The notes under the pieces: generated by a model
What the model was told of the DNA's origin: nothing
Seen by the model: the letters and a program-made list of their open reading frames with translations, nothing else
Databases searched by the model: none
Shown here: positions 1-63,927 of the stretch, one piece after another
Layout of the letters: every line of letters starts with the position of its first letter
How positions within the stretch are numbered: the first letter of the stretch is position 1
DNA from: an uncultured Candidatus Saccharibacteria bacterium
GTDB taxonomy: Bacteria > Patescibacteriota > Minisyncoccia > Minisyncoccales > CAYJUL01
Length of the DNA stretch: 63,927 nt
Direction: 5' to 3'
Assembly (NCBI GenBank): GCA_964401295.1
Contig: CAYNXX010000003.1
Location: forward strand, 1 to 63,927
Made by a program: the position numbers and the translations under genes

Positions 1-1115
1 CAAAATATGCGTATATCGCCCCAACTTACAAGATGGCTAAAAGTGTTGCCTGGGGTATTCTGAAAAAATATACAAGATTTCCTGGTGTGATATGCAAGGA
101 GTCTGAGCTGACGGTAAGTTTTCCGGGCGGATCGAAAATAACGCTATACGGCGCAGAGAATCCGGATCGGCTGAGGGGTATTGGATTAAGCGGTGTTGTG
201 TTCGACGAATACGGCATGCAACCAAACAATATCTTCACGGAAGTAATCCGCCCGACATTACTGGAAAATGGAGGTTATGGAATTTGGATCGGAACACCGA
301 AAGGCAGAAATGAATTTTATCTGCTGTATGAAACGCGCAAAAATGACAGCGAGTGGTTCACCTGCCATTTAACCGTAGATGATACCGGAGTCATTGATCA
401 GAAAGAAATAGAAAATTCAAGAAAAACCATGTCGCATGAAGAATTCATGCAGGAACTTTACTGTTCATTCAATTCTTCTGCGAAGGGTGCGGTTTATGCG
501 TTGCAACTAGAGCGAGCGAGAAAGGATAATCGAATAGGAACCGTTCCATGGCAACGCGAACACAAGGTTTACACGGTTTGGGATATCGGTGTTGGACCGG
601 CAATGGCCGTCGGATTTTATCAGCGGATCGGTGCAATGATGCACATGATTGATTATTGGCAAGGAACTGAAAATGACGGGATCGATCAAGCGGTTCAAGC
701 AGTGAAAAGAAAAGAGTATAACTACGGATTGAATTTTGCTCCGCACGATATCAATGCCCGAGAAACTAGCACCGGAAAATCAAGGCTGGATTTTGCCAAA
801 GATCTTGGACTGCCATTCAGTGTTATTGAGCCAAATAGGGTAGACGACGGAATCCAGGTGGGTCAATTTATGTTTGACAGACTGATGATCGATAAAGAAA
901 AATGTGCGCTGTGGATCGATGCGATTTCCGAATACAAGCGTGAATGGGACGAAAAAAGGAATATGTTCAGGGAAATTCCGTATCATAACTGGACTTCCCA
1001 TGCCGCCGACGTCCACCGCTATGCGGCTCTAGTTGAGAATAAAATGGATGATGGCTATGACAACTATTACGGCGACATACAGGTAAAGGAACCGAACTAC
1101 GATCCTTATTATTAA
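1..1115 (+). CDS. terL: Phage terminase large subunit, 5'-truncated by the window edge
   Basis: The frame is open from nt 3 (KYAYIAPTYK precedes the tracked Met at 33). It has a Walker-B-like VVFDEYG, then a nuclease-half-like C-terminus (WDIGV..., HDINARE). The Walker A region is not in the window. Confidence 0.8.
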   Translation, partial: KYAYIAPTYKMAKSVAWGILKKYTRFPGVICKESELTVSFPGGSKITLYGAENPDRLRGIGLSGVVFDEYGMQPNNIFTEVIRPTLLENGGYGIWIGTPKGRNEFYLLYETRKNDSEWFTCHLTVDDTGVIDQKEIENSRKTMSHEEFMQELYCSFNSSAKGAVYALQLERARKDNRIGTVPWQREHKVYTVWDIGVGPAMAVGFYQRIGAMMHMIDYWQGTENDGIDQAVQAVKRKEYNYGLNFAPHDINARETSTGKSRLDFAKDLGLPFSVIEPNRVDDGIQVGQFMFDRLMIDKEKCALWIDAISEYKREWDEKRNMFREIPYHNWTSHAADVHRYAALVENKMDDGYDNYYGDIQVKEPNYDPYY

Positions 1116-1191
1116 GAAAAACTAGGGATTTTGGGGCAAAAAGTTATCAACTCGGGACGCTCTGGACTCCTTTTAAGGACTGCGTCATCCA

Positions 1192-2541
1192 TTGTGTTGT
1201 ATGGAAAATACAACATTTACGGCTGGTTTGGGGAGCATTAAGGGGCAGACTGCTCAAATACAGCCGACCAAAATCAAATACTGCCTTTATGCAAGAAAAA
1301 GCACTGAGAGCGAGGAAAGGCAAATCCTGTCTATTGATAGCCAGGTAAAAGAGATGATGCAACTCGCCGAGCGAGAAGGTCTTGATATTGCCGAAATCAA
1401 GCGTGAGTCGCACTCGGCAAAAGACACCGGGCAAAGGCCGATCTTCAACGAGATAATTGAGGAAATTCGCCAAAACAAATTTAACGGAATACTGACTTGG
1501 GCGCCGGACCGCATCAGCAGAAATGCCGGGGATCTCGGCAGGATTGTCGATTTGATGGATCAGAAACTGCTGGTTGAAATACGCACTTTCAGCCAAAGAT
1601 TTACCAATAACCCGAATGAGAAATTTCTTCTTATGATTTTGGGATCGCAGGCCAAGCTGGAAAACGACAATAGGGGCATTAATGTAAAGCGCGGACTGCG
1701 GACAAGAGTTGAAATGGGATTGTGGCCGGGAGTGGCCCCACTGGGATATCTCAATCAAAAATTAATGGACCGCAAATGTCAGATTATCGTTGATCAGGCG
1801 CGCGCCCCCATAATCAAAAAGATGTTTGAGAAAGTAGCGTATGAACAATATTCAGGCCGGAAGCTTTATAACTGGCTCAAGTTTGAGCTGAATTTTTACA
1901 CGCGAGGCAATAAGCCGCTGACGCTTTCGGGAGTTTACCGCATACTCGACAATACGTTCTACTACGGACCGTTCGAATATCCAGAAAAGAGCGGCAATTG
2001 GTATCAAGGAAAACATCAGCCGCTGATTACCCAAGAACTTTTTGAAAAAGCCAAGGCACAATTAAAACGCGACCAGATAGTCAGAGAAAATAAAGAATTT
2101 GCTTTTACGAAATTATTTACCTGCGGTTACTGCGGATCGGGCATATCCGCCGAAGAAAAATGGAAACCGCTTAAAGACGGCACATCGGCTCACTATATTT
2201 ATTACGGTTGCAGCCGGGCAAGAGATCGGAACTGCAAAAACAAATATATCCGGGAAGAAGAACTGATTGATGAGCTTTTAAAGATTATGGACAAAGTTAA
2301 TATCAATGAACTCGGCATGAGGCACAAGCTCGAGGATGAGATCAGACGATTCAATAAACTGCAAAAGATTGTGAACGGCCGAAGCGGAAAAGCGCTTGTC
2401 GAAGAAAACGATGTGAATATCCGCCAATATGCCAAATACTTATTAAAAGAAGGCAGCGTATCAGATAAGCGCGAACTACTGGCGAATTTAAGAAGCAGAC
2501 TGAATTACAAAGACAAGAAAATCACTTTGATCGAGGAATAG
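1192..2541 (+). CDS. Large serine recombinase (phage-type integrase)
   Basis: N-terminal resolvase catalytic motif YARKSTESEERQ..SIDSQ; recombinase domain; Zn-ribbon CGYCGSG...YYGCSRARDRNC; C-terminal coiled-coil-like tail. The true start may be the ATG at 1201. Confidence 0.85.
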   Translation: MCCMENTTFTAGLGSIKGQTAQIQPTKIKYCLYARKSTESEERQILSIDSQVKEMMQLAEREGLDIAEIKRESHSAKDTGQRPIFNEIIEEIRQNKFNGILTWAPDRISRNAGDLGRIVDLMDQKLLVEIRTFSQRFTNNPNEKFLLMILGSQAKLENDNRGINVKRGLRTRVEMGLWPGVAPLGYLNQKLMDRKCQIIVDQARAPIIKKMFEKVAYEQYSGRKLYNWLKFELNFYTRGNKPLTLSGVYRILDNTFYYGPFEYPEKSGNWYQGKHQPLITQELFEKAKAQLKRDQIVRENKEFAFTKLFTCGYCGSGISAEEKWKPLKDGTSAHYIYYGCSRARDRNCKNKYIREEELIDELLKIMDKVNINELGMRHKLEDEIRRFNKLQKIVNGRSGKALVEENDVNIRQYAKYLLKEGSVSDKRELLANLRSRLNYKDKKITLIEE

Positions 2542-2553
2542 ATCAAAACAAAA

Positions 2554-2579
2554 AAGAGCGACGCGAATCGTTCTTTTTT
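2554..2579 (+). terminator. Putative intrinsic terminator after the recombinase gene
   Basis: 8-bp stem (AAGAGCGA / TCGTTCTT, one G-U pair) followed by a T6 run, 13 nt after the stop. Confidence 0.4.
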
Positions 2580-2652
2580 GTTCAACTTTTTATAGGCAAT
2601 CGGGTCACAGCTCACTCGCTATCATTCGGGTCATGCCGATAAAAAATTGTCT

Positions 2653-2740
2653 TGGCGGAGGGGGTGGGATTCGAACCCACGAGCCCCTTGCGGGGCACGG
2701 CGCTCCAGGCCGTTCCGTTAGGCCACTCCGGCACCCCTCC
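2653..2740 (-). tRNA. tRNA-Ser (anticodon GGA), long variable arm, CCA encoded
   Basis: The reverse complement folds as a cloverleaf: acceptor GGAGGGG/CCCCTCC, anticodon stem ACGGC/GCCGT with loop CUGGAGC, long variable arm, T-arm GTGGG-TTCGAAT-CCCAC, 3' GCCA. Confidence 0.93.
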
Positions 2741-2773
2741 CATCAAATAGCACTATTTTATTTTTATAATGTT

Positions 2774-3304
2774 TTATCTCGGCACCTCGGAAATAAGCTG
2801 AGCTAAAAGAGAATGTTGAGCGAAAAATTTATGGGCGAAAAGCTTGAGCAAAACCACGAAATCTTCTATTTCATCGCGCAATGATTCCGGTCCTGCGAAA
2901 ATTTCTAAAAATTCTTTTACCGCATATTTGGCAAAATTATGCAGCAATTCTCTATTCGCAGTTTCTTCAAGATAGGCAATAATTTTTTTGAATTCTCCTC
3001 TATCGAGCCACACACCATAACAAATATTGCAAAGATCAACATTTATTTTGCTTTCGCCATAAACGACTTCGTAAAGCGGCAGGCGATCAACAGGACAAAG
3101 CTTTTGTCCGGATGAGACATGAAACTTATGCTCTTTTTCCCATAAATCAGTATCCAGCCATTTTAAATTCTCATCCTTATCATCCTTTGCCCAACGAAGT
3201 TCTTCTTCCTCAAACCACATGCCAAGACAATTCGGACAATAATCAATTTCTACGTTATTTAATATGGCCTTTTCAAGTTTTATTTTACAAACCGGACAAT
3301 TCAC
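2774..3304 (-). CDS. Zinc-ribbon protein with two TFIIB-type zinc-finger modules
   Basis: CPVCK...CPNCLGMWFEEEEL and CPVDR...CNICYGVWLDRGEF repeats. Confidence 0.6.
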   Translation of the reverse strand: MNCPVCKIKLEKAILNNVEIDYCPNCLGMWFEEEELRWAKDDKDENLKWLDTDLWEKEHKFHVSSGQKLCPVDRLPLYEVVYGESKINVDLCNICYGVWLDRGEFKKIIAYLEETANRELLHNFAKYAVKEFLEIFAGPESLRDEIEDFVVLLKLFAHKFFAQHSLLAQLISEVPR

Positions 3305-3318
3305 AAATGTTTATAGAT

Positions 3319-4233
3319 TTAAACTTTTAAATCCTGTAGCGCTTTTATTCTTTCCTCTATTGGCGGATGGGTCATAAATAGTTTACGTAGCCACGACTCT
3401 TTTTGTTTGCCTTTAATCGGGTCTGAAATATAAAGATGCGCCGTAGCATTTGTCGCCGCGCGCAGTGGCGTAGGGTCCTGCGAGATTTTTTCAAGTGCTC
3501 TTATAAGGCCGTCGGGGTATCTTGTAAGCAGAGCGCCCGAAGCATCAGCCAGAAACTCGCGCTTGCGAGATATGGCAAGACGCAGCATGGTTGCAGCTAT
3601 AGGCGCCAAAATTGCTACTAAAAAAGATAGGGCTATGAATAAAATTTGCAGTTGTGATCCTTCGCGTTCTTCATCGCGCCTGCCGCCAAGCCCGCCCCAA
3701 AAAGCCAATCTGAAAAAGAAATCGCTGGCAACGGCGATGACGCCAGCTAGTACTACGGCGATGGCGGAAATAAGCATGTCACGGTTGCCGATGTGCGAAA
3801 GTTCGTGGGCTATGACTCCTTCTAGCTCCACTCTTTCAAGACGGTTTAATAATCCGCGCGTTACCGCGACCACGGCGTGTTTCGGATTACGACCCGTGGC
3901 AAAAGCGTTCGGCGCGTCCTCTTCAATAATATATATTTTCGGCATCGGCAAACCCGCGGTAATGATGAGGTTTTCAACCACACGGTAAAGCTCGGGCGCA
4001 TCCTCTTTTGCAATTGGTTTAGCGCGGCTCATTGCCAAAACAAGTTTATCAGAATACCAGTAGCTGCCGAAACTCATAAGCACGCTGAATATGACCGCGA
4101 TCCACAGTATCCCCGTAGAATTCATGAAGTAACTCAGCGCCCATCCAAAACCAATAACCAAAACCAAAAAAGCAGTCAAATACAGCCACGTCTTATAAAC
4201 ATTGCTTTCCGCGTAAGTATATAGTGTTGCCAT
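3319..4233 (-). CDS. htpX: Zinc metalloprotease HtpX (peptidase M48)
   Basis: HELSHIGNRD (HExxH), multiple TM segments, THPPIEERI C-terminal motif. Confidence 0.9.
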   Translation of the reverse strand: MATLYTYAESNVYKTWLYLTAFLVLVIGFGWALSYFMNSTGILWIAVIFSVLMSFGSYWYSDKLVLAMSRAKPIAKEDAPELYRVVENLIITAGLPMPKIYIIEEDAPNAFATGRNPKHAVVAVTRGLLNRLERVELEGVIAHELSHIGNRDMLISAIAVVLAGVIAVASDFFFRLAFWGGLGGRRDEEREGSQLQILFIALSFLVAILAPIAATMLRLAISRKREFLADASGALLTRYPDGLIRALEKISQDPTPLRAATNATAHLYISDPIKGKQKESWLRKLFMTHPPIEERIKALQDLKV

Positions 4234-4431
4234 ATTGTTTTCAACTAAAAAACTGCATGGGAATTATTATCGATAAATTTCCTACTAAACTAATAATGCA
4301 TAATCTGTATCCTATTTTGGCTGAATTGATTTTGCTCGTTTGCAATTTTAAGGCGAATAGTCCGGAACATAAACCAACTAACTGTAAAAGTTATAGTAAT
4401 CATGGTCGTAATAACACCATAAGTATTTAAA

Positions 4432-4986
4432 TTAAAACTGAACCTTCACAGGCGCTTTTGCAGCTTCTTCTTCCAGCTCAAAAAACTGTTCTTCTTTAAA
4501 ACCTAATGTACGCGCGAAAAGTATATCCGGGAAAGTTTGGATTTTGGTATTGTAGTCGCGCACATTGCCGTTGTAAAAACGCCTCGCGGCCTGGATTTTA
4601 TCTTCGGTATCGCGAAGCTCCTGCTGAAGCTCCAGAAAATTTTGCGACGCCTTAAGTTCGGGGTAATTCTCCGAAACCGCAAAAAGAGTTTTAAGAGTTC
4701 CCGTCAGTATATTTTCCGCCTCCGCCCGCTCGCCCGGGGCCTTCGCGCCCATTGCCATAGTTCTCGCCTCGGTTACTTTTTCAAAAACCTCGCGCTCGTG
4801 CGCGGCGTAACCCTTAACCGTTTCCACCAGATTCGGAATCAAGTCGTAACGGCGTTTTAATTGGACGTCTATGTCCGACCACGCTTCTTTTATGCGGTTG
4901 CGAAGCGTAATCAAACTATTATACATAAATATCGCCCAAACGAAGAAAAGACCGGCAATAATTAAGATTATTTTAAATATATCCAT
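4432..4986 (-). CDS. lemA: LemA family membrane protein
   Basis: N-terminal TM segment then YNSLITLRNRIKEAWSDIDVQLKRRYDLIPNLVETVKGYAAHE, a typical LemA signature. Confidence 0.9.
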   Translation of the reverse strand: MDIFKIILIIAGLFFVWAIFMYNSLITLRNRIKEAWSDIDVQLKRRYDLIPNLVETVKGYAAHEREVFEKVTEARTMAMGAKAPGERAEAENILTGTLKTLFAVSENYPELKASQNFLELQQELRDTEDKIQAARRFYNGNVRDYNTKIQTFPDILFARTLGFKEEQFFELEEEAAKAPVKVQF

Positions 4987-5079
4987 ATTTTTAAATTATT
5001 AATTTAAAACTGACCTTTATATCTTTTGCCACATTTATTTTATGGCTTTTTTGGGACTAAGTCAAACCCGCAATAGATC

Positions 5080-5108
5080 TTGACCGATTAACTAAAACGT
5101 GCTATTTT
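5080..5108 (+). promoter_or_regulatory. Putative sigma70-type promoter for the 5163 ORF
   Basis: TTGACC (5080-5085), 17-bp spacer, TATTTT (5103-5108). Confidence 0.3.
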
Positions 5109-5162
5109 TATGGGCTGCGCCGAAGCTCCTTAAACAACCAAACAAAAAAGAGGAGAAGACAA

Positions 5163-5675
5163 ATGACAACGGAAGAGAGAAATGACCTTTCGCCATTTGA
5201 CGCCTGTTTGGCTGCGCGAAAGCTCGCCCGAAAAATTGGCGACGAAGAATGGAAGAAGGGCAATACGAAATACGCCCTTGAGGCGTATGAAGCTGCCGGC
5301 ATCAATCCTGTAGAATTGCTAAACTTTGCACAGAATCTTCTAACCGCAGAAGGCCTTACTATTGAATGGACGGATGCTTTTAGGGCCGCACAACAGTTGC
5401 CGCGGGGCAAAGAAGGGACCCATACGAACGCCCCAAATTGTCCGCAGGACTCATGCAAAAAGTGCATTCGCTGCAGAACGATTGAAGAGCTTTGGAATGC
5501 ATATTCTTCTCGCATTCGCGAAACTCTCGGCTGGAGCAAAAACACATTTCTTGACATGAATAGCGCGCCATTGCGCGCCGCGGCCGTAGCGTGTCTCAAG
5601 CTAATCAAACGTCTTTCGGTAGATTGGCCCGACATCTATAAAAAAGGGCTGGAGTCTGCAGTCGAACATTCCTAA
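5163..5675 (+). CDS. Hypothetical protein (GC-elevated orphan gene with a Cys cluster, CPQDSCKKCIRC)
   Basis: Strong SD (AAGAGGAGAAG) 5 nt before the ATG, followed by a clean terminator. No family recognised. Confidence 0.6.
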   Translation: MTTEERNDLSPFDACLAARKLARKIGDEEWKKGNTKYALEAYEAAGINPVELLNFAQNLLTAEGLTIEWTDAFRAAQQLPRGKEGTHTNAPNCPQDSCKKCIRCRTIEELWNAYSSRIRETLGWSKNTFLDMNSAPLRAAAVACLKLIKRLSVDWPDIYKKGLESAVEHS

Positions 5676-5728
5676 ATAAATTAATCGGCCGGCAGGCGCA
5701 GCTTCAAAGCCGGCAAAAAATAAAAATC

Positions 5729-5757
5729 AAAGAGGCGACGAAGTCGCCTCTTTTTGC
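5729..5757 (+). terminator. Intrinsic terminator of the 5163 ORF
   Basis: AAAGAGGCGAC-GAA-GTCGCCTCTTT hairpin followed by a T-run. Confidence 0.7.
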
Positions 5758-5783
5758 TGAATATTTATTTTATTTAAAGCGAT

Positions 5784-5822
5784 GCCGCCCCGCGCCTTTT
5801 GCCACAAAAGGCGCGGGGCGGC
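5784..5822 (-). terminator. Very stable GC-rich hairpin downstream of groEL
   Basis: Perfect 17-bp stem GCCGCCCCGCGCCTTTT / AAAAGGCGCGGGGCGGC with a 5-nt loop, 15 nt after the groEL stop. No strong U-run follows. Confidence 0.5.
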
Positions 5823-5837
5823 ATATCAATCGCTTGT

Positions 5838-7481
<1,644 letters not shown>

Positions 7482-7624
7482 TTATGGAGCATCCGGAGGC
7501 AAAATTACTTGGTTTACCGCCTTGATCGGGAAAATTTTGCCGAGGGATATGGGCAAGTTTTGCTGCTGGAGTAAAACGAGCGGCTCCTAAAAATTAAGTT
7601 TTCCGAATATTAATTCCTATTATA

Positions 7625-7915
7625 TTATTCTACGATCGCCAAGACGTCTTCTTCTTTGGCAATTAGATATTCTTTGCCATCTATTTTAATTTCATTTGGC
7701 CCATATTTGGTAAAAAGAACTTTGTCCCCTTCTTTAAGTCCCATCGGAATAAGTTTTCCTTCTTCTGTCTTTCTGCCGGGTCCAATGGCAATAACCTTAC
7801 CGCGCTCCGGCCTTTCCTTTTCCGCGGTATCAGGCAACAAAATCCCCCCTTTTGTTTTTTCTTCTTCCTTGAGCGGCTCAATTAAAATGTGATCCGCAAG
7901 TGGTTTTATTTTCAT
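7625..7915 (-). CDS. groES: Co-chaperonin GroES (Cpn10)
   Basis: MKIKPLADHILIEP...GGILLPDTAKE..., 96 aa. Confidence 0.97.
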   Translation of the reverse strand: MKIKPLADHILIEPLKEEEKTKGGILLPDTAEKERPERGKVIAIGPGRKTEEGKLIPMGLKEGDKVLFTKYGPNEIKIDGKEYLIAKEEDVLAIVE

Positions 7916-7992
7916 TTTTTTATTTTTTATTTATTTTTTGTTTTTTTGCTAATTACGACCTTTCCCTTCGACAAACTCATGTAAATCTTAAA

Positions 7993-8019
7993 ATAGCAAT
8001 CTAATAGCTTAAGTGCTAA
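7993..8019. promoter_or_regulatory. CIRCE-like inverted repeat (possible HrcA operator) upstream of groES
   Basis: ATAGCAATC-N9-AAGTGCTAA versus consensus TTAGCACTC-N9-GAGTGCTAA (7/9 and 8/9 matches). It lies just downstream of a minus-strand TTGCAA-N17-AGTAAT promoter-like pair. Confidence 0.5.
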
Positions 8020-8088
8020 TTACTACTTTTTGATATTAATTTTGCAAGGGCATCATGTCAAGACCCCCCGCCCGCGCATAAACTTTAC

Positions 8089-8116
8089 TTGACAAATATA
8101 GTGTCTCTGATATAAT
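8089..8116 (+). promoter_or_regulatory. Near-consensus sigma70 promoter for the ClpP-like gene
   Basis: TTGACA (8089-8094), 16-bp spacer, TATAAT (8111-8116). An AAGGAG SD sits 8 nt before the ATG at 8159. Confidence 0.55.
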
Positions 8117-8158
8117 TTAGCATCGGTTCTCTCCCAACTTAATACAAGGAGCGCTAGG

Positions 8159-8896
8159 ATGGACGAAGAAATGGAAGAAATCATCGGCTCGTTCTCCTTT
8201 TCAAAACCGTTTCCTAAAAATCCTCGTGTTCTCTCCTTGCGGGGAATAATTCCGCAATGCAACGCTCCCGAATATGAACTTTTTGATAAGTTCCTCTGGG
8301 AACTGGTAAGATTGGACCAGGTGTCTAATTCTCCAATAATTCTTGTCCTGCACAGCTTCGGTGGAAATGTCGAAAGCCTCATCTCGTTTTGCGACTTTAC
8401 GTCAATGATCTCATCGCCTCTTTATACCATCGCCCAGCAGGCTTACAGCGGCGCTGGAATAATGCTTGTATGCGGAACATACGGACATCGTTATGTCTTT
8501 CCGAGCACGATGATTATTTTACATAATGCCCATGCAACCACCAAATGTCTCGCACATAATGGAGAAAACAATACGCCATATTCCAACGAAAAAGAAACAG
8601 AAAACAGCAGTAAGTGCCGAAACTGTAAACTCATAGAAAGATCGCTTGCTATAACCAACCACGAAGTGGCGCTTTTGCTTGACGAACGCACTCGTGGAAG
8701 ATTCTTTGAATTCTTTGATGGCGCGAATGCCCCGAAACATAAGCCAAGCGCGGAAAAGCGCGCCAGGCGCATAACTGCAATTTTAAAGGAGGATCGCCTT
8801 CTTACCGCCACTGAAGCAATCGCTTGCGGCGTTGCTGATAAAATCATCACTCCCGAAATATTTCACGAACTCTTCTATCCCAAAGCCCAGGAATGA
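8159..8896 (+). CDS. Divergent ClpP-like serine protease (S14 family) with an insertion
   Basis: LHSFGGNVES aligns to INSPGG, QQAYSGAG to GQAASMGA (Ser kept), IILHNA to IMIHQP (His kept), and EDRLLTATEAIACGVADKI to RDRFLSAPEAVEYGLVD (Asp kept). An extra segment of about 40 aa containing three Cys lies between His and Asp. Confidence 0.7.
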   Translation: MDEEMEEIIGSFSFSKPFPKNPRVLSLRGIIPQCNAPEYELFDKFLWELVRLDQVSNSPIILVLHSFGGNVESLISFCDFTSMISSPLYTIAQQAYSGAGIMLVCGTYGHRYVFPSTMIILHNAHATTKCLAHNGENNTPYSNEKETENSSKCRNCKLIERSLAITNHEVALLLDERTRGRFFEFFDGANAPKHKPSAEKRARRITAILKEDRLLTATEAIACGVADKIITPEIFHELFYPKAQE

Positions 8897-8923
8897 TCCC
8901 GGGCTTTTACATTTTTGTTATCG

Positions 8924-11764
8924 CTACAAGAACTCTTTCAGATACTGTCCGGTGTAGCTTTTTTTGCGGCGCGCTATTTCTTTCGGCGTTCCTTCGGCGA
9001 CTATCTCTCCTCCACGCTCGCCTCCTTCCGGTCCCAAATCAATTATCCAATCTGAATTTTTAATAAAGTCCAAATTGTGCTCTATGACCACAACCGTATT
9101 GCCTTTCTCAACAAGGCTGCATAAAACCTGAACAAGTTTTCTCACGTCTTCAAAATGCAAACCAGTTGTCGGCTCATCCAAAATGTAAAGTGTTTTTCCG
9201 GTAGTTGTACGCGAAAGCTCGGTGGCAAGTTTGATCCTTTGCGCCTCGCCGCCGGAAAGCGCTGGAGCGGGCTGGCCTAGCTCCACATAGCTCAAACCGA
9301 CTTCATCCAGGACGCGAAGCTTCTGTTCAAGGCCAGGGATATTCTGGAAAAATTGTTTTGCCTCCTCAACTGTCATCGTAAGAACCTGTGCAATATTTTT
9401 ACCGCGATACTCAATTTCTAAAGCATCTTTGTTGTAACGGGTACCGTGACATTCCTGGCATTCAACATAAACATCCGGCAAAAAATACATTTCAATGCGC
9501 CGCAATCCTTGACCCTCGCAAGCTTCACATCTACCGCCCTTAAGGTTAAAGCTAAAGCGGCCTGGGTCGTAACCTCTCACCCTCGCTTCGCGCGTTTTCG
9601 CAAAAAGATCGCGGATATAAGCGAAAGCGCCGGTGTAGGTTGCGGGATTGGAACGCGGCGTGCGGCCTATGGGCGATTGATCTACCAAGACCACCTTATT
9701 GAAATTATCATCGCCGGTGATCTCTTTGTATTCGCCCGGTTCTTCCTTGGCATTGTAAAATTTTCTTAAAAGGGCTTTTGCGAGAATATCGTTCATCAGC
9801 GAGCTTTTTCCGGAACCCGAAACACCGCTGACACAAACTAGCTTGCCAAGCGGAATTTTAACCGTGATATTTTTAAGATTATGCTCTTTCGCGCCCTTGA
9901 TGATTAAATATTTTTCCCTGACCTGGAGTCTTGCGCGACTGGAAACTTCTACTTTTTTGCGGCCGGCTAAATAATCGCCGGTCAAAGTTTTAGATTTTTT
10001 TAATTCCTGCGGCGTGCCGGAAAAAATTATACGTCCGCCATGCTTACCCGCGCCAGGACCGACATCAACAACCCAATCGGCCGACAAAATTGTCTGTGGA
10101 TCGTGCTCAACTACAATAATACTATTGCCCAATTCCTTTAATTTTTTGAGCGTCGCTATTAGACGGCCTTGATCGCGCGCGTGAAGCCCTATGGAAGGTT
10201 CGTCCAATATATATATAACGCCGGTAAGCTGGGACCCGATTTGCGTCGCAAGGCGGATTCTTTGCTCCTCGCCTCCGGCCAAAGTTCCCGCCTTACGGCT
10301 CAATGTCAAATAATCCAAACCAACATCAACGAGAAACTGAAGTCTGTTTAAAATTTCTTTGATTATACCAGGGGCTATTTTTAATTCCTCTTCTTTAAAT
10401 TTTGTCTGCCCGTTTTGTGGGTTTAAAAGGTCTCTAAAAAATTCCTGCGTTTTTGTAATGGGCATCTCTGTAACTTCATGTATATTTTTACCTGCCACGG
10501 TTACGGCCAGCGCCTCTGGCCTCAAGCGTTTTCCCCCGCATGCTTCGCATTTTTTTTCAATCATATATCGCTCTATTTCCTGGCGTGTGTATTCGGAATC
10601 GGTTTCATGGTATCGTCGCTGGAGATTCGGGATAACGCCTTCGAACCGGCCGTCTCCGTTAAAAATAATTTCGGTTATTTTTTGTGGCAAATCTTTAAAC
10701 GGTTCATCTAGCGAGAATTTATATTTTTCGGCAAGCTCCGACAATTGCCACAAATACCAGCCTTGACGGCCGACTCTATGCGATGCTCTCATCCACGGCC
10801 GGATTGCGCCTTCGGAAATGCTCAAATTTTTATTTGGAATAACCAATTCGGGGTCAACTTCTAGCTTTTCTCCCAAACCAGTGCATGCTGGGCAGGCACC
10901 GAATGGAGAATTAAAAGAGAAAAGCCGCGGCTCGATTTCAGGCAAGGAAATATTGCATTCTTCACAGGCAAATTGCTCGCTGAAAAGCTGATCTTTATAT
11001 TTTATCTTTTGAACCGTTCCTTCTTCTGCTGTGACATGAGACTGCGAGATTGTGGCCGTTCCTTTGCCAACTTTGAGCGCCTGCTCAATTGAATCAACCA
11101 GACGCGGCCTGTCAAAATTTTCCTCAACAACCAACCGGTCAACCACAACGTCAATATCGTGTTTTTTCTTACGATCCAATTCTCTTGCCATTGCTTCTTC
11201 AACGCGCTCGATAACGCCGTCGACGCGCACCCTTATAAAACCTGCTCGTTGAATCTCATCCAGAATGCCGCGATGCTCTCCTTTTTTGCCGCGCACAACC
11301 GGACCTAAAACAATTATTTCAGTTCCACGCGGAGCCTTTTGCACGGCTTCAACAATCTGCTGGCTATTTTGCCTGCTAACCTTCTTTCCGCAATTCGGAC
11401 AATGCGGATGACCAATTCTGCCGAAAAGCAAACGAAAATAATCATATATCTCGGTGATTGTGCCGACGGTTGAACGCGGGTTATGTGTTCCTTTTCTCTG
11501 GTCAATGGCAATGGCTGGGCTTATGCCTTCTATTTTTTCAACGTCTGGTTTATCCATCACGCCTAAAAATTGGCGCGCATATGCGGACAAACTTTCTACG
11601 TAACGACGCTGGCCCTCGGCGTACAAAGTATCAAAAGCCAACGAAGATTTTCCGGATCCAGAAATTCCTGTAATAACCACGAGCTTGTTGCGAGGCAAAT
11701 CAACATTAACATTTTTAAGATTGTGCACCCTGGCCCCGCGGATTTTAATAATGTCTTTTGTCAT
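8924..11764 (-). CDS. uvrA: Excinuclease ABC subunit A
   Basis: Two ABC ATPase modules ([20 protein letters not shown]), zinc fingers, 946 aa. Confidence 0.98.
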
Positions 11765-11897
11765 AAATGGCTTATTATACTTCTAATTTAGGGGGTTTGC
11801 AAGGGGGTGGTGTCCTTGAACCACCGATTAAGATGCGGTAATGCTCCAGCTGCACAAATTTCAATTGCAAAACGGACTAAATAAAATAAAAAATCAA

Positions 11898-11920
11898 TGT
11901 TTAAAATATCACTTTAGACA
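11898..11920. repeat. Degenerate copy of the 21-bp palindrome family, embedded in a longer 35-bp inverted repeat (11892-11926)
   Basis: TGTTTAAAATATCACTTTAGACA versus TGTTTAAAGTGTCACTTTAAACA (3 mismatches). The flanks AATCAATGT / ACATTGATT also pair. Confidence 0.45.
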
Positions 11921-11964
11921 TTGATTTAAAAGCGCCCAATCCGCTAATCGGCGGAGAGGACGCT

Positions 11965-12360
11965 TTAATTTTGAATCGGGGGGAACCTAACTATTTCCCA
12001 ATCGCCGTTTCTTGTAGTATATTCTATGGTCTTTATTCCGTACTTTCTCGCAAGTTCTATACACGCCGCATCACTATCGTCGCGCCACGCGCATGGACGA
12101 GCATAAACGAACCTGCCAGTTCTCCACCGACCCGCAACAGTCAAACGCGCGCCGGCAAGCCGCTTTTTGTTGGCGCGGCCAAACGCATGCTCTTCGGCAT
12201 GGACGCCGCGGTTGCCATCTCCGTGATTCCAACCCCAGCTGAAAATGCCATGCCTGTCACTAAGAACTGCCGCAACCTGAACCCGCGTTGTGGAACGTAC
12301 CAGAAGATCAAGCGCAAGTTCGCGCGGACTCTTGTTGGTGTTCAACCGTCTCGCCTCCAA
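11965..12360 (-). CDS. Small cytidine/deoxycytidylate-deaminase-like zinc protein (atypical motif spacing)
   Basis: It has HAEEHA (H-A-E) and ARPC-x8-C...GIKTIEY instead of PCxxC. The tracked start is TTG. A GGAGG SD (12353-12357) points to the TTG at 12345 as the real start. The region is GC-rich. Confidence 0.5.
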   Translation of the reverse strand: MEARRLNTNKSPRELALDLLVRSTTRVQVAAVLSDRHGIFSWGWNHGDGNRGVHAEEHAFGRANKKRLAGARLTVAGRWRTGRFVYARPCAWRDDSDAACIELARKYGIKTIEYTTRNGDWEIVRFPPIQN

Positions 12361-12425
12361 TTTTTTATTGTTAATGACGGCTTATTTTATACTAAATACC
12401 TAATATTGTAAAGATGCCACGCGTA

Positions 12426-12450
12426 ACAAAAAGCCGACTAATGTCGGCTT
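12426..12450 (-). terminator. Intrinsic terminator after the 12487 ORF
   Basis: AAGCCGAC-TAAT-GTCGGCTT hairpin, followed by T5 on the minus strand. Confidence 0.6.
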
Positions 12451-12486
12451 GCCCGCCGAAGTTTTAACAAAGGAGGGCTTTAAAAC

Positions 12487-12867
12487 TTAATGCTTATGCT
12501 CATCGCAATAACAAACTACGGCTCGCCAGTTAATATGGCAACGCCTCTGCCGCGCATACTTTCTTGAGAGTTTTGCGAGCGCCCGCCGGTACCCGGGCAT
12601 TTCCCTTTCTTTGGAATAACGCGAAACATCGCCATCCAAAACCTTAAAACAGATTGCCAGCGATTCATCCTGGAAAAGCGTGAATACATCGCGGCATCCG
12701 CAGCCGATGGCTTTCAAGAATAACGGCATCTGGATATTAGACTGGCGCCGCATATCATCAAAAGATGCCGGCGGCTCCGCAAAACTTTTTTCATATTCAC
12801 GCAGTTCTTCCTCGGTAAGATTATTCCGCAAAAGCGCGTCAAGATCTTTCTGCCAGACAAGACGCAT
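12487..12867 (-). CDS. Hypothetical protein (GC-rich island; Cys/His-rich C-terminus CHINW..VVCYCDEHKH)
   Basis: AAGGAG SD 5 nt upstream of the ATG, with its own promoter-like TTGACC-N17-TATGGT and terminator. Confidence 0.55.
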   Translation of the reverse strand: MRLVWQKDLDALLRNNLTEEELREYEKSFAEPPASFDDMRRQSNIQMPLFLKAIGCGCRDVFTLFQDESLAICFKVLDGDVSRYSKEREMPGYRRALAKLSRKYARQRRCHINWRAVVCYCDEHKH

Positions 12868-12986
12868 GCGTCTCCTTTTTATAATGTGCTAATCCTTTAA
12901 ACCATAGCGCATTAAAAATATGCGGTCAACAAAACAAATGAAAAGGGACGACCGATGGCCATCCCTTTGTTATTTGCCCCTTTGGG

Positions 12987-13349
12987 CTACTTCTTGCTGG
13001 TGAGGGCAAGAAGTTCTGTGAGCGTGCCGGCGCGGCTCCTCTTTGCGGCCGCGCTTGCGGCGAGCCGAACGGAAGTGGAGGTGGCCTGCACCCGGAGCTC
13101 TGCGGCGCGTGCTGCGCCATCCGCCGTCGCCTTCGCGGCGCGGCTGTCACACTCGCTGGCATTCGCCTGAAGCGAAGCCCTCAAAGATGCGGCCTCGTCG
13201 GGCCACGTCACCTTGACGTCAACGGCATCCAGAGCCGTATGCACCAGAAGCACTTCAGATGGCGAAATCGCCCTTCCGGCGCTGCGCCGGTAACCGTTAA
13301 ATACCCTCTCGGCGGCACCCAAGCCAAATCTCTTACTCATCCGGGACAT
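12987..13349 (-). CDS. Hypothetical Ala-rich protein (most GC-rich part of the island)
   Basis: AAAGGAGG abuts the first ATG, so the fourth codon (ATG at 13340) has proper SD spacing and is the likelier start. Confidence 0.5.
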   Translation of the reverse strand: MSRMSKRFGLGAAERVFNGYRRSAGRAISPSEVLLVHTALDAVDVKVTWPDEAASLRASLQANASECDSRAAKATADGAARAAELRVQATSTSVRLAASAAAKRSRAGTLTELLALTSKK

Positions 13350-13394
13350 CCTCCTTTAAAAAATTCTGCTGCAATTATAACTCTCTGAAAAAAA

Positions 13395-13423
13395 TTGTCA
13401 AGGGTCGTAATGAGTGCTATACT
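13395..13423 (+). promoter_or_regulatory. Putative promoter of uvrC, positioned for a leaderless mRNA
   Basis: TTGTCA (13395-13400), 17-bp spacer, TATACT (13418-13423), then 7 nt to the ATG at 13431. Confidence 0.45.
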
Positions 13424-14705
13424 CTTTTGGATGGAAATAAATATCAAATGGACATTCCTAAAAACTCAAGACTTGCCCGGCAAGCCCGGCGTATATCTTT
13501 TCCGTTCGCCGGAAGAACTGCTTTATATTGGAAAAGCCGCAAATCTTAAAAAAAGGATAAAAGATCATTTCCAAAAAAAGGCATTCCGCGACACACTATT
13601 TATGGATAAGGTCTCGCGCGTCGGGTACATTATAACTGACTCGGAAATAGAAGCCCTGCTTTTGGAATCCAAACTGATAAAAAAGTATCGGCCGAAATAT
13701 AACGTAATATGGAAAGACGACAAAAATTATTTTTACGTGGCGATAACGAAAGACACGCTGCCGAAAATATTCATTACACACCAACCGCAAGTGAAAATTG
13801 AAAATTTAAAATTGAAAATTAATTATATTGGGCCCTTCGTGGATGGAAAAGCTCTCAAAAAAACTTTGCGATTCTTGCGGCAGATTTTTCCATATTATAC
13901 GGCTACTAGACACTCTATGCTTCCTTGTCCATATTGCTATCTTGATTTATGTCCCGGGCCGAATCCCAATTCGAAAGAATATAAAAAAAATATAAAAATT
14001 ATCGCGAGCGTTCTGAGGAGCGGAAAAACATCGGTTTTAAAAATTATTGAACACGATATGAAAAGCGCGGCCAAAGCGCAGGATTTTGAACTTGCCGCCA
14101 AAAAACGTGATCAATTTTTTGCGCTTCAAAAAACTTTATCCAATGCCAGAATTTTAGGCTGGGGGGATGTAGAACACGAGAAAAATGAGTGGCAAAAAAT
14201 GCAGAAAATTATGCAAAAAATTCTCGGCCTACCGGTCGTGTGGCGAAGATTGGAAGCCTGCGACATCGCAAATATTCAGGGGCAAGACGCAACCGGATCT
14301 ATCGTAACTTTTATCGACGGCAAACCGGATAAAAATTTTTACCGTAAGTTCAAGATTAAAATCAGCGGCAAGCCAAATGATACCGCCATGATCAAAGAAA
14401 CCATTTCAAGACGATTGCGCCATAAAGAATGGGGCATGCCGGATATTTTATTGATTGACGGCGGAAAAGCCCAGCTTAATGCTGCGCTTAAATCCAAAGT
14501 CCAAAACCCAAAATCCAAAAAAATAAAAATAATCGCGCTTGCCAAAAAAAATAATGAATTATTCATTGGGGGACGGAAAAAACCGCTATTGCTTAAAAAT
14601 CTTCCGCCGGCGGTTTCCAATTTCATTCTTCGCATACGCGACGAAGCCCACCGCTTTTCGAGAGTTTATCACCATCTTTTGCGCGCAAAAACTCTTGCCA
14701 ACTAA
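13395..14705 (+). CDS. uvrC: Excinuclease ABC subunit C, short form lacking the C-terminal (HhH)2 domain
   Basis: GIY-YIG (GVYLF...LYIGKAANLKKR), UVR motif (DFELAAKKRDQFFALQ), and RNase H-like endonuclease domain (ACDIANIQG...LIDGGKAQL). The protein ends after EAHRFS.... The likely true start is the ATG at 13431. Confidence 0.9.
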   Translation: MSRVVMSAILFWMEINIKWTFLKTQDLPGKPGVYLFRSPEELLYIGKAANLKKRIKDHFQKKAFRDTLFMDKVSRVGYIITDSEIEALLLESKLIKKYRPKYNVIWKDDKNYFYVAITKDTLPKIFITHQPQVKIENLKLKINYIGPFVDGKALKKTLRFLRQIFPYYTATRHSMLPCPYCYLDLCPGPNPNSKEYKKNIKIIASVLRSGKTSVLKIIEHDMKSAAKAQDFELAAKKRDQFFALQKTLSNARILGWGDVEHEKNEWQKMQKIMQKILGLPVVWRRLEACDIANIQGQDATGSIVTFIDGKPDKNFYRKFKIKISGKPNDTAMIKETISRRLRHKEWGMPDILLIDGGKAQLNAALKSKVQNPKSKKIKIIALAKKNNELFIGGRKKPLLLKNLPPAVSNFILRIRDEAHRFSRVYHHLLRAKTLAN

Positions 14706-14733
14706 AAATCGCGGAGCCCAGTGCCGCGATTTT
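14705..14733. terminator. Bidirectional terminator between uvrC and the 14745 ORF
   Basis: AAAATCGCGG-N9-CCGCGATTTT, with an A-run and a T-run on either side. Confidence 0.6.
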
Positions 14734-14744
14734 GTTTGATTTAA

Positions 14745-15260
14745 TTAGCGAAACCCGGGGACGAATGCTCCTTTCGCAATGGAATACAAGACCCCATTCG
14801 CGGCTACGTATGAATCCCGGCCAAGATTAAGAAATGCCATCACAGAAGCAAATCCATCAATCTTCAATATAGCCATCTCGGGCTTTTCGCCATAAAAGGG
14901 AGAAGACCAGTACACTTTCGGTCCAATTATCTCGAGCCCGATAGGCGTCCACGGCAAAACATCCTTTTTGTCCGGATCTTGAGTCCCATAAACTTGCCTC
15001 TTAAGGCGCACGGTTACTTCAATGACCCAATAAGATGTCCAACGAAGACGAACTACACGCTCCATATCAAGCGCTTTGTATAACTTTCCATTACCAGCTA
15101 CTTGCTGTAGTTTTTTGGTAATTGCGCTAAACTCTATGAAATCGTACGCACGCTGGGGTAAGGCATGCAATTCCTGCAATCGGTTAACGACTTCTATTGC
15201 CGCCTTTTCAGAGCTTGTTAATGTTCTGCCCCTTGTCATTTCCCTTCCTTTCGAGTCCAT
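14745..15260 (-). CDS. Hypothetical protein (GC-elevated orphan gene)
   Basis: 171-aa ORF. The internal ATG at 15239 is preceded by AAGGAAGGGAA and may be the start. No family recognised. Confidence 0.55.
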   Translation of the reverse strand: MDSKGREMTRGRTLTSSEKAAIEVVNRLQELHALPQRAYDFIEFSAITKKLQQVAGNGKLYKALDMERVVRLRWTSYWVIEVTVRLKRQVYGTQDPDKKDVLPWTPIGLEIIGPKVYWSSPFYGEKPEMAILKIDGFASVMAFLNLGRDSYVAANGVLYSIAKGAFVPGFR

Positions 15261-15371
15261 TTAGGACTATCTTCTTTCGCGGCAGGCATGGGCTTTCCTC
15301 CGCAAAAGGATCCTAAAAGCTAGCATGAATTCAAAGCACCGTCAATACAGCCTTGCCTGCCGGAACCATCT

Positions 15372-15773
15372 ATGCTACACTCCGTAAAGAAGATGCGAAG
15401 ACTGATTATCCAAATAATCATCGGAATTGTAGGCCTTTGGATCGCTACGCACTACATACGCGGCGTAATCATCAAAGGCGAATATTATAAAGAGCTTCTT
15501 CTGGTAGGAACCATTTTGGGACTGGTTAATTTTTTCCTGAAACCTATTGTAAACTTAATAACTTTTCCCTTGCGGCTTCTAACCTTAGGACTTTTTAGTT
15601 TCGTGATAAGCATAGTAATGATCTGGTTGGTTGACATTCTATCGGCAGGTTTTGATATAATAGGTATAATTCCGCTCTTCTGGACCACGGTCCTTATATG
15701 GGCTCTTGGCTTTATTATTCCGGTAATGATGCCGGAGCGCAGAAAGACCGCAGCAAATCTCATCGTAAAATAA
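15372..15773 (+). CDS. DUF360 / holin-superfamily-IV-like 4-TM membrane protein
   Basis: Four hydrophobic segments and LWIATHYIRGV...LVNFFLKPIVNLITFPL, typical of the YvlD/DUF360 family. Confidence 0.7.
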   Translation: MLHSVKKMRRLIIQIIIGIVGLWIATHYIRGVIIKGEYYKELLLVGTILGLVNFFLKPIVNLITFPLRLLTLGLFSFVISIVMIWLVDILSAGFDIIGIIPLFWTTVLIWALGFIIPVMMPERRKTAANLIVK

Positions 15774-15814
15774 TCCGCAACCTTAAATAGAGTTTACGAT
15801 TTTTATTTTTTATT

Positions 15815-16036
15815 ATGGCATTAGCTTCTTATCTTCCAATAATACAAGCGGCGGTAGCCGTTTTATTGATTGTGCTTATACTTCTGCAGCAGCGCGGTAC
15901 GGCGCTCGGTTCTGCTTTCGGTTCGGAAGGAACTTTTTACGGCACAATGCGCGGCGTGCAAAAAAAGTTATTTTACGCAACCATTGGCATAGCTATTCTT
16001 TTCCTTGTTCTTGCCGTTTTACATCTTCTGGTGTAA
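15815..16036 (+). CDS. secG: Preprotein translocase subunit SecG
   Basis: 73 aa, two TM segments, LLIVLILLQQRGTALGSAFG signature. Confidence 0.8.
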   Translation: MALASYLPIIQAAVAVLLIVLILLQQRGTALGSAFGSEGTFYGTMRGVQKKLFYATIGIAILFLVLAVLHLLV

Positions 16037-16051
16037 ACAGACAATAACTCT

Positions 16052-18031
16052 ATGCAGACCACTGGCCCAAAACCATCGTTTTGTTGGCGAAAATCAATAG
16101 GGCTTTGGAGCGTTCTCAATCTAAAAGAGCGCCTTGTATTTACGACACTTCTTTTCTTGCTGGCCGTTTCCTCCATTTATCTCCTGATGTCATTTTATTT
16201 TTCGGTTACAGAAATAAAACCGGCCTTCGGCGGGAATTATAGCGAAGGAATAATCGGCCAGCCGAGGTTTTTAAATCCAATATACAGCCAGGCATCGGAT
16301 GCGGATCGAGACTTAGTTCAACTTCTCTTCGTTGGGCTTATGACTTATTCGTCAAATGGCGACATCATCCCGGATCTTGCCGAGAGCTATCAAGTAAAAG
16401 AAGACGGAAAACGATATGAATTTATGTTAAAGAATGCTTTTTGGTCCGATGGCAAGCCGATTACGGCGGATGATGTGGTCTTCACGATAAAGACTCTGCA
16501 GGATTCAACCTACCAGAGTCCGCTTATAGGATCGTGGCTTGGCGTAGAAGTTGAAAAACTATCTGATAAACAGGTGGCTTTTCGTCTGCAAAAACCATAT
16601 TCCGCCTTTTTGGAGCTGGCTACACTGAAAATAATTCCGAAGCATATATGGGAAGGGGTTAAACCCGAAAATTTCGTGCTGAGCGAGCGCAATTTTAAAA
16701 ATATCGTAACGTCTGGCCCCTATTATCTTAAAAAAATATCGCAGGACAAAGATAACCGTATTAATTCCGCAGAATTAATGGCTAATCCTAAATATTTCGG
16801 CAAAAAACCGTATCTGAAAACTCTCACTTTCTATTTTTTTAACGATGAAAGGGCGCTTATAACCGTGGTCCAACAGGGTTCCATAACGGGATTTGCGCCG
16901 CAATTAGCCAAAAATTATATTTTAAACAATTTTATTGCGCGTAGATTCAGACTTTCTAGATACTTTGCCATATTTTTCAATGAGGATAAATTGGATCTGC
17001 TTAAACAAGACGGGGTGCGCGTTGGTTTAAGCTACGGAATAAATAAACAGGAAATTATAGATAAAGTTTTTAATGGCTCTGCCGTAGCGGCGGATTCCCC
17101 CGTCTTGCCTGAATCTTTTGGTTTGGCGCTGCCGAAAACTATTTATGAATTCAATCCAGATAAAGCCAAGGAACTCTTTGATAAAGCCGGTTTCAAAATA
17201 ACCCCGGGGTCGGATTTTAGACAGAAAATTTCAACCAAAAATCCTTCTTTCCAGTTTAAATCCGATCTTGCGCTAAACTCCTCCGGCAAAGAAGTGGAAG
17301 AATTGCAAAAATGCCTTGCCCAAGATCCGAAAATTTTTTCTGATAAAATCACGGCTTACTTCGGACAACAGACAAAAAGCGCTGTAATCCGCTTCCAGGA
17401 AAAATATAAGGAAGAAATATTGAATCCGGCCGGGCTGAAAAACGGCAATGGAAAAGTTGGAGCGACAACCCGCGCCCAACTCAATACCCTTTGCTTTCCA
17501 AAAACCGAAGAGAAAACGGAACTGGCAATTAGCATTACCACCATCTCTGAATCTCCGCTTCTTGATCTTGCGATGAATTTAAAAGAACAGTTGGGAAGAA
17601 TAGGAGTAAAAGTAAACATAGAACAGATTCCGGCGCAAAACATTATCGGAGACGTTATCAGGACACGAAATTATGAAACTTTGCTTTTTGGCCAAGTCCT
17701 AGGCGCGATTCCCGACCCTCTGCCCTTCTGGCATTCTTCCCAGAAAAAAGATCCGGGTTTAAACTTAACCAGTTTCGGATCAAAAGATGCGGATACCAAG
17801 CTCACCTTAGCGAGAGAAGCCCAATCAGCGGATGAAAGAAACAAAGCGCTATCTGACTTCCAAGATATTCTTTTAAAAGCAACGCCGGCTATATTTTTGG
17901 TTCAACCGGATTATGTTTATTTTGTTTCGCCAACAATTAAGGGTCTTTCCGGGCATTTTATAACCGATCCTTCAAAAAGATTTATAAATATCTCTGATTG
18001 GTATATTAAAACCAAACGGGTTTTCAAATAG
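16052..18031 (+). CDS. Family-5 extracellular solute-binding protein with an embedded peptidoglycan-binding-like module
   Basis: N-terminal TM segment and the SBP_bac_5 pattern (FGGNYSEGIIGQPRFLNP...LAESY...WSDGKPITADDV). The insert GKEVEELQKCLAQ...FGQQTKSAVIRFQEKY...GKVGATTRAQL resembles PG_binding_1. Confidence 0.8.
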   Translation: MQTTGPKPSFCWRKSIGLWSVLNLKERLVFTTLLFLLAVSSIYLLMSFYFSVTEIKPAFGGNYSEGIIGQPRFLNPIYSQASDADRDLVQLLFVGLMTYSSNGDIIPDLAESYQVKEDGKRYEFMLKNAFWSDGKPITADDVVFTIKTLQDSTYQSPLIGSWLGVEVEKLSDKQVAFRLQKPYSAFLELATLKIIPKHIWEGVKPENFVLSERNFKNIVTSGPYYLKKISQDKDNRINSAELMANPKYFGKKPYLKTLTFYFFNDERALITVVQQGSITGFAPQLAKNYILNNFIARRFRLSRYFAIFFNEDKLDLLKQDGVRVGLSYGINKQEIIDKVFNGSAVAADSPVLPESFGLALPKTIYEFNPDKAKELFDKAGFKITPGSDFRQKISTKNPSFQFKSDLALNSSGKEVEELQKCLAQDPKIFSDKITAYFGQQTKSAVIRFQEKYKEEILNPAGLKNGNGKVGATTRAQLNTLCFPKTEEKTELAISITTISESPLLDLAMNLKEQLGRIGVKVNIEQIPAQNIIGDVIRTRNYETLLFGQVLGAIPDPLPFWHSSQKKDPGLNLTSFGSKDADTKLTLAREAQSADERNKALSDFQDILLKATPAIFLVQPDYVYFVSPTIKGLSGHFITDPSKRFINISDWYIKTKRVFK

Positions 18032-18110
18032 CCTGTTGAAACAAGCCAAGCGGGCGTAAATGTATATTTTAGATAGAGATGCGCTGACTGGTTCACCCCG
18101 TTAGAAATAT

Positions 18111-18194
18111 GCTGGGGTGGCGGAATTGGCAGACGCACTAGCTTCAGGAGCTAGCGGTCGCAAGGCCATGAGGGTTCGAATCCCTCCTCCAGCA
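18111..18194 (+). tRNA. tRNA-Leu (anticodon CAG), long variable arm, CCA not encoded
   Basis: Acceptor GCTGGGG/CTCCAGC (one G-U pair), anticodon stem CTAGC/GCTAG with loop TTCAGGA, T-arm GAGGG-TTCGAAT-CCCTC, discriminator A. Confidence 0.93.
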
Positions 18195-18196
18195 CT

Positions 18197-19885
18197 ATGC
18201 AAAAACAAATAACCAAAGACAATAAAGCTTTGCGCATTACGCCGCTCGGCGGAAATGGCGAAGTCGGACGATGTATGATGGTTTTTGAATATGGAAAGGC
18301 CGCATTTATCATTGACCTTGGCATTAAAATGCCCGAAGAATCTATGCCAGGAGTAGACTATGTTATTCCAAACGTATCCTATCTTAGGGGCAAAGAAAAA
18401 AATATCGTAGGTCTCTTTTTGACTCACGGCCACTACGACCACATTGGCGCCGTCCCCTATCTTATAGGAAAAATAGGAAATCCTCCGATTTACACGGCCG
18501 CCCTGACGCGCGGAATAGTTTTGCGCCGGCAGGAAGAATTTCCGGGCGGTCCACAGCTTGAAATCAATACAATCAGGGACGGGTCCAAAGCAAAACTTGG
18601 GCCATTTGATCTTGAGTTTTTCAGAGAAAATCACAATATTCCCGACACACTTGGCGTACTTATCAAAACTCCGATGGGCAATGTATTATATAGTTCTGAA
18701 TTCAAGTTTGATCCCAATCCGGTCAACGAACCACCAAGCGATATGAAGAAGCTTGCGGCTTTGGGACGCCGCGGAATCACGCTCTTGATTTCAGATTCAA
18801 TCGGCGCGGAAACAATAGGCCATTCTTTTTCTGAAAAAACCATTTTTGAAAATCTTGACGAAATTTTTAAACAAACGCGTGGCCGCCTGATAGTCGCAAC
18901 TTTTGCTTCTCTGTTAAACCGCGTGCAACAAGTAATTACCTTGTCGGAAAAATATGGCAGAAAAGTTGTAGTTGAAGGACATTCAATGAAAACAAATGTG
19001 GAAATCACAAGACGCCTTGCTTACCTTAAAATGGAAAAACATACACAAATACAAGCCAAAGATATTGATCACTATCCTCCGGAAAAAATAACGGTTATTT
19101 GTACCGGCGCGCAGGGCGAAGGACAAGCGGTTTTGATGCGAATAGCCACCAAAGAGCACCGCTTCATACAGCTAAGGCGCGGCGATACAGTAATTCTGTC
19201 TTCTTCAGTGGTGCCAGGAAATGAACGCTTAGTCCAGCAGTTAAAAGATGATATTTTGCGTCAGGGCACGAAAGTATTCCATTACAAGATGATGGATATC
19301 CATGCCGGAGGCCATGCTCAAAGCGAAGAAATAGAACAAATGATAAGGATAATGAGGCCAAAATTTTTCATGCCGATTAACGGCCAGTATTCAATGCTTG
19401 TTGCCGGAGGAGAGCTTGCCAAAAAATGTGGCATTCCGGAAAAAAATATCGCCATTGTAGACAATGGCGACGCTGTTGTGGTGGCGCGCGATAAAATTTA
19501 CGTTGAAAAACACGTCGCGCCAGCGAACGATGTAATGGTAGATGGCCTCGGCATAGGCGATGTCGGCGAAATCGTACTGCGCGACAGGCAAGCTCTTTCC
19601 AAAGATGGGATGTTTGTCATTATCGCCGTGGTTGAACGGACAACCGGCAAAGTAAAAGGCAGTCCGGATATTATTTCCCGAGGCTTTGTTTATCTTAAAG
19701 AATCTAAAGATCTGTTAACCCAAACGCGGAAAAAAACTGTGGGCATAATACAACACGCCACGGGCTCGGGAACAACGGTCAACTGGACTTACGTAAAGGA
19801 CGAGATAAGAAACAAAATCGGCGATTTCCTGTATAATAAAACGCAGAGACGGCCGATGGTCCTACCGGTAGTAATCGTTGTATAA
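18197..19885 (+). CDS. rnj: Ribonuclease J
   Basis: Metallo-beta-lactamase motif LTHGHYDHIGAVPY, beta-CASP and C-terminal domains, 562 aa. The ATG lies 2 nt after the tRNA-Leu 3' end. Confidence 0.93.
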   Translation: MQKQITKDNKALRITPLGGNGEVGRCMMVFEYGKAAFIIDLGIKMPEESMPGVDYVIPNVSYLRGKEKNIVGLFLTHGHYDHIGAVPYLIGKIGNPPIYTAALTRGIVLRRQEEFPGGPQLEINTIRDGSKAKLGPFDLEFFRENHNIPDTLGVLIKTPMGNVLYSSEFKFDPNPVNEPPSDMKKLAALGRRGITLLISDSIGAETIGHSFSEKTIFENLDEIFKQTRGRLIVATFASLLNRVQQVITLSEKYGRKVVVEGHSMKTNVEITRRLAYLKMEKHTQIQAKDIDHYPPEKITVICTGAQGEGQAVLMRIATKEHRFIQLRRGDTVILSSSVVPGNERLVQQLKDDILRQGTKVFHYKMMDIHAGGHAQSEEIEQMIRIMRPKFFMPINGQYSMLVAGGELAKKCGIPEKNIAIVDNGDAVVVARDKIYVEKHVAPANDVMVDGLGIGDVGEIVLRDRQALSKDGMFVIIAVVERTTGKVKGSPDIISRGFVYLKESKDLLTQTRKKTVGIIQHATGSGTTVNWTYVKDEIRNKIGDFLYNKTQRRPMVLPVVIVV

Positions 19886-20867
19886 ACATATGCGTGCAAT
19901 CAGCGGCATTCAGCCGACCGGCCAGCTGCATATAGGGAATTATTTGGGAGCAATCAAAAACTGGGCAACCCTTCAGGATAAATATGAATGCTTGTTTTTT
20001 GTCGCGGACTTACACGCCCTTACCACTCCTTACGACTCCCAAAACTTTGCCAGACAAACCAAAGAAAAGGTTGCCGAACTTTTAGCTTTGGGGGTTGATC
20101 CTGAAAGGTGCGTCATTTTCGTGCAGTCAAAAATAAAAGAGCATGCCGAATTAGCCTGGATTCTAAACACTTTGACTCCCGTTGCCGAGCTTGAACGCAT
20201 GATCCAATATAAAGAAAGAGTTAAAAAATTTAAACAAAACGTAAATGCGGGTCTGTTTACTTATCCAGTTTTGCAGGCCGCAGATATACTTCTTTACAGC
20301 TCGGATGTCGTACCGGTGGGACGCGACCAAAAACAGCATATTGAACTTACACAAACCATAGCAAGGCGCTTTAATGCTAGATTCGGCCAAACCCTAAAAG
20401 AGCCAGAAGCGCTTATAATTGAAGGTGGGTCGAAAATTATGTCTCTGGAAGAGCCCAAGAAAAAAATGTCCAAAAGCGACCAACCCCAGTCTTATCTCGG
20501 AGTGTTTGACGAACCGAAAGCCATAGAAAAGAAAATTATGTCCGCCGTGACTGATCTAGGCAAGGAGATAAAATATGACACGGCAAAAAAACCCGGCATT
20601 TCAAACCTGCTTACTATTTATTCGTTGGTAAGCAAGGCGCCGCTTAAAGATATTGAAAGTAAATTCAAGGGACGAGGTTATGCAAAATTTAAAAAGAATC
20701 TCATAAAGTTGCTGGTCGAGGAATTAGAACCATTCCGCAAAAAGAAAAGGGAATTTCTCTCAAGAGAAGTATATATTGACGAAATAATCTCCGGGGGAAC
20801 AAAAAAGGCAAGACAACTCGCCGCCTTTACCATGGAAGAAGTGAGAAAAAAGACGGGTTTAATCTAA
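19878..20867 (+). CDS. trpS: Tryptophan--tRNA ligase
   Basis: GIQPTGQLHIGNYLGA (HIGH) and KMSKS motifs. The start is probably the ATG at 19890. Confidence 0.95.
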   Translation: MYKHMRAISGIQPTGQLHIGNYLGAIKNWATLQDKYECLFFVADLHALTTPYDSQNFARQTKEKVAELLALGVDPERCVIFVQSKIKEHAELAWILNTLTPVAELERMIQYKERVKKFKQNVNAGLFTYPVLQAADILLYSSDVVPVGRDQKQHIELTQTIARRFNARFGQTLKEPEALIIEGGSKIMSLEEPKKKMSKSDQPQSYLGVFDEPKAIEKKIMSAVTDLGKEIKYDTAKKPGISNLLTIYSLVSKAPLKDIESKFKGRGYAKFKKNLIKLLVEELEPFRKKKREFLSREVYIDEIISGGTKKARQLAAFTMEEVRKKTGLI

Positions 20868-22306
20868 AACTCTTCCGCATTGACGTTAATAGAGTTTGAC
20901 CAGTCTATTTCTTTATAGTCGTGGAGTAAAACAGAAATATAATTCCTTAAAAAGTTGTGTCGTTTTTTTGTTTTTGCTTCAAATTTTATGGTCAAGTACG
21001 GCCCATTTTGAGAATAACGGATGACGAACATCGCATCTGAAAAATCAATCCTCACTCCATCTCCTGCGCGTTCGTCGTCAATAATACTGCCGTCGGGAAA
21101 ATCTTTCTCCAGAATGCGACTTAGACTCTGTACGACGCCTATCTTTTTATCATCCGGACAATAAACTTTAATCTCCGGACTGGATATGTACTTAGGTAGA
21201 GCGTCAATTGCCTTGCCCAAGGAAAGATTATTACTGGCAAGATAGCTTAAAAGGCGTAGTGTAGAATGCAGGCCGTCATCGTGATTATAAAAATCTGCAG
21301 AAAAGAAAAAGTGCCCGGAAAGCTCACCTATGAATGCGGCACGTACTTCCTGATTTTTCTTTTTTAAAAATGAATGGCCGGTGCGCCACATAAATGGCTT
21401 GCCGCCGTGTTTTATTATAGTTTCTTCCACTGCACGCGAGCAAAGGGTATTATACATTATCGTGGCCCCCGGATGACGACTTAAAGCGTCGGCAGCGAAA
21501 AGCGCAACCAAAATATCGTTCCAAAGAATCGTACCCATTTCATCAACCACTCCTATGCGATCGCCATCCGCATCATAAGAAAATCCCAGATCGGCGCTGG
21601 CGCTTAAAACTTCGCGACTTAGACGCTTTGCCACTTCAATATCCGTCGGATCGGGAGTGCCGAGAGGAAACGCAGGATCAACTTTGCAGTTTTGCTCTAC
21701 AACTTCGCACCCCATACGCCGCAAAAATTCCGGTGCGATAACCCCAGCCGTGGAATTGCTCGGATCAACTACAACTTTGAACTTTTTTTTCAGGGGCAAA
21801 CGCTGCGATAAATCATCAAAATAAGTCCCTTTTACATCCTGCTCTGTAGCCGAACCGCGGCGCTCGCCGATTTCGCAATCGTCTTCCTCAACCATGCGTC
21901 TCAATTCCTGTATACCTTCGGTCACCAGCGTTTCGGAAAAATCTATGGCAAATTTAAATCCATTGTACTGCGCAGGATTATGCGAAGCCGACACGTAAAC
22001 TCCGGCACGCGAATTAAAATAATACTGTGACCAATAAAACGTTCCTATCAAATTCATGCCGATATCAATAACGTCTATACCGGCCCAATTAAGGCCATTG
22101 ACAATGGCCACGCTGTATGGCGGGCTCGTAGCGCGGCAATCGCGCGAAACGATCGCTTTTTTTATGTTCCTACGCGCCAAAAAAGTGCCATACGCTTTTC
22201 CTATTTGCTCGGCTACCTCTTCGTTAAGATCCTCGCCAACCAAACCTCGCAAATCATAGCCCCGAAAGATAAAAGGATTGATTTTCATATGCTTATATTG
22301 TAGCAT
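20864..22306 (-). CDS. Phosphomannomutase / phosphoglucomutase
   Basis: SASHNPAQYNGFK active-site loop, DADGDR Mg site, GELSGH sugar-binding loop. Confidence 0.9.
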   Translation of the reverse strand: MLQYKHMKINPFIFRGYDLRGLVGEDLNEEVAEQIGKAYGTFLARRNIKKAIVSRDCRATSPPYSVAIVNGLNWAGIDVIDIGMNLIGTFYWSQYYFNSRAGVYVSASHNPAQYNGFKFAIDFSETLVTEGIQELRRMVEEDDCEIGERRGSATEQDVKGTYFDDLSQRLPLKKKFKVVVDPSNSTAGVIAPEFLRRMGCEVVEQNCKVDPAFPLGTPDPTDIEVAKRLSREVLSASADLGFSYDADGDRIGVVDEMGTILWNDILVALFAADALSRHPGATIMYNTLCSRAVEETIIKHGGKPFMWRTGHSFLKKKNQEVRAAFIGELSGHFFFSADFYNHDDGLHSTLRLLSYLASNNLSLGKAIDALPKYISSPEIKVYCPDDKKIGVVQSLSRILEKDFPDGSIIDDERAGDGVRIDFSDAMFVIRYSQNGPYLTIKFEAKTKKRHNFLRNYISVLLHDYKEIDWSNSINVNAEEF

Positions 22307-22346
22307 AGGCGTATATCATTTTTGCAAACATTACGCCTCACGGCGC

Positions 22347-22375
22347 TTGACCTAGCGCTTATTGCTTGTTACACT
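22347..22375 (+). promoter_or_regulatory. Putative promoter of the rpsF-ssb-rpsR operon
   Basis: TTGACC (22347-22352), 17-bp spacer, TACACT (22370-22375). Confidence 0.35.
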
Positions 22376-22444
22376 ATTCTTGATTTACTAAACCAGTGAA
22401 ATGCGTAATTCATATCGGATTAGTAATTTACTAAGACGTGGGTA

Positions 22445-23326
<882 letters not shown>

Positions 23327-23327
<1 letters not shown>

Positions 23328-23524
23328 TGAACTGCTATTTTTGCCAAAAAAATGCACAGGAAATAGACTTCAAAGATACGCTGCTTTTAAGAAAATTCGT
23401 GTCTGGTTCGGCTAAAATAAGAAGGACCGAGAAAACCGGCGTATGCGCTAAACACCAAAGGAAGCTTGCCCGCGCAATCAAAAGAGCTAGATATCTCGCA
23501 TTGCTGCCGTATACCGTAAAATAG
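23327..23524 (+). CDS. rpsR: 30S ribosomal protein S18
   Basis: CYFC...IDFKD...LRKF..., [21 protein letters not shown]. Confidence 0.9.
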
Positions 23525-23538
23525 AATAGATTTTAAAA

Positions 23539-23570
23539 ATATCCCGCCGAATCCGGCGGGATATTTTTTT
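23539..23570. terminator. Bidirectional intrinsic terminator between rpsR and recA
   Basis: ATATCCCGCCG-AATC-CGGCGGGATAT, flanked by A5 and T7 runs. Confidence 0.75.
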
Positions 23571-23574
23571 ATTT

Positions 23575-24630
23575 TTAGCCTTTTTTGAAAAGGTCTTCTT
23601 TTATCTTTTTTACCATTGCCGGATTTTCTTTTAGAAAGTTTCTGGCCTGTTCAACGCCCTGACCCAATTTTGTTTCGCCGTAAAGTACCCAACTTCCGCT
23701 TTTTGTCAAAACCCCAGAAAGTAATCCGGTATTTACTAAATCTCCTTCGGCGGAAATTCCTTCATTGTAATAAATATCAAATTCCGCTGTTTTAAATGGT
23801 GGTGCAACTTTATTTTTGACTATTTTTGCCTTAATTCTTGAGCCTACGATATTATCGCCATGTTTTATTTGCCCGATTCTACGCAAATCAATACGCACCG
23901 AAGAATAGAATTTAAGCGCCATTCCACCAGGAGTGGTTTCGGGATTTCCGAACATAACGCCGATTTTCATTCGCGTCTGATTTAGAAAAATAACGACCGT
24001 CTTAGTTTTCGCCACCGTTGAAGTCAACTTTCTTAGAGCCTGCGACATCAACCTCGCCTGCGTGCCGATAAATTGATCACCTATTTCTCCGGCAATTTCT
24101 GATTTGGGAGTCAACGCTGCCACGGAGTCAACAACAACAACATCAACCTCGCCGGAACGCACCAAAGCCTCAACTATCTGCAAAGCCTGTTCTCCCGAAT
24201 CCGGCTGCGAAATTAAAAGATCGTCAACTCTTACGCCAAGCCTTCTTGCATACTCTGGGTCCAAAGCGTGTTCTGCGTCAATAAACGCGGCGGTTCCGCG
24301 TTTTTTTTGCGCCTCGGCGCAAATATGCAAAGCCAGAGTGCTTTTTCCTGTTGACTCCGGCCCGAAAATCTCAACGATTCTTCCGCGTGGAACGCCTTTA
24401 ACACCGAGCGCCAAATCAAGCGAAATTGCTCCGGTTGGAATGGCATCGATGTCAACTGCCTTCACTTCTTTGAGTGTCATTATCGATCCCTCGCCGAAAC
24501 GCTGTTTAAGTTCGGCTAGCGCCTCATTCAAATCAGTTTTTTCGATTTTCGTTTCTTTTTTCTTTGGCATAAAACGAGAAAACAGAATCTGGCTTCTGTT
24601 TTCTAAATTATAATTTATACTTTCTCCCAC
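23575..24630 (-). CDS. recA: Recombinase RecA
   Basis: [12 protein letters not shown] Walker A with a full RecA core. The tracked start is the GTG at 24630, which overlaps ftsK. The ATG at 24570 (MPKKKE...) is an alternative. Confidence 0.97.
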
Positions 24631-26873
24631 TCGTCATCCTCTTCTTCTTTTGCAACATTGTCAATGGCACGCTGACCATTGGAAACTTCGGGGTCCATCA
24701 ATACGTCACGTGGTTTCGCGCCCTCGCCTGGTCCGACAACTCCTTTTTCTTCCATCATGTCTATAAGCCGCGCGGCCCGCGCGTAGCCAACGCGAAGACG
24801 CCTCTGTAAAAATGATGCCGAAGCTTTTCTTGTTTCAATCACCAATTTTTTTGCCTCTTCATAAAGGGGTTCATCGCCTTCGCCGCCGAAAAATCCCCCA
24901 CCCTCAACTCCGCCGCTTTCAATTGCATGCTCCAAATCTTCAGCCATTTTAATTTTTTCTCTGACATATTCATCATGTTCGGATTTTTCATTAAAAGCTT
25001 CCTCTTTTATAAATTTTACCACTCTTTTAACCTCTTTATCAGAAACATAAGATCCCTGAATTCTTTTAGGCTTTGACATTTCTGCTGAAATAAAAAGCAT
25101 ATCGCCAAGCCCCAGCAGTTTTTCCGCGCCAGAACTATCAAGAACAGTTCTTGAATCCACTTGCGAAGCTACTTGAAACGCCATGCGCGAAGTGATGTTT
25201 GCCTTGATTAAACCGGTGATAACCTCTACCGATGGCCTCTGGGTTGCAACGACTAAATGGATACCTGTTGCCCGCGCCATTTGCGCAAGTCTTACGATAC
25301 CCGCCTCAATATCTCTTCCTCGCGCGGCCATTAAATCCGCCAGCTCATCAACTATAAGTACGATATAGGGCATAGGTTCTTTGTTTTCTTTGAGCATCAC
25401 CGAATTATAACCGAGAATATCACGCGCCTTAACTTCCGCCAGCACGTCAAAACGCCGCTCCATTTCACCTACAAGCCACTTTAATGCATTAACAGTTTTT
25501 TGCGGATCAAAAATCACCGGCGTCAAAAGATGTGGCAAATCATTATAAACCGGAAACTCAACTCTTTTGGGGTCAACCAGAATCAAACGCAAAATATCCG
25601 GCGAACTCTGATAAAGCAAACTCATAATGATTGAGTTTAAGCCTATGGTTTTGCCAGTACCGGTACTGCCGGCGACCAATAAATGCGGCATACGTTCCAA
25701 ATCAGCATAGACATGGTTGCCCGCGACGTCCCGCCCCAAGGCCAACATCAAATGCGAAGCGGCAGTCTGAAAAGCGGGGTTTTCTATTATATTGCGCAAT
25801 CTCACCTGGGCTCGCACGCGATTAGGAACTTCTATTCCCACAAGTGGTCTGCCAGGTATCGGCGCCTCTATTCTGATTGGATGCGCCGCAAGCGAAAGGG
25901 CTAAGTCATTGCTAAGCACTACAATTTTGGAAAGCTTGATGCCCTCCGCCGGCTTCATCGCATACTGAGTCACAGCCGGCCCAATATTAACTTCTGAAAT
26001 CTCAACCGGTATATCAAAATTTTCAAGCGTTCTTTTTATTATTGCAGAATTGACTTTAATGTCCCCGGATTGCGCCCCCCCCCGATCTGGTTCAAGTAAA
26101 TCAATCGGCGGCAAATGGTACGATGAAAAGTTTTTTCCATTTTTGGGGCCGAATGCATCCCCATGCATGCCGACAGCAACGGGTTTAACTTCGGCCGGAA
26201 CAGGATTAATCACTTCCGGCTGGCCTTTCGTATCTAAACTTTTTATTTTTCCAGCCGGCAATTCTTTAATTGTAAACTTCGGAGCCAAAAAATTTTTTAG
26301 TGCCAAGTTTGATTCAGCTTTTACCTCGCCTTTTTCTTCTTCGCCTTGCGGACGTATCTGCCAGGCAATAACCAACGATGCCGCAAGGAAAGCCAAAAAG
26401 ATTACTACGCTAGCCCAAATGCCAAATGCTATCATCGGAAGCCAAGCTAAAATATAACCGACAATTCCACCCATTATGTTTGTTTCTTTGCTATAAAAAA
26501 TCGCAAAGGCTCCAAGTAATCCGTCTATGCCCAAAATCGACAAAACTAAAATAATTATTATGGAGCGCAAAAAATGCTTCTTTTGGGTGTTAAGCAACAT
26601 TATTCCGGCCAAGGCGAATAAAACCGGCATAACAAAAACCGTCCTGCCGATAAACCAGGTTGCCCATTTCAAAAACACAACGCCGCCGCGGCCGGCCAAG
26701 CCAAAAAAAGAAAGGCCGATTATAATGGCCGCTATAAACATGATGGTCCCCCACAAAATTCTGCGGATTTCGGTTGGAACTAGTGAATTCTTTCCCTGTT
26801 TCTGATTCGATTTTTTTCCGCCATAGACGGATCCGCTCCGGCCAGAAATTTTAATCTTTTTGTTTTTTGCCAT
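24615..26873 (-). CDS. ftsK: DNA translocase FtsK/SpoIIIE
   Basis: N-terminal TM segments, motor domain with GSTGTGKT Walker A, C-terminal winged-helix gamma domain ([22 protein letters not shown]). Confidence 0.93.
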
Positions 26874-27059
26874 ACTCTGACGTAGAAATTGGACAGCGAT
26901 ATATTATCCAAACTCAATGTTCTATATATGAGTTATTACAATTATTTCTTGCCCCATTGCAATGAAATATCAATAACTTATCGAAAAATGTCTAATTTTC
27001 ACTTTGGGGCACATCTTATTCTGTTTTATCACAAAATATCGGGATTATAAAATGTATAA

Positions 27060-27094
27060 CAGCGCGCGGCAAAACTAAGTTTAGCCGCGCGCTG
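27060..27094 (-). terminator. GC-rich hairpin downstream of rpoC
   Basis: CAGCGCGCGGC-N13-GCCGCGCGCTG, starting 16 nt after the rpoC stop. Confidence 0.6.
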
Positions 27095-27109
27095 GAAAAT
27101 TACTTCTTT

Positions 27110-30100
27110 TTATTTTTTAAATCCGGTTCCTGCGGGTATCAATTTACCTATGATCACATTTTCTTTAAGGCCGCGCAGCATATCTTCCCTACCCTCAATG
27201 GCGGCTCTTATCAAAACTCTGGATGTTTCCTGGAAAGATGCCGCAGATAAGAAGCTCTCCGTTGAAAGCGATACGCGAGATATGCCGAAAAGCACCGGTG
27301 CGCTCTCAACCTGCCTCTTTTTATCTTTTTTGAGCGCTTTATTTTCTTCCAAAACTTGAGCCGCTTCAACTATCTGGCCTGGCACGAAAAGACTATCACT
27401 GGCGTCTTTGATTTTAACGCGGGAAAACATTTGCCGAACAATCGTTTCTATATGTTTGTCATGGATTGACGCTCCCTGTGATACATATATTTTTTGGACT
27501 TCCTGAACTAGATATTTTCTCGCGGCCTCAAGCCCGGCAACATCAAAAAGTTCCTGCGGGTCAATACTACCGTCGCAAAGCTGCTGTCCTTTTTTAATCT
27601 CTTCTCCTGACTTAACCCAAATACTCATATTTGCTGGAATTGCATATTCTACAACTTTTTCTTGTTGCTTCGTTCCTCCCTTTTTACTCTTTTTTGCCAT
27701 CTTCACTGAGGCTTTTTTAATTATTATTCTTTTATCGTCCGTAATTTTCAAAACTTTCCCATCGACCTCGCTGATAACTGCTTTTCCTGCAGGCATTCTT
27801 GCCTCAAAGAGTTCCTCAACCCTCGGCAAACCTTGAGTAATATCCGCGCCACCGGCAACTCCTCCGGTGTGAAAAGTTCTCATAGTCAGCTGTGTGCCGG
27901 GCTCGCCGATTGCCTGCGCCGCGATTATTCCGACCGCTTCGCCAAGTGGAACCAATTGGTTCAAGCTTAAATCCCAGCCGTAGCAAAACTGGCAAATACC
28001 CCTTATTGATTTGCATGTTAAGGGAGAACGTATATAAATTTCTTCTATGCCCACGGCATCGACTACCCTGACCTTATCCCAATCAATAATCTCGTCTCTT
28101 TTAACAATGATTTTGCCATATTTATCTTTAATATTGGTTGATGCGACCCTGCCGATAAGTTTAAAAATGAGTTTTTGACCCATGGCTTCGGCTTCGGATT
28201 TTAAAACTAAAAATCCGTTTTCATCGCCGCAATCTTTTTCGCTGACAACTATTTCGTGCGCAACGTCAACAAGGCGCCGTGTAAGATAGCCGGCGGTAGA
28301 GGTACGAAGCGCCGTATCCGCCGTGCCCTTTCTAGCGCCGTGCGTTGAAATAAAGTATTCAAGCACATCAAAACCTTCCTTGAACGAGCTTTTAACCGGC
28401 AACTCGATAATCTGGCCGGCCGGGTTAATTACCAAGCCCTTCATTCCAGCCATCTGCACAGGCTGAGACCAGCTACCCCTCGCTCCTGAATCCACGATGG
28501 AAAACACCGACCCGCCCCTAGGAAGGGCTCCGGGTACCGATTTCTCAACTTCATTTTTAGTCTTCTGCCAAAGTTCAATGATCCGCACTTTTTTCTCTTC
28601 CTTGGAAAGTAAACCCTTCATATAATAAGAGTTTATGGCATCCACTTCTTTTTCAGCGGCCGTTATGATTTTTTTCTTTTCCGCAGGGACGAATAAATCA
28701 TCCATACCCCAAGAAACTCCGCTAAGCGTTGCATATTCAAAACCGAGGTCTTTAATTTTATCCAAAACATCGGCAGATAGCTCTACGCCATATTTTTCTA
28801 TGATATCGCTGGTAATTCTGTCTAAGCGCTTGGAATTTATAATATCATTTACGAATGGATAACTATCCGGCAAAACTTTGTTGAAAATTAGCCTTCCCAC
28901 CGTGGTTTCAATTAGTTCGCTGTTTTTAGATTTTGGCTCGGGAACTTTTATTTTTGCTCCAAGGTCAATCTCGCCAAAATCAAGAGTTAAAAGCGCTTCT
29001 TCCGCCGAGCCGAACGGTTTTCCCTCGCCCTTAGCACCTTCCTTTATCATCGTAAGCCGGTAACAACCCAAAACTATATCCTGCGAAGGCGTAACAATTG
29101 GCGTTCCGGTTGCGGGTTTTAACAAATTATTGGCGGAAAGCATTCTTTTTTTAGCTTCCTGTTGAGCCTCATCCGACAAGGGAACGTGAACGGCCATTTG
29201 GTCGCCGTCGAAATCCGCGTTAAACGCTTTGCAGACCAAAGGATGCAAATGGATAGCTTGACCTTCGATCAAAACCGGCTGAAACGCTTGAATGCCAAGT
29301 TTGTGCAGTGTCGGCGCACGATTAAGCAAAACGAGTTTATTTTTAACCACCTCTTCCAAAATGGCCCAAACTTCCGGCGTCTGATCCTCAATCAGGCGCG
29401 ACGCCGCGCGCACGTTAAACGCAAGTTCCAATTCCAAAAGTTTTTTCGTAACCATAGGTCTGAAAAGCTCCAAGGCCATTTGTTTTGGAATGCCGCATTG
29501 GTGCAGTTTTAACTCCGGGCCGACGACGATGACCGAGCGACCGGAGTAATCAACTCTTTTACCCAAAAGGTTTTGTCTAAAACGTCCCTGTTTGCCTTTG
29601 AGCATATCGGCCAAGCTTTTCAGTAGCCTTCTTCCACCGGTTGTGGCAGTAGTCATCTGGCCGACACGCATGCTGTTATCAATTAAAGCGTCAACGGCTT
29701 CTTGCAGCATTCTTTTTTCGTTGCGCACAATCACTTCTGGAGCGTTTATTTCAAGCAAATATTTCAAACGATTGTTGCGGTTTATAACACGCCTGTATAA
29801 ATCGTTAAGGTCGGAGGAGGCGAATCGTCCGCCGCCGAGCTGAACCATCGGCCGCAAATCAGGAGGCAGAACCGGCAACATGGTTGTAAACATCCACTCG
29901 GGCCTGACGCCGGCTTTTTGCATGCTCTGGAGCACACGCAGACGCCGCAGAAGTTTTTTGCGGTCAACAACTCTTTCTTCGGCCAATATTTCTTTTATCG
30001 CAGCGATTTCTTTGACAAGATCCATCTGTTCAAAAATCTTTTTAACTACTTCAGCGCCGGTCCCGGATTCAAATATTTCTCCGTATTTTAAGCTGTAGTC

Positions 30101-30769
30101 GCGGTATTCCGCTTCTGACAAAACCCGTAGTGGCTGGATTGAAAGCACTTCCTGGCGGGCTTTGTCGCGCGCTGCCTTTAAATCCTGCAGGTCTCTCTGT
30201 TTTAATTCTTCAGTCGCCTCAAATTTTTTGGTTTTCGCGCCTCGCTTTTTCGCTTCGGCTTTGTCTTTTCGCGCTTTAGACTCGCTTTCGGATTTTACTT
30301 TTTGCTTGTATTCCCTGTCTATTTCTTCCAAGGTTTTATTTTTAGCCTCCTCATCAACTTTCAGAACGATATAGCTTGAAAAATAAATGGTCTTTTCAAG
30401 CTGCGGCATCGGTATATCCAAAATCAAACCCATCATCGACGGAACTCCTCTTAAAAACCATATGTGGCTGACTGGACTTGCTAATTTTATGTGCCCCATT
30501 CGCTCGCGCCTGACCGAAGACTTGGTAACCTCTACTCCGCACTTGTCACAAATAACGCCTTTGTATCGTATTCTTTGGTATTTACCGCAATAGCACTGGT
30601 AATCTTTTTCTGGACCGAAAATTCTTTCACAGAACAAGCCGTCCTTTTCCGGCCTTTGTGTGCGGTAATTAATGGTTTCGGCTTTTGTAACTTCTCCATG
30701 CGACCAATTCAAAATATCCTGTGGCGAGGCCAATTTTATTCTTATTGCTTGTAAATCTTGGACGCGCAT
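27110..30769 (-). CDS. rpoC: DNA-directed RNA polymerase subunit beta'
   Basis: [12 protein letters not shown] catalytic motif, zinc-binding CYCGKY...CDKCGVEV, 1219 aa. Confidence 0.98.
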
Positions 30770-30783
30770 GATTGAAATTTTAT

Positions 30784-33700
30784 TTATTCCTCTTCTTCTT
30801 TCTCCTCCTTGAGCTTTTCTTTTATTTCAATGCTAAGACCTAATGCCTTCAATTCGTTGACTAAAAGGTTGAACGACGCCGGCACGCCCGGGTATTGAAT
30901 GGGTTCGCCTTTCAAAATTGCTTCATATGCCGCTGCCCTGCCTATAACATCGTCCGATTTTATGGTCAGCATTTCCTGTAACGTATACGCCGAACCGTAG
31001 CCTTCCAACGCCCACACCTCCATTTCTCCGAACCTCTGCCCTCCGAACTGCGCCTTACCCCCCAACGGCTGCTGAGTTATCAGAGAGTACGGACCGATTG
31101 AACGCATATGAATTTTATCTTCAACCATATGCACCAATTTCATCATATATACATATCCCACAGTTATTTTTTCAGGAAAGGACAATCCGGTTCTGCCGTC
31201 GTATAATGTTATCTGGCCGGATCTTGGCAATCCAGCTTTTTGAAGCTCGTCTCTAATATCATCCTCGGTTGCTCCCGAAAGCGGCGTACTAATAGCAATA
31301 TATCCAAGTTTTTTTGCGGCCCAGCCAAGATGCGTTTCCAAAATCTGACCCAAATTCATGCGCGAAGCAACAGAAAGCGGATTTAAAATAATATCAACCG
31401 GTGTACCGTCTTCCGTAAACGGCATTTCTTCTTCCGCCAAAACTTTTGAAATGACTCCTTTGTTTCCGTGACGACCGGCGAGCTTGTCGCCCGCCTGAAT
31501 ACGCCGCGTCTGCGCGATTTCAACCCGCACTCTTTTGATGACTCCTGGCTCCAATTTGTGACCGAGTTCCCGAGAAAAAATCCTAACAGAAATCACGCGG
31601 CCGCGTTTACCGTGTTCCATCCTTAGCGAAGTATCTTTGATATCGCGCGCTTTTTCTCCGAAAATTGCCCGCATCAACCGTTCTTCAGCTGTAAGATCTG
31701 TTTCGCCTTTTGGTGAAATTTTTCCGACCAATATGTCGCCAGGACCGACTTCGGCTCCAACGCGCACAATTCCATCTTCGTCTAAATCTTTAAGTTTTTC
31801 TTCGCCAACGTTCGGAATGTCAGATGTGGTAAGTTCCGGCCCCAGTTTTGTTTCAAGGATATCACAGGTAAAATCTTCTATATGTATTGATGTGTATTTA
31901 TCGTCTTTCACCAAACGCTCGGAAATAATAATTGCGTCCTCGTAGCTTCCGCCGCGCCATGACATAAACGCAACAAAAACATTCGTTCCTAGGGCCAGCC
32001 AGCCGCGATCGGTCGCGCCGCCATCGGCCAAAACATCGCCCTTTTTAACTCGCTGACCGGGTTTTACAACTGGCTTTTGATGAAAACAAGTGTATTGATT
32101 TGTTCTTACGAATATTTTAAGTTCGTGGTTTTTTATCTTGCCGTTTTTTTCCCTGATTTTAACATGCGTGGCGTCAACATCTTCCACAACTCCATCCTCG
32201 TCGGCATAAATCGCGCGCCCGGAATCCCTCGCAACTTTTTCTTCTGTGCCAACGCATACTAGAGGCATCTCGGGTTTTGCAAGCGGCACGGCTTGACGCT
32301 GCATGTTAGACCCCATTAATGCCCTATTTGCGTCGTCATTTTGTAAAAATGGTATGCAGCTTGTTGCTATAGACAAGAATTGCTGGGGCGAAACATCCAT
32401 ATAATCAACCTCATCTCTTACCACCGTTCCAGGCTCGCCTTTGACCCTTGCCGAAACTTTATCGGGAATAATTCTGTTTTGTTTATCAACAAGCACGCCG
32501 CCGTGGGCTATATTAACTCTTTCTTCTTCATAGGCTGTAAGATATTCCAGCTCATCTGTCACTTTCCCTTTTTTAACTTTAAAATATGGGGTTTCTATGA
32601 AGCCGTAGGGATTTATTTTGGCAAATCCGGCCATGTGCCCAACCAAACCGACATTGGGACCTTCGGGAGTTTCTATGGGACAAATGCGTCCATAGTGACT
32701 CGGTTGCACGTCGCGCACTTCAAAACCGGCGCGCTCACGGGTAAGTCCTCCGGGGCCAGTGGCCGAAAGCCGGCGTTTATGCTCAAGTTCTGCCAGCGGA
32801 TTCTCGTTATCCATAAACTGCGCCAGTTGTGAAGAAGTAAAAAATTCTTTAACCGCCGCCATAAAGGGCCGCGGATTGATTATTTGCGATGCGGTTATGG
32901 TCGCTATGTCCAGCGTGGACATCCTGTCTTTTATAATCCTTTCCATACGCATCAAGCCAACGCGCAAACGATTTTGCATCAATTCATTTAATGCGCGCAC
33001 GCGTCTGTTTCCGAGGTGATCTATCTGATCCGGCTGGGCCCCGGGAGTATTGTTCAAACGGATAATTTCGCGCACGACTTCTGCGATATCTTCCAGAGTT
33101 AAAATGCGGTCCTTCACGGTTATTTCGGGTTCATCCTGTTCGCTCTCCGCGGTCTTGGCGGAAGCGGAGTTTTTTTTCTTTGTTTTGCCATCCGGATTTC
33201 CTTTTTGAAGAGATGGAAGCCTCTGCCAAGTCTTCCATCTTCCCACGCGCGAAAGATCATATCTTGAGAAATTGAAAAAAATATTATTCAAAAATTCGCG
33301 TGCGGTATCTGGCGTTACCGGATCTCCTGGCCTCAAACGATGGTATATCTCAACTACCGCCTCATCGCGATTGTGGCTGGCATCGCGCTTTAAACTCTCT
33401 TCTATATATTTGGTTTGGCCGATGTCGGTACCCTTAAAAATCTCCCGTATTTTTTCGTCGGTCTCAACGCCGAAAGAACGCAACAGAGTACTTACCGGAG
33501 CCTTACGTTTACGGTCTATTTTCACGGAAATTACTCCCGATGATTCCGTCTCAAACTCAAGCCAAGCTCCCCTATTCGGAATTATTTTCGCTCCGAAATA
33601 TTTTTTTCCGCCGATTGATGCCGCGGTAAAAAATGCGCCGGGTGAACGGATAAGCTGCGAAATCAAAACTCTTTCAACTCCGTTAACGACAAAAAACCCC

Positions 33701-34038
33701 TGATCGGTCATCAAGGGAAAATCTGCAAAAAAAACTTCCTGTTCTTTTACCTCTTTTGTTTTAAGATTGACCAGGCGCGTTTTTACGCGCAGCGAAGCCT
33801 CGTAAGAGTCGTCGTTAAGCTTGGCCCCAAGATAATCCTTGTATTTTGGCTTATCCAGTTTATAGTCCAAAAAATAGAGCTCAAGCTCTTTTCCGGTGTA
33901 ATCGCGAACCGGCGACATTTCCTGAAAAAGCTCGCGCAGATCGCGCTGCCAAAAAATTTCCCAGGAATCTTTTTGCATTTGCAAAAGATACGGAAGGGGC
34001 AAAGATATCCGCGCTTTTGAAAAAGATTTAAAATTCAT
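30784..34038 (-). CDS. rpoB: DNA-directed RNA polymerase subunit beta
   Basis: Conserved beta-subunit blocks ([31 protein letters not shown]), 1084 aa. Confidence 0.98.
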
Positions 34039-34055
34039 ATTGAAACCTTGCGAAA

Positions 34056-34123
34056 TTACGAATTAAATACGAATTTTATCTTGCATAAAAAATCACAGAA
34101 TTCGCATATTCGTATAGATTCGT
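34056..34123 (-). promoter_or_regulatory. Phased heptamer repeats forming a potential long hairpin in the rpoB 5' leader
   Basis: Plus strand: TACGAAT at 34056 and 34067; ATTCGCA at 34099; ATTCGTA at 34107 and 34117. On the mRNA strand, 2x UACGAAU can pair with 2x AUUCGUA around a U-rich loop. Confidence 0.35.
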
Positions 34124-34327
34124 ACTTCCGTAAGGCGCTCGCGAAATGAAACAAAAAGACCCTTGGAACAATTTTCCCTTAGGGTACAAGGACTTTTTTA
34201 ATTTTATAAAAAGAGGCTGTCCACTGGGAATTTAACCGCTTTATAAATCCGCTTTTGGCGGATATGGCTCTTTTACAAATTCAATTACTATTCTACACCT
34301 CCATAAATATTTGTCAAGGGCTTTGTG

Positions 34328-35677
34328 CTAGTAGCTCAATTGTCCGTAATAGAGCGATCTGTCTTTGGTCATAATCAATTGGCATTGATTGTCTGCAATT
34401 ACGCTAGAACATCCTACCCAAAACAATGAGGAACTTGTTGCCGAGGCGGTAATAACAAGAGTGCTCCCGGGATAATATCTGGCCGTGCAGTCCTGATTGC
34501 CATTGCCGCAGTTAATAGACGTATCAGGACCCGTTCCGCCCGAAGCTGTCAGCGTTGCGGCATTGTAAGGACCGACTTGGACCGCAAGCGAATAACCGGA
34601 GGGGTCAACGTCTTGCTCAAAACAATATATACCCAAGATATTATCACAGCTTTTCCTCGAGTATGCACTCCAATAGCTGTTGGTATAAGCGCTAAAGCCA
34701 TAATAAGAAGAGTCTACAGTACTGCTGCTAGTCCAGTTTCTACATGTGTAGGAAGATGAGTATAATGTGCCAGTATAGTTTGTCCCTGTCCAAATAACAG
34801 AAGTAGCCAAGTCTCCGGTTAAATAATATTTTATCGGATTAGCAAGCGTGCCATCTTTAAGGTCAGTCCAGCTTGTTGCAATACTATTTATGTAAGCAGC
34901 AGTTACGTATCCTCTGGTGTTTTGTGATCCGCAATTTGAAGAAAAGCGCGAGGAAATAGAAGTTGTGGATGCGTCTGTCATCCATGCTTTCCAATTCGCT
35001 GCTCCAAGGTTATAGTCATTTGCGAAACCCTGACAAATAGCATCAGCCTGACCCAAACGGCCGATAGCTCCATTATAAGTACCTTTGGTGGCAAAAACCT
35101 CGCAGGGCTGCGACACTGAATTGGCAAGAGCGTTGCACGATGAGCCCACACACATTGAAGTGCTAGTTCCTGTGCCTGGCTGGTAGCAGGTAGCGATTCT
35201 CCCGACCAGAGAACTTGAGGCATTGCAGTCAGTAGAAGTCGTAGTATTCATTATATTTCTTCTGAATCCGTTTTGAGGCGCGCTTGTCTGCGCGATCTGA
35301 GATAAACTCTCCGGATAACCGTCCCCGTCTACGTCAATCATCCACAAAGGCATTTTGACTATTTTTGCGCCAACCCCTTTATTAAGTATTATCGCCCCGC
35401 CCGGCGAAACGACAATCGTACCCCTTGCAATCGTCTGACTGGCTACCGTACCGACGGTAAGAGTCGCGCTGGAGGAAACAGTTAAGGTTGCGCTGTTTGT
35501 GCTGCCGGTACCGGCGTCCACCCCGTTAACAGCGGAAGAAAAACTGCAGCTTGAAAGAAGAGTTACGTTTCCCGAAATGGGCACACTGCAAGCAACAGCC
35601 TGGACTTTAGCCGCTAAAAGCAACATAAATGCGCTTAAAACGATCGGAAAAATTTGTTGGTTAATTCTATTTTTCAT
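34328..35677 (-). CDS. Secreted Cys-rich protein with an endostatin / C-type-lectin-like (DUF1554-like) domain
   Basis: Signal peptide (LLLAAKVQA). GRLGQADAICQGFANDYNLGAANWKAWMTD...WTGTN...CRNWTSSS...SCDNILGIYCFEQ matches the DUF1554/endostatin-type pattern as I recall it. Confidence 0.5.
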   Translation of the reverse strand: MKNRINQQIFPIVLSAFMLLLAAKVQAVACSVPISGNVTLLSSCSFSSAVNGVDAGTGSTNSATLTVSSSATLTVGTVASQTIARGTIVVSPGGAIILNKGVGAKIVKMPLWMIDVDGDGYPESLSQIAQTSAPQNGFRRNIMNTTTSTDCNASSSLVGRIATCYQPGTGTSTSMCVGSSCNALANSVSQPCEVFATKGTYNGAIGRLGQADAICQGFANDYNLGAANWKAWMTDASTTSISSRFSSNCGSQNTRGYVTAAYINSIATSWTDLKDGTLANPIKYYLTGDLATSVIWTGTNYTGTLYSSSYTCRNWTSSSTVDSSYYGFSAYTNSYWSAYSRKSCDNILGIYCFEQDVDPSGYSLAVQVGPYNAATLTASGGTGPDTSINCGNGNQDCTARYYPGSTLVITASATSSSLFWVGCSSVIADNQCQLIMTKDRSLYYGQLSY

Positions 35678-35686
35678 GTCTATTAA

Positions 35687-36553
35687 TCATCTTATGGCAA
35701 AATCAACTGAAGAACGATTGCCTGCCGCATCCTCGGCGGCGAAGGTAATTATAAAGTTATTGTTGTAAGCGTCGCTGACGGTCCAAGAACCCAACCAAGT
35801 GCCGTCGTTCGGACTGCCGGAAGTAAGATTAAGTGTTTTGGTGAACCATCCATTATCGGTCTGAATGGTTGCCGCTACAGATGTAACATCCGCCTGATCG
35901 TCTTTTACCGAAAGCTGAACTTCCTGTTTTCCGCCCTCAGAAGCCGGATCTATGGTGCTTGTCCAAAGCGAGTACATCTGAGGTATTGCAAGGCGCTGGC
36001 TTATGCTCCAGGTCTGCGGGCCTTGGACGAGCGCGGCTAATTGCCCCGACAAAGGTGGAGGGGTCGGGGTTGGCGTGATTGTTATCGTGGTTGTGGCGGC
36101 GGCAAAAGTCACAAGAGATGAACCCGTCCCGGCGGCTATTCCGGCGTTGTATTTTCCGTCCGGACCGCAAGAGTTAGGGCATGCCCACTGGTTCGGTGGC
36201 GTTGTCTCAAAATTGGCGTAAAGCTGGTAGGTTTTTCCGTCGCTACTTACATATATATATTCTTGCGCAGGGGAAAGCGGGTCTTTAGGCACTCTTTTCA
36301 AATACCCATCCCAGCTTCCACCCCATGGAACTCCGGCGATTTGATATTCCGGCGTTGAAAGCGGATAAGTATTGTTTTTGACATAAAATATTTCAAGGGC
36401 GAGCTGGAGCGCGGCAATGTCGCCGGAACGTTTTGCGTCACGGGCCTGAGCTTTGGGGCTCCGCAACCACACTAAACCAACCGAGGCTATAATTCCGATA
36501 ATTACAATAACGACTAATAATTCAATGATGGTAAAACCTCGTTTCATAATCAT
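35687..36553 (-). CDS. Type IV pilin / GspG-like pseudopilin with a T/P-rich linker and a C-terminal Ig-like domain
   Basis: Prepilin motif KRGFTIIELLVVIVIIGIIA, a GspG-like core (RDAKRSGDIAALQLALEIFY, VPKDP), linker AAATTTITITPTPTPPP, and a beta-rich C-terminal domain of about 110 aa. Confidence 0.8.
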   Translation of the reverse strand: MIMKRGFTIIELLVVIVIIGIIASVGLVWLRSPKAQARDAKRSGDIAALQLALEIFYVKNNTYPLSTPEYQIAGVPWGGSWDGYLKRVPKDPLSPAQEYIYVSSDGKTYQLYANFETTPPNQWACPNSCGPDGKYNAGIAAGTGSSLVTFAAATTTITITPTPTPPPLSGQLAALVQGPQTWSISQRLAIPQMYSLWTSTIDPASEGGKQEVQLSVKDDQADVTSVAATIQTDNGWFTKTLNLTSGSPNDGTWLGSWTVSDAYNNNFIITFAAEDAAGNRSSVDFAIR

Positions 36554-36562
36554 TAATAAATA

Positions 36563-36985
36563 TCATTCTACTTTCAGCGTCCCGAACATGCCCTGCTCTT
36601 TTTGGCCTGGTATTGACGAGTAAAACTTGAAAGTTCCGGATTTTGTCGGGGTGAACTCAATCATCTCAAACCGTTTGCTTAAAGGAACATTGATTCCCAA
36701 TTCGTCTACAGTAAATGTGTGCTCGCCGGTGTTATCAACGAAAATTTTCACAGGCTTGCCTTTTGGCACAGTAAACTCTTCGGGGGAAAAAGCATAATCA
36801 AGAGCCAATAAGTCATATTCCCCCGCCCCTCTTTTTATTAAAGACGAAGGCGGTTGCTGCGGTGGCATTTCTTTTGCCGGTGTTATGTTTTTAATTGCGA
36901 AAAATATATAAAACGCTCCAGCAATACCTGCCAAGCCCAGGATTAGTAAAAAATGCGCCAGCTTCGTATTTTGAATTCTGATCAT
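36563..36985 (-). CDS. Membrane-anchored cupredoxin-fold protein with a degenerate type-1 copper site
   Basis: N-terminal TM segment. The C-terminal FKFYSSIPGQKEQGMFGTLKVE aligns to the cupredoxin Y-C-x-x-x-x-H-x-x-x-G-M motif, with Cys replaced by Ser and His by Gln. Confidence 0.65.
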   Translation of the reverse strand: MIRIQNTKLAHFLLILGLAGIAGAFYIFFAIKNITPAKEMPPQQPPSSLIKRGAGEYDLLALDYAFSPEEFTVPKGKPVKIFVDNTGEHTFTVDELGINVPLSKRFEMIEFTPTKSGTFKFYSSIPGQKEQGMFGTLKVE

Positions 36986-37068
36986 TTTAGCAAGAATCCA
37001 TACGGATTCTCTCTATTTTTATTTTCTCAAATGATAAAACTCTGTCAATAGGTCAAAGAGGCCTCAGT

Positions 37069-39336
37069 TTATTGCGCGATTTTTTCCAATTTTTCTCGAC
37101 CTGTCAGGATTTGGCCAGAATAGGCTGGATACATTTCGGTTAGTTTGTCATACAGCTCCAGGCTTGCCTGCTTATTGCCCTCGCGCCATAAAACCGCAGC
37201 CACATTCTCAAAAATAAAAAGCATTTTTGTATTTTTCGCAATTATCTGTCGCTGTTCTTTCGAACCGGACGCAAAAATTTCATAGACGCCATCCGCAGCC
37301 TTCTTGCCATAGCTGGCAGCCTCTTTAAGATTGCCGGCGCGAAGATACGCGGTGGAAATTTGCATATAGATAGGCGGCAAGAGCCGATTTCTCCCTTCCA
37401 CAAGGGCCAATTCTTTAACAAACGCTTCTGAGGCGGCATTCTCATCTTGTTGGTATAGCTTTGCCGCGCCCAAAATACCATAAAATCGAGACCACTGACC
37501 ATTAAATCCCAGGGCCCTGTTTGCGATATTCTCCATTTCGCGGGCCGCATTTTGGTCCCTGAGCAAAAGAAAGCGTCGCTCCGCAATTGCCGCAAGAACT
37601 TCATAGGTCACCATTGCGCTGGTATCCGGCCTTGCAAACGATGATTCAATGAGAGGCCTAACGCTATTGTCAAGATATTGATTCTTGTAGGCTATAGTTC
37701 CCGGATCGTCCCTAAGAGGGATGATGTGCCTTGCCGAGTCTCGGGCAAAATCCGCGGCCATAAAAACATTTTCTTTTTCCGCAAGGTTTATAAGGCGCAT
37801 TTCAGCCGCAACGTCACCTTTCTGACCGGCCAAAATCGCCTGCAAAAAATTGTAATTGGCCTGGAGAGGCCGAAAAAATCCAAAAAAAGAAACAAGCGCT
37901 AGGATAAAAATCGCAAAAAACAAAAATGATTTTGCCAAAGGGGACGCAATATTTAATTCAAGGCCGGTTCCTTTTCCGCTGGACAGCTTGAATCTGGCAA
38001 AGGCAAGAATTAAAAAAAATGATAGCAAACTGCTTATGGTATCGAAGCTAAAAATATCCTGCACTAAATTCGAAAAGAAAAATGCAATAAGCAGAGCAGC
38101 TGCGAGTCCGAGCCGTTTTCTATTATAAAAAAGCTTCAGTAGCGCCAAAAAGACAATTGCAATCCAGACGAAAGCGCCGATAATGCCGGTTTCGGCCAAA
38201 AGGTTTAACGCTTTATTATGTGCATCAAAAAACAAAGAATCACTTTCAAGAAAACGATAATATCGCGAAATAAAATATTTCTGATAAAGATATGCAAATG
38301 AATATGGTCCCCATCCCAAAAATGGCTTATCTTTGAAGGCGCGAAGTGCAACGTCCCATGCGGGCAGACGATTATTCAATATTTCCGGCCTCAAATCTAG
38401 CAATCGCTTAAAAATAAAACTTTGCTGAAGATAAGCTTTGGCAAAGAGCAAAAAAATTATGCCAAGAAAAATAACAAACAAAAGGCAAGAAAAAATAAAT
38501 ATCCTCTTTTGTTTCTTCAGCCAGTTGGCCAACTCGGCGAAAGATAAAATGGCAAAAATAATAAATCCGGCCGCAAGGCCAAGCAGCGCAGCCCGGCTTG
38601 CCGAGAAAAATAAGGCAATAATAATAAGTATTGCGCTGGATGACCAGATGGCGATAAGTGGTTTATTGCGTTCCTGTCGCAAAAGATATAAAGCCAAAAA
38701 TACTATTGGCGCGAGAAATCCGGCGAAATAAACCGGATTTCCCAGCGTGCCGCCTGAACGCACTGCAACAGCGCTTTTTAATATCTCTGCCAAGCCGAAC
38801 TTCTGTAAAATGCCGGTAAACGAAACTCCTCCCGCAACCAAAACCAAAACTCCCAACAGCCATTTCCATTCTTTATCTTGACTGAATATTGAGGCGAGTA
38901 GAATAAAAAAGATTAAAAAATGAAGCTCTAAGAAGAGTCCTCCGCCAAATTCTGCCGCGCCCCAGAAGCTGCGGCTAAAATTAAATCCAAGAAATGCGGA
39001 GATGATACGGACGGCAAAAAAAAGTAAGACAAGAAATAACAGCGCATCCATCTTCGGAAGGAGCAACCGACCACGCAGCGCAAGCGCCAGCCAAAGAAAA
39101 AGAGCGACTTCGATCAGGACAATAAAATATATCCCCTTTACATATTCCGGCGAGACATATCCAAACGGCAGAATGAATATTAAAAGCGGGGTAAACAAAA
39201 TCAGAAAAAGGCAGATGTGTATGCCGCGATCCAAAATGCTTTCTTCAAAAAAGGCGATTTTGTTCATAAAAATAAACCGATTATCATTCCTCTTGTTTTG
39301 GAAAAATTTCCAGCAAGAAACTGGCGTGATATCCAA
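37069..39336 (-). CDS. O-antigen ligase family (Wzy_C) polytopic membrane protein with C-terminal TPR repeats
   Basis: About 12 TM segments, SASRAALLGL and DAHNKALNLLAETGIIG motifs, TPR-like C-terminus of about 270 aa. The likely start is the ATG at 39267, which gives an ATGA overlap with the upstream GT2 stop. Confidence 0.8.
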   Translation of the reverse strand: MDITPVSCWKFFQNKRNDNRFIFMNKIAFFEESILDRGIHICLFLILFTPLLIFILPFGYVSPEYVKGIYFIVLIEVALFLWLALALRGRLLLPKMDALLFLVLLFFAVRIISAFLGFNFSRSFWGAAEFGGGLFLELHFLIFFILLASIFSQDKEWKWLLGVLVLVAGGVSFTGILQKFGLAEILKSAVAVRSGGTLGNPVYFAGFLAPIVFLALYLLRQERNKPLIAIWSSSAILIIIALFFSASRAALLGLAAGFIIFAILSFAELANWLKKQKRIFIFSCLLFVIFLGIIFLLFAKAYLQQSFIFKRLLDLRPEILNNRLPAWDVALRAFKDKPFLGWGPYSFAYLYQKYFISRYYRFLESDSLFFDAHNKALNLLAETGIIGAFVWIAIVFLALLKLFYNRKRLGLAAALLIAFFFSNLVQDIFSFDTISSLLSFFLILAFARFKLSSGKGTGLELNIASPLAKSFLFFAIFILALVSFFGFFRPLQANYNFLQAILAGQKGDVAAEMRLINLAEKENVFMAADFARDSARHIIPLRDDPGTIAYKNQYLDNSVRPLIESSFARPDTSAMVTYEVLAAIAERRFLLLRDQNAAREMENIANRALGFNGQWSRFYGILGAAKLYQQDENAASEAFVKELALVEGRNRLLPPIYMQISTAYLRAGNLKEAASYGKKAADGVYEIFASGSKEQRQIIAKNTKMLFIFENVAAVLWREGNKQASLELYDKLTEMYPAYSGQILTGREKLEKIAQ

Positions 39337-40157
39337 CCGGCATTGGCGCGATAAAAATTAATCTGAGAAGGAAAAGATTTTTTGCAATTTCGCATAAAAA
39401 TAAGTTTTCTATTTCTGCTTTCTTTTAGGCCGGTTAGAAATGGATGCTCGCCTGAAGAATTTTTATGAAAAAATTTGGCTCTTGGATTTATGATGCAGTG
39501 ATATCCGAGCCTTTTGGCCCGCATAAAAAAATCCGTTTCTTCAAGTGGAACGTGGCCTTCGCAAAATTCAGGAAAACCGCCTATCTTAAGCGCCTTTGTC
39601 CTATTCAAAGAGCAAAAGCAGCCTAACAAATAATATCCCTTGGCGGGCCATGAAATAAAATCATCCCAAACTTGAAATCCTGCGCTGTTCACATCCCAGG
39701 CGCATTGCCCGGAAAGACCAAATATGAAGTTGAAAATTCGCTCTCCGGTCCTTTTCTTTCTTGCGCCTGGCGCTACGCCTCCTACGCCTAGCAAGCGCGG
39801 ATCTTGCCGGTTACGCTGCCATATCTCCATAAGTTCTCTTAGGGCGCCGGGATATAAAACCGCGTCATTATCAAGAAAAACCACGATCTCGTTTGAGGCT
39901 TTGCGCAAACCAATGTTTTTTGAAGTCGCCGTTCCGCGAAGTTCTTCTGTGTGATTCTTTTTATGATAGATAAGTTTGATTTCTTTTTTCTCCGCCTCGC
40001 TTCTAATTTTTTCTAAAAAGAGCTTGTCTGTCTGTGCGTCATCAATTAAAATAATTTCGTTTGGAAGGACGTCTTGCGAGAAAACCGATTCAATGCACTC
40101 TGTCAAGTCTTTCGACCGATTATATGTTGGAATTATGAGGCTGAATAAAATTTTCAT
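39264..40157 (-). CDS. Glycosyltransferase family 2
   Basis: SLIIPTYNRSKDL...IILIDDAQTD...VFLDNDAV (DxD). Confidence 0.85.
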   Translation of the reverse strand: MKILFSLIIPTYNRSKDLTECIESVFSQDVLPNEIILIDDAQTDKLFLEKIRSEAEKKEIKLIYHKKNHTEELRGTATSKNIGLRKASNEIVVFLDNDAVLYPGALRELMEIWQRNRQDPRLLGVGGVAPGARKKRTGERIFNFIFGLSGQCAWDVNSAGFQVWDDFISWPAKGYYLLGCFCSLNRTKALKIGGFPEFCEGHVPLEETDFFMRAKRLGYHCIINPRAKFFHKNSSGEHPFLTGLKESRNRKLIFMRNCKKSFPSQINFYRANAGWISRQFLAGNFSKTRGMIIGLFL

Positions 40158-41241
40158 GGTATACTTTCTTGGTTTTTTCTAGCATTTTATCCAGAGAAAA
40201 TTGCAAAGATTGCCGCCGCGCTTCTCTGGCAAAGCCATCGCGCAGGGCCGCATCTTCAATAAGTGCGGCAAGCGCTTTTTTTATCCCTTCTTTATCCCTG
40301 ACCGGTACCAATATCCCGCATCTGTCGCTAATTAATTCTTTTACTCCGCCGACATTGGAAACAATAATCGCAATGCCAGCGCTCATCGCCTCTAAAACAC
40401 TATAGGGGCAAGCTTCAAAATTTGAAATAAGCGTGAAAATATCAGCCAGTTTCAACATCTGCCACACCATAGGGCGCGGCACTTCTCCAACAAGGCGAAC
40501 AGCTTGCTCCATTTTATGCTGGCGGATAAAACGCTCAAGTTTTGGTCGCAAAGGACCTTCGCCAACAATATCCAAACAAATATTTTTTGTTGCAACCTGC
40601 AGTTCAAAAAATGCCCTTAAAAGCAGTAACGGATCTTTTTGGCTACTCAATCGTCCTACAAAAATTATCCTGACCGGGCTGGATTCCATTTTTCCGCGAA
40701 TTCCATCCGCCGGAACCATTTCTATGCCGTTGTGAATACAGATAAGTTTATTTTTCTCCGCGATGCTCCATTTTTTGGCTAGCTCAACATCAAATTCGGA
40801 AACGCAGATAATTTTTGCAGCGTATCTGGCTGTAATTTGGGCGCTGAGAAAACCAACTATTCGCATCCAAAAAGAAGCCCTGGGCACAAAAGGCCACCCG
40901 TGCGCCGTAAATATCATCGGCCTTCTTGTGAAGATCGAAAGCGCGCCTATCAGTCCGGCAAAAGAACTATTGCAGTGCACAATATCTGGCGTAACTTGGC
41001 CGATCGCTTTTCGGCAACAATGCATCGCTTTCAAAATATTAATTGGTGAAAAATGGTGCGCAAAAAATGGATTTTCGTAGTATCGAATATTGTTCTTTTG
41101 CAGTTCTTGGGATAGCCAACCTGATCCGCGGCTCATTACTGCAACCTCATGTCCGAGTTCTTTCATATGCGAAGCTAGCTGCGCCACGTATGTTTGCGCG
41201 CCGCCGGCATCCGAATTTGTGACAATATATAAAATTTTCAT
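40120..41241 (-). CDS. Glycosyltransferase family 4 (GT-B, Glycos_transf_1)
   Basis: N-terminal GGAQTYV, C-terminal EACPYSVLEAMSAGIAIIVSNVGGVKELI. Confidence 0.88.
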   Translation of the reverse strand: MKILYIVTNSDAGGAQTYVAQLASHMKELGHEVAVMSRGSGWLSQELQKNNIRYYENPFFAHHFSPINILKAMHCCRKAIGQVTPDIVHCNSSFAGLIGALSIFTRRPMIFTAHGWPFVPRASFWMRIVGFLSAQITARYAAKIICVSEFDVELAKKWSIAEKNKLICIHNGIEMVPADGIRGKMESSPVRIIFVGRLSSQKDPLLLLRAFFELQVATKNICLDIVGEGPLRPKLERFIRQHKMEQAVRLVGEVPRPMVWQMLKLADIFTLISNFEACPYSVLEAMSAGIAIIVSNVGGVKELISDRCGILVPVRDKEGIKKALAALIEDAALRDGFAREARRQSLQFSLDKMLEKTKKVYHENFIQPHNSNI

Positions 41242-42242
41242 AGTTCGCCTTCTTTTTTCATATTTTCTCTCAATCCGTCAAAAACGCCTAGGAAAGAATA
41301 GTAAAACACCTGTGGCCGCCGGGCGCGATTCATAAAACCTGTTAAGAATGCCCAGAATGAATAATACAGACCGAGCTTTAACAAGACGAATGCCATGCTT
41401 TCGTTTTTCGTTTTTCTACCGATTATATCCATGTAGACCATGTTGCGGAAAATATAGTAATGTTTCCACGGAGGGGAAAAATTATGCAGGAAAAATTTGG
41501 CAATAAAAAATTTTTTCTCTTTAGGGCTCCATATCGGCACTGAAACCACTTTTATGATTGTTGTTGGGTGATACACGATGCTGGCTGCATGATAATAAAG
41601 ACGGAAGCCATGTTTTCTTAGCCGCTCAAAAAATTCCCACGATCCTCCATGGGTAAAATAAAGAGGGTCAGGCAGGCCGGCCTCGAGTAGGGCATTTTTC
41701 GGAAAAAGTATTCCCGTCCACTGAGCGCCGTGCCCTTCTACCAGTTCACCTATTTTGCATAATTCTTCATAGCTTTGCGTTGCTGAAAATTTTTTGCCGG
41801 CAAGAATAACGCTGACCGGTTCAAAAAAATGCGTCCCGTCTGGCACGAGCGCGCAACTTGCAAAAATTCTTTTTTTCTGCGGTTGCTCGCGGGCAGACTC
41901 CAGGAGTCTTAAAAGAGCATCCTTTGCCGGCACAACGTCCTGCTCTATGGCCCAAATGTAATCAAAACCAGCCGACAGCGCCCTTTTAAGTCCGGCGTTA
42001 AACCCGCCTTCGCTTCCCGTGTTATGCTTGAGTCTCAAATAGTCAATTTTTTTATTCCCAAAATAGCCAAGACTTCTTAAAAATTCCAAGGCGCCGTCTT
42101 CTGAAGCATTATCTATGATAATAATCGCATCCAGCGGCCGCATCTGCAAACACAAAGCCCTAAGGCATTTTTCAAGCGCTTTTTTATTGTTATAAGCAAC
42201 AGTTACGCTAGCAACCGAGAAAGAAGACGCAGTAGGATCCAT
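41238..42242 (-). CDS. Glycosyltransferase family 2 (rhamnosyltransferase-like), paralogue of 43123-44142
   Basis: VTVAYNNKKALEKCLRAL..QMRPLDAIIIIDNASEDGALEFL; the fold pattern is shared with the 339-aa GT2. Confidence 0.8.
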   Translation of the reverse strand: MDPTASSFSVASVTVAYNNKKALEKCLRALCLQMRPLDAIIIIDNASEDGALEFLRSLGYFGNKKIDYLRLKHNTGSEGGFNAGLKRALSAGFDYIWAIEQDVVPAKDALLRLLESAREQPQKKRIFASCALVPDGTHFFEPVSVILAGKKFSATQSYEELCKIGELVEGHGAQWTGILFPKNALLEAGLPDPLYFTHGGSWEFFERLRKHGFRLYYHAASIVYHPTTIIKVVSVPIWSPKEKKFFIAKFFLHNFSPPWKHYYIFRNMVYMDIIGRKTKNESMAFVLLKLGLYYSFWAFLTGFMNRARRPQVFYYSFLGVFDGLRENMKKEGEL

Positions 42243-43126
42243 CTTAAATAAAAAATAAATAAATAAATTTTTTCGGGCAGAAAGGAAAGGATAAGAAGAA
42301 AATACGGAGGAGGATAAATTGGGTAACTCCTTATTGCTTTAATGATTCTATTTCTTGCGCTTTTAATATCGCCCCAGTTCATATAAATATAGGCGTCGAA
42401 AAACAGCCGGCGCGTCAAATGAAACGGATTGGATGTGTAATATAATATATATTTTTGCAGTATCTGGTCCATATCTCTTTGCATCTTAGCGCAATGCTTA
42501 CGGGAGGTCAGACTTTCTTCTGTATTATTTCTTTTCAAAGCTCTTTGCGGAGCGACTATAAAATGGTAGCCGGCCAGCGCGATCCTGCAAAGCAAATCCC
42601 AATCGTCGGCAAAACTAATATTTTCATCTATAAATCCGCAGTTTTGCACGATTTGTTTTTTTATCACCACCGAAGAGAAATAGATGGGCATTTTTGAAAG
42701 AACAGAATCGCCACTTATTGCTCTTGGAACGGAAACCATCCTTGACGTCCTAACATCTTCGCAGGCCACTACCGCCAGCAAAGGATCAGCGCTTTTTTCA
42801 AACAAATCTAATTGAATTTCTAATTTTTCCGGCAACCACTCGCCGTGCTGACAGATAAACGCGAGGTAATCTCCTACGGCCATTTTTATTCCCATATTAC
42901 GCGGCCCGGCCGGACCGCCGGAATTCTTGGAAATAAATATCGGCCGGATTCTTTTATCCTCGCTCGCAAATCTCTGCAATAAATTTTTTGTGCCATCGTT
43001 TGATGCGTCATCTATCAAAAGCAATTCCCAATTTTGCAAAGTCTGATTTTTTATGCTTAAAACCGTGCGCTCCAGCGTGGTCTCGGCATTATATACCGGA
43101 AGGATAACCGAAACTTTGGGCCTCAT
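42203..43126 (-). CDS. Glycosyltransferase family 2
   Basis: VSVILPVYNAETTLERTVLSIKNQTLQNWELLLIDDASNDGT. Confidence 0.85.
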   Translation of the reverse strand: MRPKVSVILPVYNAETTLERTVLSIKNQTLQNWELLLIDDASNDGTKNLLQRFASEDKRIRPIFISKNSGGPAGPRNMGIKMAVGDYLAFICQHGEWLPEKLEIQLDLFEKSADPLLAVVACEDVRTSRMVSVPRAISGDSVLSKMPIYFSSVVIKKQIVQNCGFIDENISFADDWDLLCRIALAGYHFIVAPQRALKRNNTEESLTSRKHCAKMQRDMDQILQKYILYYTSNPFHLTRRLFFDAYIYMNWGDIKSARNRIIKAIRSYPIYPPPYFLLILSFLPEKIYLFIFYLRWILLRLLSRLLA

Positions 43127-44142
43127 AATGTAAATCTGTTAATAAGGCGCTCGTTAAAGCCGTCCCAAAAGCCCAACATGCAATACTTAAAGGCCGGCAA
43201 ACGGTTCTTGTCCATGCTTATAACAACAAAGAGGCGGAAAAGACAATAAGGAACAGCCTTAAAAAACCGCACTAAAAAATTAATGCCGTGTCTTTCGCTT
43301 CTTCTGCCCAAACGCATTATAAGACCATTGCGCATTTGGTAATAATACTTCCAGGCAGGACGCAATCTGTAAAAATATATTTTCCAGCGTTTCGTTGGTC
43401 CCCAGAATAATGTTTTATATCCGTGCGCCAAGCGCGGATGAAATACGATGCTCTTTGTAGAATAATAGAGCGGAAAACCTCTTTGTCTGAGCCTGCGGCA
43501 AAATTCAAAAAATCCATCGTAAAAATATTCCGGATTGGGAAACGCACTAGTAAGCGCCTGGCGCGGCAAAAACAGTCCCGCATAAACCGCACCATGCCCT
43601 TCTACAAGCTCTCCAAATCCGCGCAGCTCTTCATAGCGCTCTATTTCTATATAGGCAACTCCGTCCGGCGTAGTAAAAATAGGCCTCTTGTCGGAATTTG
43701 CGGCTGTCTTAGCAATAAAAATAGGCTCTGAAAAATAAATGCCGCCCGGCGCAAGGTGGGAGCTGTTAAAACATGCTTTTTGCGCCGGAAATTCTTCTGC
43801 GGCGGCCAGAAGATACGCCAGTGCATCGTCTTTAGCTCCAGCATCCTGATCAAAAAGCCAAAAGTAATCAAACCCTTCTTGGTATGCCATCTTAAGGCCT
43901 GCGTAAAATCCTCCATCCGGACCAACATTTACGCTTAGCTTGTAATAGGCTACCTTCGGTTTTGAAAGATATCCCTCCTGGCGTAAAAATTCCTCGGTTC
44001 CATCCCGAGAAGCATTATCCACTAGGAAAATCTTATCCAATGGATAGCTCTGCCGAAGAAGCGAATCAAGGCATTGCCGCACAACAAACTTCGCATTATA
44101 AATCACCACAATGGCGCAAACTTTCGATCTTTTATCTTCCAT
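43123..44142 (-). CDS. Glycosyltransferase family 2 (rhamnosyltransferase-like)
   Basis: AIVVIYNAKFVVRQCLDSLLRQSYPLDKIFLVDNASRDGTEEFL. Confidence 0.8.
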   Translation of the reverse strand: MEDKRSKVCAIVVIYNAKFVVRQCLDSLLRQSYPLDKIFLVDNASRDGTEEFLRQEGYLSKPKVAYYKLSVNVGPDGGFYAGLKMAYQEGFDYFWLFDQDAGAKDDALAYLLAAAEEFPAQKACFNSSHLAPGGIYFSEPIFIAKTAANSDKRPIFTTPDGVAYIEIERYEELRGFGELVEGHGAVYAGLFLPRQALTSAFPNPEYFYDGFFEFCRRLRQRGFPLYYSTKSIVFHPRLAHGYKTLFWGPTKRWKIYFYRLRPAWKYYYQMRNGLIMRLGRRSERHGINFLVRFFKAVPYCLFRLFVVISMDKNRLPAFKYCMLGFWDGFNERLINRFTL

Positions 44143-45172
44143 AATACAGATGCGGATTCAGATATTTATTTTTAACATTTTTACGAATATCCATAAGCCA
44201 ACTCTTATGCTCTTTATACCAACGCATTGTCTCCAAAAAAGCATCGCTAAAAGAAAAATGGGGCCGCCACTCAAACTCTTTTTCTATCTTCCCGCTGTCA
44301 ATGGCATGAAAACGAATATCAGCCGGCCTGTCTTCTACAAATTCAATCCACGAATCATCCTTGCCAAAATAGCGCAAGATCATTCTTGCAATTTCTATGT
44401 TCTGCAGATTTTCTTTTGTGCCTACATTATAGATTTGCCCAGGCGTGCCCCTAAAAAGGCAGCGCTCCAGAGCCGCGCAGGTATCCAGCACATAAATCCA
44501 GTTTCGGACGTGCCTTCCATCGCCATAAAGGGGTAGTTTTTTTCCTTCCATAAGGCGTAGAACAAAAAATGGAATAAATTTTTCAGGGTGCTGAAATGGA
44601 CCGTAATTATTGGCGCATATTGCGACAACTACCGGCAGATTGAAAGTGCTAAAGTACGAAAGACACAAAAGATCTCCGGCGGCTTTTGTCGCTGCGTAGG
44701 GACTTTGCGGCGAAAGACGGTCTTCTTCCCGAAAGCCTCTTTTAAACCTGGATGGCAAGCTTCCATAAACCTCAATACTAGAAACCTCCAAATATTTTTT
44801 TATATGCGGACTCGCCATCCTTACTGCGTCAGCAATGCTTCGCACCCCCTCTATATTTGTCGTTACAAATTCTTCAGTGCCGCAATAAATAGATCTGTCA
44901 ACATGCGTTTCTGCAGCAAAGTTAACCAGATATTGCGGTCGGAACAAAGTGATAGCTCGCCGGAGACGCTGAAAATCTGCGATATCTCCTTTTAAAAATT
45001 TCGTGCGGCTGTTGCCTGCTATGTCCTTAAGTCTGCGCAAATCTCCAGCATAAGTCAGTTTATCATAATTCAAAATTAGCGCCCACGGATATTTTCGCAG
45101 AATATAACGTATAAAATGGGAGCCGATGAAACCTGCCCCTCCGGTCACAAAAATTTTAAGATTTTTCGGCAT
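44132..45172 (-). CDS. rfbB: dTDP-glucose 4,6-dehydratase
   Basis: VTGGAGFIGSHF Rossmann motif, YAATKAAGD (YxxxK), NNYGPFQHPEKFIPFFVLRLMEGKKLPLYGDGRHVRNWIYVLD. Confidence 0.88.
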   Translation of the reverse strand: MPKNLKIFVTGGAGFIGSHFIRYILRKYPWALILNYDKLTYAGDLRRLKDIAGNSRTKFLKGDIADFQRLRRAITLFRPQYLVNFAAETHVDRSIYCGTEEFVTTNIEGVRSIADAVRMASPHIKKYLEVSSIEVYGSLPSRFKRGFREEDRLSPQSPYAATKAAGDLLCLSYFSTFNLPVVVAICANNYGPFQHPEKFIPFFVLRLMEGKKLPLYGDGRHVRNWIYVLDTCAALERCLFRGTPGQIYNVGTKENLQNIEIARMILRYFGKDDSWIEFVEDRPADIRFHAIDSGKIEKEFEWRPHFSFSDAFLETMRWYKEHKSWLMDIRKNVKNKYLNPHLYYGR

Positions 45173-45196
45173 AGGCCACGGAAAATTAATTCTTGA

Positions 45197-46231
45197 TCAG
45201 CGAAGCCAATGGGAAATGTCGCCATCGCCCAGAAGGAGATGCCGCGGAGTTTTCTGCATCAGCGTCTCTTCTAAAAGTAAAATATCATTTCTGAAATACT
45301 TTCGCAATTCGTTGCGAAATTCGTCTCTTATTTTAGCCGAAGGAGCATGTTTTACCAACAACGAATAGGCCGCTGGCCCTAATAAATCTTTAACCCTGGG
45401 CAAAATGTTAAATCTGCGCTTTATGCCTAACTTTTCTTTTGTTTTTTGCACCAGCGGCAAAGGTTTTCTCCAAAAAAGCGGCTCAAAAAATTTTCGACAT
45501 AGTAAAGGCGCTATAAAATTTGCCTTCCACATCCTGCTTCTGTTTATCGCGGGGAAGTCTGATCGGCCGTCGGATGGCACGCCCAAAAATCTCAGCACTT
45601 TTTCATATACCTCTTTGGGATTTTGCCTGAAATAATCCCACATAATAATCAATGCCCTTTCCTGACTGATTAATTGATAAAATCTTTGCATCTGCTTGCC
45701 AAGTTGAAATATATCTCCGTATTGCAACACGCGCGGCTCTCTAATCCAGTCTGGCATATCAGGAATAAATAAACCATTTCTGCGGGCATCTTGAAGCCGC
45801 CATGCTTTTTCAAAATCAGGAGCGTCTTCTGTGCCCAAAAAACGATAGAGAAGGTAGTAAGAAGGCGCTGTTGCAAGCGGCGAGCGCAGTAAGACGATAA
45901 ATTTTGCCTCGGGATTATATCGCAGAATCTCCGGCACGGCTTTTTTGCTGAAAAGATACAAGACCGATCCTTCGCCTGCGGTTTTCCATAGTCTTTGCCT
46001 CAGCCTTGGGAAACATATATTGATATAATCCTCAACGGTGCACATACGCTGGTCCCTCGGAAGATTAAGATCTGTATTAAAAAAATTCGGCTCCTTCGGA
46101 CAAGAACATAATATATCCGGATGCGACTTCAAATATTCAAACAACGCTGTGGTTCCGCTGCGCGGCGCTCCGATGATAAAAAAATTTGGTTTTAACAATC
46201 CACTAGCCATTAAATAAATTTTCTTTAACAA
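45197..46231 (-). CDS. PAPS-dependent sulfotransferase family protein
   Basis: 5'-PSB loop IIGAPRSGTTAL and 3'-PB-like VLLRSPLATAPSYY; cytoplasmic (no signal peptide). Confidence 0.8.
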   Translation of the reverse strand: MLKKIYLMASGLLKPNFFIIGAPRSGTTALFEYLKSHPDILCSCPKEPNFFNTDLNLPRDQRMCTVEDYINICFPRLRQRLWKTAGEGSVLYLFSKKAVPEILRYNPEAKFIVLLRSPLATAPSYYLLYRFLGTEDAPDFEKAWRLQDARRNGLFIPDMPDWIREPRVLQYGDIFQLGKQMQRFYQLISQERALIIMWDYFRQNPKEVYEKVLRFLGVPSDGRSDFPAINRSRMWKANFIAPLLCRKFFEPLFWRKPLPLVQKTKEKLGIKRRFNILPRVKDLLGPAAYSLLVKHAPSAKIRDEFRNELRKYFRNDILLLEETLMQKTPRHLLLGDGDISHWLR

Positions 46232-47840
46232 ATTTTATCACTCTTAGGGCATTTTCTTCTGCGCCTAATTGATGAGTAAAAAGATGGACTTCTGCTTGCT
46301 CTGGCGGTTCATAAGGATCGGATATGCCAGTGAAGTGCAAAATTCTGCCCAACCGCGCCTTTTGATAAAGTCCTTTAGTATCCCTTTTCTCGCATATTTC
46401 CAGCGGACAATCACAAAATACCTCTATAAATCTTCCGCCAGCCTCTTCTACTTTCTTTCTCACAAACGATCGCTGCTGGGCATAGGGCGAAATAAATGAA
46501 CAGACAACTGCAACTCCCCTTTTTGTAAATAATGCCGCGAGAGTTGCAACTCTTCTAATATTTTCATCGCGATCCGCTTTTGAAAATCCAAGGTCGCTGC
46601 TTAGATACTCTCTCGCATCATCTCCGTCTAAACGTTCAGCCGGCCATCCGGCTTCTTCAATGAAACGAAAAACATTATTTGCGATTGTTGTTTTGCCAGA
46701 CTGCGATAAACCCGTAAACCATAATACAAATCCCCCTTTTTTGCTCATGGCTGAAGACTGATACCATTGATCTATCAGCGGCTTTCGGCTGCAAGAAAGT
46801 AGATAGAAAATCTCCGGACGCAAAAGAAAAGAGGGCGGTTGCTCCTTTTTTTCAATTAAATCGCGCAGAAGGGTCGCGCTAAAAGATATATCATCGTTCG
46901 TGATGCATTCGCCAGCGAAACGATGCCGTTTTGCGCCGGAACACCACACCACTTCCGGAAACTTCAAAATTTCAATTCCCAATTCTTTTTTTGAGAAGCT
47001 GTCAAAAATCTGCTGAGCCGCGAACGGAAGATAATAATTGCCTACCCCTGCATGATCCCGCCCCACAATAAAATGAGTGCAGCCATAATTTCTCCGCACT
47101 AGAGCATGAAATACCGCTTCGCGAGGACCAGCATAACGCATTTTCAAAAATGCGACTGCCAAAATTGCTCGTCCTTGGGGATAATAATGGTCAAACAGCA
47201 TTTCGTAGCTCGCAAGAATATATTCGTCCTTAAAATCTGCAAGCTTCTTTCTCCCCACGATTGGCTGTAAAAAAAGTCCGTCTGTCACAGATAGCGCTTG
47301 CTGATGTAAAAACTCATGGCCCCGGTGCGGTACATTTCTCGTCTGAAACGCGGCTATTGTTTTCCATCCTTTTTCATGGAAAATCTTTTTTGTTTCGACG
47401 GGCCTAAAATAATATTCCCTAAATTCGTGAACTTCGGGCAAACTTATAGTTTCCAGCTCTCCACCCAATAAATAATTCTTCATCTGGACGAATTCGTCAA
47501 CTCCCGGATGCTTTCTGTCGGCGGTTCCAAAAATTAATCGCGCGCTGCGTTCTTTGTCATACTCGTAAATTTCGATATCCTTGAGCAAACCTATGATTTT
47601 AGATTCCTCATCCTTTAATAAAACCTCATCTTCTTTTTTAAGTCTATCCGCTGTTTGCTGGTCAATATCCAAAATAATCGGAATCGGCCATATCGCTCCG
47701 TTACTAAGCCGCATTTCGGTGCATACGCTTTCAAAATCCTTTTTCTTTAAAAATCCGGAAAGCGGCGCATATACACCGTCTTTAATATTTCTTAGCTCAT
47801 TTATTTTTTCTGCGCTCAACACGAGTTCTTCATGGGCCAT
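46203..47840 (-). CDS. sat/cysC: Bifunctional sulfate adenylyltransferase (ATP sulfurylase) / adenylylsulfate kinase, i.e. a PAPS synthase
   Basis: QTRNVPHRGHEFL and GRDHAGVGNYY (sulfurylase). The C-terminal domain has GLSQSGKTTIAN (P-loop) and FISPY (APS kinase). Confidence 0.9.
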   Translation of the reverse strand: MAHEELVLSAEKINELRNIKDGVYAPLSGFLKKKDFESVCTEMRLSNGAIWPIPIILDIDQQTADRLKKEDEVLLKDEESKIIGLLKDIEIYEYDKERSARLIFGTADRKHPGVDEFVQMKNYLLGGELETISLPEVHEFREYYFRPVETKKIFHEKGWKTIAAFQTRNVPHRGHEFLHQQALSVTDGLFLQPIVGRKKLADFKDEYILASYEMLFDHYYPQGRAILAVAFLKMRYAGPREAVFHALVRRNYGCTHFIVGRDHAGVGNYYLPFAAQQIFDSFSKKELGIEILKFPEVVWCSGAKRHRFAGECITNDDISFSATLLRDLIEKKEQPPSFLLRPEIFYLLSCSRKPLIDQWYQSSAMSKKGGFVLWFTGLSQSGKTTIANNVFRFIEEAGWPAERLDGDDAREYLSSDLGFSKADRDENIRRVATLAALFTKRGVAVVCSFISPYAQQRSFVRKKVEEAGGRFIEVFCDCPLEICEKRDTKGLYQKARLGRILHFTGISDPYEPPEQAEVHLFTHQLGAEENALRVIKFVKENLFNG

Positions 47841-48040
47841 ATATTGCTCTTAAAAAGTCTCGGTCTTTTTCGCAAGAATGATAGGATAACTGAAATAGAT
47901 AGTCACTCCGGTTTATATTTCCGTAAGCTCATAGCCATGGAGGTGAATCCACTATCATATTTTATTTCTCTCAAAAATAAAAACGAGCGTCAAGCAGTGA
48001 AAAGATGAGTGCGTATGTAGTGCCGAGCAGCTGCCTTGCG

Positions 48041-50773
48041 CTATCCGCTAGGCGTAGACGATGCCTGATCAGCTCCGGCCGGCTGCGCGGCGCTAGTGCT
48101 TGTCGATTGGGAATCGTTTACAGTTGGCGATTGCGTAGAGCTCGTTGTGCTAACACCTGCAGCTGTTGTAGTTGCGTTCTCGCTTGCCACACCGCTAGTT
48201 GTGGACGTGGCAATAGATGTAGTGGTGATTGTAGATGTGGTTGTGGTTGTAGCGGTGGGAGTAGACGTAGCGGTGCCAAGCGAGATTATATCGCCGGTGA
48301 TCGTGACGCCGCTCTCCGCGCCGCCCGCAGCTGCGCCATCGGGCGCAGCTGCGGGCGCCAAAGCAGAACTGGTAGAGCTTGCCGAAACGCATTCGCCCTG
48401 AACCAGTGACCAAATGCCGTTTTCAATTTGCGCGCACCAGATTTTGCCGGTTGCCTTGTCAACCATTTCAAGACCTCCTACGCGCGCGGTCCTAGCGAAC
48501 AATTTATCAACCACAAGCTGGCGCAAAGACAAAACGCCATCTTTTATCGTGCCGCCGATGGCCGCCAAAAAATCTTCAAAACCACCCGCAGTACCGGTTA
48601 AGAAACCCTTCAACTGACTAAACAGCGACGCATCGCTGGAAGCGGAGCCAGAAGTAAGGGCATAATTGGAATTTTCCGTACTGCTCGACACAACAATGCC
48701 GATGCCCTGATATTCCTTGCCTTGATCGGTCGGCCAATTACGCCAGTCAAAACGAGGCGCGCTAAGCCGCCATGAAACTTCAAGCGGCTTGTCGCCGAAA
48801 ATAATCAGGCGGTTATTTGCCGGATCTTTTTTATAAGAAACCTTAGCGCCATCCTCGGCCGAGAGCAAAACGCTCAATAAATCCATCTTCTCTCCGAAAT
48901 CTGTAACACGTTTGAATACCCATAAATCAGAGCCTTTCTTGGTCTTATTAAAATCAATAACATAGGCAAATAATCCCTCTTCTAAGCTCGGCAAAAGCTT
49001 GGCATTGCCGGCAACTTCTTCTTTAAGGCCAAGCATACTTGGCCCATAAGTTGCGTAAAGTAAATTATCGATGCTGTACAGCGGGTCCTGAACGCCAAAA
49101 GTAATTTTTGAATTGGCGCCTCCGTCGCCGATTATCAAATTAGTCGTGCTGGCGCTGGTTACCGCGCTGATGGTAAATGCGCTGGTCGCGGAGCGCCACA
49201 TCCTGAGCGGATCAGTCGTCCCAAACTGAATAGCGCTTGAAGAAGCAATCGGCGAGCTGTCAGCAACCGTAAGCAATGTTCCAGGTTGTGTCGTGCCGAT
49301 ACCGACACGTTTATTGGTGCTATCGAAAGTAACATAAGGTGTATTGGTACTATATGTGGCGATCTGAAGAGAGGTCGTAGAATCAGTATCTTGTGGCCTA
49401 ATACGCCCTCCGGCTTTTATCATGAAATCTGGATTGCTATTAAACGCAAATTGGGCGGTGCCGCTAGTATCTCTAATATTAATAAATCCTGCAGCGCCCA
49501 TCTGAATGTAGAGGTTATCATTACTTCCTTGGTATATCCCCCCACCCGTTGGTGCGCTGACGTCAGCGCTATTTCTAAAACGGATCCCTCGATTCCCCGT
49601 CCAATCTCCGTTATCTAGGGCCAGAATTCCACCTACGATATCCAATTTTGCTGACGGTGCTATCGTCCCAATCCCGACTTTGCCGCCTAAGGTTGCGAGC
49701 GTTGTGGTCGCGGTAGTGATTGCGGTTCCAACAACATGCAAGGTGCTAGACGCCTGCGTTGTCCCGATGCCTAAACGATTGTTAGTGTTATCCCAAAAGA
49801 AGTTAGCATTGTTTTGAGCAATAACTCCGCTCACGCCGGCAAACAAAACAGAACCAGAAGTCAGCCCTGAAATAGTCGTGCTTGCGGTTGATAAGGTTCC
49901 TGCCGCAGTAACATTGCCCGAGGAATCAACAAGAAACTTCTGCGTACCATTCACCGCCGCTCCGAAAAGCGTCCAGCCTGCCGTGGCGTTGACCGGGTTG
50001 ATATAGATAGAGCCTTGCGATACGCCGGTGCCTGTCGGCAATGCGTCAAAGGTTATCAAACCGTCTGCATTGTCAGCAACGTCGCTTCGCAAAAATTGGG
50101 TTGAATCCAGATTATCCAATTTATCCGCATCAAACGCTGCGGGTGCGGCACCGAGTTTTTTGCGTGGAATCATTTCTGAATCAGAACCAACGGTAACGCC
50201 AAGCCACAAAGTTTGGCCGAAATCAATGCTCGCCAAACTCGTAAGAGTTCCCAGCATTGTTGAAAATAATCCGGATTTGGTATATATTTGGTTCGTAACG
50301 GTATCGCCATTTGACCAAGTGGAAAATGTGCTATAAACGCAGATAAAATTATTCGTTGTGTCAACCGATTTTATAACCGCGGACTCTTTTTTATTCGTAT
50401 CCCAGAGATATTGGCCTGCCGCCAAGGTGTTTTCGTTGGTGTTATTAGTGTATGCTACTTTGTCGTCGCCGCCACAGTTAGTTGCATCAGACTTAGTAAA
50501 AGTTATGTTTGTGTCTGTGAAAAGCGCGGATGCGATCCAAGATTCGGTCCAAATCGCGATTCCCCCGCCGGCCGCGGCGTAAAGCTTGAAAACCATATCC
50601 CGCGTCGCGTCCGCGACCGCCACTCCGGTTGAATCAGTAAGTTTGCCCTGATAATTTAGCTCGGGGTTGAAAGCGGCGCGCGAAATTTGATTGGCTCCAA
50701 AAATAAGTCCGCCAAATATAGCTACGACTACGACTAAAATTATTGTTATTTTATTTTGGAACCATTTTTCCAT
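48041..50773 (-). CDS. Large N-terminally anchored surface fibre protein with tail-fibre-like motifs and an S/T/A-rich tail
   Basis: N-terminal TM segment. It has three xxxGIGTxxxxxxLxV motifs (NNRLGIGTTQASSTLHV, GGKVGIGTIAPSAKLDI, NKRVGIGTTQPGTLLTV). The C-terminal 120 aa or so are low-complexity S/T/A. Confidence 0.6.
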   Translation of the reverse strand: MEKWFQNKITIILVVVVAIFGGLIFGANQISRAAFNPELNYQGKLTDSTGVAVADATRDMVFKLYAAAGGGIAIWTESWIASALFTDTNITFTKSDATNCGGDDKVAYTNNTNENTLAAGQYLWDTNKKESAVIKSVDTTNNFICVYSTFSTWSNGDTVTNQIYTKSGLFSTMLGTLTSLASIDFGQTLWLGVTVGSDSEMIPRKKLGAAPAAFDADKLDNLDSTQFLRSDVADNADGLITFDALPTGTGVSQGSIYINPVNATAGWTLFGAAVNGTQKFLVDSSGNVTAAGTLSTASTTISGLTSGSVLFAGVSGVIAQNNANFFWDNTNNRLGIGTTQASSTLHVVGTAITTATTTLATLGGKVGIGTIAPSAKLDIVGGILALDNGDWTGNRGIRFRNSADVSAPTGGGIYQGSNDNLYIQMGAAGFINIRDTSGTAQFAFNSNPDFMIKAGGRIRPQDTDSTTSLQIATYSTNTPYVTFDSTNKRVGIGTTQPGTLLTVADSSPIASSSAIQFGTTDPLRMWRSATSAFTISAVTSASTTNLIIGDGGANSKITFGVQDPLYSIDNLLYATYGPSMLGLKEEVAGNAKLLPSLEEGLFAYVIDFNKTKKGSDLWVFKRVTDFGEKMDLLSVLLSAEDGAKVSYKKDPANNRLIIFGDKPLEVSWRLSAPRFDWRNWPTDQGKEYQGIGIVVSSSTENSNYALTSGSASSDASLFSQLKGFLTGTAGGFEDFLAAIGGTIKDGVLSLRQLVVDKLFARTARVGGLEMVDKATGKIWCAQIENGIWSLVQGECVSASSTSSALAPAAAPDGAAAGGAESGVTITGDIISLGTATSTPTATTTTTSTITTTSIATSTTSGVASENATTTAAGVSTTSSTQSPTVNDSQSTSTSAAQPAGADQASSTPSG

Positions 50774-50797
50774 ACTTTTTTGTCCTACGTTTTAAAT

Positions 50798-50818
50798 GTT
50801 TAAAGTGTCACTTTAAAC
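50798..50818. repeat. Perfect 21-bp palindrome GTTTAAAGTG-T-CACTTTAAAC, copy a
   Basis: Exact match to the copies at 54714, 59596 and 60472. Pairing extends to 50795-50821. It lies 25 nt upstream of the start codon at 50773. Confidence 0.9.
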
Positions 50819-52431
50819 ATTGGGGCGTCGTTTCTAGAAAGTTGCTGAATTAATCTTATTCGCGACGGCTTATCCTGTTGTCTGGTCGGCGGGATTTGCG
50901 CCGATGTTAAGATTGATCTTTGGGGCGTTGACCGCGCAACGGCCCGCACTTGCGCCGGTGCCTGCGGCATATGTGCAGTCTGAATAGCGGGTCGGCGCAG
51001 GATCGGCTGATGCGCAGATGGCGCCTGTGACGCGGGCGCCGCTTTATTACGCAATTTTTTTAATTTTTTCGCGGCGAGCAATAAAATCAGCAATAGTAAT
51101 ATATATGGAAGCCATCGCCAGATTCCCGGGCGAACCGGCTGTGGCGCTGGTGCCATAGCTGCCAGCAAAATCTCTATTTCCCCTGCCATGCGTTTTCTGA
51201 CCTGATTTTTAAAATCCATCACGCTGATGTAAAGCGGATAAGTTATTGGGCTATCGGGTGGAAAAATTCTTGCCTCGTATGCGGTTTTATCACCATTGAT
51301 GCGCAAAATAAAGGAAAATAATCTTCTCGTTGCCAGCGCCTGAGCCAGCGAAGCCTGCTGATTTTCCAATCCACTCTGATCTGTAGATTTGACATCTGCA
51401 TTACGGTCCTGCGGTTTTTCCAAAGTAACCAGTATGGTTTTTAAAACTTTCGGTGCTTTTTCATAGGCAAGTTTTACCGTAATCGGTGGACCTATCTGCG
51501 CCTGTACTTTTCCCTCGATCATCGGCAAACGTTTTCCTTCCTGCCAGAATTCAAAATCGGATAACTGCAGCGCTTTAAGTTCGGGCAGAATCCCTGCGGT
51601 TGGCGGAAAAAGTTCGGGGGGCACAGTTGTCGGCGCGCCGGGCGTGGCGAACGCGATCGCGCCAGATGCATACTTGCCAGATTTATCATAGGCGAAAGCC
51701 GTATAATAATAACCCACGCCGTTGATCAAACCATTATCAACAAACGATTCGCCATTAGAATTATAGATAACTTCGCCGTCGTAGAGATCCTGTGGATAAA
51801 AGAAAGTGCTGCGCAAAATTCTCACTCCTTTGAAATTTGGATCCTTCGGATTTTGCCAGGTTAAATTTACCTGCCCATCGCCGGCCACCGCCTGGAAATT
51901 TTGCACGTTTGGCGGTGGCGCTGGCACAAATAATGTTCTAAAGGTTTTATCCGTGGTAAAGCCCAACCTGTTTTTGTTATCTCGCGCTTCAATCTTGAAG
52001 TGATATAAAGTGTCTTGGTTTAAATCTATAAGCGCAACCGAGTGTTCGGTGGAAGGTTTTATTTCGGCAATCGTTTCAATTTCATATTCGGCGGTGCGTC
52101 CCAAGAAAAATTGTGAAATAGCCGGCTTTGACGTTTTCCAAGAAATAATCGCGCTGTTATAACTTGGCCTTACAACAATATCCGTGATACGCGGGGGAAA
52201 TATATCCACGAATCCTCCTCCCGGGATGGACACAGGACAATCCGTAGGACAGTTCGTTGAGTTTTCTCCCGACTCGCAAATACCATTGCCGCAGACTGGC
52301 CCGACAACACTAGCTACGACATCTTGCGTAATAATCACTTTGTCCGAAGTTAAATCAGCGCTCGTTTCTGAAAACCCCGTCAACGAAGCCGCAAATGCAA
52401 ATATTAAAATGTAAATCAAGATCTGCTTCAT
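50800..52431 (-). CDS. Secreted/anchored protein with FN3-like domains, a C-terminal TM segment and a P/Q/A-rich tail
   Basis: Signal peptide, Cys knot CGNGICESGENSTNCPTDC, FN3-like PPPNVQNFQAVAGDGQVNLTWQNP...YYYTAFAYD, TM segment WLPYILLLLILLLAA. The last 6 codons and the stop lie inside palindrome copy a. Confidence 0.65.
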   Translation of the reverse strand: MKQILIYILIFAFAASLTGFSETSADLTSDKVIITQDVVASVVGPVCGNGICESGENSTNCPTDCPVSIPGGGFVDIFPPRITDIVVRPSYNSAIISWKTSKPAISQFFLGRTAEYEIETIAEIKPSTEHSVALIDLNQDTLYHFKIEARDNKNRLGFTTDKTFRTLFVPAPPPNVQNFQAVAGDGQVNLTWQNPKDPNFKGVRILRSTFFYPQDLYDGEVIYNSNGESFVDNGLINGVGYYYTAFAYDKSGKYASGAIAFATPGAPTTVPPELFPPTAGILPELKALQLSDFEFWQEGKRLPMIEGKVQAQIGPPITVKLAYEKAPKVLKTILVTLEKPQDRNADVKSTDQSGLENQQASLAQALATRRLFSFILRINGDKTAYEARIFPPDSPITYPLYISVMDFKNQVRKRMAGEIEILLAAMAPAPQPVRPGIWRWLPYILLLLILLLAAKKLKKLRNKAAPASQAPSAHQPILRRPAIQTAHMPQAPAQVRAVARSTPQRSILTSAQIPPTRQQDKPSRIRLIQQLSRNDAPMFKVTL

Positions 52432-54686
52432 TTGGTCTTTGCTGGATTTTGATTGGAATTTTGATCCGGACTTGGCGCCGTCAATTTTTCGGCATCAGCC
52501 TTCAATTTATCTGCGTAAAACGGGTAAACCTCGATCGCCTTTTGATATATATCTTTGGCCGTATTTTGATCCCCGAGCTGCCCGAAAAGCCAGGCCGTTG
52601 CTTCAAAAAATGTAATCTCTGGGCTGGCTTCCTGACGCATACGCGCTATGGTTTCGGGACTAAATCCCGGTAATTGTTTCAATAATTCTTTAACCCCGCC
52701 CATCCTCTCTGTGTATTTGAGCTCAATTCCGTTTTTAAAGTGCTCCGCGGCTTTCTGTGATTGACTAGAGCGCAGGTATACGATACCCATAATTCTTTGC
52801 ATTTCAAAAGCATCTTGAGGTCTTTGTAATGAAAGTTGATAGCCGCGGTTAAAATACTCTTCGCCTTTGGCGTAATCTCCTTCATAGATGTAAAAACGGC
52901 CCAAAATATAATAGTATTGCAGCCATTGTTTGTTAAAAGCCAGGGCCTTTTTTGATATATCCTCTCCTTCGCGCAGAAAATCTTTATTTTGACTGACCAG
53001 ATAGAGCCATTCGTCAGATCTAGCGGCAGCTTCATAGAAATTAAGGTACCTTATCTCCGGCTGATCCAAACTTTTCAGCAGTTCCGGCCGGAACTGCGCA
53101 AGATTTTCCAAGATTTCTTTTTGCCATTGGCCGCCGGCCTGCTGATCAAGAACTGTAAGATCGCGCCCGACCATATTAAGAAGGATTTCTCTTCTGTACT
53201 GAGTGGTGCGATCCATGGCGCGCTGGTAATACTTAAGCGCGCCCGGAAAATCTTTCTGTTCCATAAAAAATCCACGCACCGTATCATAGCTTGCGAGGAC
53301 CGATTTTACATTGACAAAATATATGCTTAAAATCGCCAATGGCAGAAACGCTATAATGATTGCCTGTTTTAACGGCGCCAGATTCACTGGGAAACGCCGC
53401 TCGACGAAATAATTATTATTAACAAAGGCAAGTACGAGAAATAAAACAAGATAAGTGCTAAGAGTATCAAATGCAAAAATATTCTGTAAAAAATATGAAA
53501 TAAATAACGATATTAAGAGGAAAGTCGGAAGCTCCCCCATTTTTTTCCTACCACGCCATAAAGCCGCGAAGGCTAAAACTAGAATTAAAATATAACTTAA
53601 TGCGCCAACCATTCCGGTCTCGGCCATAAAATTTAAAATCTCATTATGCGCATCGCTAAAAACGTAATAAGCCTGAATATATTGCTGATAACGAGCTTCG
53701 AAATATTTGTAATAAAGATAGTTGAAAGATTCGGCGCCCCAACCAAATATAGGTCTGTCGCGCCATGCTTTGATCGCTGTTTCCCATCCTGGGAAACGAC
53801 CCATTATGCTGGCCGGATTAAATCCCTGCAAGAATCTAGCGCCTAACGATCCTTGTTTAAAAAGGATTTTTGATTCAAACACAATAAGCAAGAGCAATAA
53901 AATGCTTATTGCCAATGCGCCGATTAAAATATATTTTCTGAGGTTTTTTCTTGAATTAAGAAGCGGTAGGAAATAGAAAAAACCCGTTATTGCAAGCCCC
54001 AATAAAAGACCCAGGAGCGCAGACCTCCCGCCAGACAAGAAAAGAGCGACTGCTTCAAGTGCGGCAAGCGCAAGCCAGACATTTCTTAAAATTTTTTCCT
54101 TTTCAACGGCAGCAAGATATAAAGCCAGAAAAATAGTCATTGCCAGAAAAAAACCGAAATAAACTGGATTGGAAAGAGTCCCGCTTATTCTGCCCGTCTG
54201 AATACCCACCCCGTAAAATCCAGCTATGCCTAGTTTTTGGACGAATCCAGCTAAGGTGGAAACAAAACTTATCAGCACTATTGCGCGCAAAGGAAACAAC
54301 CAACTATTATATGTCTGGAAAAGACCTGATGCGATTACAAAAAAAACTAAATAATGCAAAATTGTCACAAGGCCGCCACCACCCTCTAAACTTCCCCAAA
54401 AACTTCGTATAATGTTAAATCCAGTGATAGAAGATATAAGCATTGCGGCGAAAAATATCAGTAACATGCCCGTCAATAAGGTAAATTTTGGGGCATAACG
54501 GCTATCTATTAACAGCAAGATCAGATATAAAATTGCCACCACCTCAACTGCGGTTCTAAAATATATGGTTTTTGGATATTCCGAGAAAGATAAACCGAAT
54601 GGTCCCAAAACCAATGGCGCGAATAAGGTAATAAAAATCCCTATTTTTGCGGCTTCGAAAATATATTTTTTAATATTCTTCTCCAT
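52428..54686 (-). CDS. Second O-antigen ligase family (Wzy_C) membrane protein with C-terminal TPR repeats
   Basis: SGGRSALLGL and DAHNEILNFMAETGMVG motifs, with the same architecture as 37069-39336. ATGA overlap with the downstream FN3 gene. Confidence 0.8.
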   Translation of the reverse strand: MEKNIKKYIFEAAKIGIFITLFAPLVLGPFGLSFSEYPKTIYFRTAVEVVAILYLILLLIDSRYAPKFTLLTGMLLIFFAAMLISSITGFNIIRSFWGSLEGGGGLVTILHYLVFFVIASGLFQTYNSWLFPLRAIVLISFVSTLAGFVQKLGIAGFYGVGIQTGRISGTLSNPVYFGFFLAMTIFLALYLAAVEKEKILRNVWLALAALEAVALFLSGGRSALLGLLLGLAITGFFYFLPLLNSRKNLRKYILIGALAISILLLLLIVFESKILFKQGSLGARFLQGFNPASIMGRFPGWETAIKAWRDRPIFGWGAESFNYLYYKYFEARYQQYIQAYYVFSDAHNEILNFMAETGMVGALSYILILVLAFAALWRGRKKMGELPTFLLISLFISYFLQNIFAFDTLSTYLVLFLVLAFVNNNYFVERRFPVNLAPLKQAIIIAFLPLAILSIYFVNVKSVLASYDTVRGFFMEQKDFPGALKYYQRAMDRTTQYRREILLNMVGRDLTVLDQQAGGQWQKEILENLAQFRPELLKSLDQPEIRYLNFYEAAARSDEWLYLVSQNKDFLREGEDISKKALAFNKQWLQYYYILGRFYIYEGDYAKGEEYFNRGYQLSLQRPQDAFEMQRIMGIVYLRSSQSQKAAEHFKNGIELKYTERMGGVKELLKQLPGFSPETIARMRQEASPEITFFEATAWLFGQLGDQNTAKDIYQKAIEVYPFYADKLKADAEKLTAPSPDQNSNQNPAKTK

Positions 54687-54713
54687 TATTATTTATTATT
54701 TTATTATTTATCT

Positions 54714-54734
54714 GTTTAAAGTGTCACTTTAAAC
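54714..54734. repeat. Perfect 21-bp palindrome, copy b
   Basis: Exact copy, 28 nt upstream of the start codon at 54686 and 9 nt downstream of the stop at 54743. Confidence 0.9.
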
Positions 54735-54742
54735 ATTAAATT

Positions 54743-55501
54743 TTAATTTGGCGTGGCTGTTACGATTATCATAGCTGTATAAGTTCCTGCTGTTTGAGTA
54801 TTGGCGGATCCAGACATTGCCTCTACTTTAATAGTTGTATTGGTGCCGGACGGCTGATTTGCAAAGAGCGAATTGGAAATATTTACGTCTGAGGTGGCAA
54901 AATTATACCAGCAAGCATCCGACGTATTACCAGAACCAACTCCGCATGTTGAACCATTATCAAGGAACTTTTGAACAACATCGGTTCCTTCGGGCGTAAA
55001 TCCGAATTCAGAAGTATTGTTGGCAATAGAAAAGCTAAAATCAGACGTTCCGGATTGAGCCGGCGTATAATCGGCAAAACTATTCCCTCCGCTTTTAAGC
55101 GCTGGCGCCGTAGAGGCCCGCGCAGTAAGCGTATAACCAGCCAAATTGTCGGTTATAACGGTCCAGCTGGCGGATCCTGTGGCCGCTCCCCCGCCTATAC
55201 CTGGAATAACCTGAGACATAGTGATATCCGGAGGCGCACTGATGGAAATAAAGGTTTCAGCCATTTGTTGATAACCAGATTTTATTTTATAATTCGCGCT
55301 TTGCGATTCATCGCTGCCTATTTCACCGATTGTATCTTTGCTTAAATAACTTGATGATTTTTGATCAATGCCTCCTATATTTATTGAATCTGATGGTATG
55401 CGATAATTTTGGCTGGACATAAAAGCCAAAACGGGATTTACCGCAAAAAAAGCGGAAATCCCGAATAAAAGTGATATAAATGTGGTGATAGTTTTGTTCA
55501 T
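54743..55501 (-). CDS. Secreted surface protein, paralogue of 56670-57347 (WxL-like by architecture)
   Basis: Signal peptide and N-terminal SxNYxI...SANYKI motifs. Blocks shared with the paralogue include ITMSQVIPGIGGGAATGSASWTV, FADYTPAQSGTSDF, FLDNGSTCG...DACWYNFAT and GTYTAMIIVTAT. Confidence 0.5.
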   Translation of the reverse strand: MNKTITTFISLLFGISAFFAVNPVLAFMSSQNYRIPSDSINIGGIDQKSSSYLSKDTIGEIGSDESQSANYKIKSGYQQMAETFISISAPPDITMSQVIPGIGGGAATGSASWTVITDNLAGYTLTARASTAPALKSGGNSFADYTPAQSGTSDFSFSIANNTSEFGFTPEGTDVVQKFLDNGSTCGVGSGNTSDACWYNFATSDVNISNSLFANQPSGTNTTIKVEAMSGSANTQTAGTYTAMIIVTATPN

Positions 55502-55557
55502 TGCATATATGTTGTAAACACGTTGTAGACATTATCTTAGAGACTGCACGCAGAGAC

Positions 55558-55586
55558 TTGACATAGAATATGGGGGGGGGCATTAT
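55558..55586 (+). promoter_or_regulatory. Promoter-like element with a G9 homopolymer inside the 17-bp spacer
   Basis: TTGACA (55558-55563), spacer TAGAATATGGGGGGGGG (G9 at 55572-55580), CATTAT (55581-55586). Confidence 0.3.
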
Positions 55587-55655
55587 CAAAATGAAGGCTC
55601 TTGACGCAAAAGTGGCTTAATTTTTACTGTGGGCTACCGATGCGCGGGTCTTCAT

Positions 55656-55690
55656 CCTCCGACTGCAATCGGAGGGTTTATTTTATTTTT
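55656..55690 (+). terminator. Plus-strand intrinsic terminator inside an all-minus-strand gene array
   Basis: CCTCCGA-CTGCAA-TCGGAGG followed by GTTTATTTTATTTTTT. On the minus strand no U-run follows. Confidence 0.45.
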
Positions 55691-56666
55691 TAAATTTTAT
55701 TTCTATCTTGCGCAATAATAAAATAATTATAAATACTATTAAAATTATTGCCGCGAGGCCAACAGCCATGATTTTCCAGGGAACCACCCAAAAATCAACT
55801 TCTTTTTGGTCAATAATATTCTCATATCCCCTGTTTAAACTTAGCGTTGCCGTATAACGTCCCCAAAGCCAGGGCTTATCCCACGTAATCTCGCGCGTCC
55901 GCAAAGAGGTCGGCATTGAGAAAAAAGAATCAACGGGCGCTTCTCCTACCTCTTTACCTAAAAGATTTTTTATTTTGATTGCGCCGTATGGCACAACGTG
56001 AATACTACCGTCATTTTGGTAGGCCAAACTGAAAGAGATCGGTCCTTTTGAATAAAATCTCGCCTGATTTGTAAGTTTAAAACTTTTTAAATAAGCATTC
56101 GCTTGCACTTCGCCGTTCACTCTTACAAAAAATAAACTGGCAATACGAGTTTTCACCGTAACGCTTCCGCTGACATTTTCTGCATTTTCTGTGCTCGTGG
56201 CTCCAGGATTGGTAGATACCAGTATTGCTCCATATCTTCCACCCGGTTCTGCGTCTGACGGCACGTTGACACTTACCTTAAAATTAATTCTCTGGCCGTG
56301 AGCCAATGTAAACTCCGTTATTTCCGGCTTTAAATAATCTTTAAGAGAATAGAGACCCTTTTGATCGCCCAAAAGAACAACTGTCTGCGTCGGATCATAC
56401 GAACCGGTAAAATCTTCTGTTTGTATTTTAAAACTCATCGTCCTGCCCAGTCTATTCATAACGTAAAAATCTTTCACTGCGCTTTCGCCAGGATTTAAGA
56501 AGAATTCGTTTCTCGTTGGACCGACAACAAAATCATTAAGATTGGTGGGTACATCGGGAACTCCCTCTATGCTGTATGCCAAAATAGACGGCGCGCCAAA
56601 AAACATACCGCTTAATATCAACAGAGAACCAATGAAAAATATTTTATTTTTGGTCCAGATGCGCAT
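55683..56666 (-). CDS. Two-domain beta-rich surface protein with a C-terminal TM anchor (DUF916/DUF3324-like architecture)
   Basis: Signal peptide and two Ig-like-looking halves (FLNPGESAVKDFYVMN..., PSDAEPGGRYGAILVS; second half ...GRYTATLSL...FWVVPW). It ends in a C-terminal TM segment plus a basic tail, LLRKIEIKFKK. Confidence 0.5.
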   Translation of the reverse strand: MRIWTKNKIFFIGSLLILSGMFFGAPSILAYSIEGVPDVPTNLNDFVVGPTRNEFFLNPGESAVKDFYVMNRLGRTMSFKIQTEDFTGSYDPTQTVVLLGDQKGLYSLKDYLKPEITEFTLAHGQRINFKVSVNVPSDAEPGGRYGAILVSTNPGATSTENAENVSGSVTVKTRIASLFFVRVNGEVQANAYLKSFKLTNQARFYSKGPISFSLAYQNDGSIHVVPYGAIKIKNLLGKEVGEAPVDSFFSMPTSLRTREITWDKPWLWGRYTATLSLNRGYENIIDQKEVDFWVVPWKIMAVGLAAIILIVFIIILLLRKIEIKFKK

Positions 56667-56669
56667 AAT

Positions 56670-57347
56670 TTATGGGTTATCCGTTGCCGTAGCAGTAATC
56701 TGACTCTGATATGTTCCGGATGTCTGCACTTTTGTTGCTCCGGTTTGCGCCCTGAATTTTATAACCTCGGCTTCTCCGCTTGGAGAGGTAGAGGCAGAAC
56801 GATTAATAACCGTGTAGCCAGCAGTGGCAAAACCAAGCCAGCAGGTATCCGTTCCGGCACTTGCGCCAGTACCGCAGGCACTACCATTGTCCAAAAATTT
56901 CGCAACTGTATCCGCGGCAGTCTGGGCTTCAACTGTATAGCCGAAAGCAGAGGCGGCTGAAGCAACGGTGAAAGCATAATCCGGCGTACCGGACTGCGAT
57001 GGACTATAATCCGAAAAACTATCCGTACTGCTGTGTAAGGCCGGCGTTGAACTGGAATTGGCAAGGCTAAAACTGAATCCTGTGCCGTTTGCGGTTTTGA
57101 CGGTCCACGTACACTGACCCGTAGCCGTGCCGCCACCAAGACCAGGAAGGGTTTGCGACATCGTAAAATTAGCGCAGTCGGTAATGGATATTGCCGAACT
57201 TACCACTTGCGTTATGACAACCGCATCGCTCGCGGTCGCGCCGGCGAGATATTCCGGCTCAAAAAGAATCCCGCTGCCAAGGATAAGAAGCAATAATGCG
57301 AAAGAAATGCTTAATACTTTTGAAATGCCTAATATTTTTATTGTCAT
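56670..57347 (-). CDS. Secreted surface protein, paralogue of 54743-55501 (WxL-like by architecture)
   Basis: Signal peptide; FTMSQTLPGLGGGTATGQCTWTV, FSDYSPSQSGTPDY, FLDNGSACG...DTCWLGFAT, GTYQSQITATAT. Confidence 0.5.
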   Translation of the reverse strand: MTIKILGISKVLSISFALLLLILGSGILFEPEYLAGATASDAVVITQVVSSAISITDCANFTMSQTLPGLGGGTATGQCTWTVKTANGTGFSFSLANSSSTPALHSSTDSFSDYSPSQSGTPDYAFTVASAASAFGYTVEAQTAADTVAKFLDNGSACGTGASAGTDTCWLGFATAGYTVINRSASTSPSGEAEVIKFRAQTGATKVQTSGTYQSQITATATDNP

Positions 57348-57369
57348 ATTTTATTTTTAATTTTTAAAT

Positions 57370-58317
57370 TTAGTTTTTCAGCGGAACCATCATATATATA
57401 TAGCTCTGCTGAGCGACTTCGCGGAAAATCGGACGGATAATCCCAGATGTTTCATCTTGCGGTTCAATCGTGACCTCATCAGAAAAAGATTTTGAAAGTT
57501 TATCTTTTAACACTTTATCCTTATCGCTTGACGGCACCACCACCAATCCTTCTTTGCTGCCGGTAATGCGGGTGATGCCCACGTCTTCTCTGAAAGTATC
57601 AAAGCGTTGTTGAATATCATTTATAATTCCCTGCTCCAGCTGATTTGTCTGATTCACGGCATCTCCGGTTGCTAGCAAGTTATTTTGTGTCGGCGGTGGC
57701 GATTTTCCGAAAACGAGAGATTTGGCGCTATTGAAAATATTTTTAATACTCTGCCAAAAACTTGAAGCATCGGCCAAAGCATTTGTCTCACTGATAGAAC
57801 CGGTAAGATTTATTACGCTTGCAATGATACGTTGCAAATTTTCTATTTCCAGCCTCCCATAATTTTGGACAGTATTTCCCGTTGGCACTAATGAATGGTT
57901 GTTGGCATATGGAATCGCGACCCATATCCCAAACAGAATAATCGTCAATAAAATTGCTGCGCCAATGTGTATTAATGGATTAATCGTTTTAAGCAGTCCG
58001 GCGGTATTATATTGTAAATTCGGCTCGCCGACCGGTAAATTTATCGGCGGATATGATTCCAGTTTCTTAATGATTTTAGGTTGTAAAGAAATCTCCATCA
58101 ATGTTTGTTTCTTTATGCTTTTCGTTTCCGGCGCATACATTCCAATTGTTTTAATATATTCTTTTAGCCACTCTTCCGTAGTTACCCAATTTCTGCCAAT
58201 TTTTACTGATTTCAATTTTCCTTGCCGCGCGCGCAAACTTAAATATTCCTGCGAATAATCGCATTGACTAGATGCTTGCGTAAGAGAAATATATTTTATA
58301 TTTTTTATATTTTCCAT
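57370..58317 (-). CDS. Membrane-anchored protein with an N-terminal excisionase/MerR-type helix-turn-helix
   Basis: YISLTQASSQCDYSQEYLSLRARQGKLKSVKIGRNWVTTEEWLKEY (HTH_17-like), one TM segment (IGAAILLTIILFGIWVAI), and an extracytoplasmic C-terminus of about 170 aa. Confidence 0.5.
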   Translation of the reverse strand: MENIKNIKYISLTQASSQCDYSQEYLSLRARQGKLKSVKIGRNWVTTEEWLKEYIKTIGMYAPETKSIKKQTLMEISLQPKIIKKLESYPPINLPVGEPNLQYNTAGLLKTINPLIHIGAAILLTIILFGIWVAIPYANNHSLVPTGNTVQNYGRLEIENLQRIIASVINLTGSISETNALADASSFWQSIKNIFNSAKSLVFGKSPPPTQNNLLATGDAVNQTNQLEQGIINDIQQRFDTFREDVGITRITGSKEGLVVVPSSDKDKVLKDKLSKSFSDEVTIEPQDETSGIIRPIFREVAQQSYIYMMVPLKN

Positions 58318-58331
58318 TGTTTATATTTATA

Positions 58332-58363
58332 CTTCATATCGGATATCGGAATCCGATATGAAG
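58332..58363. other. 12-bp perfect inverted repeat between the SEDS gene and the HTH-TM gene
   Basis: CTTCATATCGGA-N8-TCCGATATGAAG. Either a terminator or an operator candidate. Confidence 0.4.
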
Positions 58364-58466
58364 ACCTTTGAAATTATTTTATTTTCTCTCGATCATAAAG
58401 AGCAGTCAATAGCCTGATATGTGGATAACTAAAAACCACTCCATAGTGGACTGGTAACTTGAAAGT

Positions 58467-59555
58467 TTAATGAGTTTTTATACTTTGCAGAATTCCCAAT
58501 GCAACATAGTTCATTATCAGCCCAGATCCGCCATAACTGACGAATGGCAAGGGAATGCCAACTACCGGGAAAAGACCTAAATTCACAGCTATATTGAGAA
58601 AAGACTGCGAAGCCAAAACAATAACAAAACCAACCGCAAAAAGTCTAACAAAATTATTTGATGCCGTAATTGCTATATGCAAAATACGCCACCAAAGTAA
58701 TAAAACCAGGATTAGAAGAACGCTCACGCTCAAAAAACCGAATTCTTCAGCAATAGAGGCGAAAATGAAGTCGGTTTGGTTTTCTGGTAAAAAACCGTAC
58801 TGGGTTTGTGGCCCCTGACCAAAACCGCGCCCAAATAATTCGCCAGACCCAACGGCTATTTTAGATTGAGCCTGCTGCCAACCAATCCCTAAATAATCTT
58901 TTTGTGGATAAATAAAGGTTAAAATCCTTTCTTTCTGATAATTTTTAAGGACGAAAAACCAGCTAAGACTAAAAATAATAATAAATAAAGTACACAATAA
59001 TAAAAAATGCTTAATTTTTATACCAGATGCAAATAAAATACCTATCCACATGCTTCCTAATATTAAAATCTGGCCAATATCCGGACGAAGAAAAATTAAT
59101 ATGGCTGGTATGCCAATATATATTCCTGATATAAATATATGCCTTAAATTGTAAAGCTCAATATGCCTTTGGGAAAAATATTTAGCTAATAATAAAATTA
59201 TAATTATTTTCATCGGTTCGGCTGGATCTAATGAAAATGAACCTATTTTGTACCAGCTTTTTGTTCCCCTAATTTCTGGCACTAAAAAAAATAATCCAAT
59301 AAGCAAAAAAATGCCAATGATATAAGAAAATAAAATAAAAAATGATTCATTCCGTAAAAATCTCCAGTCGGAAAATCCAATCATTATCATTAAAATAATT
59401 CCAGATATGAAAAAAAATAATTGTTTTTCGAAATTAATAAAATTATTAATTCTTAAAGATGAGCTATAAATGGAAATTAATCCAAAAAAAACCAAAAATA
59501 TAGGAATAATTATTATTCCGGGGTCAAATTTTTTAACAGTTTGAATAAGATTCAT
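58467..59555 (-). CDS. SEDS family peptidoglycan polymerase (FtsW/RodA/SpoVE)
   Basis: 10-TM pattern, ...QTDFIFASIAEEFGF..., PLPFVSYGGSGLI. Confidence 0.9.
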   Translation of the reverse strand: MNLIQTVKKFDPGIIIIPIFLVFFGLISIYSSSLRINNFINFEKQLFFFISGIILMIMIGFSDWRFLRNESFFILFSYIIGIFLLIGLFFLVPEIRGTKSWYKIGSFSLDPAEPMKIIIILLLAKYFSQRHIELYNLRHIFISGIYIGIPAILIFLRPDIGQILILGSMWIGILFASGIKIKHFLLLCTLFIIIFSLSWFFVLKNYQKERILTFIYPQKDYLGIGWQQAQSKIAVGSGELFGRGFGQGPQTQYGFLPENQTDFIFASIAEEFGFLSVSVLLILVLLLWWRILHIAITASNNFVRLFAVGFVIVLASQSFLNIAVNLGLFPVVGIPLPFVSYGGSGLIMNYVALGILQSIKTH

Positions 59556-59595
59556 TAATTAAAATTAAATTACTTTATTACTTATTTATTTAAGT

Positions 59596-59616
59596 GTTTA
59601 AAGTGTCACTTTAAAC
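59596..59616. repeat. Perfect 21-bp palindrome, copy c (pairing extends to 59594-59618)
   Basis: Exact copy, 31 nt downstream of the Y1 transposase stop and 41 nt upstream of the SEDS start codon. Confidence 0.9.
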
Positions 59617-59646
59617 ACGTTTTGGTAGTCGCTTTAGGCTTTAGGA

Positions 59647-60393
59647 TCAAGATAGTTCGATAAAAATAGGATCTGTGTGGTATTTTTTCTTCTCTAGATA
59701 ATTTTTGGTTAATTTTTTGAGTTCCTCATTTGTTAAGGCTATGCCGCCGGCGAAACAATCATTTATCCATTGGCGCTCACCCATCAAAAGAGATGTTCTA
59801 GCCCCAAACAGGTCTTGGAAGCTGGAATAAGGATACTGTTCCAAAAAATCAAAAAAATCGTTCCATTCTCCCACTCCAAGCTTTTTCCAATCCGGTTTCC
59901 AAACATCTATTGCGTTTTTAATGTTTATATAAAATATTAGCCTTGCCAACTGAACATCATCCTTACATAATACCAACCTATATGGTCGTTCAAAAACATT
60001 TCCAGTTCTGTGATGTTTATTATTGAAATATTTTGAAAAAGCTGTTTTCATTTTTTGTGTATATTTGGAAATACCATTTTTAGTATAGGGAGAGACAAGC
60101 AAATGGAAATGATCACGGACCAATATAAAACTCAATATATTTACCAATGGAGGATGTTCTCTGGTAATTAGATTCTTCTGTGGTTCTAAACCGTTTAATA
60201 TTGCATGGACAGCCCTAGTAGTGTCTTCTCTATATATATTAAGATTTGGTCTGCCTATATTTGCGGCATACATATAAAATAAAAAGCGGTCTCGATCAGC
60301 CTCATTATCAAAAACTGCCTTAGAGTCTATGCCCCTATTATAGATATGATAAAAGGCTCCTTTTTTAAAAATAGAATTTCGCGAGATAGACAC
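59647..60393 (-). CDS. IS200-like Y1 (HUH) transposase family protein, RAYT-like
   Basis: FYHIYNRGIDSKAVFDNEADRDRFL..., HUH-type DHFHLLV, ...HRTGNVFERPYR..., ARLIFYINIKNAI (the YIHxNP-like region). The gene is flanked on both sides by the palindrome. Confidence 0.65.
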   Translation of the reverse strand: MSISRNSIFKKGAFYHIYNRGIDSKAVFDNEADRDRFLFYMYAANIGRPNLNIYREDTTRAVHAILNGLEPQKNLITREHPPLVNILSFILVRDHFHLLVSPYTKNGISKYTQKMKTAFSKYFNNKHHRTGNVFERPYRLVLCKDDVQLARLIFYINIKNAIDVWKPDWKKLGVGEWNDFFDFLEQYPYSSFQDLFGARTSLLMGERQWINDCFAGGIALTNEELKKLTKNYLEKKKYHTDPIFIELS

Positions 60394-60471
60394 AATGACG
60401 CATTATAACAAGTACGAGGAAAAATACAAAACCATTTTAACCGCTCGAGCGTTTGTGGACTATTTAAAGAT

Positions 60472-60492
60472 CGTTTAAAGTGTCACTTTAAA
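60472..60492. repeat. Perfect 21-bp palindrome, copy d (pairing extends to 60471-60493)
   Basis: Exact copy, 79 nt upstream of the Y1 transposase start and 71 nt downstream of the stop at 60563. Confidence 0.9.
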
Positions 60493-60562
60493 CGAAATGC
60501 CGCTTATTATTTAGCGGCATGAATTATTGCTTATATTACTGATTGTGAATTATTTAAATATA

Positions 60563-60961
60563 CTAGAAGGTTATCTCTAGGGCGCGACTAACTTCTTTAT
60601 AATAACCTACGGAACGCAAAATTACAGGACCCGTTTGGACAAGCGTAACTTGGTAACAAACGTCTTCTTTGTCTTGAAGACCGATCGGGCAAGTTGTGGC
60701 TCCTCCGCCATTGCCATTCATATCTATAAACCCGGCGTAAGTAAAACCTGCGCCTTGTGTTGAATAATTCTTTTCATAAAGATCTCTCTCAATACCACTA
60801 TCGGCTGCATATAAACTTATGGTTGAAAAACCAATTGTTTTAAGAAGCTGGAGCTGTCCAAAAATAATCGTAGCAACGCCAAGCGCAATCGCCAATAAAA
60901 CCGCCAAAAACGCTAAAGCCAGATACAAAGATACACCTTTTTGCGAGTTAAAATAAAGCAT
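60563..60961 (-). CDS. PilX-N-like minor pilin / pseudopilin-like protein
   Basis: N-terminus QKGVSLYLALAFLAVLLAIALGV resembles the PilX N-terminal segment. Small beta-rich body. Last gene of the pilin-like triplet. Confidence 0.4.
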   Translation of the reverse strand: MLYFNSQKGVSLYLALAFLAVLLAIALGVATIIFGQLQLLKTIGFSTISLYAADSGIERDLYEKNYSTQGAGFTYAGFIDMNGNGGGATTCPIGLQDKEDVCYQVTLVQTGPVILRSVGYYKEVSRALEITF

Positions 60962-60967
60962 TATTAA

Positions 60968-61546
60968 TTATTGCGCTAGGTTTAAATCTCTTTGACTTAT
61001 AGTGGATTGCACATAAACCGATGCTTGTTCTTCATATCTCTGGCCAACTCTTTGCACCTGCAGTAAAAAAGTTACGCGCGGCTGAAGCAAGCCTTGATCT
61101 GCCACAGCTGCTCCATTAAGCATCAGTTTAAAACTCAAGACCTTTAAAGAGGAGCCGGTTATTATATTTTCTGTACCAGCCCGCGATTCTTTAAGCTTAC
61201 CTACGGTTTGGTCTAGAAAAATTTCTTCGCATTCCTGACGATCGTTGATAAATTTTATGCCCAAGCCATCGCGGCTAAGTTCGTAGTTTGTTCCGGCCGC
61301 GGATAGACAACTGGCATCCGAAGCTTTCTTAGCCGTTCTCAAAGATCTTGAAATATATTCTGTAACATAACTGACTTGATCCAAAAGTTCTTGCCGGACT
61401 AAAATTTTTCGCTGAATGCGTATGGCAAAGATAAAAAGGCCGGCAACCATCGTGGTGACGATCGCGAAGACAGCCACACTCACCATAAGTTCAATCAGGG
61501 TAAAGCCTTTTTTTCTGCGTTGAACTGCTAGGTTTGTCATCTCCAA
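60968..61546 (-). CDS. Prepilin-type N-terminal cleavage/methylation domain protein (PilW/GspJ-like minor pilin)
   Basis: KKGFTLIELMVSVAVFAIVTTMV class-III signal. Confidence 0.75.
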   Translation of the reverse strand: MEMTNLAVQRRKKGFTLIELMVSVAVFAIVTTMVAGLFIFAIRIQRKILVRQELLDQVSYVTEYISRSLRTAKKASDASCLSAAGTNYELSRDGLGIKFINDRQECEEIFLDQTVGKLKESRAGTENIITGSSLKVLSFKLMLNGAAVADQGLLQPRVTFLLQVQRVGQRYEEQASVYVQSTISQRDLNLAQ

Positions 61547-62109
61547 TTATATAAAATTTCTTTGGCTACAAATTTATTAGTCTGCCCGCGTTCATCCCAA
61601 CTAACAGTAACGGTTATCTCAAGTTTATCCCATGGCTTCGTTAAAACAGTTTTTACGCTGCTAATAGTTCTTTTAAAATTAGTCTGTTTTCCGCCGATAT
61701 AATAACTGTAAAATCCATTGCTATCCAGAGTTAAGTAAGTGCTGGCAAGAGCCGGGTCGCAAGGGGTGGCCGACTCAACCATGGTGTAATCTATGCCGCA
61801 GTCCGCGGCCGTACCCCCATTCCAATTATCATCAATAAGCCAGTGATAATCCCTGACATTTCTCATCAACTCCAGACCCTCTTGCGCAAGATAAACGGCG
61901 GTTAGGCGCGAAGAAAGCATATTGGAAATGGAAAGACTTTGATTTACAAGCGCAAAAACGCCTACGACTCCGATCACAAGCACAAAAGTTGCGGCTATAA
62001 CTTCAATAATAGTAAAACCGTAAGGTGATTGTTTAAACATTTTTATTTTTGACAAGCCGGGTCCGCGCAAACAACAAGACCTATGATACTCAGCAGCTGA
62101 TCCATCCAA
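61537..62109 (-). CDS. Prepilin-type minor pilin (PilV/GspI-like)
   Basis: SPYGFTIIEVIAATFVLVIGVVGV class-III signal. The real start is most likely the ATG at 62040 (MFKQSPYGFT), 2 nt after the upstream stop. Confidence 0.7.
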   Translation of the reverse strand: MDGSAAEYHRSCCLRGPGLSKIKMFKQSPYGFTIIEVIAATFVLVIGVVGVFALVNQSLSISNMLSSRLTAVYLAQEGLELMRNVRDYHWLIDDNWNGGTAADCGIDYTMVESATPCDPALASTYLTLDSNGFYSYYIGGKQTNFKRTISSVKTVLTKPWDKLEITVTVSWDERGQTNKFVAKEILYNWR

Positions 62110-63927
62110 ACTACCAATGGATTGCCATCGTTGCCTATGGCCAAATTTATCCCTCTAGAACCGTTGGATCCCCCGGGAAGTTCTACCGTAGTGTTTCCGG
62201 CCGAGCAAAGATTATCGCCGCATTTGGTTAAACAAGTATACTGATAGGATGACGTACAATAACCGAAATAAGCAATGGTCAGCGTGTTATCTGCGGCAAT
62301 AGCCAAATCACCACCATACACGTTGGCAAGGGAAAATGTTTGATTGCCGGAAGAGCAGGAAGCGTCGCCGCAAACAACAATCTTATCGCCATAAAGTATT
62401 CTGGGCTTGCCATCCAAACCAATAGCAATCTTGATCAGGCCCGAGGCCTGATCAAAACTCCCCGTGGAAGCACCAACGGTGTTTATAATATTGCCGGAAG
62501 AACAGGAAGGATTACCGCATTTTGCAACTTTAACATACGTAGTGACCGGAAGCGAAAGCGAACTGGAAGCATAAGCAATAATTGGGTTTCCATCCTGACC
62601 AATGGCAATGTCTAAAGAGGCATCAATCATGCTAACTGTGGCGATAGTAGTTGTTGCATTGCCAGAAGAGCAGGAAAAGTTGCCGCATTTTGCAACTCGA
62701 ATAGTCCATGCGCTGTTAATATAGGCCGAATATGCAATTACCGGATTTCCGTCCTGACCAACGGCAAAAGAAATGTCAGCATCATTGTTAATAGAAGCCG
62801 GGTCAGGAGTATTGAGCGTATTTGCCAAGGAACAAGCCTCGTTGCCGCATTTTATAACCTTAAGCCCCGATCCGTCCGGTGAATAGACAATTACAGGTTT
62901 GCCGTCTTTTCCAATACCTATCGGCAAACCACGTGGTGAGGAAATGTACTGACCGCTAGTAGCATCAATAAATGTCTTTTTGCGGTTTCCGGAACAAAAT
63001 GGATCGGCGCATTTAACAACATTAACTCCGACATTAAAACCGCCGCCAGCGCTTTGCGTAGCGTAAGAAATCACGGGATTTCCGTCAGCGCCTATGGCAA
63101 TTCCAGGCCCCGCTGTGCTAACAACCGTGTCAGAAGCAATCGTGTAGTTTCTATCAAAAGAAGAACAGGTATCAGAAGTGCAATGAAAAACAGAAATGCT
63201 ACTGCCATAAGACTGATTCCATTGATCGCTACGTCCAACTATTGGATTATTTGAAGAATCGAGAATAAGGGCGAAGGCGCCGAAAAGATAAGTGCTAGAA
63301 TCCGGTCCGATATCAGCGCTTGCGCGGCTTGAACAGGAATCATTATTGCATTTTACAACGATATTATCCACAACGAATGTATTCTGATCGGATGAGGTAT
63401 AGATAAAGGTCGGATAACCGTTTGTTTTTTTTGCAAGGCCGCCCACTGAAAAAGCAGCGGTTGTTGAGCTTTGAATTGAAACGGTGGTTTTCGATGAACA
63501 AGAAGCATTAGAACATTTTGCGGCGTAAAGCGCGTAAGATTGACCTAAAAGCTGGCCTTGATTCCATTTTACATAGGCATAATCATATATAATAACGGGG
63601 TTGCCGTCGCTAGCGAAAGTTACCTGACCGTTCCAGCCATAAACATAAGTGATGCCATTGCTATCTTGAGTTGCGGTGGTCGGACCGGCAATATTAGATA
63701 CGCTATTGCCGGAAGAGCAGGAAGGATTGCCGCATTTAAGAACTTTAAAAGTAAAAGTTTCTTGATATGTAGGATAACCGCTGGTCTGGGTATCTGTCAT
63801 ATAAAGAAGTATAGGTTTATTATCTGCTCCAACGGCTAAAGCCTCGAGGCCAGATGAACTATCAAGATTATTGTTTGTATTGCCGGAAGAACAGGAAGGG
63901 TTGCCGCATTTTATCAAATTCAAACCA
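62043..63927 (-). CDS. Large repeat protein, 5'-truncated by the window end: at least 12 units of about 45-55 aa, each with a C-x4-C loop (beta-propeller-like)
   Basis: Recurrent (V/A)KCGNPSCSSGN and (I/A)(A/I)xGxDGNP(V/I)IAY motifs. The frame is open to nt 63927, and the tracked first Met is a TTG inside a repeat. Confidence 0.7.
   Translation of the reverse strand, partial: GLNLIKCGNPSCSSGNTNNNLDSSSGLEALAVGADNKPILLYMTDTQTSGYPTYQETFTFKVLKCGNPSCSSGNSVSNIAGPTTATQDSNGITYVYGWNGQVTFASDGNPVIIYDYAYVKWNQGQLLGQSYALYAAKCSNASCSSKTTVSIQSSTTAAFSVGGLAKKTNGYPTFIYTSSDQNTFVVDNIVVKCNNDSCSSRASADIGPDSSTYLFGAFALILDSSNNPIVGRSDQWNQSYGSSISVFHCTSDTCSSFDRNYTIASDTVVSTAGPGIAIGADGNPVISYATQSAGGGFNVGVNVVKCADPFCSGNRKKTFIDATSGQYISSPRGLPIGIGKDGKPVIVYSPDGSGLKVIKCGNEACSLANTLNTPDPASINNDADISFAVGQDGNPVIAYSAYINSAWTIRVAKCGNFSCSSGNATTTIATVSMIDASLDIAIGQDGNPIIAYASSSLSLPVTTYVKVAKCGNPSCSSGNIINTVGASTGSFDQASGLIKIAIGLDGKPRILYGDKIVVCGDASCSSGNQTFSLANVYGGDLAIAADNTLTIAYFGYCTSSYQYTCLTKCGDNLCSAGNTTVELPGGSNGSRGINLAIGNDGNPLVVWMDQLLSIIGLVVCADPACQK

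Follow-up and report, generated by a model that had tools for sequence, protein, structure and literature searches.

A candidate sulfated cell-surface glycan operon in an uncultured, small-genome Patescibacteria bacterium

What might a bacterium with a small genome make from a string of genes that joins PAPS synthesis and a sulfotransferase to five glycosyltransferases (GTs), and to what would the product be attached? The string considered here lies on the minus strand of a 63,927-nucleotide stretch of DNA (the 64-kb window, analyzed as a whole) from an uncultured member of the Patescibacteria/CPR. It is genuine and consists of 12 genes (G1–G12) in the order Sat/CysC, sulfotransferase, RmlB, GT2, GT2, GT2, GT4, GT2, Wzy_C+TPR, cupredoxin, pilin, and secreted protein. 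A preliminary description of this DNA had counted 13 genes, and the gaps are too small for a further one; its open reading frames and gene order were borne out, and the gene assignments hold in Pfam and NCBIfam.

Gene packing and the sulfation genes

The genes of this region are packed above the local background: of its 11 same-strand junctions, 7 overlap and 10 measure at most 25 nt, whereas among the 29 elsewhere in the window the counts are 2 and 9. From G1 to G9 the successive junctions measure −8, +24, −11, −4, −40, −4, −38, and −4 nt, the last being an ATGA overlap at 39264–39267 that had been read correctly and with which the database call for G9 (732 aa) agrees. A 29-nt overlap reported for the first junction requires a TTG start of G2 and shrinks to 8 nt with the ATG of the database gene call (337 aa). 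The description of the whole string as translationally coupled stands for G1–G9 but fails at G9/G10, where an 83-nt gap intervenes; G10, G11, and G12 are again separated by only 9 nt each. A consensus scan of that gap picked out a promoter-like site, TTGACA-16-TG-GAAAAT (37021–37048, minus strand), which matches 10 of 12 consensus positions plus the extended −10 TG and, as a consensus match only, is a possible separate start for G10–G12. Because this gap and site precede G10, the last three genes are probably a transcription unit apart from G1–G9.

The first two genes carry the sulfation functions. G1 (46203–47840, minus strand; 545 aa) encodes a bifunctional sulfate adenylyltransferase/APS kinase, or PAPS synthase, with PUA_2, ATP-sulfurylase, and APS_kinase domains in Pfam; both TIGR00339 and TIGR00455 exceed their NCBIfam cutoffs, and the Aquifex SAT/APS kinase 2GKS matches it over its full length (E = 3e-112). 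Its QTRNVPHRGHE, VGRDHAG, and GLSQSGKTT motifs are invariant across CPR orthologues; the PAPS-synthase motifs of G1 are intact. G2 (45197–46210, minus strand; ATG start overlapping the G1 stop by 8 nt) is a predicted PAPS-dependent sulfotransferase of 337 aa, with Sulfotransfer_3/1 above cutoff in Pfam and a GAPRSGTT PAPS-binding loop near its N terminus; 3RNL is its best PDB match, followed by heparan-sulfate 3-O-sulfotransferases. Neither a transmembrane (TM) segment nor a signal peptide was found in G2, and PAPS is in the cytoplasm, so sulfation must be cytoplasmic if G2 acts as predicted.

Sugar precursor and assembly functions follow. G3 (44132–45172, minus strand; 346 aa) is an RmlB-type SDR, a putative dTDP-glucose 4,6-dehydratase, which scores 365.1 bits against TIGR01181—exactly the cutoff—and matches GDP_Man_Dehyd/Epimerase in Pfam. 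It had been assigned to sugar activation, a label that does not fit, since the enzyme modifies a sugar already activated. Four of the five GT genes, all on the minus strand, are of the GT2 type with Glycos_transf_2 domains: G4 (43123–44142; 339 aa) and G6 (41238–42242; 334 aa), both weakly similar to GlfT1/rhamnosyltransferase in NCBIfam; G5 (42203–43126; 307 aa; E = 3.5e-30), whose best NCBIfam similarity, under cutoff, is TuaG; and G8 (39264–40157; 297 aa). The fifth, G7 (40120–41241; 373 aa), is a GT4 with Glycos_transf_1 and Glyco_transf_4 domains.

A Wzy_C/TPR enzyme and its surface-protein neighbors

How would such a glycan leave its carrier? The candidate is G9 (37069–39267, minus strand; 732 aa), an O-antigen-ligase-like enzyme with a Wzy_C match (E = 5e-22, Pfam), 13 hydrophobic segments, and a C-terminal TPR domain that, given 13 TM segments and the positive-inside rule, is predicted to face outward. 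Its catalytic candidates R225, R300, and H350 align with R224, R298, and H349 of PglL, and its P315xxG318xG320 with the PglL motif P313xxG316xG318 (PglL residues from PMC3643930). R300, the P315xxG318xG320 motif, and H350 are invariant in the family alignment, and G9 keeps the catalytic Arg/Arg/His of WaaL and PglL. Profile and structure comparisons with both enzymes, which the preliminary description had proposed, returned matches to both, with WaaL scoring better: the family profile finds WaaL (7TPG) at 5e-15 and PglL (9RMK) at 7e-10, and the AlphaFold2 (AF2) model (pLDDT 87) is closest in fold to WaaL 7TPG. WaaL- and PglL-type functions are reported to be inseparable by sequence alone (PMC3643930). 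The combination of Wzy_C with a TPR domain at the C terminus has been reported for the O-oligosaccharyltransferases (O-OTases) WsfB and PglL (PMC2943079), and G9 shares it; G9 lacks the PglL_A motif. Across 32 G9-family members, PglL_A is also missing from the 25 most frequently matched families and can therefore be present in at most one member. Because polysaccharide-export scaffolds, BcsC among them, have TPR domains as well, the TPR domain of G9 is no proof of a protein acceptor. The earlier proposal that the Wzy_C enzyme is a protein O-OTase gains from the Arg/Arg/His residues, the TPR architecture, and the S/T-rich surface proteins on either side of the operon, and loses from the missing PglL_A, the better WaaL profile, and the Wzz genes that adjoin some relatives.

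The window holds a second Wzy_C+TPR paralogue (Pfam), U3 (52428–54686, minus strand; 752 aa), which is 32% identical to G9; no homologue of G9 exceeds 32% identity. Of the 90 Wzy_C ORFs in loci L001–L085, 71 have U3 as their best match in the window, and U3 is the more canonical copy of the family. Overlapping it by 4 nt is U2 (50800–52431, minus strand; 543 aa), a secreted protein with an fn3 domain (Pfam) and a C-terminal membrane anchor. Directly upstream of G1 lies U1 (48041–50773, minus strand; 910 aa), a membrane-anchored fibrous surface protein with no match in Pfam or the PDB; S, T, and P make up 77% of its C-terminal tail, and it is locally 50% identical to a giant protein adjoining a pilin module in another locus (L086).

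Downstream of G9, G10 (36563–36985, minus strand; 140 aa) is a membrane-anchored cupredoxin-fold protein (Cupredoxin_1, 34.5 bits, above cutoff) with one N-terminal TM. Blue-copper proteins carry the copper-ligand pattern Cys...His...Met; in its place G10 reads FYSSIPGQKEQGM, apparently a degenerate cupredoxin without the Cys/His copper ligands. G11 (35687–36553, minus strand) is type IV pilin-like, with N_methyl and T2SSG matches and the prepilin site KRG|FTIIE, followed by a T/P-rich linker, TTTITITPTPTPPP, and a C-terminal beta-sandwich domain with weak Ig-like/FnIII fold matches. Its AF2 model places a helix at residues 7–58 and seven strands at 190–285, and residues 141–186 fall below a pLDDT of 50, as expected of a disordered linker. 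G12 (34328–35677, minus strand; 449 aa) encodes a secreted, Cys-rich protein with a signal-peptide-like N terminus. It had been labeled lectin-like, which the searches did not bear out: DUF1554 scores 23.6 bits, under its cutoff of 27.5, and a PDB search gave no match. Its N-terminal 140 aa have a homologue in the gene that follows the pilin module of L086.

Comparison loci and the possible fates of the glycan

Does this combination of genes recur? We counted synteny in 80 CPR loci with a G9-family member and in 30 Sat/CysC loci. The CPR Sat/CysC orthologues, about 55–56% identical to G1, have as neighbors sulfotransferases, CysQ, Wzx flippases, Bac_transf initiators, GTs, and Wzy_C(/TPR) genes. 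Examples are Sat/CysC-Wzx-sulfotransferase-GT4-GT4-Wzy_C/TPR-PGT-Wzy_C/TPR (L078) and Wzx-CysQ-Sat/CysC-sulfotransferase-GT2-GT4-GT4-GT2-Wzy_C (L097), with akin arrangements in L085, L052, L092, L093, L096, L098, and L115. This recurrence, together with the G1 motifs and the G2 loop, strengthens the earlier suggestion that the glycan is sulfated in the cytoplasm, and such a glycan is the most likely, and a well supported, product of the operon. In 32 of the 80 loci a Bac_transf initiator is at most three genes away from the G9-family member (anywhere in the locus in 48), PglF-like genes are nearby in 24, and DegT in 22—neighbors that would link the family to undecaprenyl-pyrophosphate chemistry. 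As the preliminary description had noted for the first two, no initiating phosphoglycosyltransferase, flippase, or CysQ is encoded in the 64-kb window; CPR Bac_transf, Wzx, CysQ, UGDH, and Wzz queries found no match among its ORFs. Nor do LPS or capsule export genes lie beside the operon there.

Could the two sulfation genes act on something other than the operon glycan—a glycolipid, a small molecule, or, in the manner of RaxST, a peptide tyrosine—and merely be co-regulated with it? 3RNL, the only strong PDB match of G2, bears the bare name "Sulfotransferase" and no stated substrate, weak matches to tyrosylprotein sulfotransferases cover the P-loop only, and known rhizobial and mycobacterial sulfotransferases act on lipo-oligosaccharides (PMC8205485). 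We nevertheless consider this very improbable: G2 overlaps the end of G1 and is followed at 24 nt by rmlB and then the GT genes, the corresponding place in other CPR glycan clusters is taken by sulfotransferases of three distinct families, and the next-best PDB matches are the heparan-sulfate enzymes. A dedicated pilin system, in which G9 would be TfpO/PilO-like and modify the linker of G11 two genes downstream, is unlikely, and we regard the case for it as weak. In its favor, G11 is truly of the prepilin type and has a predicted disordered linker, pilin genes adjoin O-OTase genes in 21 of 31 PglL/TfpO systems (PMC3643930), and in L088/L089 a Wzy_C/TPR-like gene and a GT2 come after P0171, a distantly related pilin homologue. 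However, the Wzy_C/TPR-like protein of L088 lacks the His motif, and the gap with its promoter-like site parts G9 from the pilin module. Of the proposed association of Sat/CysC, sulfotransferase, Wzy_C, and pilin, the sulfation genes recur with Wzy_C in other CPR loci and the pilin does not: none of the 80 loci has a pilin-like gene three or fewer genes away from the family member (4 have one anywhere), and the 30 Sat/CysC loci have none at all. The full-length homologue closest to G11 belongs to a conserved G10-G11-G12-like module (L086) that lacks glycan genes, and linkers vary among homologues, some being P/E/G-rich and others T/P-rich.

A possible, though on present evidence rather doubtful, alternative keeps the lipid-linked sulfated repeat and makes G9 and/or U3 a Wzy-type polymerase, akin to TuaE of teichuronic acid or XssF of synechan, with an anionic envelope polymer—a sulfated secondary cell-wall, capsular, or exopolysaccharide—as the product rather than a protein glycan. 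Wzz/PCP co-polymerase genes adjoin family members in 7 of 80 CPR loci, indicating polymerization there and keeping a polymerase role in play; Wzx flippases occur in 17 of the 80, and murB adjoins a member in 41. The best weak NCBIfam similarities of G5 and G7 are to the teichuronic-acid genes TuaG and TuaC, non-CPR sulfotransferase homologues belong to polysaccharide clusters that also encode ABC exporters and a pyruvyl transferase (L005), and two Wzy_C paralogues that share a locus could divide the roles of polymerase and ligase between them. The known xss cluster likewise joins sulfotransferases, GTs, and Wzx/Wzy (PMC8205485). Against this, the window is without Wzz, Wzx, PCP, or export genes, the Wzy_C+TPR architecture is on record for O-OTases, and surface-protein genes directly follow both G9 and U3. 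Moreover, the G9 family is kept across CPR classes, in at least 598 loci and with 31–57% identity to P0003, although the GT genes beside it vary from locus to locus. Such conservation is unlike that of typical Wzy polymerases and would suit a ligase or O-OTase better than a repeat-unit-specific polymerase. S-layer-like secreted proteins of 1,148–1,278 aa adjoin Wzy_C pairs in L001, L003, and L067, and two of the closest homologues of G9 are in L001 and L003.

A proposed route to a sulfated surface protein

We put at about even chances that G1–G9 is a sulfated cell-surface glycan operon serving general WsfB/PglL-type O-glycosylation in a monoderm CPR/Patescibacteria cell; its protein-glycosylation element is plausible but unproven. 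The analysis shows which genes are present and how they are coupled, that the catalytic residues are conserved, the fold of G9, and that sulfation genes repeatedly neighbor Wzy_C clusters; the topology, lipid carrier, step order, and acceptor are what we infer. Sat/CysC would make PAPS, and the five GTs, with undecaprenyl-pyrophosphate as the carrier, would assemble an oligosaccharide on the cytoplasmic side of the membrane, with RmlB giving a 6-deoxyhexose precursor. The sulfotransferase would sulfate the glycan in the cytoplasm, before flipping; the Bac_transf initiator, Wzx flippase, and CysQ PAP phosphatase would have to be encoded elsewhere. Outside the cell, G9, through R225, R300, and H350, may then move the glycan en bloc from the lipid to an acceptor that the TPR domain binds. 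The acceptors would most likely be Ser/Thr-rich disordered tracts on surface proteins, with the U1 tail and the linker of the G11 pilin as candidates.

Layout and gene content of the operon

How many genes does the cluster hold, and how closely are they packed? The preliminary description counted 13 on the minus strand at 34328-47840; reading the ORFs gives 12 (G1-G12), with successive junctions of -8, +24, -11, -4, -40, -4, -38, -4, +83, +9, and +9 nt when start codons backed by database gene calls are used (337 aa for the sulfotransferase G2, 732 aa for the Wzy_C/TPR enzyme G9). The -4-nt junction between G8 and G9 is an ATGA at 39264-39267. Overlaps occur at 7 of the 11 junctions, versus 2 of the 29 other same-strand junctions of the window, and junctions of at most 25 nt at 10/11 versus 9/29, so the cluster is packed above the background of a compact genome. 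Within the 83-nt gap between G9 and G10 lies a TTGACA-16-TG-GAAAAT match (37048-37021). We read G1-G9 as a putative nine-gene coupled operon, after which G10-G12 form a module of three surface-protein genes that may have its own transcription start besides. A 289-nt spacer (34039-34327) separates this module from the downstream rpoB-rpoC genes and includes a near-consensus promoter-like site, TTGACA-16-TAGAAT (11/12), at 34317-34290; rplJ/rplL, which usually stand upstream of rpoB-rpoC, are absent there.

The operon opens with sulfation genes. G1 is a Sat/CysC fusion that scores above the cutoffs of Pfam and NCBIfam domain models, retains intact catalytic motifs, and aligns along its whole length with 2GKS, a bifunctional enzyme from Aquifex. 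G2, whose start overlaps the G1 stop and which precedes rmlB and the glycosyltransferases (GTs) by 24 nt, is a soluble sulfotransferase (Sulfotransfer_3/1 above cutoff) with a GAPRSGTT PAPS loop; its closest structural relatives are 3RNL, an uncharacterised bacterial enzyme, and then heparan-sulfate 3-O-sulfotransferases. The window holds two features of an xss-like cluster, a PAPS source (G1) and a sulfotransferase inside a GT cluster (G2). G3 matches dTDP-glucose 4,6-dehydratase with a score exactly at the model cutoff; enzymes of this type modify a sugar nucleotide and activate no sugar, so the role of sugar activation first given to it falls away. G4, G5, G6, and G8 are GT2 enzymes, and G7 belongs to GT4.

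The surface module begins with G10 (36563-36985, minus strand), a cupredoxin fold in which FYSSIPGQ...M stands at the expected copper-ligand positions; the ligands are apparently lost (FYSSIPGQKEQGM). G11, two genes downstream of G9, is a prepilin with a KRG|FTIIE site, N_methyl and T2SSG matches above cutoff, and the features of type IV pilins and T2SS pseudopilins (class III signal peptide, hydrophobic helix, and alpha-beta head). Its AF2 model has an N-terminal helix (7-58) followed by a beta-sheet, a disordered segment (141-186) that includes TTTITITPTPTPPP, and a C-terminal seven-strand beta-sandwich with weak Ig/FnIII-like matches. G12 is a secreted, Cys-rich protein; domain and PDB searches gave no support for its earlier label of lectin-like.

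Three further genes lie upstream of G1 on the same strand. U3 (52428-54686) is another Wzy_C/TPR gene, whose product shares 32% identity with its paralogue G9; U2 encodes an fn3 surface protein, and its start and U3 overlap by 4 nt; U1 encodes a fibrous, membrane-anchored protein of 910 aa in which Ser, Thr, and Pro make up 77% of the final ~80 residues. Because U3 is followed by U2 and U1, and G9 by G10-G12, each Wzy_C/TPR gene of the window directly precedes surface-protein genes. At 48041-54686 (minus strand), U3, not G9, is the copy nearest to the mainstream CPR family. Envelope and surface proteins occupy 34-58 kb of the window throughout. Three secreted proteins at 54743-57347 (minus strand) have no Pfam match and look like an uncharacterised surface-protein cluster: two of them (54743-55501 and 56670-57347) are paralogue-like, with a common ...TMSQ.(I/L)PG(I/L)GGG.ATG..(S/T)WTV motif, and the third (55683-56666, minus strand) combines a signal peptide with a TM anchor at the C-terminus. 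Over 58000-60400 the GC content falls to 0.325, and a weak IS200-like Y1 transposase ORF (59647-60393) adjoins FtsW/RodA (58467-59555). More pilin-like genes at 60563-63923 (minus strand), of which 60968-61546 matches N_methyl and 61537-62109 has a GFTIIE motif, are followed by a 626-aa protein with no Pfam match and may form a minor-pilin cluster; pilus motor genes were not found within the window. At the opposite end, a terminase-large-subunit-like ORF (33-1115), a large serine recombinase (1192-2541), and a tRNA-Ser (2653-2740) together (33-2740) probably mark the boundary of an integrated phage or mobile element.

The Wzy_C/TPR enzyme

What kind of enzyme is G9? Its Wzy_C domain (PF04932; E 5e-22) spans residues 212-369 of 732 aa. 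Single-sequence PDB searches with G9, G12, and U1 returned no matches, and a full-length family profile was swamped by TPR matches; a profile limited to the membrane domain matched only two solved structures, the O-antigen ligase WaaL (7TPG; E 5e-15) and 9RMK (E 7e-10), named "oligosaccharyltransferase", in which the residue numbers agree with those published for Neisseria meningitidis PglL (Q178, N180, R298, P313, G316, G318, and H349). The AF2 model of G9 (pLDDT 87, pTM 0.87) also has WaaL 7TPG as its top Foldseek match (TM 0.59, target-normalised). The preliminary kinship with PglL-type transferases is thus borne out in part: G9 matches both WaaL and PglL, but the WaaL match is the stronger, and PglL_A (PF15864), the motif that tells PglL from WaaL and a model built from Gram-negative proteins, has no match in G9 or U3 at E <= 0.01 and is absent from the 25 most-matched families over 32 family members.

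The residues published as catalytic in PglL are R224, R298, and H349 (PMC3643930). G9 R225, R300, and H350 align with this Arg/Arg/His set (R215, R288, and H338 in Escherichia coli WaaL), and P315, G318, and G320 correspond to P313xxG316xG318 of PglL. R300 and H350, aligned with R298 and H349 of 9RMK, are invariant in the 32 family members, as are P315, G318, and G320. Because the catalytic residues are common to WaaL, they do not discriminate between PglL and WaaL. Two further candidate discriminators were set aside: PxxGxG, described as PglL-specific (PMC3643930), is carried by WaaL 7TPG too, and the family-invariant N177 falls one position away from PglL Q178 when aligned by HMM, too ambiguous to count as its equivalent.

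Hydropathy and the AF2 model give 13 TM helices, followed by helical repeats at 486-731; the family profile also matches TPR, and TPR_2 is matched by 26 of the 32 members. Judging from basic loops at 249-254, 381-388, and 429-442, the catalytic loop (283-351) and the TPR region (486-731) are predicted to lie outside. In a review of S-layer glycosylation, the O-oligosaccharyltransferases (O-OTases) WsfB and PglL are described as combining Wzy_C with C-terminal TPRs (PMC2943079), the closest documented architecture to that of G9. TPR domains are found in polysaccharide-export scaffolds as well, so those of G9 are suggestive only.

Close relatives of the operon were not recovered. Among 5.8 billion proteins there were no G9 homologues above 32% identity, exact-protein lookup gave no record, a genome-contig scan with G9 gave no match, and at 90% identity RpoB, RecA, and G1 each cluster with no other sequence; synteny was therefore tested at the family level only. 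Every named G9 homologue comes from CPR/Patescibacteria, where the organism is best placed, and from this affiliation we infer a monoderm host.

Gene neighbourhoods across the CPR

How widespread is the association of these genes? A family motif, derived from the narrower alignment A3 because the sequences in the broad A2 diverged too far to yield a pattern, was run against a single genome for each species and matched at least 598 CPR loci, of which 80 were kept and annotated by ORFs and phmmer with Pfam spot-checks. A murB gene lies within three genes of the family member in 41/80 loci (43/80 anywhere in the locus), a Bac_transf initiator in 32 (48 anywhere), a PglF-like dehydratase in 24 (29), a DegT aminotransferase in 22 (22), a Wzx-like flippase in 7 (17), and Sat/CysC in 1 (3), while a Wzz-type co-polymerase stands within two genes in 7 loci (7 anywhere). 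These counts tie the family firmly to undecaprenyl-PP-linked glycan assembly. A pgl-like module for a bacillosamine-type reducing-end sugar is often found beside family genes. In many Parcubacteria (L059:568-12148; also L007, L022, L048, L049, L053, L058, and L061) the Wzy_C/TPR gene closes such a block, which consists of GT4, GT2, a 197-aa PglC-like Bac_transf, a split transketolase (N/C), a DegT aminotransferase, and a 620-aa PglF-like dehydratase, and is followed by murB and a ribosome hibernation factor. Elsewhere, Wzy_C pairs (L001-L003, which include two of G9's closest homologues, and L067) adjoin secreted S/T/A/G-rich proteins of 1148-1278 aa that look like S-layer proteins.

The preliminary description proposed testing relatives for conserved synteny of PAPS synthase, sulfotransferase, Wzy_C, and pilin; the link between the first three recurs. 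Two Sat/CysC proteins 55-56% identical to G1 were found (L052 and L078), the latter in the order Sat/CysC-Wzx-sulfotransferase-GT4-GT4-Wzy_C/TPR-initiator-Wzy_C/TPR-murB; in another locus (L085) a Sulfotransfer_2 gene adjoins Wzx-Wzy_C/TPR-Wzx-initiator. A metagenome scan with a three-protein alignment yielded 30 Sat/CysC loci, in which the partners include CysQ-type PAP phosphatases (adjoining in L097, L103, and L115), sulfotransferases of three Pfam families (L091, L094, L097, and L103), Wzx, Bac_transf, UDP-glucose dehydrogenase, GTs, and, in six loci, Wzy_C. The nearest analogue of the window operon, L097, reads Wzx-CysQ-Sat/CysC-sulfotransferase-GT2-GT4-GT4-GT2-Wzy_C. A lipid-linked glycan pathway that ends in a Wzy_C enzyme is thus recurrently linked with sulfotransfer and with the supply of PAPS, and we take this link to be the best-supported part of the finding. 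Homologues of G2 (at most 41% identity) proved no guide to synteny; they come from non-CPR phyla, and the contexts of L004 and L005 are not comparable operons.

The pilin fared differently from what had been supposed. A pilin-like gene lies within three genes of the family member in 0/80 loci (4/80 anywhere) and in 0/30 Sat/CysC loci; judged by its neighbours, the family is not tied to pilins. The closest full-length G11 homologue (P0167, 35% identical) sits in L086, in the order 2711-aa giant protein, small membrane protein, pilin, G11-C-terminal-domain-like protein, and G12 homologue, with no glycan genes beside this pilin module. A 60-residue stretch of the giant protein is 50% identical to U1; hence U1-like and G10-G12-like genes are neighbours elsewhere, and in the window G1-G9 sit between them. 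The arrangement, seen against this one locus, would fit functional association or insertion alike. Insertion of G1-G9 is possible; the composition test for recent horizontal insertion gave no support (GC of 0.41-0.46 matches the window). The small membrane protein before the L086 pilin has 135 aa, a size like that of G10, and no detectable sequence similarity to it. In L088:5060-7801 and L089:5440-8181 a distant pilin homologue (P0171) directly precedes a Wzy_C/TPR-like membrane protein of 640 aa, with a GT2 after it. This Wzy_C/TPR-like protein lacks the catalytic His motif, having FTSSSS in the place of FDRAHN, and may be a member of the family that is inactive or has been put to another use. 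The linker of G11 homologues is variable, T/P-rich in some and P/E/G-rich in others. On a 1640-bp metagenome contig, a 304-aa call (P0166) starts as adenylate kinase and continues with sequence that shares 68% identity with the C-terminal two-thirds of G11; it probably reflects a frameshift, truncation of the pilin gene, or an artefact of assembly.

Possible products and their meaning

What does the operon make, and what does G9 do with it? It very probably makes a cytoplasmically sulfated, lipid-linked surface glycan. For the whole model, in which G9 would finish by transferring this glycan en bloc to surface proteins, our confidence is about evenly balanced. En bloc transfer is favoured by a monoderm host with no LPS genes in view, by a Wzy_C plus external-TPR architecture as in known O-OTases, by the S/T-rich or S-layer-like proteins that flank the genes, and by conservation of the enzyme from one CPR class to the next beside GT sets that differ, a pattern expected of a ligase that recognises the acceptor and the reducing-end sugar, not the repeat unit. 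WaaL (Cupriavidus metallidurans, 7TPG), the top profile and fold match, has its catalytic loop between TM9 and TM10, as does G9; however, it has 12 TM helices and no TPR and ligates to lipid A-core, whereas G9 is predicted to have a 13th helix and an external TPR region of ~250 aa. CPR bacteria are, to our knowledge, regarded as lacking an outer membrane. LPS or capsule-export genes beside the operon would have pointed elsewhere; none were found among the window ORFs, nor LPS, core, or capsule-export genes in the Pfam neighbour census of the 80 loci.

A serious, though less likely, alternative is that G9 acts as a polymerase in making a sulfated wall or capsular polymer. Wzz adjoins family members in 7/80 loci, there are two Wzy_C paralogues per locus, and the tua and xss clusters offer precedents; Wzx and Wzz, however, are absent from the window. 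The tua operon (teichuronic acid, Bacillus subtilis) likewise makes an anionic surface glycan, and its TuaE is a Wzy_C-class membrane protein. The GT2 and GT4 enzymes of the window are TuaG-like and TuaC-like, with similarities far below NCBIfam cutoffs, but the charge of the tua product comes from uronic acids, not sulfate, and tua encodes an initiator, a flippase, and the Wzz-like TuaF. In the xss cluster (synechan, Synechocystis), as in the window, sulfotransferases (PF00685/PF13469/PF03567) stand among many GTs with a Wzy_C-class enzyme in a cluster for a lipid-linked glycan (PMC8205485). That cluster encodes Wzx, Wzy, PCP, and a priming GT, with no dedicated PAPS synthase listed, and its product is a polymer released by a diderm host (PMC8205485), whereas in the window Sat/CysC heads the operon, the terminal enzyme has a TPR, and there is no PCP or OPX. 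Sulfated glycans are regarded as rare among bacteria; reports of sulfated polysaccharides had come essentially only from cyanobacteria (PMC8205485).

Protein glycosylation systems offer the other comparison. The S-layer protein O-glycosylation (slg) clusters of the Gram-positive Geobacillus stearothermophilus (O-OTase WsaB) and Paenibacillus alvei (O-OTase WsfB) share with the window a monoderm host, an rml gene, several GTs, and a Wzy_C transferase (PMC2943079); by its described architecture WsfB, like G9, has a C-terminal TPR, and surface-protein genes lie near both. Unlike the window, these clusters are not described as having a sulfotransferase or PAPS synthase, and they hold a WsaP-type initiator and an exporter (Wzm/Wzt or Wzx) (PMC2943079). 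As the preliminary description had noted, a search of the window ORFs found neither initiating phosphoglycosyltransferase nor flippase, but both stand beside family members in relatives; the 64-kb window likewise encodes no CysQ, UDP-glucose dehydrogenase, or Wzz. PglL (Neisseria) and TfpO/PilO (Pseudomonas, Acinetobacter) resemble G9 in their Wzy_C domain, C-terminal TPR-like region, and nearby pilin gene (PMC3643930, PMC9829042; 9RMK). Points of difference are the missing PglL_A in G9, its weaker profile match than to WaaL, the monoderm host, a pilin adjacency that is not conserved in the CPR family, and the unsulfated donor glycans of known PglL/TfpO systems. That G9 is a dedicated TfpO-like enzyme for the T/P linker of G11, as first proposed, is unlikely. 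The pilin may instead be one substrate of a general glycosylation system. More speculatively, such general protein O-glycosylation by a Wzy_C plus external-TPR OTase could extend across the CPR, with the glycan sulfated by a dedicated PAPS synthase and sulfotransferase in a subset of lineages that includes this one; we consider this broader picture possible, if doubtful.

All components are of known kinds. Their combination, a coupled operon headed by a PAPS synthase, with a sulfotransferase, five GTs, and a terminal TPR-bearing Wzy_C enzyme in the CPR, is undescribed in the literature searched; searches for Patescibacteria sulfotransferases or Wzy_C/TPR enzymes found nothing, and one for CPR O-antigen ligases and pili found nothing relevant. 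We know of no earlier sulfated protein O-glycan system in Bacteria, and the CPR system, if true, would be the first. Very little is known about the surface chemistry of CPR bacteria, which live attached to host cells. The recurrent, self-contained module of PAPS synthase, CysQ, sulfotransferase, GTs, and Wzy_C/TPR provides a testable handle on it. If the broader picture holds, the pili and S-layer-like fibres of an episymbiont would be coated with a strongly anionic glycan. Occurring in at least 598 representative CPR genomes, the Wzy_C/TPR family is a candidate core envelope function; should it prove to be a protein O-OTase, the PglL/WsfB paradigm would take in a very large share of bacterial diversity, and the enzyme, with its acceptor-binding domain built in, could serve glycoengineering.

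Follow-up and report, generated by a model that had tools for sequence, protein, structure and literature searches.

We analysed a window of 63,927 nucleotides from the 683-kb genome (8 contigs, rated 100% complete) of a candidate-phyla-radiation (CPR) bacterium. An operon of nine genes runs along its minus strand from 47840 to 37069. The genes at its head encode a predicted PAPS synthase and a predicted sulfotransferase, and those that follow encode, according to Pfam and NCBIfam, an RmlB-type dehydratase, four GT2 and one GT4 glycosyltransferases, and a Wzy_C-TPR membrane protein. All nine genes overlap or are spaced by at most 24 nt. The features of this region are as follows.

52428..54686, minus strand: second membrane protein with Wzy_C and TPR, located upstream within the same surface-structure island (Pfam Wzy_C 3e-18, and TPR)
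48041..50773, minus strand: 910-aa membrane-anchored, T/A/S/G-rich protein of no assigned family (N-terminal TM segment)
47841..48040, minus strand: intergenic gap of 200 nt upstream of the PAPS synthase gene
46203..47840, minus strand: predicted bifunctional PAPS synthase, 545 aa (Pfam; NCBIfam; collinear with PDB 2GKS)
45197..46210, minus strand: predicted cytoplasmic PAPS-dependent sulfotransferase, 337 aa, P0003 (Pfam; fold; motifs)
44132..45172, minus strand: RmlB-type dTDP-glucose 4,6-dehydratase of the SDR kind (TIGR01181; Pfam Epimerase, GDP_Man_Dehyd)
39264..44142, minus strand: five overlapping glycosyltransferase genes (Pfam), namely
43123-44142, minus strand: GT2 (Pfam)
42203-43126, minus strand: GT2 (Pfam)
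41238-42242, minus strand: GT2 (Pfam)
40120-41241, minus strand: GT4 (Pfam)
39264-40157, minus strand: GT2 (Pfam)
37069..39336, minus strand: polytopic Wzy_C (O-antigen ligase/polymerase-like) membrane protein with C-terminal TPR, the last gene of the operon (Pfam Wzy_C 5e-22)

Between 37069 and 50773, no other gap exceeds 24 nt, and this 200-nt stretch is likely the promoter region; a promoter scan found a weak -35/-10 match within it (47906-47878, 9/12) that was not above shuffle expectation. Upstream of the gap, the 910-aa protein (T+A+S+G of 44%, with a higher G+C of 0.49) has no match in Pfam or NCBIfam, and a protein atlas search was uninformative. It is a candidate for a surface protein and might accept a glycan; other candidates to bear sulfated glycans are the pilins and the Pam-like fibre. 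Within the operon, the RmlB-type gene begins 24 nt past the sulfotransferase gene, and its product scores 365.1 bits against TIGR01181, which is exactly the cutoff. The NCBIfam matches of the glycosyltransferases (to EPS, teichuronic-acid and Pgl-type transferases) are all below cutoff. The Wzy_C-TPR protein of the operon has ~13 TM-like segments, and its upstream counterpart ~14. The operon itself contains neither a Wzx nor a priming transferase; a Bac_transf (priming enzyme) gene and a Wzx-like gene lie on another contig (C1:70162-70710 and C1:92599-93402, respectively). As RmlC (PF00908) was not found, it is doubtful that the sugar of the glycan is L-rhamnose.

The original prediction described the first gene as a fusion of ATP sulfurylase and APS kinase, and this description was correct in position, motifs and Pfam domains. 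A single polypeptide contains, in order, a PUA-like domain (5-133; PUA_2 2e-42), ATP sulfurylase (142-348; 4e-72) and APS kinase (370-520; 5e-59), and its translation carries QTRNVPHRGHEF, GRDHAGVGNYY and GLSQSGKTTIAN. We assessed the sulfurylase by the patterns QxRNxxHxxH, GRDHAG and MRxAGPREA, and its QTRNVPHRGHE, GRDHAG and MRYAGPREA align with the same motifs in 2GKS. For the kinase, the patterns of a competent enzyme were taken to be the P-loop GxxxxGK[ST], LDGD and SPY. Since GLSQSGKTT, LDGD, FSKADRDENIRR and FISPY are all conserved, the kinase domain is predicted to be catalytically competent; in fungal enzymes, the kinase domain is a regulatory pseudo-kinase. The protein passes both domain-level equivalogs (TIGR00339, 344 bits against a cutoff of 323; TIGR00455, 210 against 139), but stays under the equivalog cutoff of NF004040 (495 bits against 669), and is therefore a divergent member of the Aquifex-type Sat/CysC proteins. 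Homology shows the reactions predicted for such a fusion: formation of APS and PPi from ATP and sulfate, then of PAPS and ADP from APS and ATP.

The stop codon of this gene (TAG) and the start codon of the sulfotransferase gene (ATG at 46210, the start on record) overlap by 8 nt within ATGGCTAG, in agreement with the overlap initially reported. An alternative TTG start at 46231 would give a 344-aa ORF (45197-46231). The adjoining ORF is indeed a sulfotransferase with the anticipated PAPS-binding loops. It matches Sulfotransfer_3 (3e-15, 57.4 bits, against a Pfam gathering cutoff of 27) and Sulfotransfer_1 (9e-11, 42.1 bits, cutoff 22), and the Pfam matches of both enzymes are far above chance level. 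No TM-like or signal segment was found in it. The 5'-PSB loop is PRSGTT (pattern P-[K/R]-x-G-T-T), of which G19 and T20 are invariant in an alignment of 49 relatives; position 17 is K in 40 of these and R in 9, and is Arg here instead of the usual Lys. The 3'-phosphate-binding motif R109-x-P111...S117 is also present, with R109 and P111 invariant and S117 found in 40/49 relatives. The candidate catalytic Glu, E40 of K39-E40, is likewise invariant among the 49, and the KEPNFF segment aligns with AEPHFF of 3-OST-3.

In an AF2 model with a pLDDT of 90.8, the enzyme is closest by Foldseek to 3RNL (6e-13, TMt 0.82), followed by NDST1 and 3-OST (~1e-8). 3RNL is itself an uncharacterised sulfotransferase from Alicyclobacillus. 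By sequence and modelled fold, therefore, comparison with known types places the enzyme among predicted carbohydrate-like sulfotransferases of the heparan-sulfate/3RNL type. Homology further shows a putatively soluble, translationally coupled, carbohydrate-type enzyme, while solely the operon context points to a sugar as the acceptor.

It could be that PAPS is a sulfuryl donor, but that the acceptor is a lipid or glycolipid, a small metabolite or a protein tyrosine rather than a glycan. There are precedents for this, as sulfolipids are known from mycobacteria and Entamoeba, and tyrosine is sulfated by RaxST and TPST. The Arg in the PRSGTT loop resembles that of tyrosylprotein sulfotransferases, which have Arg in the 5'-PSB loop, and phmmer gives weak TPST matches at residues 15-43. 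Moreover, the acceptor is not known for any close relative; the best match is 41% identical and bears only generic names. However, the best full-length similarity in both sequence and fold is to 3RNL and the heparan-sulfate N-/3-O-sulfotransferases (TMt 0.6-0.8); TPST and small-molecule sulfotransferases score weaker in Foldseek (TPST TMq ~0.35). The gene is also embedded in, and translationally linked to, an operon of glycosyltransferases. We thus consider a non-glycan acceptor unlikely.

The absence of cysH, cysI, cysJ and a sulfate transporter, which the original prediction had noted near the genes, holds in the whole window and also genome-wide. That prediction had staked its interpretation on finding no assimilatory pathway elsewhere in the genome, and a screen of the 100%-complete assembly yielded no match to PF01507 (PAPS/APS reductase CysH, and CysD), PF01077 (sulfite reductase) or PF00291 (PALP, e.g. 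CysK), families that were matched in 14/14, 11/14 and 14/14 control genomes, respectively. Matches to the AprA-type flavoprotein family span only the first ~45 positions, which correspond to a generic dinucleotide-binding motif. These results bear on the idea that the two enzymes work in sulfur assimilation or in dissimilatory metabolism, with reductive steps that are unassembled or supplied by a partner, or with Sat working in reverse from APS to ATP. An assembly in 8 contigs does have small gaps, and another CPR genome with a Sat-CysC fusion, G205, has a strong PAPS_reduct match. Nevertheless, the screen and its controls, the restricted extent of the AprA-type matches, and an intact fused APS kinase whose gene overlaps that of a sulfotransferase favour use of PAPS over reduction, and render this explanation highly improbable. 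As the genome is without a reductive pathway, PAPS would therefore be a sulfuryl donor only. This had been proposed from the outset, and the intact residues and the position at the head of a glycan operon lend it further support.

Two gaps concern sulfate import and PAP removal. No known sulfate importer (SulP, PiT, DASS, TauE/TSUP or any BPD_transp_1 ABC permease) was found genome-wide; the generic carriers encoded are one MFS (C6:1382-2569), one AI-2E (C1:154861-155880), one EamA-like (C1:119024-119944) and one unassigned 10-TM protein (C1:81993-83492), any of which could be a route of sulfate entry. A CysQ-type PAP phosphatase (PF00459) also has no match in the host genome. The only candidate PAP phosphatase found is an NrnA-like DHH/DHHA1 protein on contig C7, a weak assignment by sequence (NrnA score of 64 bits, where the cutoff is 350). 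Homologues of NrnA have been documented to act as pAp phosphatases (PMC4081065).

Taken together, the data make it probable that the two genes form a self-contained sulfation module that heads a surface-glycan operon, in which PAPS is made to sulfate a surface glycoconjugate. The sulfurylase step would be pulled by a membrane H+-pyrophosphatase, which the genome encodes (855 bits). The RmlB-type dehydratase and the five adjacent glycosyltransferases would build a glycan intermediate, probably on a polyprenyl-phosphate carrier that is primed by Bac_transf and flipped by the Wzx-like protein, and the sulfotransferase would sulfate a sugar of this intermediate in the cytoplasm with PAPS as donor. 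The Wzy_C-TPR protein may then polymerise the glycan or attach it to a polymer or protein of the surface. Because there is no CysQ, the by-product PAP would presumably be cleared by the NrnA-like protein. That the sulfated molecule serves host adhesion is a guess. A more elaborate version, which we consider doubtful, is that an epibiont has kept PAPS synthesis only for sulfate esters on an O-linked glycan, which the Wzy_C-TPR enzymes transfer to pili or to the 910-aa T/S-rich protein, forming a heparan-like anionic coat for attachment to host cells. If true, this version calls for sulfate to enter by an undescribed route and for an NrnA-type enzyme to be the only PAP phosphatase.

The module had also been called unusual for such a genome. 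It is uncommon, being sporadic in the phylum (~4% of 301 sampled genomes), but it is recurrent, and elsewhere it is found in glycan clusters too. In the same phylum sample, 6 genomes encode a Sulfotransfer_3 protein as well as a strong APS kinase, versus ~0.4 expected by chance, and the two genes are often adjacent; other CPR sat/cysC loci are also set among GT4, GT2 and SDR genes. The sulfurylase domain falls within a CPR-specific clade (SH-aLRT 98), and the PAPS synthase clusters with fusions of 567-570 aa (52% identity) found in other classes, where cysQ precedes them. The sulfotransferase has no blastp match (E<=1e-5) in G041, G188, G193, G205 or G250, and only a weak one in G060 (23% identity, E 6e-12). 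The sulfotransferases beside the closest Sat-CysC homologues are thus not orthologous to it, and therefore the pair did not travel as a fixed unit. The module's scattered occurrence, like the tree, indicates that it spread laterally or was lost repeatedly inside the phylum. Composition gives no support for recent horizontal transfer, as the two module genes have a G+C of 0.424 and 0.426, equal to the genome value of 0.428.

No copy of the module was detected in the single genome of the same genus or in 13 genomes of the same order, and a DNA search with a 6.6-kb segment returned nothing in 12 relatives. The module is thus dispensable, which, along with the missing sulfate transporter families and CysQ, could suggest that it is inactive cargo, in a cell that sulfate cannot enter and from which PAP cannot be cleared. 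However, both ORFs are intact with all catalytic motifs conserved, and a G+C equal to that of the genome suggests long residence without decay. Furthermore, the generic carriers could admit sulfate, and an NrnA-like protein is encoded. Inactivity is accordingly very unlikely in our judgement.

Bacteria are considered to carry sulfated surface glycans only rarely. Intact, operon-embedded modules in some CPR genomes without sulfate reduction suggest that sulfation belongs to the surface repertoire of some host-dependent bacteria. The module offers a concrete marker of surface chemistry with a possible role in attachment, and the lack of a sulfate importer and of CysQ suggests that reduced genomes have transport and PAP-recycling functions not yet recognised. 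The literature on Patescibacteria/CPR that we found holds incidental mentions only, none addressing sulfation; for example, sat is listed among CPR genes of acid-mine-drainage MAGs (PMC12153355). In a 2021 study of synechan, sulfated extracellular polysaccharides were considered unique, among bacteria, to cyanobacteria (PMC8205485).

The kind of module is already known, both enzymes belong to well-known types and the reasoning is standard; we regard the conclusion as sound and fairly ordinary. The PAPS synthase has the same domain order as the bifunctional ATP sulfurylase/APS kinase of Aquifex aeolicus (2GKS; NF004040) and nearly its length (545 versus 546 aa), and the two are collinear over 8-541 (E 3e-112) with every catalytic motif kept. 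It differs by deletion of a 6-residue loop following GRDHAG, and its gene belongs to a glycan operon, in a genome that has no sulfate reduction. Within the CPR, pyruvate-kinase-fused PAPS synthases of same-class genomes (G392, G395, G415 and G524) share the Sat-CysC core and the sulfurylase clade, and are likewise followed by sulfotransferase or glycan genes, but the protein studied here is without their N-terminal PK barrel. We found no paper on pyruvate kinase fused to ATP sulfurylase/APS kinase. In contrast to G205, G041 and G188, where cysQ directly upstream of sat-cysC completes the PAPS cycle, the host genome has no CysQ. The sulfotransferase shares its fold, its 5'-PSB and 3'-PB loops and the Glu of K-E-P-x-F-F (EPHFF in 3-OST-3) with the heparan-sulfate 3-O-/N-sulfotransferases and Alicyclobacillus 3RNL. 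Its identity to these is only 15-23%, however, Arg replaces Lys in its loop, and it has an extra C-terminal helical region of ~100 residues (226-337).

As proposed here, the rhizobial NodPQ-NodH and mycobacterial CysDNC-Stf0 systems combine a dedicated PAPS supply with a sulfotransferase acting on a surface or secreted glycoconjugate. Those systems use a heterodimeric GTPase-type CysD/CysN sulfurylase in hosts that also assimilate sulfate, whereas this genome has no PF01507 (CysD) match. Both systems are mentioned in the synechan study (PMC8205485). The xss cluster of Synechocystis, which produces synechan, resembles the present operon in that PF00685/PF13469 sulfotransferase genes lie among many glycosyltransferases and a Wzy-type protein (PMC8205485). 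As described, xss has its own Wzx, PCP and regulators, and a PAPS synthase is not among the listed genes (PMC8205485); we infer that its PAPS comes from the assimilatory pathway of the cell. In the operon studied here, the PAPS synthase is inside, the Wzx and priming enzyme are elsewhere, and the host is a non-assimilating CPR bacterium.

Two open reading frames on the minus strand, running from 47840 down to 45197, begin a series of nine genes that extends to 37069, all overlapping or at most 24 nt apart. Their order is PAPS synthase, sulfotransferase, RmlB-type dehydratase, three GT2 glycosyltransferases, GT4, GT2 and a Wzy_C-TPR protein. The only sizeable gap, of 200 nt, lies upstream of the PAPS synthase gene, and beyond it are three genes encoding a 910-aa protein, an fn3 protein and a second Wzy_C-TPR protein.

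Features of the PAPS synthase operon and its upstream neighbours
46203-47840, minus strand: PAPS synthase, 545 aa, with Pfam domains PUA_2 (2e-42), ATP-sulfurylase (4e-72) and APS_kinase (5e-59), in that order
45197-46210, minus strand: sulfotransferase, 337 aa, beginning at ATG 46210 in the protein on record; Pfam Sulfotransfer_3 and Sulfotransfer_1
44132-45172, minus strand: RmlB-type dTDP-glucose 4,6-dehydratase, exactly at the cutoff of TIGR01181
37069-39336, minus strand: Wzy_C protein with TPR tail, 13 TM
48041-50773: 910-aa protein directly upstream of the PAPS synthase gene, with N-terminal membrane anchor and 44% T+A+S+G
52428-54686: second Wzy_C-TPR protein

The original prediction of sulfurylase and APS kinase motifs in one 545-aa protein, whose stop overlaps the start of a sulfotransferase with PAPS-binding loops, is borne out by the translation, the Pfam domains of both enzymes, the nucleotide sequence and an alignment of relatives. 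The fusion passes the NCBIfam equivalog models for sulfate adenylyltransferase (TIGR00339, 344 bits, cutoff 323) and adenylyl-sulfate kinase (TIGR00455, 210 bits, cutoff 139), and does not reach the bifunctional equivalog NF004040 (495 versus cutoff 669). Its closest solved relative is 2GKS, the bifunctional SAT/APS kinase of Aquifex aeolicus (E 3e-112), which is collinear over residues 8-541 and with which it shares QTRNxxHRxHE, MRxAGPREA, GRDHAG, the kinase P-loop, LDGD and SPY. The protein is a PAPS synthase of the Aquifex type, and by homology the module has the capacity to make PAPS.

The sulfotransferase ATG at 46210 overlaps the PAPS synthase TAG within ATGGCTAG, which is the usual signature of translational coupling. 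About 700 relatives of this sulfotransferase, unnamed or generically named, occur in many phyla, including Delongbacteria, Bacteroidales, Anaerolineae and cyanobacteria, with identities of at most 41-43%. Across 49 aligned relatives, P16-[K/R]17-x-G19-T20-T21, K39-E40 and R109-x-P111...S117, the elements that bind PAPS, are conserved, position 17 being Arg here and in 9 of the 49. The PRSGTT loop with Arg is also used by tyrosylprotein sulfotransferases (TPSTs). HMMER aligned the KEPNFF segment to AEPHFF of heparan-sulfate 3-O-sulfotransferase 3, a segment that contains the catalytic Glu of the 3-OSTs. The AlphaFold model is confident (pLDDT 90.8, pTM 0.89), and its best Foldseek match is the uncharacterised Alicyclobacillus sulfotransferase 3RNL (6e-13), followed by the NDST1 sulfotransferase domain and 3-OSTs (about 1e-8), with TPST, polyketide and small-molecule sulfotransferases ranking below these. 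By homology it is a PAPS-dependent enzyme of carbohydrate type. It has no hydrophobic segment and should therefore work in the cytoplasm, the site of PAPS synthesis. It is the only sulfotransferase in the genome.

The neighbours of the pair include glycan-type and membrane-anchored proteins, and the pair therefore belongs to a cell-surface island; judged by homology, the operon links it to genes of glycan assembly. Neither this genome nor the same-genus one was found to encode RmlC (PF00908), which makes classically synthesised L-rhamnose an unlikely identity for the 6-deoxy sugar. The 910-aa protein matches no Pfam or NCBIfam family, a protein atlas search gave no informative match, and the G+C of its gene is 0.49 (genome 0.43). 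We also noticed that this 683-kb genome encodes four Wzy_C + TPR paralogues and two tandem PMT-like (GT-C) proteins (window 37069-39336 and 52428-54686; on its other contigs, G000:C1:99417-101522, G000:C2:94583-96982 and G000:C4:36030-39699). Such a set is an unusually heavy commitment to glycan transfer outside the cytoplasm, and would fit extensive glycosylation there, possibly of proteins.

PAPS had been proposed to serve here purely as a sulfuryl donor. The genome (683,340 bp in 8 contigs, rated 100% complete with 0% contamination) has no match to PAPS_reduct (CysH and CysD), NIR_SIR (all sulfite reductases) or PALP (CysK/CysM), and thus no assimilatory pathway was found elsewhere in it. 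The proposal holds and, judged by homology, the genome lacks reductive sulfur assimilation. Genome-wide, there is also no full-length AprA-type flavoprotein (Rossmann-motif matches only), no sulfate carrier of the SulP, PiT, DASS or TauE families, no BPD_transp_1 ABC permease, no CysQ and no soluble pyrophosphatase. Generic carriers are present (MFS, an AI-2E family protein, an EamA-like protein and a 10-TM protein without assigned family), as are a Bac_transf priming transferase, a Wzx-like flippase and MraY. A membrane H+-pyrophosphatase (855 bits) can clear PPi from the sulfurylase step. A 322-aa DHH/DHHA1 protein has as its top NCBIfam match the oligoribonuclease/PAP phosphatase NrnA, far below cutoff; pAp phosphatase activity is documented for NrnA homologues (PMC4081065).

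Sulfation would take place in the cytoplasm, on a lipid-linked or nucleotide-activated sugar. The product would be exported, after which Wzy_C-TPR proteins would attach or polymerise it; the H+-pyrophosphatase would be the likely sink for PPi, and the NrnA-like enzyme the putative PAP phosphatase. A role of the sulfated surface molecule in adhesion is speculative.

Other features of the window were also recorded. A protein at 16052-18031 combines SBP_bac_5 (family-5 solute-binding) with a peptidoglycan-binding domain; as the genome has no BPD_transp_1 permease, this binding protein is an orphan and may serve some purpose other than transport. An FtsW/RodA-family gene (58467-59555; G+C 0.31, GC3 0.27, versus 0.43 for the genome) lies beside an IS200-like Y1 transposase gene (59647-60393) and may have been acquired; another FtsW/RodA gene is at G000:C2:12378-13529. 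A terminase-large-subunit-like ORF (33-1115) adjoining a large serine recombinase gene (1192-2541) is probably a mobile element or prophage remnant (33-2541).

In a set of 301 genomes spread evenly over the phylum, a strong APS kinase (E<1e-25) occurs in 12 and a protein scoring above the Sulfotransfer_3 cutoff in 11. The two coincide in six genomes, where independence would predict about 0.4, although relatedness inflates such counts. G041, G060 and G193 have their sulfotransferase gene at most a few kb away from sat/cysC. The fusion has no match in 13 same-order genomes or in the sole same-genus genome (95% complete), and the 6.6-kb DNA segment is absent from 12 relatives. The G+C of the two genes is 0.424 and 0.426, versus 0.428 for the genome. 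In a maximum-likelihood sulfurylase-domain tree (93 rows, quick search), the protein falls in a clade of 11 sequences, all from CPR bacteria (SH-aLRT 98), where it is sister to 567-570-aa fusions from other classes (G188, G041 and G205; SH-aLRT 99). Fusions of its own class do not group with it, and three further CPR sequences are placed among non-CPR bacteria. The three Sat-CysC proteins most similar to this one (52% identity) come from other classes of the phylum. Each of their genes has a CysQ-type (Inositol_P) gene directly ahead of it (L005:3191-3985, L006:3183-3992 and L007:3168-4007), which has no counterpart in the window or its genome, and their adjoining sulfotransferases are non-orthologous to the one here. 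Only one of five other CPR genomes carrying sat/cysC has a strong PAPS_reduct match. Read most simply, the PAPS synthase gene is an accessory gene, old and adapted to CPR bacteria, that spreads laterally or is often lost and whose partner sulfotransferase differs from one glycan cluster to another.

A literature search brought up no study of sulfation in CPR bacteria. In CPR genomes of the same class there is a variant in which an N-terminal pyruvate-kinase barrel precedes PUA, ATP sulfurylase and APS kinase.

Pyruvate-kinase-barrel triple fusions (908-959 aa)
L016:1483-4302, in G392
L017:361-3084, in G395, followed by a sulfotransferase gene
L018:1495-4317
L019:1483-4359

In another genome, G250, a cysC fusion, sat and a PK-like gene stand side by side, unfused (L119:7934-12169). 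These fusions and this adjacency suggest PEP-driven ATP recycling for PAPS synthesis. Among known systems, NodPQ-NodH and CysDNC-Stf0 are similar in function to the module described here, but rely on another sulfurylase type. The synechan (xss) cluster of Synechocystis has a similar set, with sulfotransferase, glycosyltransferases and a Wzy-type protein (PMC8205485). The PAPS synthase-sulfotransferase pair is real, and is a further case of a recognisable kind of module.

Follow-up and report, generated by a model that had tools for sequence, protein, structure and literature searches.

Tens to hundreds of dispersed REPs characterize the classical systems closest to the locus described here. 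In these REPtrons, represented by E. coli yafM (PDB 4ER8), a RAYT/TnpAREP gene has flanking REPs (Nunvar 2010; Ton-Hoang 2012; Quentin 2018, class 2; Corneloup 2021), and a second group of known REPs also consists of perfect palindromes (PMC8266576). TIRtrons, with their TIRYT proteins, correspond to TnpAY1 subclass 2.1, or Bertels group 1 (Di Nocera 2013, PMC3733652; Quentin 2018, PMC6006769; Bertels 2017, PMC5581495). This subclass is reported to lack hairpins of the REP kind; GGGGWSAS is common to its TIRs. A third point of comparison is provided by the IS200/IS605 elements IS608 and ISDra2.

Here, we analyzed a stretch of 63,927 nucleotides from a small CPR (candidate phyla radiation) bacterium, hereafter the window, in which a sequence-only reading had proposed a REP/RAYT-type system. 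This proposal is supported by the fold and catalytic residues of the protein, by the palindromes flanking its homologs in relatives, and by its fixed inheritance, and it withstood those of its own refuting conditions that were applied. We suggest, with a probability of roughly 0.7, that the locus is a REPtron/TIRtron-like unit, in which a domesticated single-copy HUH/Y1 nuclease (RAYT-like) is paired with a cognate DNA hairpin. We found no description of such a system in Patescibacteria, and the earlier reading likewise knew of none characterized in CPR-like genomes.

Palindromes of the window

The candidate hairpin is built on a 21-mer, GTTTAAAGTGTCACTTTAAAC, for which four perfect copies had been claimed. 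Four exact matches are present in the 64-kb window, against 0 expected and none in 100 dinucleotide-preserving shuffles (Table 1). The starts given earlier for copies a, b, and c (50798, 54714, and 59596) are exact, and that of copy d (60472) was off by one, the match starting at 60473. Identity spans 21 of the 21 positions, including the center base, which is T on the plus strand in all four copies, as had been noticed. Longer pairing in single copies was also seen correctly: it is perfect to 27, 23, 25, and 25 bp in copies a, b, c, and d, with stems of 13, 11, 12, and 12, respectively. Folded as ssDNA, each copy reaches about -9 kcal/mol (z-scores of -4.3 to -6.4). At its foot the stem reads TGT...ACA, and the outer pair is C-G in copy d vs T-A in the other copies. 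The sole other match with three or fewer mismatches lies at 11899-11919, where a three-mismatch relative had been reported. Decayed copies and half-arm fragments adjoin the full copies.

Two parts of the earlier description need revision. The copies were said to be always intergenic, which is true of b, c, and d, whereas the ORF at 50800-52431 takes its final codons and its stop (..MFKVTL*) from copy a. They were also said to be dispersed through intergenic DNA, but over the window they are not: all four exact copies fall within 9.7 kb, around the Y1 gene and on its downstream side. The spread of the palindrome within the 64 kb seen is local, with four exact copies and one decayed copy.

Table 1. 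Features of the window and palindromes found at the Y1 loci of eight other lineages
Feature	Position	Strand	Remarks
Decayed copy, 3 mismatches in the 21-mer	11898..11920	.	5-bp complementary extension (tcaat/attga); between uvrA and deaminase-like ORF
Palindrome copy a	50797..50819, stem to 50795-50821 (21-mer 50798-50818)	.	Overlaps last 7 codons and stop of fn3 ORF 50800-52431; 24 nt upstream of 910-aa ORF
Palindrome copy b	54713..54735 (21-mer 54714-54734)	.	56-nt gap between PamT-like 252-aa ORF and Wzy_C/TPR ORF
rodA (SEDS), conserved downstream neighbor of Y1	58467..59555	-	TIGR02210, 340.7 bits
Palindrome copy c, TGTTTAAAGTG-T-CACTTTAAACA	59595..59617 (21-mer 59596-59616)	.	91-nt gap between Y1 and rodA
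Y1/HUH gene, 248 aa, GTG start, RAYT-like	59647..60393	-	Profile, alignment, and fold match
Putative extended -10-like box TGtTATAAT, 8 nt before Y1 GTG	60402..60410	-	Read from the sequence only
Palindrome copy d, CGTTTAAAGTG-T-CACTTTAAACG	60472..60494 (21-mer 60473-60493)	.	79 nt upstream of Y1 start
Terminator-like hairpin ATGCCGCT..AGCGGCAT of upstream 132-aa ORF	60497..60520	-	Directly 5' of copy d on the minus strand
L006 palindrome			Same core as window; flanks Y1 on both sides
L012 palindrome			TGTTTAAGGT-nnn-ACCTTAAACA; both Y1 sides
L025 palindrome			TGTTCAAGGT-nnn-ACCTTGAACA; both Y1 sides
L022 palindrome			TGTCCGAAGT-nnn-ACTTCGGACA; both Y1 sides
L013 palindrome			TGTGCTTAACT-n-AGTTAAGCACA, five copies; both Y1 sides
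L016 palindrome			GTTGCTTAACT-n-AGTTAAGCAAC; both Y1 sides
L018 palindrome			AATGTCAAGG-n5-CCTTGACATT; both Y1 sides
L026 palindrome			GTAGAGGT-TTG-ACCTCTAC; both Y1 sides

As in REPtrons, a cognate short palindrome lies on both sides of the gene, with further copies in gene gaps. Unlike REPs, the window unit is merely ~23 bp long, AT-rich, and has a center of 1-3 nt; its copies are few and locally clustered in the DNA seen; and the GT[AG]G or GTAG tag is absent from the 5' foot of the window palindromes, which reads TGTT or CGTT. The flanks of classical REPtrons are inverted, whereas copies c and d have the same orientation, a trait of IS200/IS605. TIRYT genes also have inverted repeats on their flanks, of which some are self-complementary, and their repeat families are only moderately abundant, but the window flanks differ in being perfect hairpin-forming palindromes without GGGGWSAS.

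The Y1 protein

As had been proposed, a 248-aa ORF lies between copies c and d; copy c is 30 nt downstream of it, not 31, and the distance given for copy d was correct. All the protein motifs quoted earlier are present. Pfam Y1_Tnp (PF01797) matches residues 84-157, a partial match of 29.9 bits (cut-off of 23), and is also matched by 29 of the 30 homologs. The HUH motif and the catalytic Tyr, whose absence was to count against the proposal, are in place: H95-F-H97 is present, and Y155, the single putative catalytic Tyr on the helix after it, aligns to Y132 of ISDra2 TnpA in a profile alignment that sets the HUH of the window protein against PDHVHLL of ISDra2. Across the 30 homologs, H16, H95, and H97 are invariant and Y155 is near-invariant (at least 90%). 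An AF2 model (pLDDT of 88.7) gave 4er8_A, the E. coli RAYT bound to REP, as the top Foldseek match, followed by the IS200/IS605 TnpAs 2xma, 2xm3, and 2vjv. The best structural match is a REPtron protein, and REPtrons share with the window a single-copy, vertically inherited HUH/Y1 gene.

In other respects the protein departs from RAYTs. It has 248 aa vs 165 aa, with ~45 aa inserted ahead of the HUH and ~90 aa in a C-terminal tail. Its Y-motif is Y155-I-N-I-K-N-A, in which the Asn comes one residue later than in the class 2 Y---NP (PMC6006769) and the Pro is missing; YIHLNP is found in more distant Y1 homologs. It scores 28 bits against NCBIfam NF047646 (REP_Tyr_transpos), below the equivalog cut-off of 80. 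Judged on length and motif descriptions, the protein appears closest to TnpAY1 subclass 2.1, i.e., TIRYT-like. The median TIRYT has 238 aa, and TIRYTs are described by NH[YF]H, FQ, Y[IV]HLNP, and an SS motif in the tail. The Y1 family consensus is similar, with NHFH, F[QE], F-x-G-x-F, YIHLNP or more broadly YI(H/N)..NP, and a tail YxSS with conserved SS. At these sites, the window protein has DHFH, FE, YINIKN, and YSS. Unlike in TIRYTs, the tail has no HTH or DnaA_C-like Pfam match.

The IS200/IS605 elements have the same HUH/Y1 fold and catalytic residues, with hairpins at both gene ends. The window gene differs from them in being neither multicopy nor mobile as a unit, in its fixed syntenic position, in the absence of Y---Q, and in encoding a much longer protein. 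There is no tnpB or TnpB-like ORF near it and no second Y1 copy in the 64-kb window.

Y1 loci in other lineages

Does the association of palindromes with Y1 genes extend beyond the window? The sequence-only reading had named a lack of such association in relatives among the ways to disprove its proposal. Among the loci of 11 other lineages with a Y1 homolog (29-49% identity), eight have a palindrome of their own on both sides of Y1 (Table 1), and a ninth has a palindrome array upstream, its contig ending downstream. These flanking palindromes are usually 23 bp long and lineage specific in sequence. Their similarity tracks protein identity across nine lineages, and both arms always co-vary. For example, TGTT[CT]AAGGT is common to P0003/4/5, whose proteins are 57-63% identical, and GCTTAACT to P0014/15 (80% identical). 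Such co-variation of palindrome and protein between lineages is a further likeness to REPtrons. The L026 palindrome carries GTAG...CTAC. Most relatives have inverted flanks, whereas those of the window share one orientation, and in several of them (L013, L016) palindromes are confined to the Y1 flanks. In P0008, His replaces Tyr, and the locus is without perfect palindromes; L008 keeps HUH and Tyr, yet no perfect palindrome flanks its Y1.

The Y1 gene occurs once in the 64 kb and behaves like a single-copy gene that is fixed and passed on vertically. It is among 13 orthologs, 42-63% identical, that are collinear in the window and L006. In four lineages (the window, L006, L008, and L021; 37-49% identity), rodA is the next gene downstream of Y1, and in two more Y1 adjoins Wzy_C/TPR. 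All contigs with P0006, P0015, or P0024 have one identical context. We found no pair of filled and empty sites, the nearest relative being too distant (best RodA of 63%). Its single copy in the sampled DNA, the synteny over ~50% protein divergence, and the adjacency to rodA give the gene a domesticated look, unlike that of an insertion sequence that is still live.

The unconstrained center base of the palindromes is T in the four window copies vs C or G in all six L006 copies, and the non-flanking copies mostly occupy different gaps in the two genomes. A center that is uniform within a genome, together with gaps that differ between the two, fits turnover within each lineage. Recent spread of the copies is plausible.

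Mechanism and competing explanations

How could such a unit work? By analogy with known Y1 enzymes, we infer binding, cleavage, and mobility; any host benefit is inferred as well. In transiently single-stranded DNA, e.g., the lagging-strand template, the 23-nt palindrome could fold into a stem of 11-12 bp closed by a loop of 3 nt. The Y1 protein would bind this hairpin, cut beside it via the HUH-bound metal and Tyr155, and then rejoin the DNA, as E. coli TnpAREP and the TnpAs of IS608 and ISDra2 do. Cutting and rejoining could result in the hairpin being copied, moved, or homogenized. This activity would hold the copies of a genome identical, place new ones in gene gaps close by, and give rise to decayed ones. 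A bolder version, which we regard as doubtful, is that an ancient Y1 nuclease of Parcubacteria-type CPR has very long been kept beside rodA and the rpoB neighborhood because nuclease and hairpins serve the cell, rather than being a tolerated parasite. If so, they could serve to control, in a hairpin-dependent manner, the variable cluster of cell-surface genes next to them (pilin-like paralogs, Wzy_C, and fn3) or, alternatively, to bring about its programmed single-strand rearrangement.

The alternative that survives best, although we consider it unlikely, keeps the Y1 protein as a domesticated factor that binds hairpins or palindromes, and makes the latter fixed cis-elements (operators, insulators, or processing signals) controlling the rodA, pilin-like, Wzy_C, and fn3 cluster. 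Small streamlined genomes seldom retain useless genes, and this explanation could account for the recurrent placement of Y1 upstream of rodA (four lineages) or beside Wzy_C/TPR (two), for the confinement of all non-flanking copies of the window and L006 to the same downstream surface-gene cluster, and for a palindrome core that is unchanged between these genomes while orthologs are merely 42-63% identical. Within the core, GTGACA also makes a -35-like match at copies b and d. Yet the promoter-like spacing varies from copy to copy, and only one of seven non-flanking gaps is common to the window and L006, where ~0.9 would be expected by chance. Fixed elements also fit poorly with a center base that is uniform per genome but different between genomes, and with decayed copies and half-arm fragments beside full ones. 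Finally, known Y1 enzymes bind folded ssDNA, not duplex operators (PMC8266576, PMC3479197).

The REPtron/TIRtron-like reading has to be set also against a live IS200/IS605-type insertion sequence, spanning hairpin-Y1-hairpin (~59595-60494), of which the other copies would be solo ends. Identical hairpins in the same orientation do bracket Y1 in a unit of ~900 bp, resembling the left- and right-end hairpins of IS200/IS608, and the fold also matches the IS608 and ISDra2 TnpAs. We nevertheless find this very improbable. The chromosomal position is unchanged at ~50% protein divergence, contigs with close homologs all show one context, the window has a single copy and no tnpB, the protein has 248 aa with its insertion and C-terminal tail vs a TnpAIS200 of ~150 aa that is core only, and the subclass 1.1 motif Y---Q is absent (PMC6006769).

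An action of the palindromes at the RNA level only, as intrinsic terminators or mRNA 3'-end stabilizers in an operon, seems a little less probable still. Every copy has co-directional genes on either side and would be transcribed; E. coli REPs stabilize upstream mRNA. A terminator scan does pick one copy, though on the noncoding plus strand, and the coding strand has no U-tract after the hairpin. The stems are AT-rich, a separate and better terminator hairpin directly precedes copy d, and there is no Rfam match. As a sole explanation, this one is disfavored because it leaves the two-sided flanking of Y1 in many lineages unexplained.

Least credible of all is that an unrelated dimeric transcription factor uses the palindromes as operators, which would be near Y1 by coincidence. 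A perfect 10+1+10 inverted repeat has a typical operator shape, the copies are located 24-79 nt upstream of start codons, and in metagenome contigs of unrelated origin single exact matches also precede genes, but eight other lineages have lineage-specific palindromes on both sides of Y1, identity at 21 of 21 positions with the center base included is unlike a regulon, and exact matches elsewhere come to 2 and 3, roughly the chance level of a 20-mer across hundreds of gigabases, with one of them inside tsaD.

Palindromes of the window and the Y1 protein

A scan of the window with the 21-mer GTTTAAAGTGTCACTTTAAAC found the four exact copies announced by the sequence-only reading, which had placed copy d one position too early, at 60472. 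The 21-mer had 0 matches across 100 dinucleotide-preserving shuffles, and its sole further match in the window at up to three mismatches was at 11899-11919. The claimed constancy of the central base (T on the plus strand in 4/4 copies) and the extension of the pairing, which reaches 27, 23, 25 and 25 bp without mismatch, were both borne out. Each copy does lie between two co-directional genes, except that copy a, which had been called intergenic like the others, overlaps the end of the ORF 50800-52431. It encodes the last seven codons, with the C-terminal MFKVTL, and the stop of this fn3-domain ORF. Since the ortholog on L006, the contig with the closest Y1 homolog, has a different C-terminal end, the ORF seems to have lost its original 3' end to the hairpin of copy a.

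Three copies have in common the 23-mer TGTTTAAAGTG-T-CACTTTAAACA, and the outer pair of copy d is C...G, with both sides altered and the pairing kept. As single-stranded DNA, each exact copy folds into a stem of 11-12 bp with a 3-nt loop (about -9 kcal/mol, z from -4.3 to -6.4); the decayed copy still folds, aided by a 5-bp extension. The four exact copies span 9.7 kb, and the other 54 kb of the window hold the decayed copy only. The minus strand carries every gene at 48 to 64 kb as well as the A at the palindrome centre, and because it is G-rich it is the likely lagging-strand template. A search of Rfam at the palindromes gave no match, and promoter and terminator scans gave match counts near the shuffle expectation, with a geometry inconsistent across the four copies. 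Complementary variable flanks were considered as a sign of selection on stem length or on a palindromic target and were not relied on, the excess being weak (roughly p = 0.08) when the 23-mer is used as the unit. That the window copies all have one orientation fits strand-specific insertion and was not retained as evidence, since n = 4 and the orientation is mixed on L006.

The protein motifs quoted by the earlier reading were found in the 248-aa product of the Y1 gene. This protein passed the Pfam Y1_Tnp threshold (29.9 bits vs 23) and fell far below the cut-off of the NCBIfam RAYT equivalog (28 bits vs 80). Across 30 aligned homologs, H16, H95 and H97 never vary and Y155, I156 and N160 hardly do, and the profile of this alignment places the HUH on PDHVHLL of ISDra2 TnpA and Y155 on its catalytic Y132. 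The AlphaFold model is confident (pLDDT 88.7); in a fold search its best PDB match was 4er8_A, the E. coli RAYT bound to a REP hairpin, ahead of the transposases of ISDra2, IS608 and IS200. Profile and fold searches were required, as the single-sequence search of the PDB returned only noise. Compared with the core-only proteins (RAYT, ISDra2, IS608, IS200; ~150 aa), the window protein adds an insertion of ~45 aa before the HUH and has a C-terminal tail of ~90 aa. By its sequence motifs, the family consensus (NHFH, F-x-G-x-F, YIHLNP and a tail with YxSS; length ~238 aa) appears to fit TnpAY1 subclass 2.1 of Quentin et al. 2018 (PMC6006769), which is Bertels group 1 (PMC5581495) and largely the TIRYTs, whose genes are flanked by inverted repeats, of Di Nocera et al. 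2013 (PMC3733652). The window protein departs from this consensus in its DHFH and in its YINIKNA, where the Pro is missing and the Asn comes one position later.

Palindromes and associated features in the window and at Y1 loci of other lineages
Locus	Feature	Position (strand)	Sequence or arrangement
Window	Copy a	50798-50818	
Window	Copy b	54714	
Window	Copy c	59596	
Window	Copy d	60473	
Window	Decayed copy	11898-11920	
Window	Y1 gene	59647-60393 (-)	
Window	rodA (SEDS)	58467-59555 (-)	
L012	Palindrome		TGTTTAAGGT-nnn-ACCTTAAACA; 2 upstream, 1 downstream of Y1
L025	Palindrome		TGTTCAAGGT-nnn-ACCTTGAACA; 2 upstream, 1 downstream of Y1
L022	Palindrome		TGTCCGAAGT-nnn-ACTTCGGACA; 1 upstream, 1 downstream of Y1, loops inverted
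L013	Palindrome		TGTGCTTAACT-n-AGTTAAGCACA; 3 upstream, 2 downstream of Y1
L016	Palindrome		GTTGCTTAACT-n-AGTTAAGCAAC; 1 upstream, 1 downstream of Y1, inverted
L018	Palindrome		AATGTCAAGG-n5-CCTTGACATT; both sides of Y1
L026	GTAG-type hairpin		GTAGAGGT-TTG-ACCTCTAC; both sides of Y1
L013	Half-arm fragments	9860-10830	adjoin full copies
L006	Half-arm fragments	9855-9950, 10815-10832, 13238-13256	adjoin full copies
Window	GC-rich perfect hairpins, adjacent	5729-5753, 5782-5824	stems of 11 and 20 bp
Window	GC-rich perfect hairpin	48322-48357	16-bp stem
Window	Hairpin	58332-58363	CTTCATATCGGAT..ATCCGATATGAAG; 13-bp stem

Pairing of palindromes with Y1 proteins across lineages

The Y1 family comprises 2,515 clusters at 50% identity (E <= 1e-30). 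Its named members are Parcubacteria, Nealsonbacteria, Paceibacterota and 'Patescibacteria group', which supports the CPR-like genome guessed beforehand; a scan of viral contigs with the Y1 profile found no relatives. Scanning for the exact palindrome pattern gave two isolated matches in the GTDB genome collection and three in the JGI metagenome collection, one of these isolated matches falling inside tsaD. Such numbers are about those due to chance for a 20-mer, and the genome of the window and its close relatives are therefore absent from both collections. A search with RodA for a nearer relative reached 63% identity at best, too distant for comparing filled with empty sites, and the analysis rests on homolog loci in place of the window's own genome.

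The closest homolog (P0002, 49% identity) is on the JGI contig L006, which has 13 syntenic genes in common with the window (42-63% identity), in the order pilin-like ORFs, Y1, rodA, four paralogous ORFs, Wzy_C and fn3. The palindrome core of L006 is that of the window, the centre base being C or G: two copies form an inverted pair upstream of Y1, one lies in the Y1-rodA gap and three are further downstream, two of them imperfect (one with 1 mismatch, the other with 3). At the loci L012, L025, L022, L013, L016, L018 and L026, Y1 is flanked on either side by a palindrome particular to the lineage; the Y1 of L026 is 30% identical to that of the window. L023 has an array of TGTTCAAGGTG-n-CACCTTGAACA upstream of Y1, and its contig ends downstream; at the Y1 loci of L008 and L021, no perfect palindromes were found. 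Across lineages, palindrome similarity tracks protein identity and both arms always change together. Neither a coincidental neighbour nor the operator of an unrelated factor can explain lineage-specific flanks and arms that change along with the protein.

Two of these loci have further peculiarities. L018 carries, at 10001-12731, a pair of Y1 paralogs on opposite strands and within 1.5 kb, with an rRNA adenine dimethylase gene between them. They have one palindrome type each, that of the table and ATCAAGGTT-T-AACCTTGAT. On L021 (Logan SRR22388328 contig), the Y1 gene at 244-1005 (P0008, 39% identity) lies directly upstream of rodA and encodes His at the position of the catalytic Tyr (QHINIKN). 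Judging from its sequence, this could be a natural case of an inactive enzyme with decayed hairpins.

An apparently resident gene, probable hairpin turnover and a proposed mechanism

The Y1 gene itself looks fixed. Its chromosomal position is the same in the window and L006, rodA follows it immediately downstream in four lineages (in L008, 1 nt separates its stop codon from the start of rodA), and it adjoins Wzy_C/TPR and rpoB in L013 and L016. The many contigs with the homologs P0006, P0015 or P0024 present one single context, and no tnpB was found with the Y1 gene. Fixed position, single context and lack of tnpB are typical of a domesticated RAYT rather than an IS200/IS605 element. The hairpins appear to turn over: the centre base is uniform within a genome (C or G in 6/6 L006 copies, T throughout the window), and decayed copies and half-arm fragments adjoin full ones. 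Outside the Y1 flanks, 1/7 gaps is common to the window and L006, ~0.9 being expected by chance, and a first reading of site-by-site conservation of the palindromes between the two was rejected on this ground. What is conserved is the palindrome unit and its pairing with the Y1 protein. The half-arm fragments resemble remnants of nested or aborted events.

By analogy with TnpAREP and IS608 (PMC3479197, PMC8266576), the hairpin would form in transiently single-stranded DNA and be bound by the Y1 protein. The latter could cut at or near the hairpin foot, using the HUH-bound metal and Tyr155, and rejoin the DNA, such that the 23-nt unit would be copied or homogenised, mostly over short distances. 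A more interesting reading gives the pair a fixed regulatory role in rodA and the surface-gene cluster, which we regard as unlikely. The comparative data, along with the terminator and Rfam scans, disfavour the other rivals, namely a live IS, the operator of an unrelated factor and a terminator acting purely as RNA.

Relation to known systems and neighbouring features

Most characterised REP/RAYT systems come from Proteobacteria, Cyanobacteria and Bacteroidetes. The layout of our locus is that of a REPtron (a RAYT gene with flanking REPs) or a TIRtron, from which it differs in several ways: the window lineage has no GTAG tag, the palindrome is small, AT-rich and perfect, the copies are few and locally clustered, the protein is long and subclass 2.1-like, and Y1 is tightly linked to rodA. 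Subclass 2.1 was reported without REP-like hairpins (PMC6006769). A full-text literature search found no paper on RAYT/REP systems in Patescibacteria; the closest homolog is already labelled 'RayT' by automatic annotation. The finding leaves the picture of what REP/RAYT systems are unchanged. The gene-plus-hairpin layout is seen in most sampled lineages, in bacteria with very small, streamlined genomes, and its long persistence beside rodA argues that the Y1-hairpin pair is of use to the cell or else very difficult to lose. With a perfect palindrome of 23 bp and a protein modelled with high confidence, the unit is unusually simple, and natural variants exist in which both arms change together with the protein. 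Hence, it is a convenient system for studying how Y1 enzymes read hairpins.

L026 keeps the gene order of the window (191, 192 and 150 aa, then rodA) with no Y1 in the 63-nt gap 9938-10000, which ends in TGTTTAAAC just ahead of the rodA ATG; a different Y1, with GTAG-type hairpins on its flanks, lies 3 kb upstream at 6749-7585. As rodA runs there directly into rpoB-rpoC-ftsK-recA, the surface-gene cluster at 48-58 kb of the window is extra relative to L026. Within this cluster, the four ORFs at 54743-58317 (minus strand; 252, 327, 225 and 315 aa) are all conserved in L006. Cross-matches to the L006 orthologs show the 252-aa and 225-aa ORFs to be paralogous, and in NCBIfam the former weakly matches PamT and Pam pilin C, two proteins of the Pam pilus of CPR bacteria. 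The 910-aa ORF at 48041-50773 (minus strand) has no Pfam match and is located in a stretch with a GC content of 0.51, vs about 0.43 elsewhere; the hairpin with the 16-bp stem lies inside its coding sequence. The two adjacent GC-rich hairpins, between the ORFs 5108-5635 and 5838-7463, are probably terminators, and the hairpin in the gap between rodA and the 315-aa ORF is unrelated to the palindrome family.

Follow-up and report, generated by a model that had tools for sequence, protein, structure and literature searches.

A conserved gene cassette in the window, a 63,927-nt stretch of a contig from an uncultured Candidatus Saccharibacteria bacterium, is most likely the core of a CPR (Parcubacteria-type) fibre, remotely related to, and simpler than, the Pam pilus of Candidatus Mycosynbacter amalyticus. 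We consider it probable that the cassette encodes a pilus which assembles without an usher, through donor-strand exchange assisted by a chaperone, with a 252-aa secreted protein (S252) as tip, its 225-aa paralogue (S225) as shaft and an fn3-TM protein as anchor. The locus connects a kind of pilus known since 2026 with a surface-protein system found in Gram-positive gut bacteria. A first-pass annotation of the sequence had offered a WxL/DUF916-like surface complex and a fibre system as alternatives; DUF916 holds for the middle protein, the pilin idea gains support for the small proteins, and the WxL domain drops out. It had also suggested that the system might be undescribed or independent, but the kindred Pam pilus was already described in 2026 (bioRxiv 10.64898/2026.03.03.709456).

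The open reading frames reproduce the coordinates and minus-strand order first given for four genes (Table 1), with intergenic gaps of 22 nt, 3 nt and then 181 nt. The annotation ended the unit at 54743, whereas synteny carries the conserved block on through the fn3-TM gene and a large gene. Across about 70 CPR genomes the recurring order is [HTH-TM] - S225 - chaperone - S252 - fn3-TM protein - large protein. By synteny counts, both paralogues flank the chaperone-like gene in 67/70 loci and the fn3-TM gene lies downstream of the cassette in 67/69. S225 directly precedes the chaperone-like gene in 71/73 loci, mostly as a single copy and occasionally as more, and S252 directly follows it in 76/77. 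Failure of the triad to co-occur in other genomes, which the annotation had named as a refuting outcome, was not seen: co-occurrence across CPR genomes is near-universal. The spacer hairpin recurs at the same place in locus L003 with a different sequence; the whole 181-nt spacer folds no better than shuffled sequences (z=-1.0).

Table 1. Features of the locus, in order of transcription; positions are those of the window.
Feature	Position	Strand	Basis or reading
HTH-TM gene (315 aa)	57370-58317	minus	ORF list
S225 gene (225 aa)	56670-57347	minus	ORF list
S225 N-terminal extension, residues 42-53 (AVVITQVVSSAI)	57189-57224	minus	candidate donor strand
WxLIP-like (DUF916-type) chaperone gene (327 aa); two Ig domains, C-terminal TM anchor	55683-56666	minus	ORF list; candidate membrane-anchored chaperone, PamC/PamD-like
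Candidate strand-donating hairpin, 327-aa protein residues 151-173	56148-56216	minus	low-confidence variable loop
GC-rich hairpin, 9 bp	55654-55677	minus	directly 3' of the 327-aa stop codon, opening the 181-nt spacer
S252 gene (252 aa)	54743-55501	minus	ORF list
S252 triple repeat, residues 27-82	55256-55423	minus	S.NY.I..DS.N.GG, Y..DTIGE..G, SYK.K.GYQQM
Wzy_C (O-antigen-ligase family) + TPR membrane protein (752 aa)	52428-54686	minus	Pfam
fn3-TM protein (543 aa)	50800-52431	minus	PamR-like; candidate terminator and membrane anchor of the pilus
fn3-TM residues 31-42 (KVIITQDVVASV)	52306-52341	minus	strand resembling the S225 N-terminal extension
Secreted repeat protein (910 aa)	48041-50773	minus	N-terminal INYQGKLT motif, invariant; found in synteny with the cassette

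The 327-aa protein is confirmed at the family level as a remote relative of the DUF916/WxL-interacting proteins (WxLIP), in both sequence and structure. Its AlphaFold2 model (pLDDT 92.4) shows the layout that the annotation had read from the sequence: an N-terminal hydrophobic helix, beta-sandwich domains at 32-183 and 191-294, a C-terminal helix at 297-320 and a basic tail (RKIEIKFKK). We found 716 homologues; the C-terminal TM segment is present in 80/81 relatives. Pfam PF06030 (WxLIP_PGBD) matches 54/67 family members, the window's protein alone has no Pfam or NCBIfam match, and the family profile matches the solved E. faecium WxLIP1 in the PDB (E=2.2e-5). The profile and fold searches that the annotation had proposed return WxLIP as the top Foldseek match (E=1e-11), followed by RbmA (1.5e-10) and the chaperone-usher chaperones CfaA/CsuC/Caf1M/FimC/DraB (1e-9 to 1e-7). 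The DUF916-DUF3324 architecture suggested for this protein is borne out at the level of the family; DUF3324 itself goes undetected by sequence. Loop 151-173 (pLDDT 62-75, versus above 90 in the rest of the model) leads into a long conserved strand, SR.G.LFFVRV. In an AlphaFold2 prediction for Firmicute clusters (PMC10599100), a WxLIP hairpin completes the WxL sandwich; by analogy, this loop is a candidate strand donor.

The two small proteins are paralogues, as first annotated: they share 46% identity across 178 residues (E=8e-50), and hhalign shows the two families to be homologous across some 170 columns (E=4e-55). All blocks quoted in the annotation appear in the alignment, namely ITMSQ..PG.GGG.ATG..WTV, F(S/A)DY(S/T)P.QSGT.D(Y/F), FLDNGS.CG.G.....D.CW with its Cys pair, and GTY....I..TAT. 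Both families have a C-terminus of fixed length with Gly at -14 (79/83 and 30/38 sequences); Pap pilins have a comparable fixed-length C-terminus, also with Gly at -14. S225 is secreted and consists of a short N-terminal extension and one pilin-like domain; the domain common with S252 begins at residue 50, leaving the N-terminal strand outside it (hhalign). It has no sequence match in the PDB, a C-terminal TM segment is found in 0/67 S225 sequences, and a Pam model matches only 1/32 family members.

S252 is also secreted, with a conserved 55-aa N-terminal repeat region before its pilin-like domain. Its family is, judged by sequence, distantly related to PamT, which is the CPR Pam pilus's tip pilin. 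The NCBIfam PamT model aligns with residues 9-251 over model positions 7-239 of 241 at E=4.2e-10, below the cut-off (39 bits against a curated 240 bits). All 62 of 62 S252 family members match the model full-length, likewise sub-threshold, with a best E of 1.3e-15; Pam_pilin_C scores 22 bits against a curated cut-off of 55 bits (NCBIfam scan). The S252 family comprises 2221 cluster representatives. Domain 80-252 is modelled with pLDDT above 90 (AlphaFold2). The S252 model has no PDB fold match at E<=0.001, and its weak matches (E 0.02-0.3) are enriched in chaperone-usher pilin domains (CS20, PapE, PapA, FimG), with the PapG pilin domain at prob 0.80. The TasA fibre is also among these weak matches. 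The repeat columns are near-invariant with pLDDT below 50 (AlphaFold2), and an HMM of the repeat motif is specific to the S252 family. In long relatives, lectin or fn3 domains precede the S252 unit in a FimH-like layout; the repeat lies after the lectin-like N-terminal domains and before the pilin-like domain. The invariant repeat falls outside the account given by the pilus model.

A static arrangement would account for part of this evidence: the WxLIP-like protein would permanently hold one or two of the small proteins on the cell by strand complementation, the mode suggested for Firmicute WxL clusters, forming a non-polymerising WxL-type complex for adhesion or docking. The 327-aa protein is homologous to WxLIP in sequence and structure, the cassette's arrangement corresponds to the commonest type of WxL cluster, one WxLIP with two WxL proteins (98/179 clusters), the small proteins come in 'short' and 'long' versions as WxL proteins do, and PDB 9i25 is a solved WxLIP structure with a long WxL bound. 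We nevertheless regard this reading as unlikely. S225 and S252 are not WxL proteins: the WxL Pfam signal is seen in 0/62 family members, and neither of the two contains a W-x-L motif, as the annotation had remarked. The 9i25 WxL chain is not in S252's top 50 fold matches, and the homology of the small proteins is to PamT, from a proven filament system. A static complex also leaves unexplained why a separate fn3-TM protein bears S225's co-varying N-terminal strand.

That protein consists, in order, of a signal peptide, an N-terminal strand, a Cys-rich module, two FnIII domains (residues 85-173 and 167-256; Pfam fn3 E=2.1e-6), a C-terminal TM segment and a tail; the TM segment is present in 59/66 fn3-TM proteins. 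The S225 12-mer scores 17.4 against the fn3-TM N-terminus of the same genome and 13.3 across genomes, with z=7.9, a value inflated because the permutation test ignores kinship among the genomes. None of 5000 permutations reached the same-genome score and controls were null. Identical residues of the two strands are encoded by different codons in 48/72 cases, and in the motif common to both N-termini hydrophobic residues alternate as they do in a beta-strand. Together with its architecture, the co-variation suggests that the fn3-TM protein is a base cap and tether.

The co-variation could alternatively mark a shared processing or sorting signal (read by a SipW-like signal peptidase, for example, or serving as a glycosylation sequon), with a fibre formed by another route such as a TasA-like, chaperone-free one. 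A substrate motif tracking its enzyme would likewise co-vary between genomes, and in the S225 family a Glu-Pro is nearly invariant and the stretch after the hydrophobic helix is unusually long; the weak TasA match and the Wzy_C-family gene within the operon of some genomes also fit. We find this improbable. The Glu-Pro signature is missing from fn3-TM and S252 leaders, the motif alternates hydrophobics like a beta-strand, the chaperone-like gene is universally present between the two subunit genes, and no signal peptidase gene was seen within the conserved block in the neighbourhoods examined. An FtsW/RodA gene adjoins the cluster in the window and several loci, which would suit an unrelated envelope scaffold placed there by chance; that idea, like the ordinary substrate-binding lipoproteins named in the annotation as a refuting outcome, is scarcely credible, given that the adjacency is seen in only few loci against a near-universal internal gene order, that no lipobox Cys follows the S225/S252 leaders and that Pfam and NCBIfam scans matched no substrate-binding-protein family.

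Under the pilus reading, Sec would export every component (N-terminal hydrophobic leaders are seen), and the 327-aa protein would remain membrane-held through its C-terminal helix, as its computed fold and homology suggest. Its two Ig-like domains may hold fresh subunits and lend them a beta-strand. S252, a candidate tip or adaptor by its PamT homology, would begin the fibre; S225, the candidate shaft subunit, would polymerise as each N-terminal strand (~42-53) is inserted into the preceding subunit. The fn3-TM protein, sharing that N-terminal strand and anchored at its C-terminus, would cap the base and tether the fibre. The annotation's thought of donor-strand pilins thereby gains support from the S252-PamT homology and the S225/fn3-TM strand co-variation.

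Other genes may contribute. The 315-aa protein begins with a divergent HTH_17-like domain, followed by one TM segment (~113-140, from sequence) and a C-terminal domain of ~170 aa. At full length it has no Pfam or NCBIfam match; when the window's N-terminal 70 aa and nine homologues were scanned, 8/10 matched approximately the whole 51-residue HTH_17 model sub-threshold (E 1e-4 to 0.07). A homologue lies within the locus in 44/68 loci, and the protein may, speculatively, be a membrane-bound regulator of the operon. The 752-aa protein (Pfam Wzy_C E=2.8e-18, plus TPR) is a candidate glycan ligase or polymerase. Only the window, L003, L010 and L015 carry its gene at this place in the operon, as an accessory outside the conserved core; speculatively, the protein may modify the fibre or envelope with the adjoining glycan/sulfation genes. 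The 910-aa gene is downstream in 33/52 loci, and the exact INYQGKLT motif occurs in 47/53 of the large proteins. Its product belongs to no Pfam or NCBIfam family, with phrog_5906, a family of unknown function, as its sole match. It is perhaps a distal fibre or adhesin; its role falls outside the pilus model.

Chaperone-usher pili (Pap, Fim, Csu, CFA/I, Caf1) resemble the cassette in the two-Ig-domain chaperone fold, in subunits made of a short N-terminal strand and one beta domain, in a terminator-like protein bearing the subunits' strand and in the tip-adhesin layout of the long relatives. Unlike them, the cassette comes with neither usher nor outer membrane, and its chaperone is anchored in the membrane. 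Its pilin fold matches are weak, and Pfam scans show no sequence homology to PapD_N/PapD_C in the 327-aa family or to fimbrial subunits in the small proteins.

In WxL clusters of Lactobacillales/Bacillales (Hassan et al. 2023, PMC10599100), WxLIP (DUF916/PF06030, DUF3324/PF11797 and TM; PDB 9i1y, 9i25) accompanies short and long WxL proteins. The cassette shares the WxLIP homologue (signal peptide, two Ig-like domains, C-terminal TM), the two small secreted paralogues beside it, partners in short and long versions with a common C-terminal domain, and partner binding proposed as strand complementation. It differs in partners that lack the WxL domain and motif, in a DUF3324 undetected by sequence, in the WxLIP motif NQIDKxxxYFDLK, which is not conserved in the 327-aa family (profile alignment), in its CPR rather than Firmicute host and in its extra conserved parts (fn3-TM anchor, large protein). 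WxL systems are regarded as complexes bound to peptidoglycan rather than as filaments.

The Pam pilus (Troman et al., bioRxiv 10.64898/2026.03.03.709456; NCBIfam NF058579 PamT, NF058581 Pam_pilin_C) is reported mainly from Saccharimonadia and Microgenomatia, in a preprint that makes no mention of DUF916 or WxL. Here the lineage labels are Parcubacteria/Paceibacteria-type, scores fall far below the NCBIfam cut-offs, there is one chaperone gene rather than two, and the loci examined have no ATP-synthase neighbourhood. Two-domain PamA/PamB-type major pilins are not present; S225 instead has a single domain and a short N-terminal extension, as in classical chaperone-usher pilins. Both systems are CPR-restricted and usher-less, with secreted pilins carrying a C-terminal Ig-like acceptor domain and a large fibre-like protein nearby. 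S252 is a full-length remote PamT homologue of similar size (25.6 kDa), the 327-aa protein shares with PamC/PamD a two-domain PapD/FimC-like fold and a C-terminal TM helix, and the fn3-TM protein resembles PamR in its FnIII domains, C-terminal TM segment and N-terminal strand.

The cassette probably specifies an usher-less pilus whose subunits are joined by donor-strand exchange with the help of a chaperone. Two small secreted proteins, S225 (225 aa) and S252 (252 aa), flank a chaperone-like protein of 327 aa that resembles the DUF916/WxL-interacting proteins (WxLIP), and a transmembrane (TM) protein with an HTH domain precedes them. The four ORFs lie exactly where the first-pass annotation had placed them, separated in order by gaps of 22, 3 and 181 nt.

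Features of the cassette and its surroundings, from high to low coordinates, followed by small HTH genes of related loci
Feature	Position	Strand	Remark
Type IV (pseudo)pilin-like genes	60563-62109, possibly to 63923	minus	prepilin N-terminal methylation motif; PilV-like protein
248-aa ORF	59647-60393	minus	IS200-like Y1 transposase domain (E=6.5e-7)
FtsW/RodA gene	58467-59555
HTH-TM protein, 315 aa	57370-58317	minus	ORF
S225, 225 aa	56670-57347	minus	ORF
WxLIP-like protein, 327 aa	55683-56666	minus	ORF
GC hairpin, 9 bp	55654-55677		directly 3' of the chaperone-like stop codon; no U-tract on the coding strand
S252, 252 aa	54743-55501	minus	ORF
Wzy_C (O-antigen-ligase family) and TPR membrane protein	52428-54686	minus	inserted between S252 and the fn3 gene
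fn3-TM protein, 543 aa	50800-52431
Large secreted protein, 910 aa	48041-50773
Sulfation and glycan genes	39264-47840	minus	bifunctional sulfate adenylyltransferase/APS kinase, sulfotransferase, GDP-mannose-dehydratase-like epimerase, five glycosyltransferases
Small HTH gene, locus L025	11310-11561
Small HTH gene, locus L037	4512-4778
Small HTH gene, locus L023	3993-4433

Scanning species-representative genomes gave 117 relatives, and 80 loci were kept from these. Their labels are nearly all Patescibacteria/CPR and include Paceibacterota, Nealson-, Jackson-, Falkow-, Magasanik-, Zambryski-, Taylor-, Kaiser-, Campbell- and Nomurabacteria, and Minisyncoccia. The recurrent order is an optional HTH-TM gene, the S225-type gene (usually one copy, occasionally more), the WxLIP-like gene, the S252-type gene, an fn3 gene, an optional small HTH gene and a gene for a large protein. 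Counts were restricted to loci with enough flanking sequence. The co-occurrence mapping proposed in the first-pass annotation finds both small paralogues flanking the WxLIP-like gene in 67/70 loci; the fn3 gene lies downstream in 67/69, the large gene in 33/52, and an HTH homologue is present in 44/68. A C-terminal TM segment is found in 80 of 81 WxLIP-like proteins and 59 of 66 complete fn3 proteins; the small proteins all lack one. The conserved unit exceeds the cassette as first reported, and it is strongly conserved. The 35 MAGs labelled 'uncultured Ca. Saccharibacteria' all belong to one TPA series, and that label may be generic. Three loci (L024, L036, L044) place the CPR cassette on contigs of MAGs labelled Nanoarchaeia or Gammaproteobacteria; mis-binning or mislabelling is the probable cause.

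In its AlphaFold2 model (pLDDT 92.4, pTM 0.80), the 327-aa protein has a leader helix (5-23), beta-sandwiches at 32-183 and 191-294, a C-terminal helix (297-320) and a basic tail. This is the full layout proposed from the sequence at first pass: leader, two beta domains, C-terminal TM segment and basic tail. Pfam and NCBIfam scans of the single window sequences were uninformative for the 327-aa protein (no match; none in Pfam at E<=1) and found nothing for S225 or the 315-aa HTH-TM protein. Scans of whole families were informative. We detected 716 homologues of the 327-aa protein, all from CPR/Parcubacteria where the source is named, and 54 of 67 aligned family members match PF06030 (WxLIP_PGBD, formerly DUF916; best E=3.7e-9). 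The family profile also matches the solved Enterococcus faecium WxLIP1 (PDB 9i1y, 9i25; E=2.2e-5, profile 45-176 on chain 21-150). Foldseek ranks WxLIP chains first (E about 1e-11), then V. cholerae RbmA (1.5e-10) and the chaperone-usher chaperones CfaA, CsuC, DraB, Caf1M, FimC, CupB2 and SafB (1e-9 to 1e-7). DUF3324 (PF11797) is matched by sequence in 0/67 family members; the model nonetheless contains the second beta-sandwich, and Foldseek aligns 271-283 columns to WxLIP chains of 251-267 residues, covering both domains. The earlier DUF916-DUF3324 assignment is therefore right as remote homology for its DUF916 part, and perhaps for DUF3324, given the PF06030 matches of the family, the WxLIP1 profile match and the Foldseek ranking. 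The protein is a remote member of the DUF916/WxLIP family, on the evidence of its family rather than of the window sequence. The 67 family members contain no PapD_N or PapD_C match (PF00345/PF02753), and no NCBIfam family, for a Pam chaperone or otherwise, is matched by the 327-aa family. Weak PilE matches in a PDB sequence search (E about 0.3) were dismissed as chance.

S225 and S252 had been described as paralogues with conserved blocks. They share 46% identity across a 178-residue alignment (E=8e-50) that contains every quoted block, and hhalign shows their families to be homologous across about 170 columns (probability 100, E=4e-55). The common domain begins at residue 50 of S225 and residue 82 of S252. 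Neither sequence contains a W-x-L motif, as noted earlier, and the WxL Pfam domain is matched by 0/62 family members at E<=0.1. S252 matches the NCBIfam model of PamT, the proposed tip pilin of the Pam pilus (the CPR pilus of Ca. Mycosynbacter amalyticus), at E=4.2e-10 (NF058579; residues 9-251 on model 7-239 of 241); its 39.4 bits lie below the equivalog cut-off of 240 bits. All 62 S252-family members match PamT full-length (best E=1.3e-15). By these profile matches S252 is a PamT homologue, far under the equivalog cut-off. S252 also weakly matches Pam_pilin_C (22.1 bits, E=1.3e-4, cut-off 55), as do 5/62 members of its family and 1/32 of the S225 family.

In the AlphaFold2 model of S252, residues 80-252 form a beta domain of high confidence (pLDDT above 90), and the N-terminal 55 residues score low despite near-invariance. 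Structure searches had also been proposed for the small proteins, and the S252 model has no significant fold match in the PDB. Its weak matches (E 0.02-0.3) repeatedly include chaperone-usher pilin domains (PapG pilin domain, CS20, PapE, PapA, FimG), and the best 50 do not contain the WxL chain of 9i25. Matches to the IBDV VP2 jelly-roll, TasA and ENA folds were weak (E 0.02 or higher) and not counted toward membership. PDB sequence searches returned nothing, whether run with the sequence of S252 or with the profiles of the S252 and S225 families.

Among 1.84 billion cluster representatives, a profile search yields 2221 relatives of the S252 unit at E<=0.001. In some long relatives, DUF2341, ConA-like lectin or FnIII domains stand N-terminal to the complete S252 unit, an arrangement shared with tip adhesins (FimH, for example) and with 'long WxL' proteins. 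P0252, P0242 and roughly 15 of the best 150 representatives are proteins of 520-600 aa in which a WxLIP_PGBD part is joined to an S252 unit that is complete and has a leader of its own. Either these fusions are genuine or gene calling has read through a stop codon (alternative code or frameshift). Both small families have C-termini of fixed length, with the Gly of the last G-x-Y 14 residues from the end in 79/83 and 30/38 proteins and an alternating strand (Y.A.I.V.A) after it. We take this to resemble the C-terminal rule of PapD-dependent pilins, as a lead and not a test. In the S225-family alignment, a near-invariant Glu-Pro also comes right behind the N-terminal hydrophobic helix, and an A-x-A-like site lies about 9 residues further on (S225 residues 28-41). 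This unusual, conserved leader is not found in S252, the chaperone-like protein or the fn3 protein.

Between its leader and the common domain, S225 carries about 11-14 residues (DAVVITQVVSS). The fn3-TM protein, which has two FnIII domains (Pfam fn3, E=2.1e-6), starts with a similar strand, DKVIITQDVVAS. We compared the S225 12-mer with the best 12-mer in the fn3 N-terminal region across 66 genomes. Scores average 17.4 for pairs from one genome against 13.3 for pairs from different genomes (z=7.9), a value reached in 0/5000 permutations, which ignore genome relatedness. Control N-termini gave null results in the same test (WxLIP-like z=-2.3, S252 z=-0.1). Several distinct motif classes shift in parallel between S225 and the fn3-TM protein: VVITQ with VVITQ, DVSLTV with DVSIDI, QFTVKQ with QFTVKQ, TETLSV with TSTLGV, and FEIHQ with FEVHQ. 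Because 48 of 72 identical residues in 13 well-matched pairs use different codons, the similarity is kept at the peptide level, which rules out recent gene conversion as the source of the motif. If the two unrelated proteins fitted a common acceptor groove, one co-evolving N-terminal strand in both would be expected; we liken the pair to the major subunit and terminator of chaperone-usher pili. The co-varying strand singles out S225 residues 42-53 and fn3-TM residues 31-42.

These results bear on other readings of the cassette. A static WxL-type surface complex would fit the WxLIP homology and the way the genes are arranged; it leaves both the PamT homology and the strand common to S225 and the fn3-TM protein unexplained, and we consider it rather unlikely. 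The common N-terminal motif could instead be a sorting or processing signal, since the S225 leaders have their near-invariant Glu-Pro and a signal common to two proteins would likewise co-vary; with that signature missing from the fn3 protein, we regard this as improbable. Substrate-binding lipoproteins, rejected for the lack of a lipobox and of family matches, or an unrelated scaffold are a very remote prospect.

For the donor-strand pilus, the homologies, folds, topology, synteny and co-variation are observed; from these we infer a filament with the following strand insertions and subunit order. Sec would export all parts. The membrane-anchored WxLIP-like protein would then hold subunits by strand complementation, with its low-confidence loop 151-173, which runs into a conserved strand, as candidate donor. 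The analogy is to a hairpin of DUF916 for which completion of the WxL sandwich has been predicted (PMC10599100). The PamT-like S252 would form the tip or an adaptor, S225 would build the shaft through its own N-terminal strand, and the fn3-TM protein would terminate and anchor the fibre.

Other genes of the locus are less easily placed. The large secreted protein, which has no TM segment and reaches about 1900 aa elsewhere, carries an exact INYQGKLT just past its leader in 47/53 homologues from the related loci. It matches no Pfam or NCBIfam family, its sole match being a PHROG of unknown function; a 'tail-fibre-like' label was not confirmed. Its motif parallels in invariance the N-terminal repeat of S252, a repeat seen nowhere else, the large protein included; on this sequence parallel, the two might be docking partners. 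The HTH_17-like TM protein is a candidate membrane-bound regulator. Some of its homologues have two or three tandem HTH copies, and many loci contain small HTH_17-like-only genes (80-146 aa), related to its N-terminus, between the fn3-TM and large genes. The Wzy_C-TPR gene is inserted only in the window and in L003, L010 and L015. Together with the adjacent PAPS, sulfotransferase and glycosyltransferase genes it suggests (sulfated) glycan modification, and such a glycan might decorate the fibre or the envelope; a PamA serine carries extra density in the Pam preprint (bioRxiv 10.64898/2026.03.03.709456).

The 181-nt spacer folds no better than shuffled sequences (z=-1.0), has no Rfam match and is poorly conserved in sequence with related loci. 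We dropped a structured-RNA reading of it; only the hairpin after the chaperone-like stop codon recurs, at the same place and with a different sequence in the closest locus (L003, about 3490-3520). Spacers of at least 150 nt at this junction occur in only 7/76 loci. The hairpin may set the relative expression of chaperone and S252. The transposase-like ORF lies between the FtsW/RodA gene and the type IV (pseudo)pilin-like genes, which lie a few kb upstream of the cassette. L001 has the same pilin-like arrangement plus a prepilin peptidase. The genome would thus encode two filament systems of different kinds next to each other.

CPR bacteria presumably live attached to host cells, and few of their surface structures have been identified so far. 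The Pam pilus was recognised in 2026, mainly in Saccharimonadia and Microgenomatia (bioRxiv 10.64898/2026.03.03.709456). Current models leave the present cassette unannotated: each component is 'hypothetical' and all scores fall under the cut-offs. The cassette provides a sequence-level bridge from the Pam-type chaperone role to the DUF916/WxLIP proteins of Gram-positive gut bacteria. It suggests strand-donating chaperoning as a mechanism for WxL clusters, which are tied to virulence (Hassan 2023, PMC10599100). We tentatively suggest, as a possibility we would not yet bet on, that Firmicute WxL complexes and CPR Pam pili share one ancestor, an ancient chaperone system, usher-less and membrane-anchored, that served donor-strand assembly in bacteria without an outer membrane. 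If so, the cassette would be the missing link, a DUF916/WxLIP homologue paired with PamT-type subunits. WxLIP proteins in general would then be assembly chaperones, not host-binding anchors. The same family would be a major unannotated pilus type across Parcubacteria (2221 cluster representatives for the subunit alone).

Among known systems, chaperone-usher pili use soluble, periplasmic chaperones with an outer-membrane usher, whereas the 327-aa protein is membrane-anchored. The cassette is not such a system, because no usher was found among the neighbouring genes scanned and there is no PapD sequence signal. WxLIP features are present in the 327-aa protein (the PF06030 signal of its family, a leader and a C-terminal TM helix). 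However, WxLIP clusters encode at least two WxL-domain proteins; the flanking proteins here have no WxL domain, so the cassette is not a WxL cluster. The Pam preprint (bioRxiv 10.64898/2026.03.03.709456) makes no mention of DUF916 or WxL, and a literature term search found no paper joining WxL/WxLIP to donor-strand or chaperone-usher assembly; the link from the Pam chaperone role to DUF916/WxLIP is in neither that preprint nor Hassan 2023 (PMC10599100). The two-domain major pilins PamA and PamB (nine-strand NTD, donor linker and CTD) have no counterpart in the window, where no larger S225/S252 paralogue occurs; larger relatives exist in other genomes. For this reason, and because its scores are far under the cut-off, the cassette does not belong to the curated Pam families. 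Its proposed working resembles that of the Pam pilus and, at a greater distance, that of chaperone-usher pili. The 327-aa protein has both the PapD/FimC-like fold and the C-terminal TM helix that the preprint describes for PamC/PamD, and the fn3-TM protein has the FnIII domains, C-terminal TM segment and N-terminal strand described there for PamR, an RbmA-like tether. The cassette appears to be a simpler Pam relative, conserved across many Parcubacteria-type lineages.
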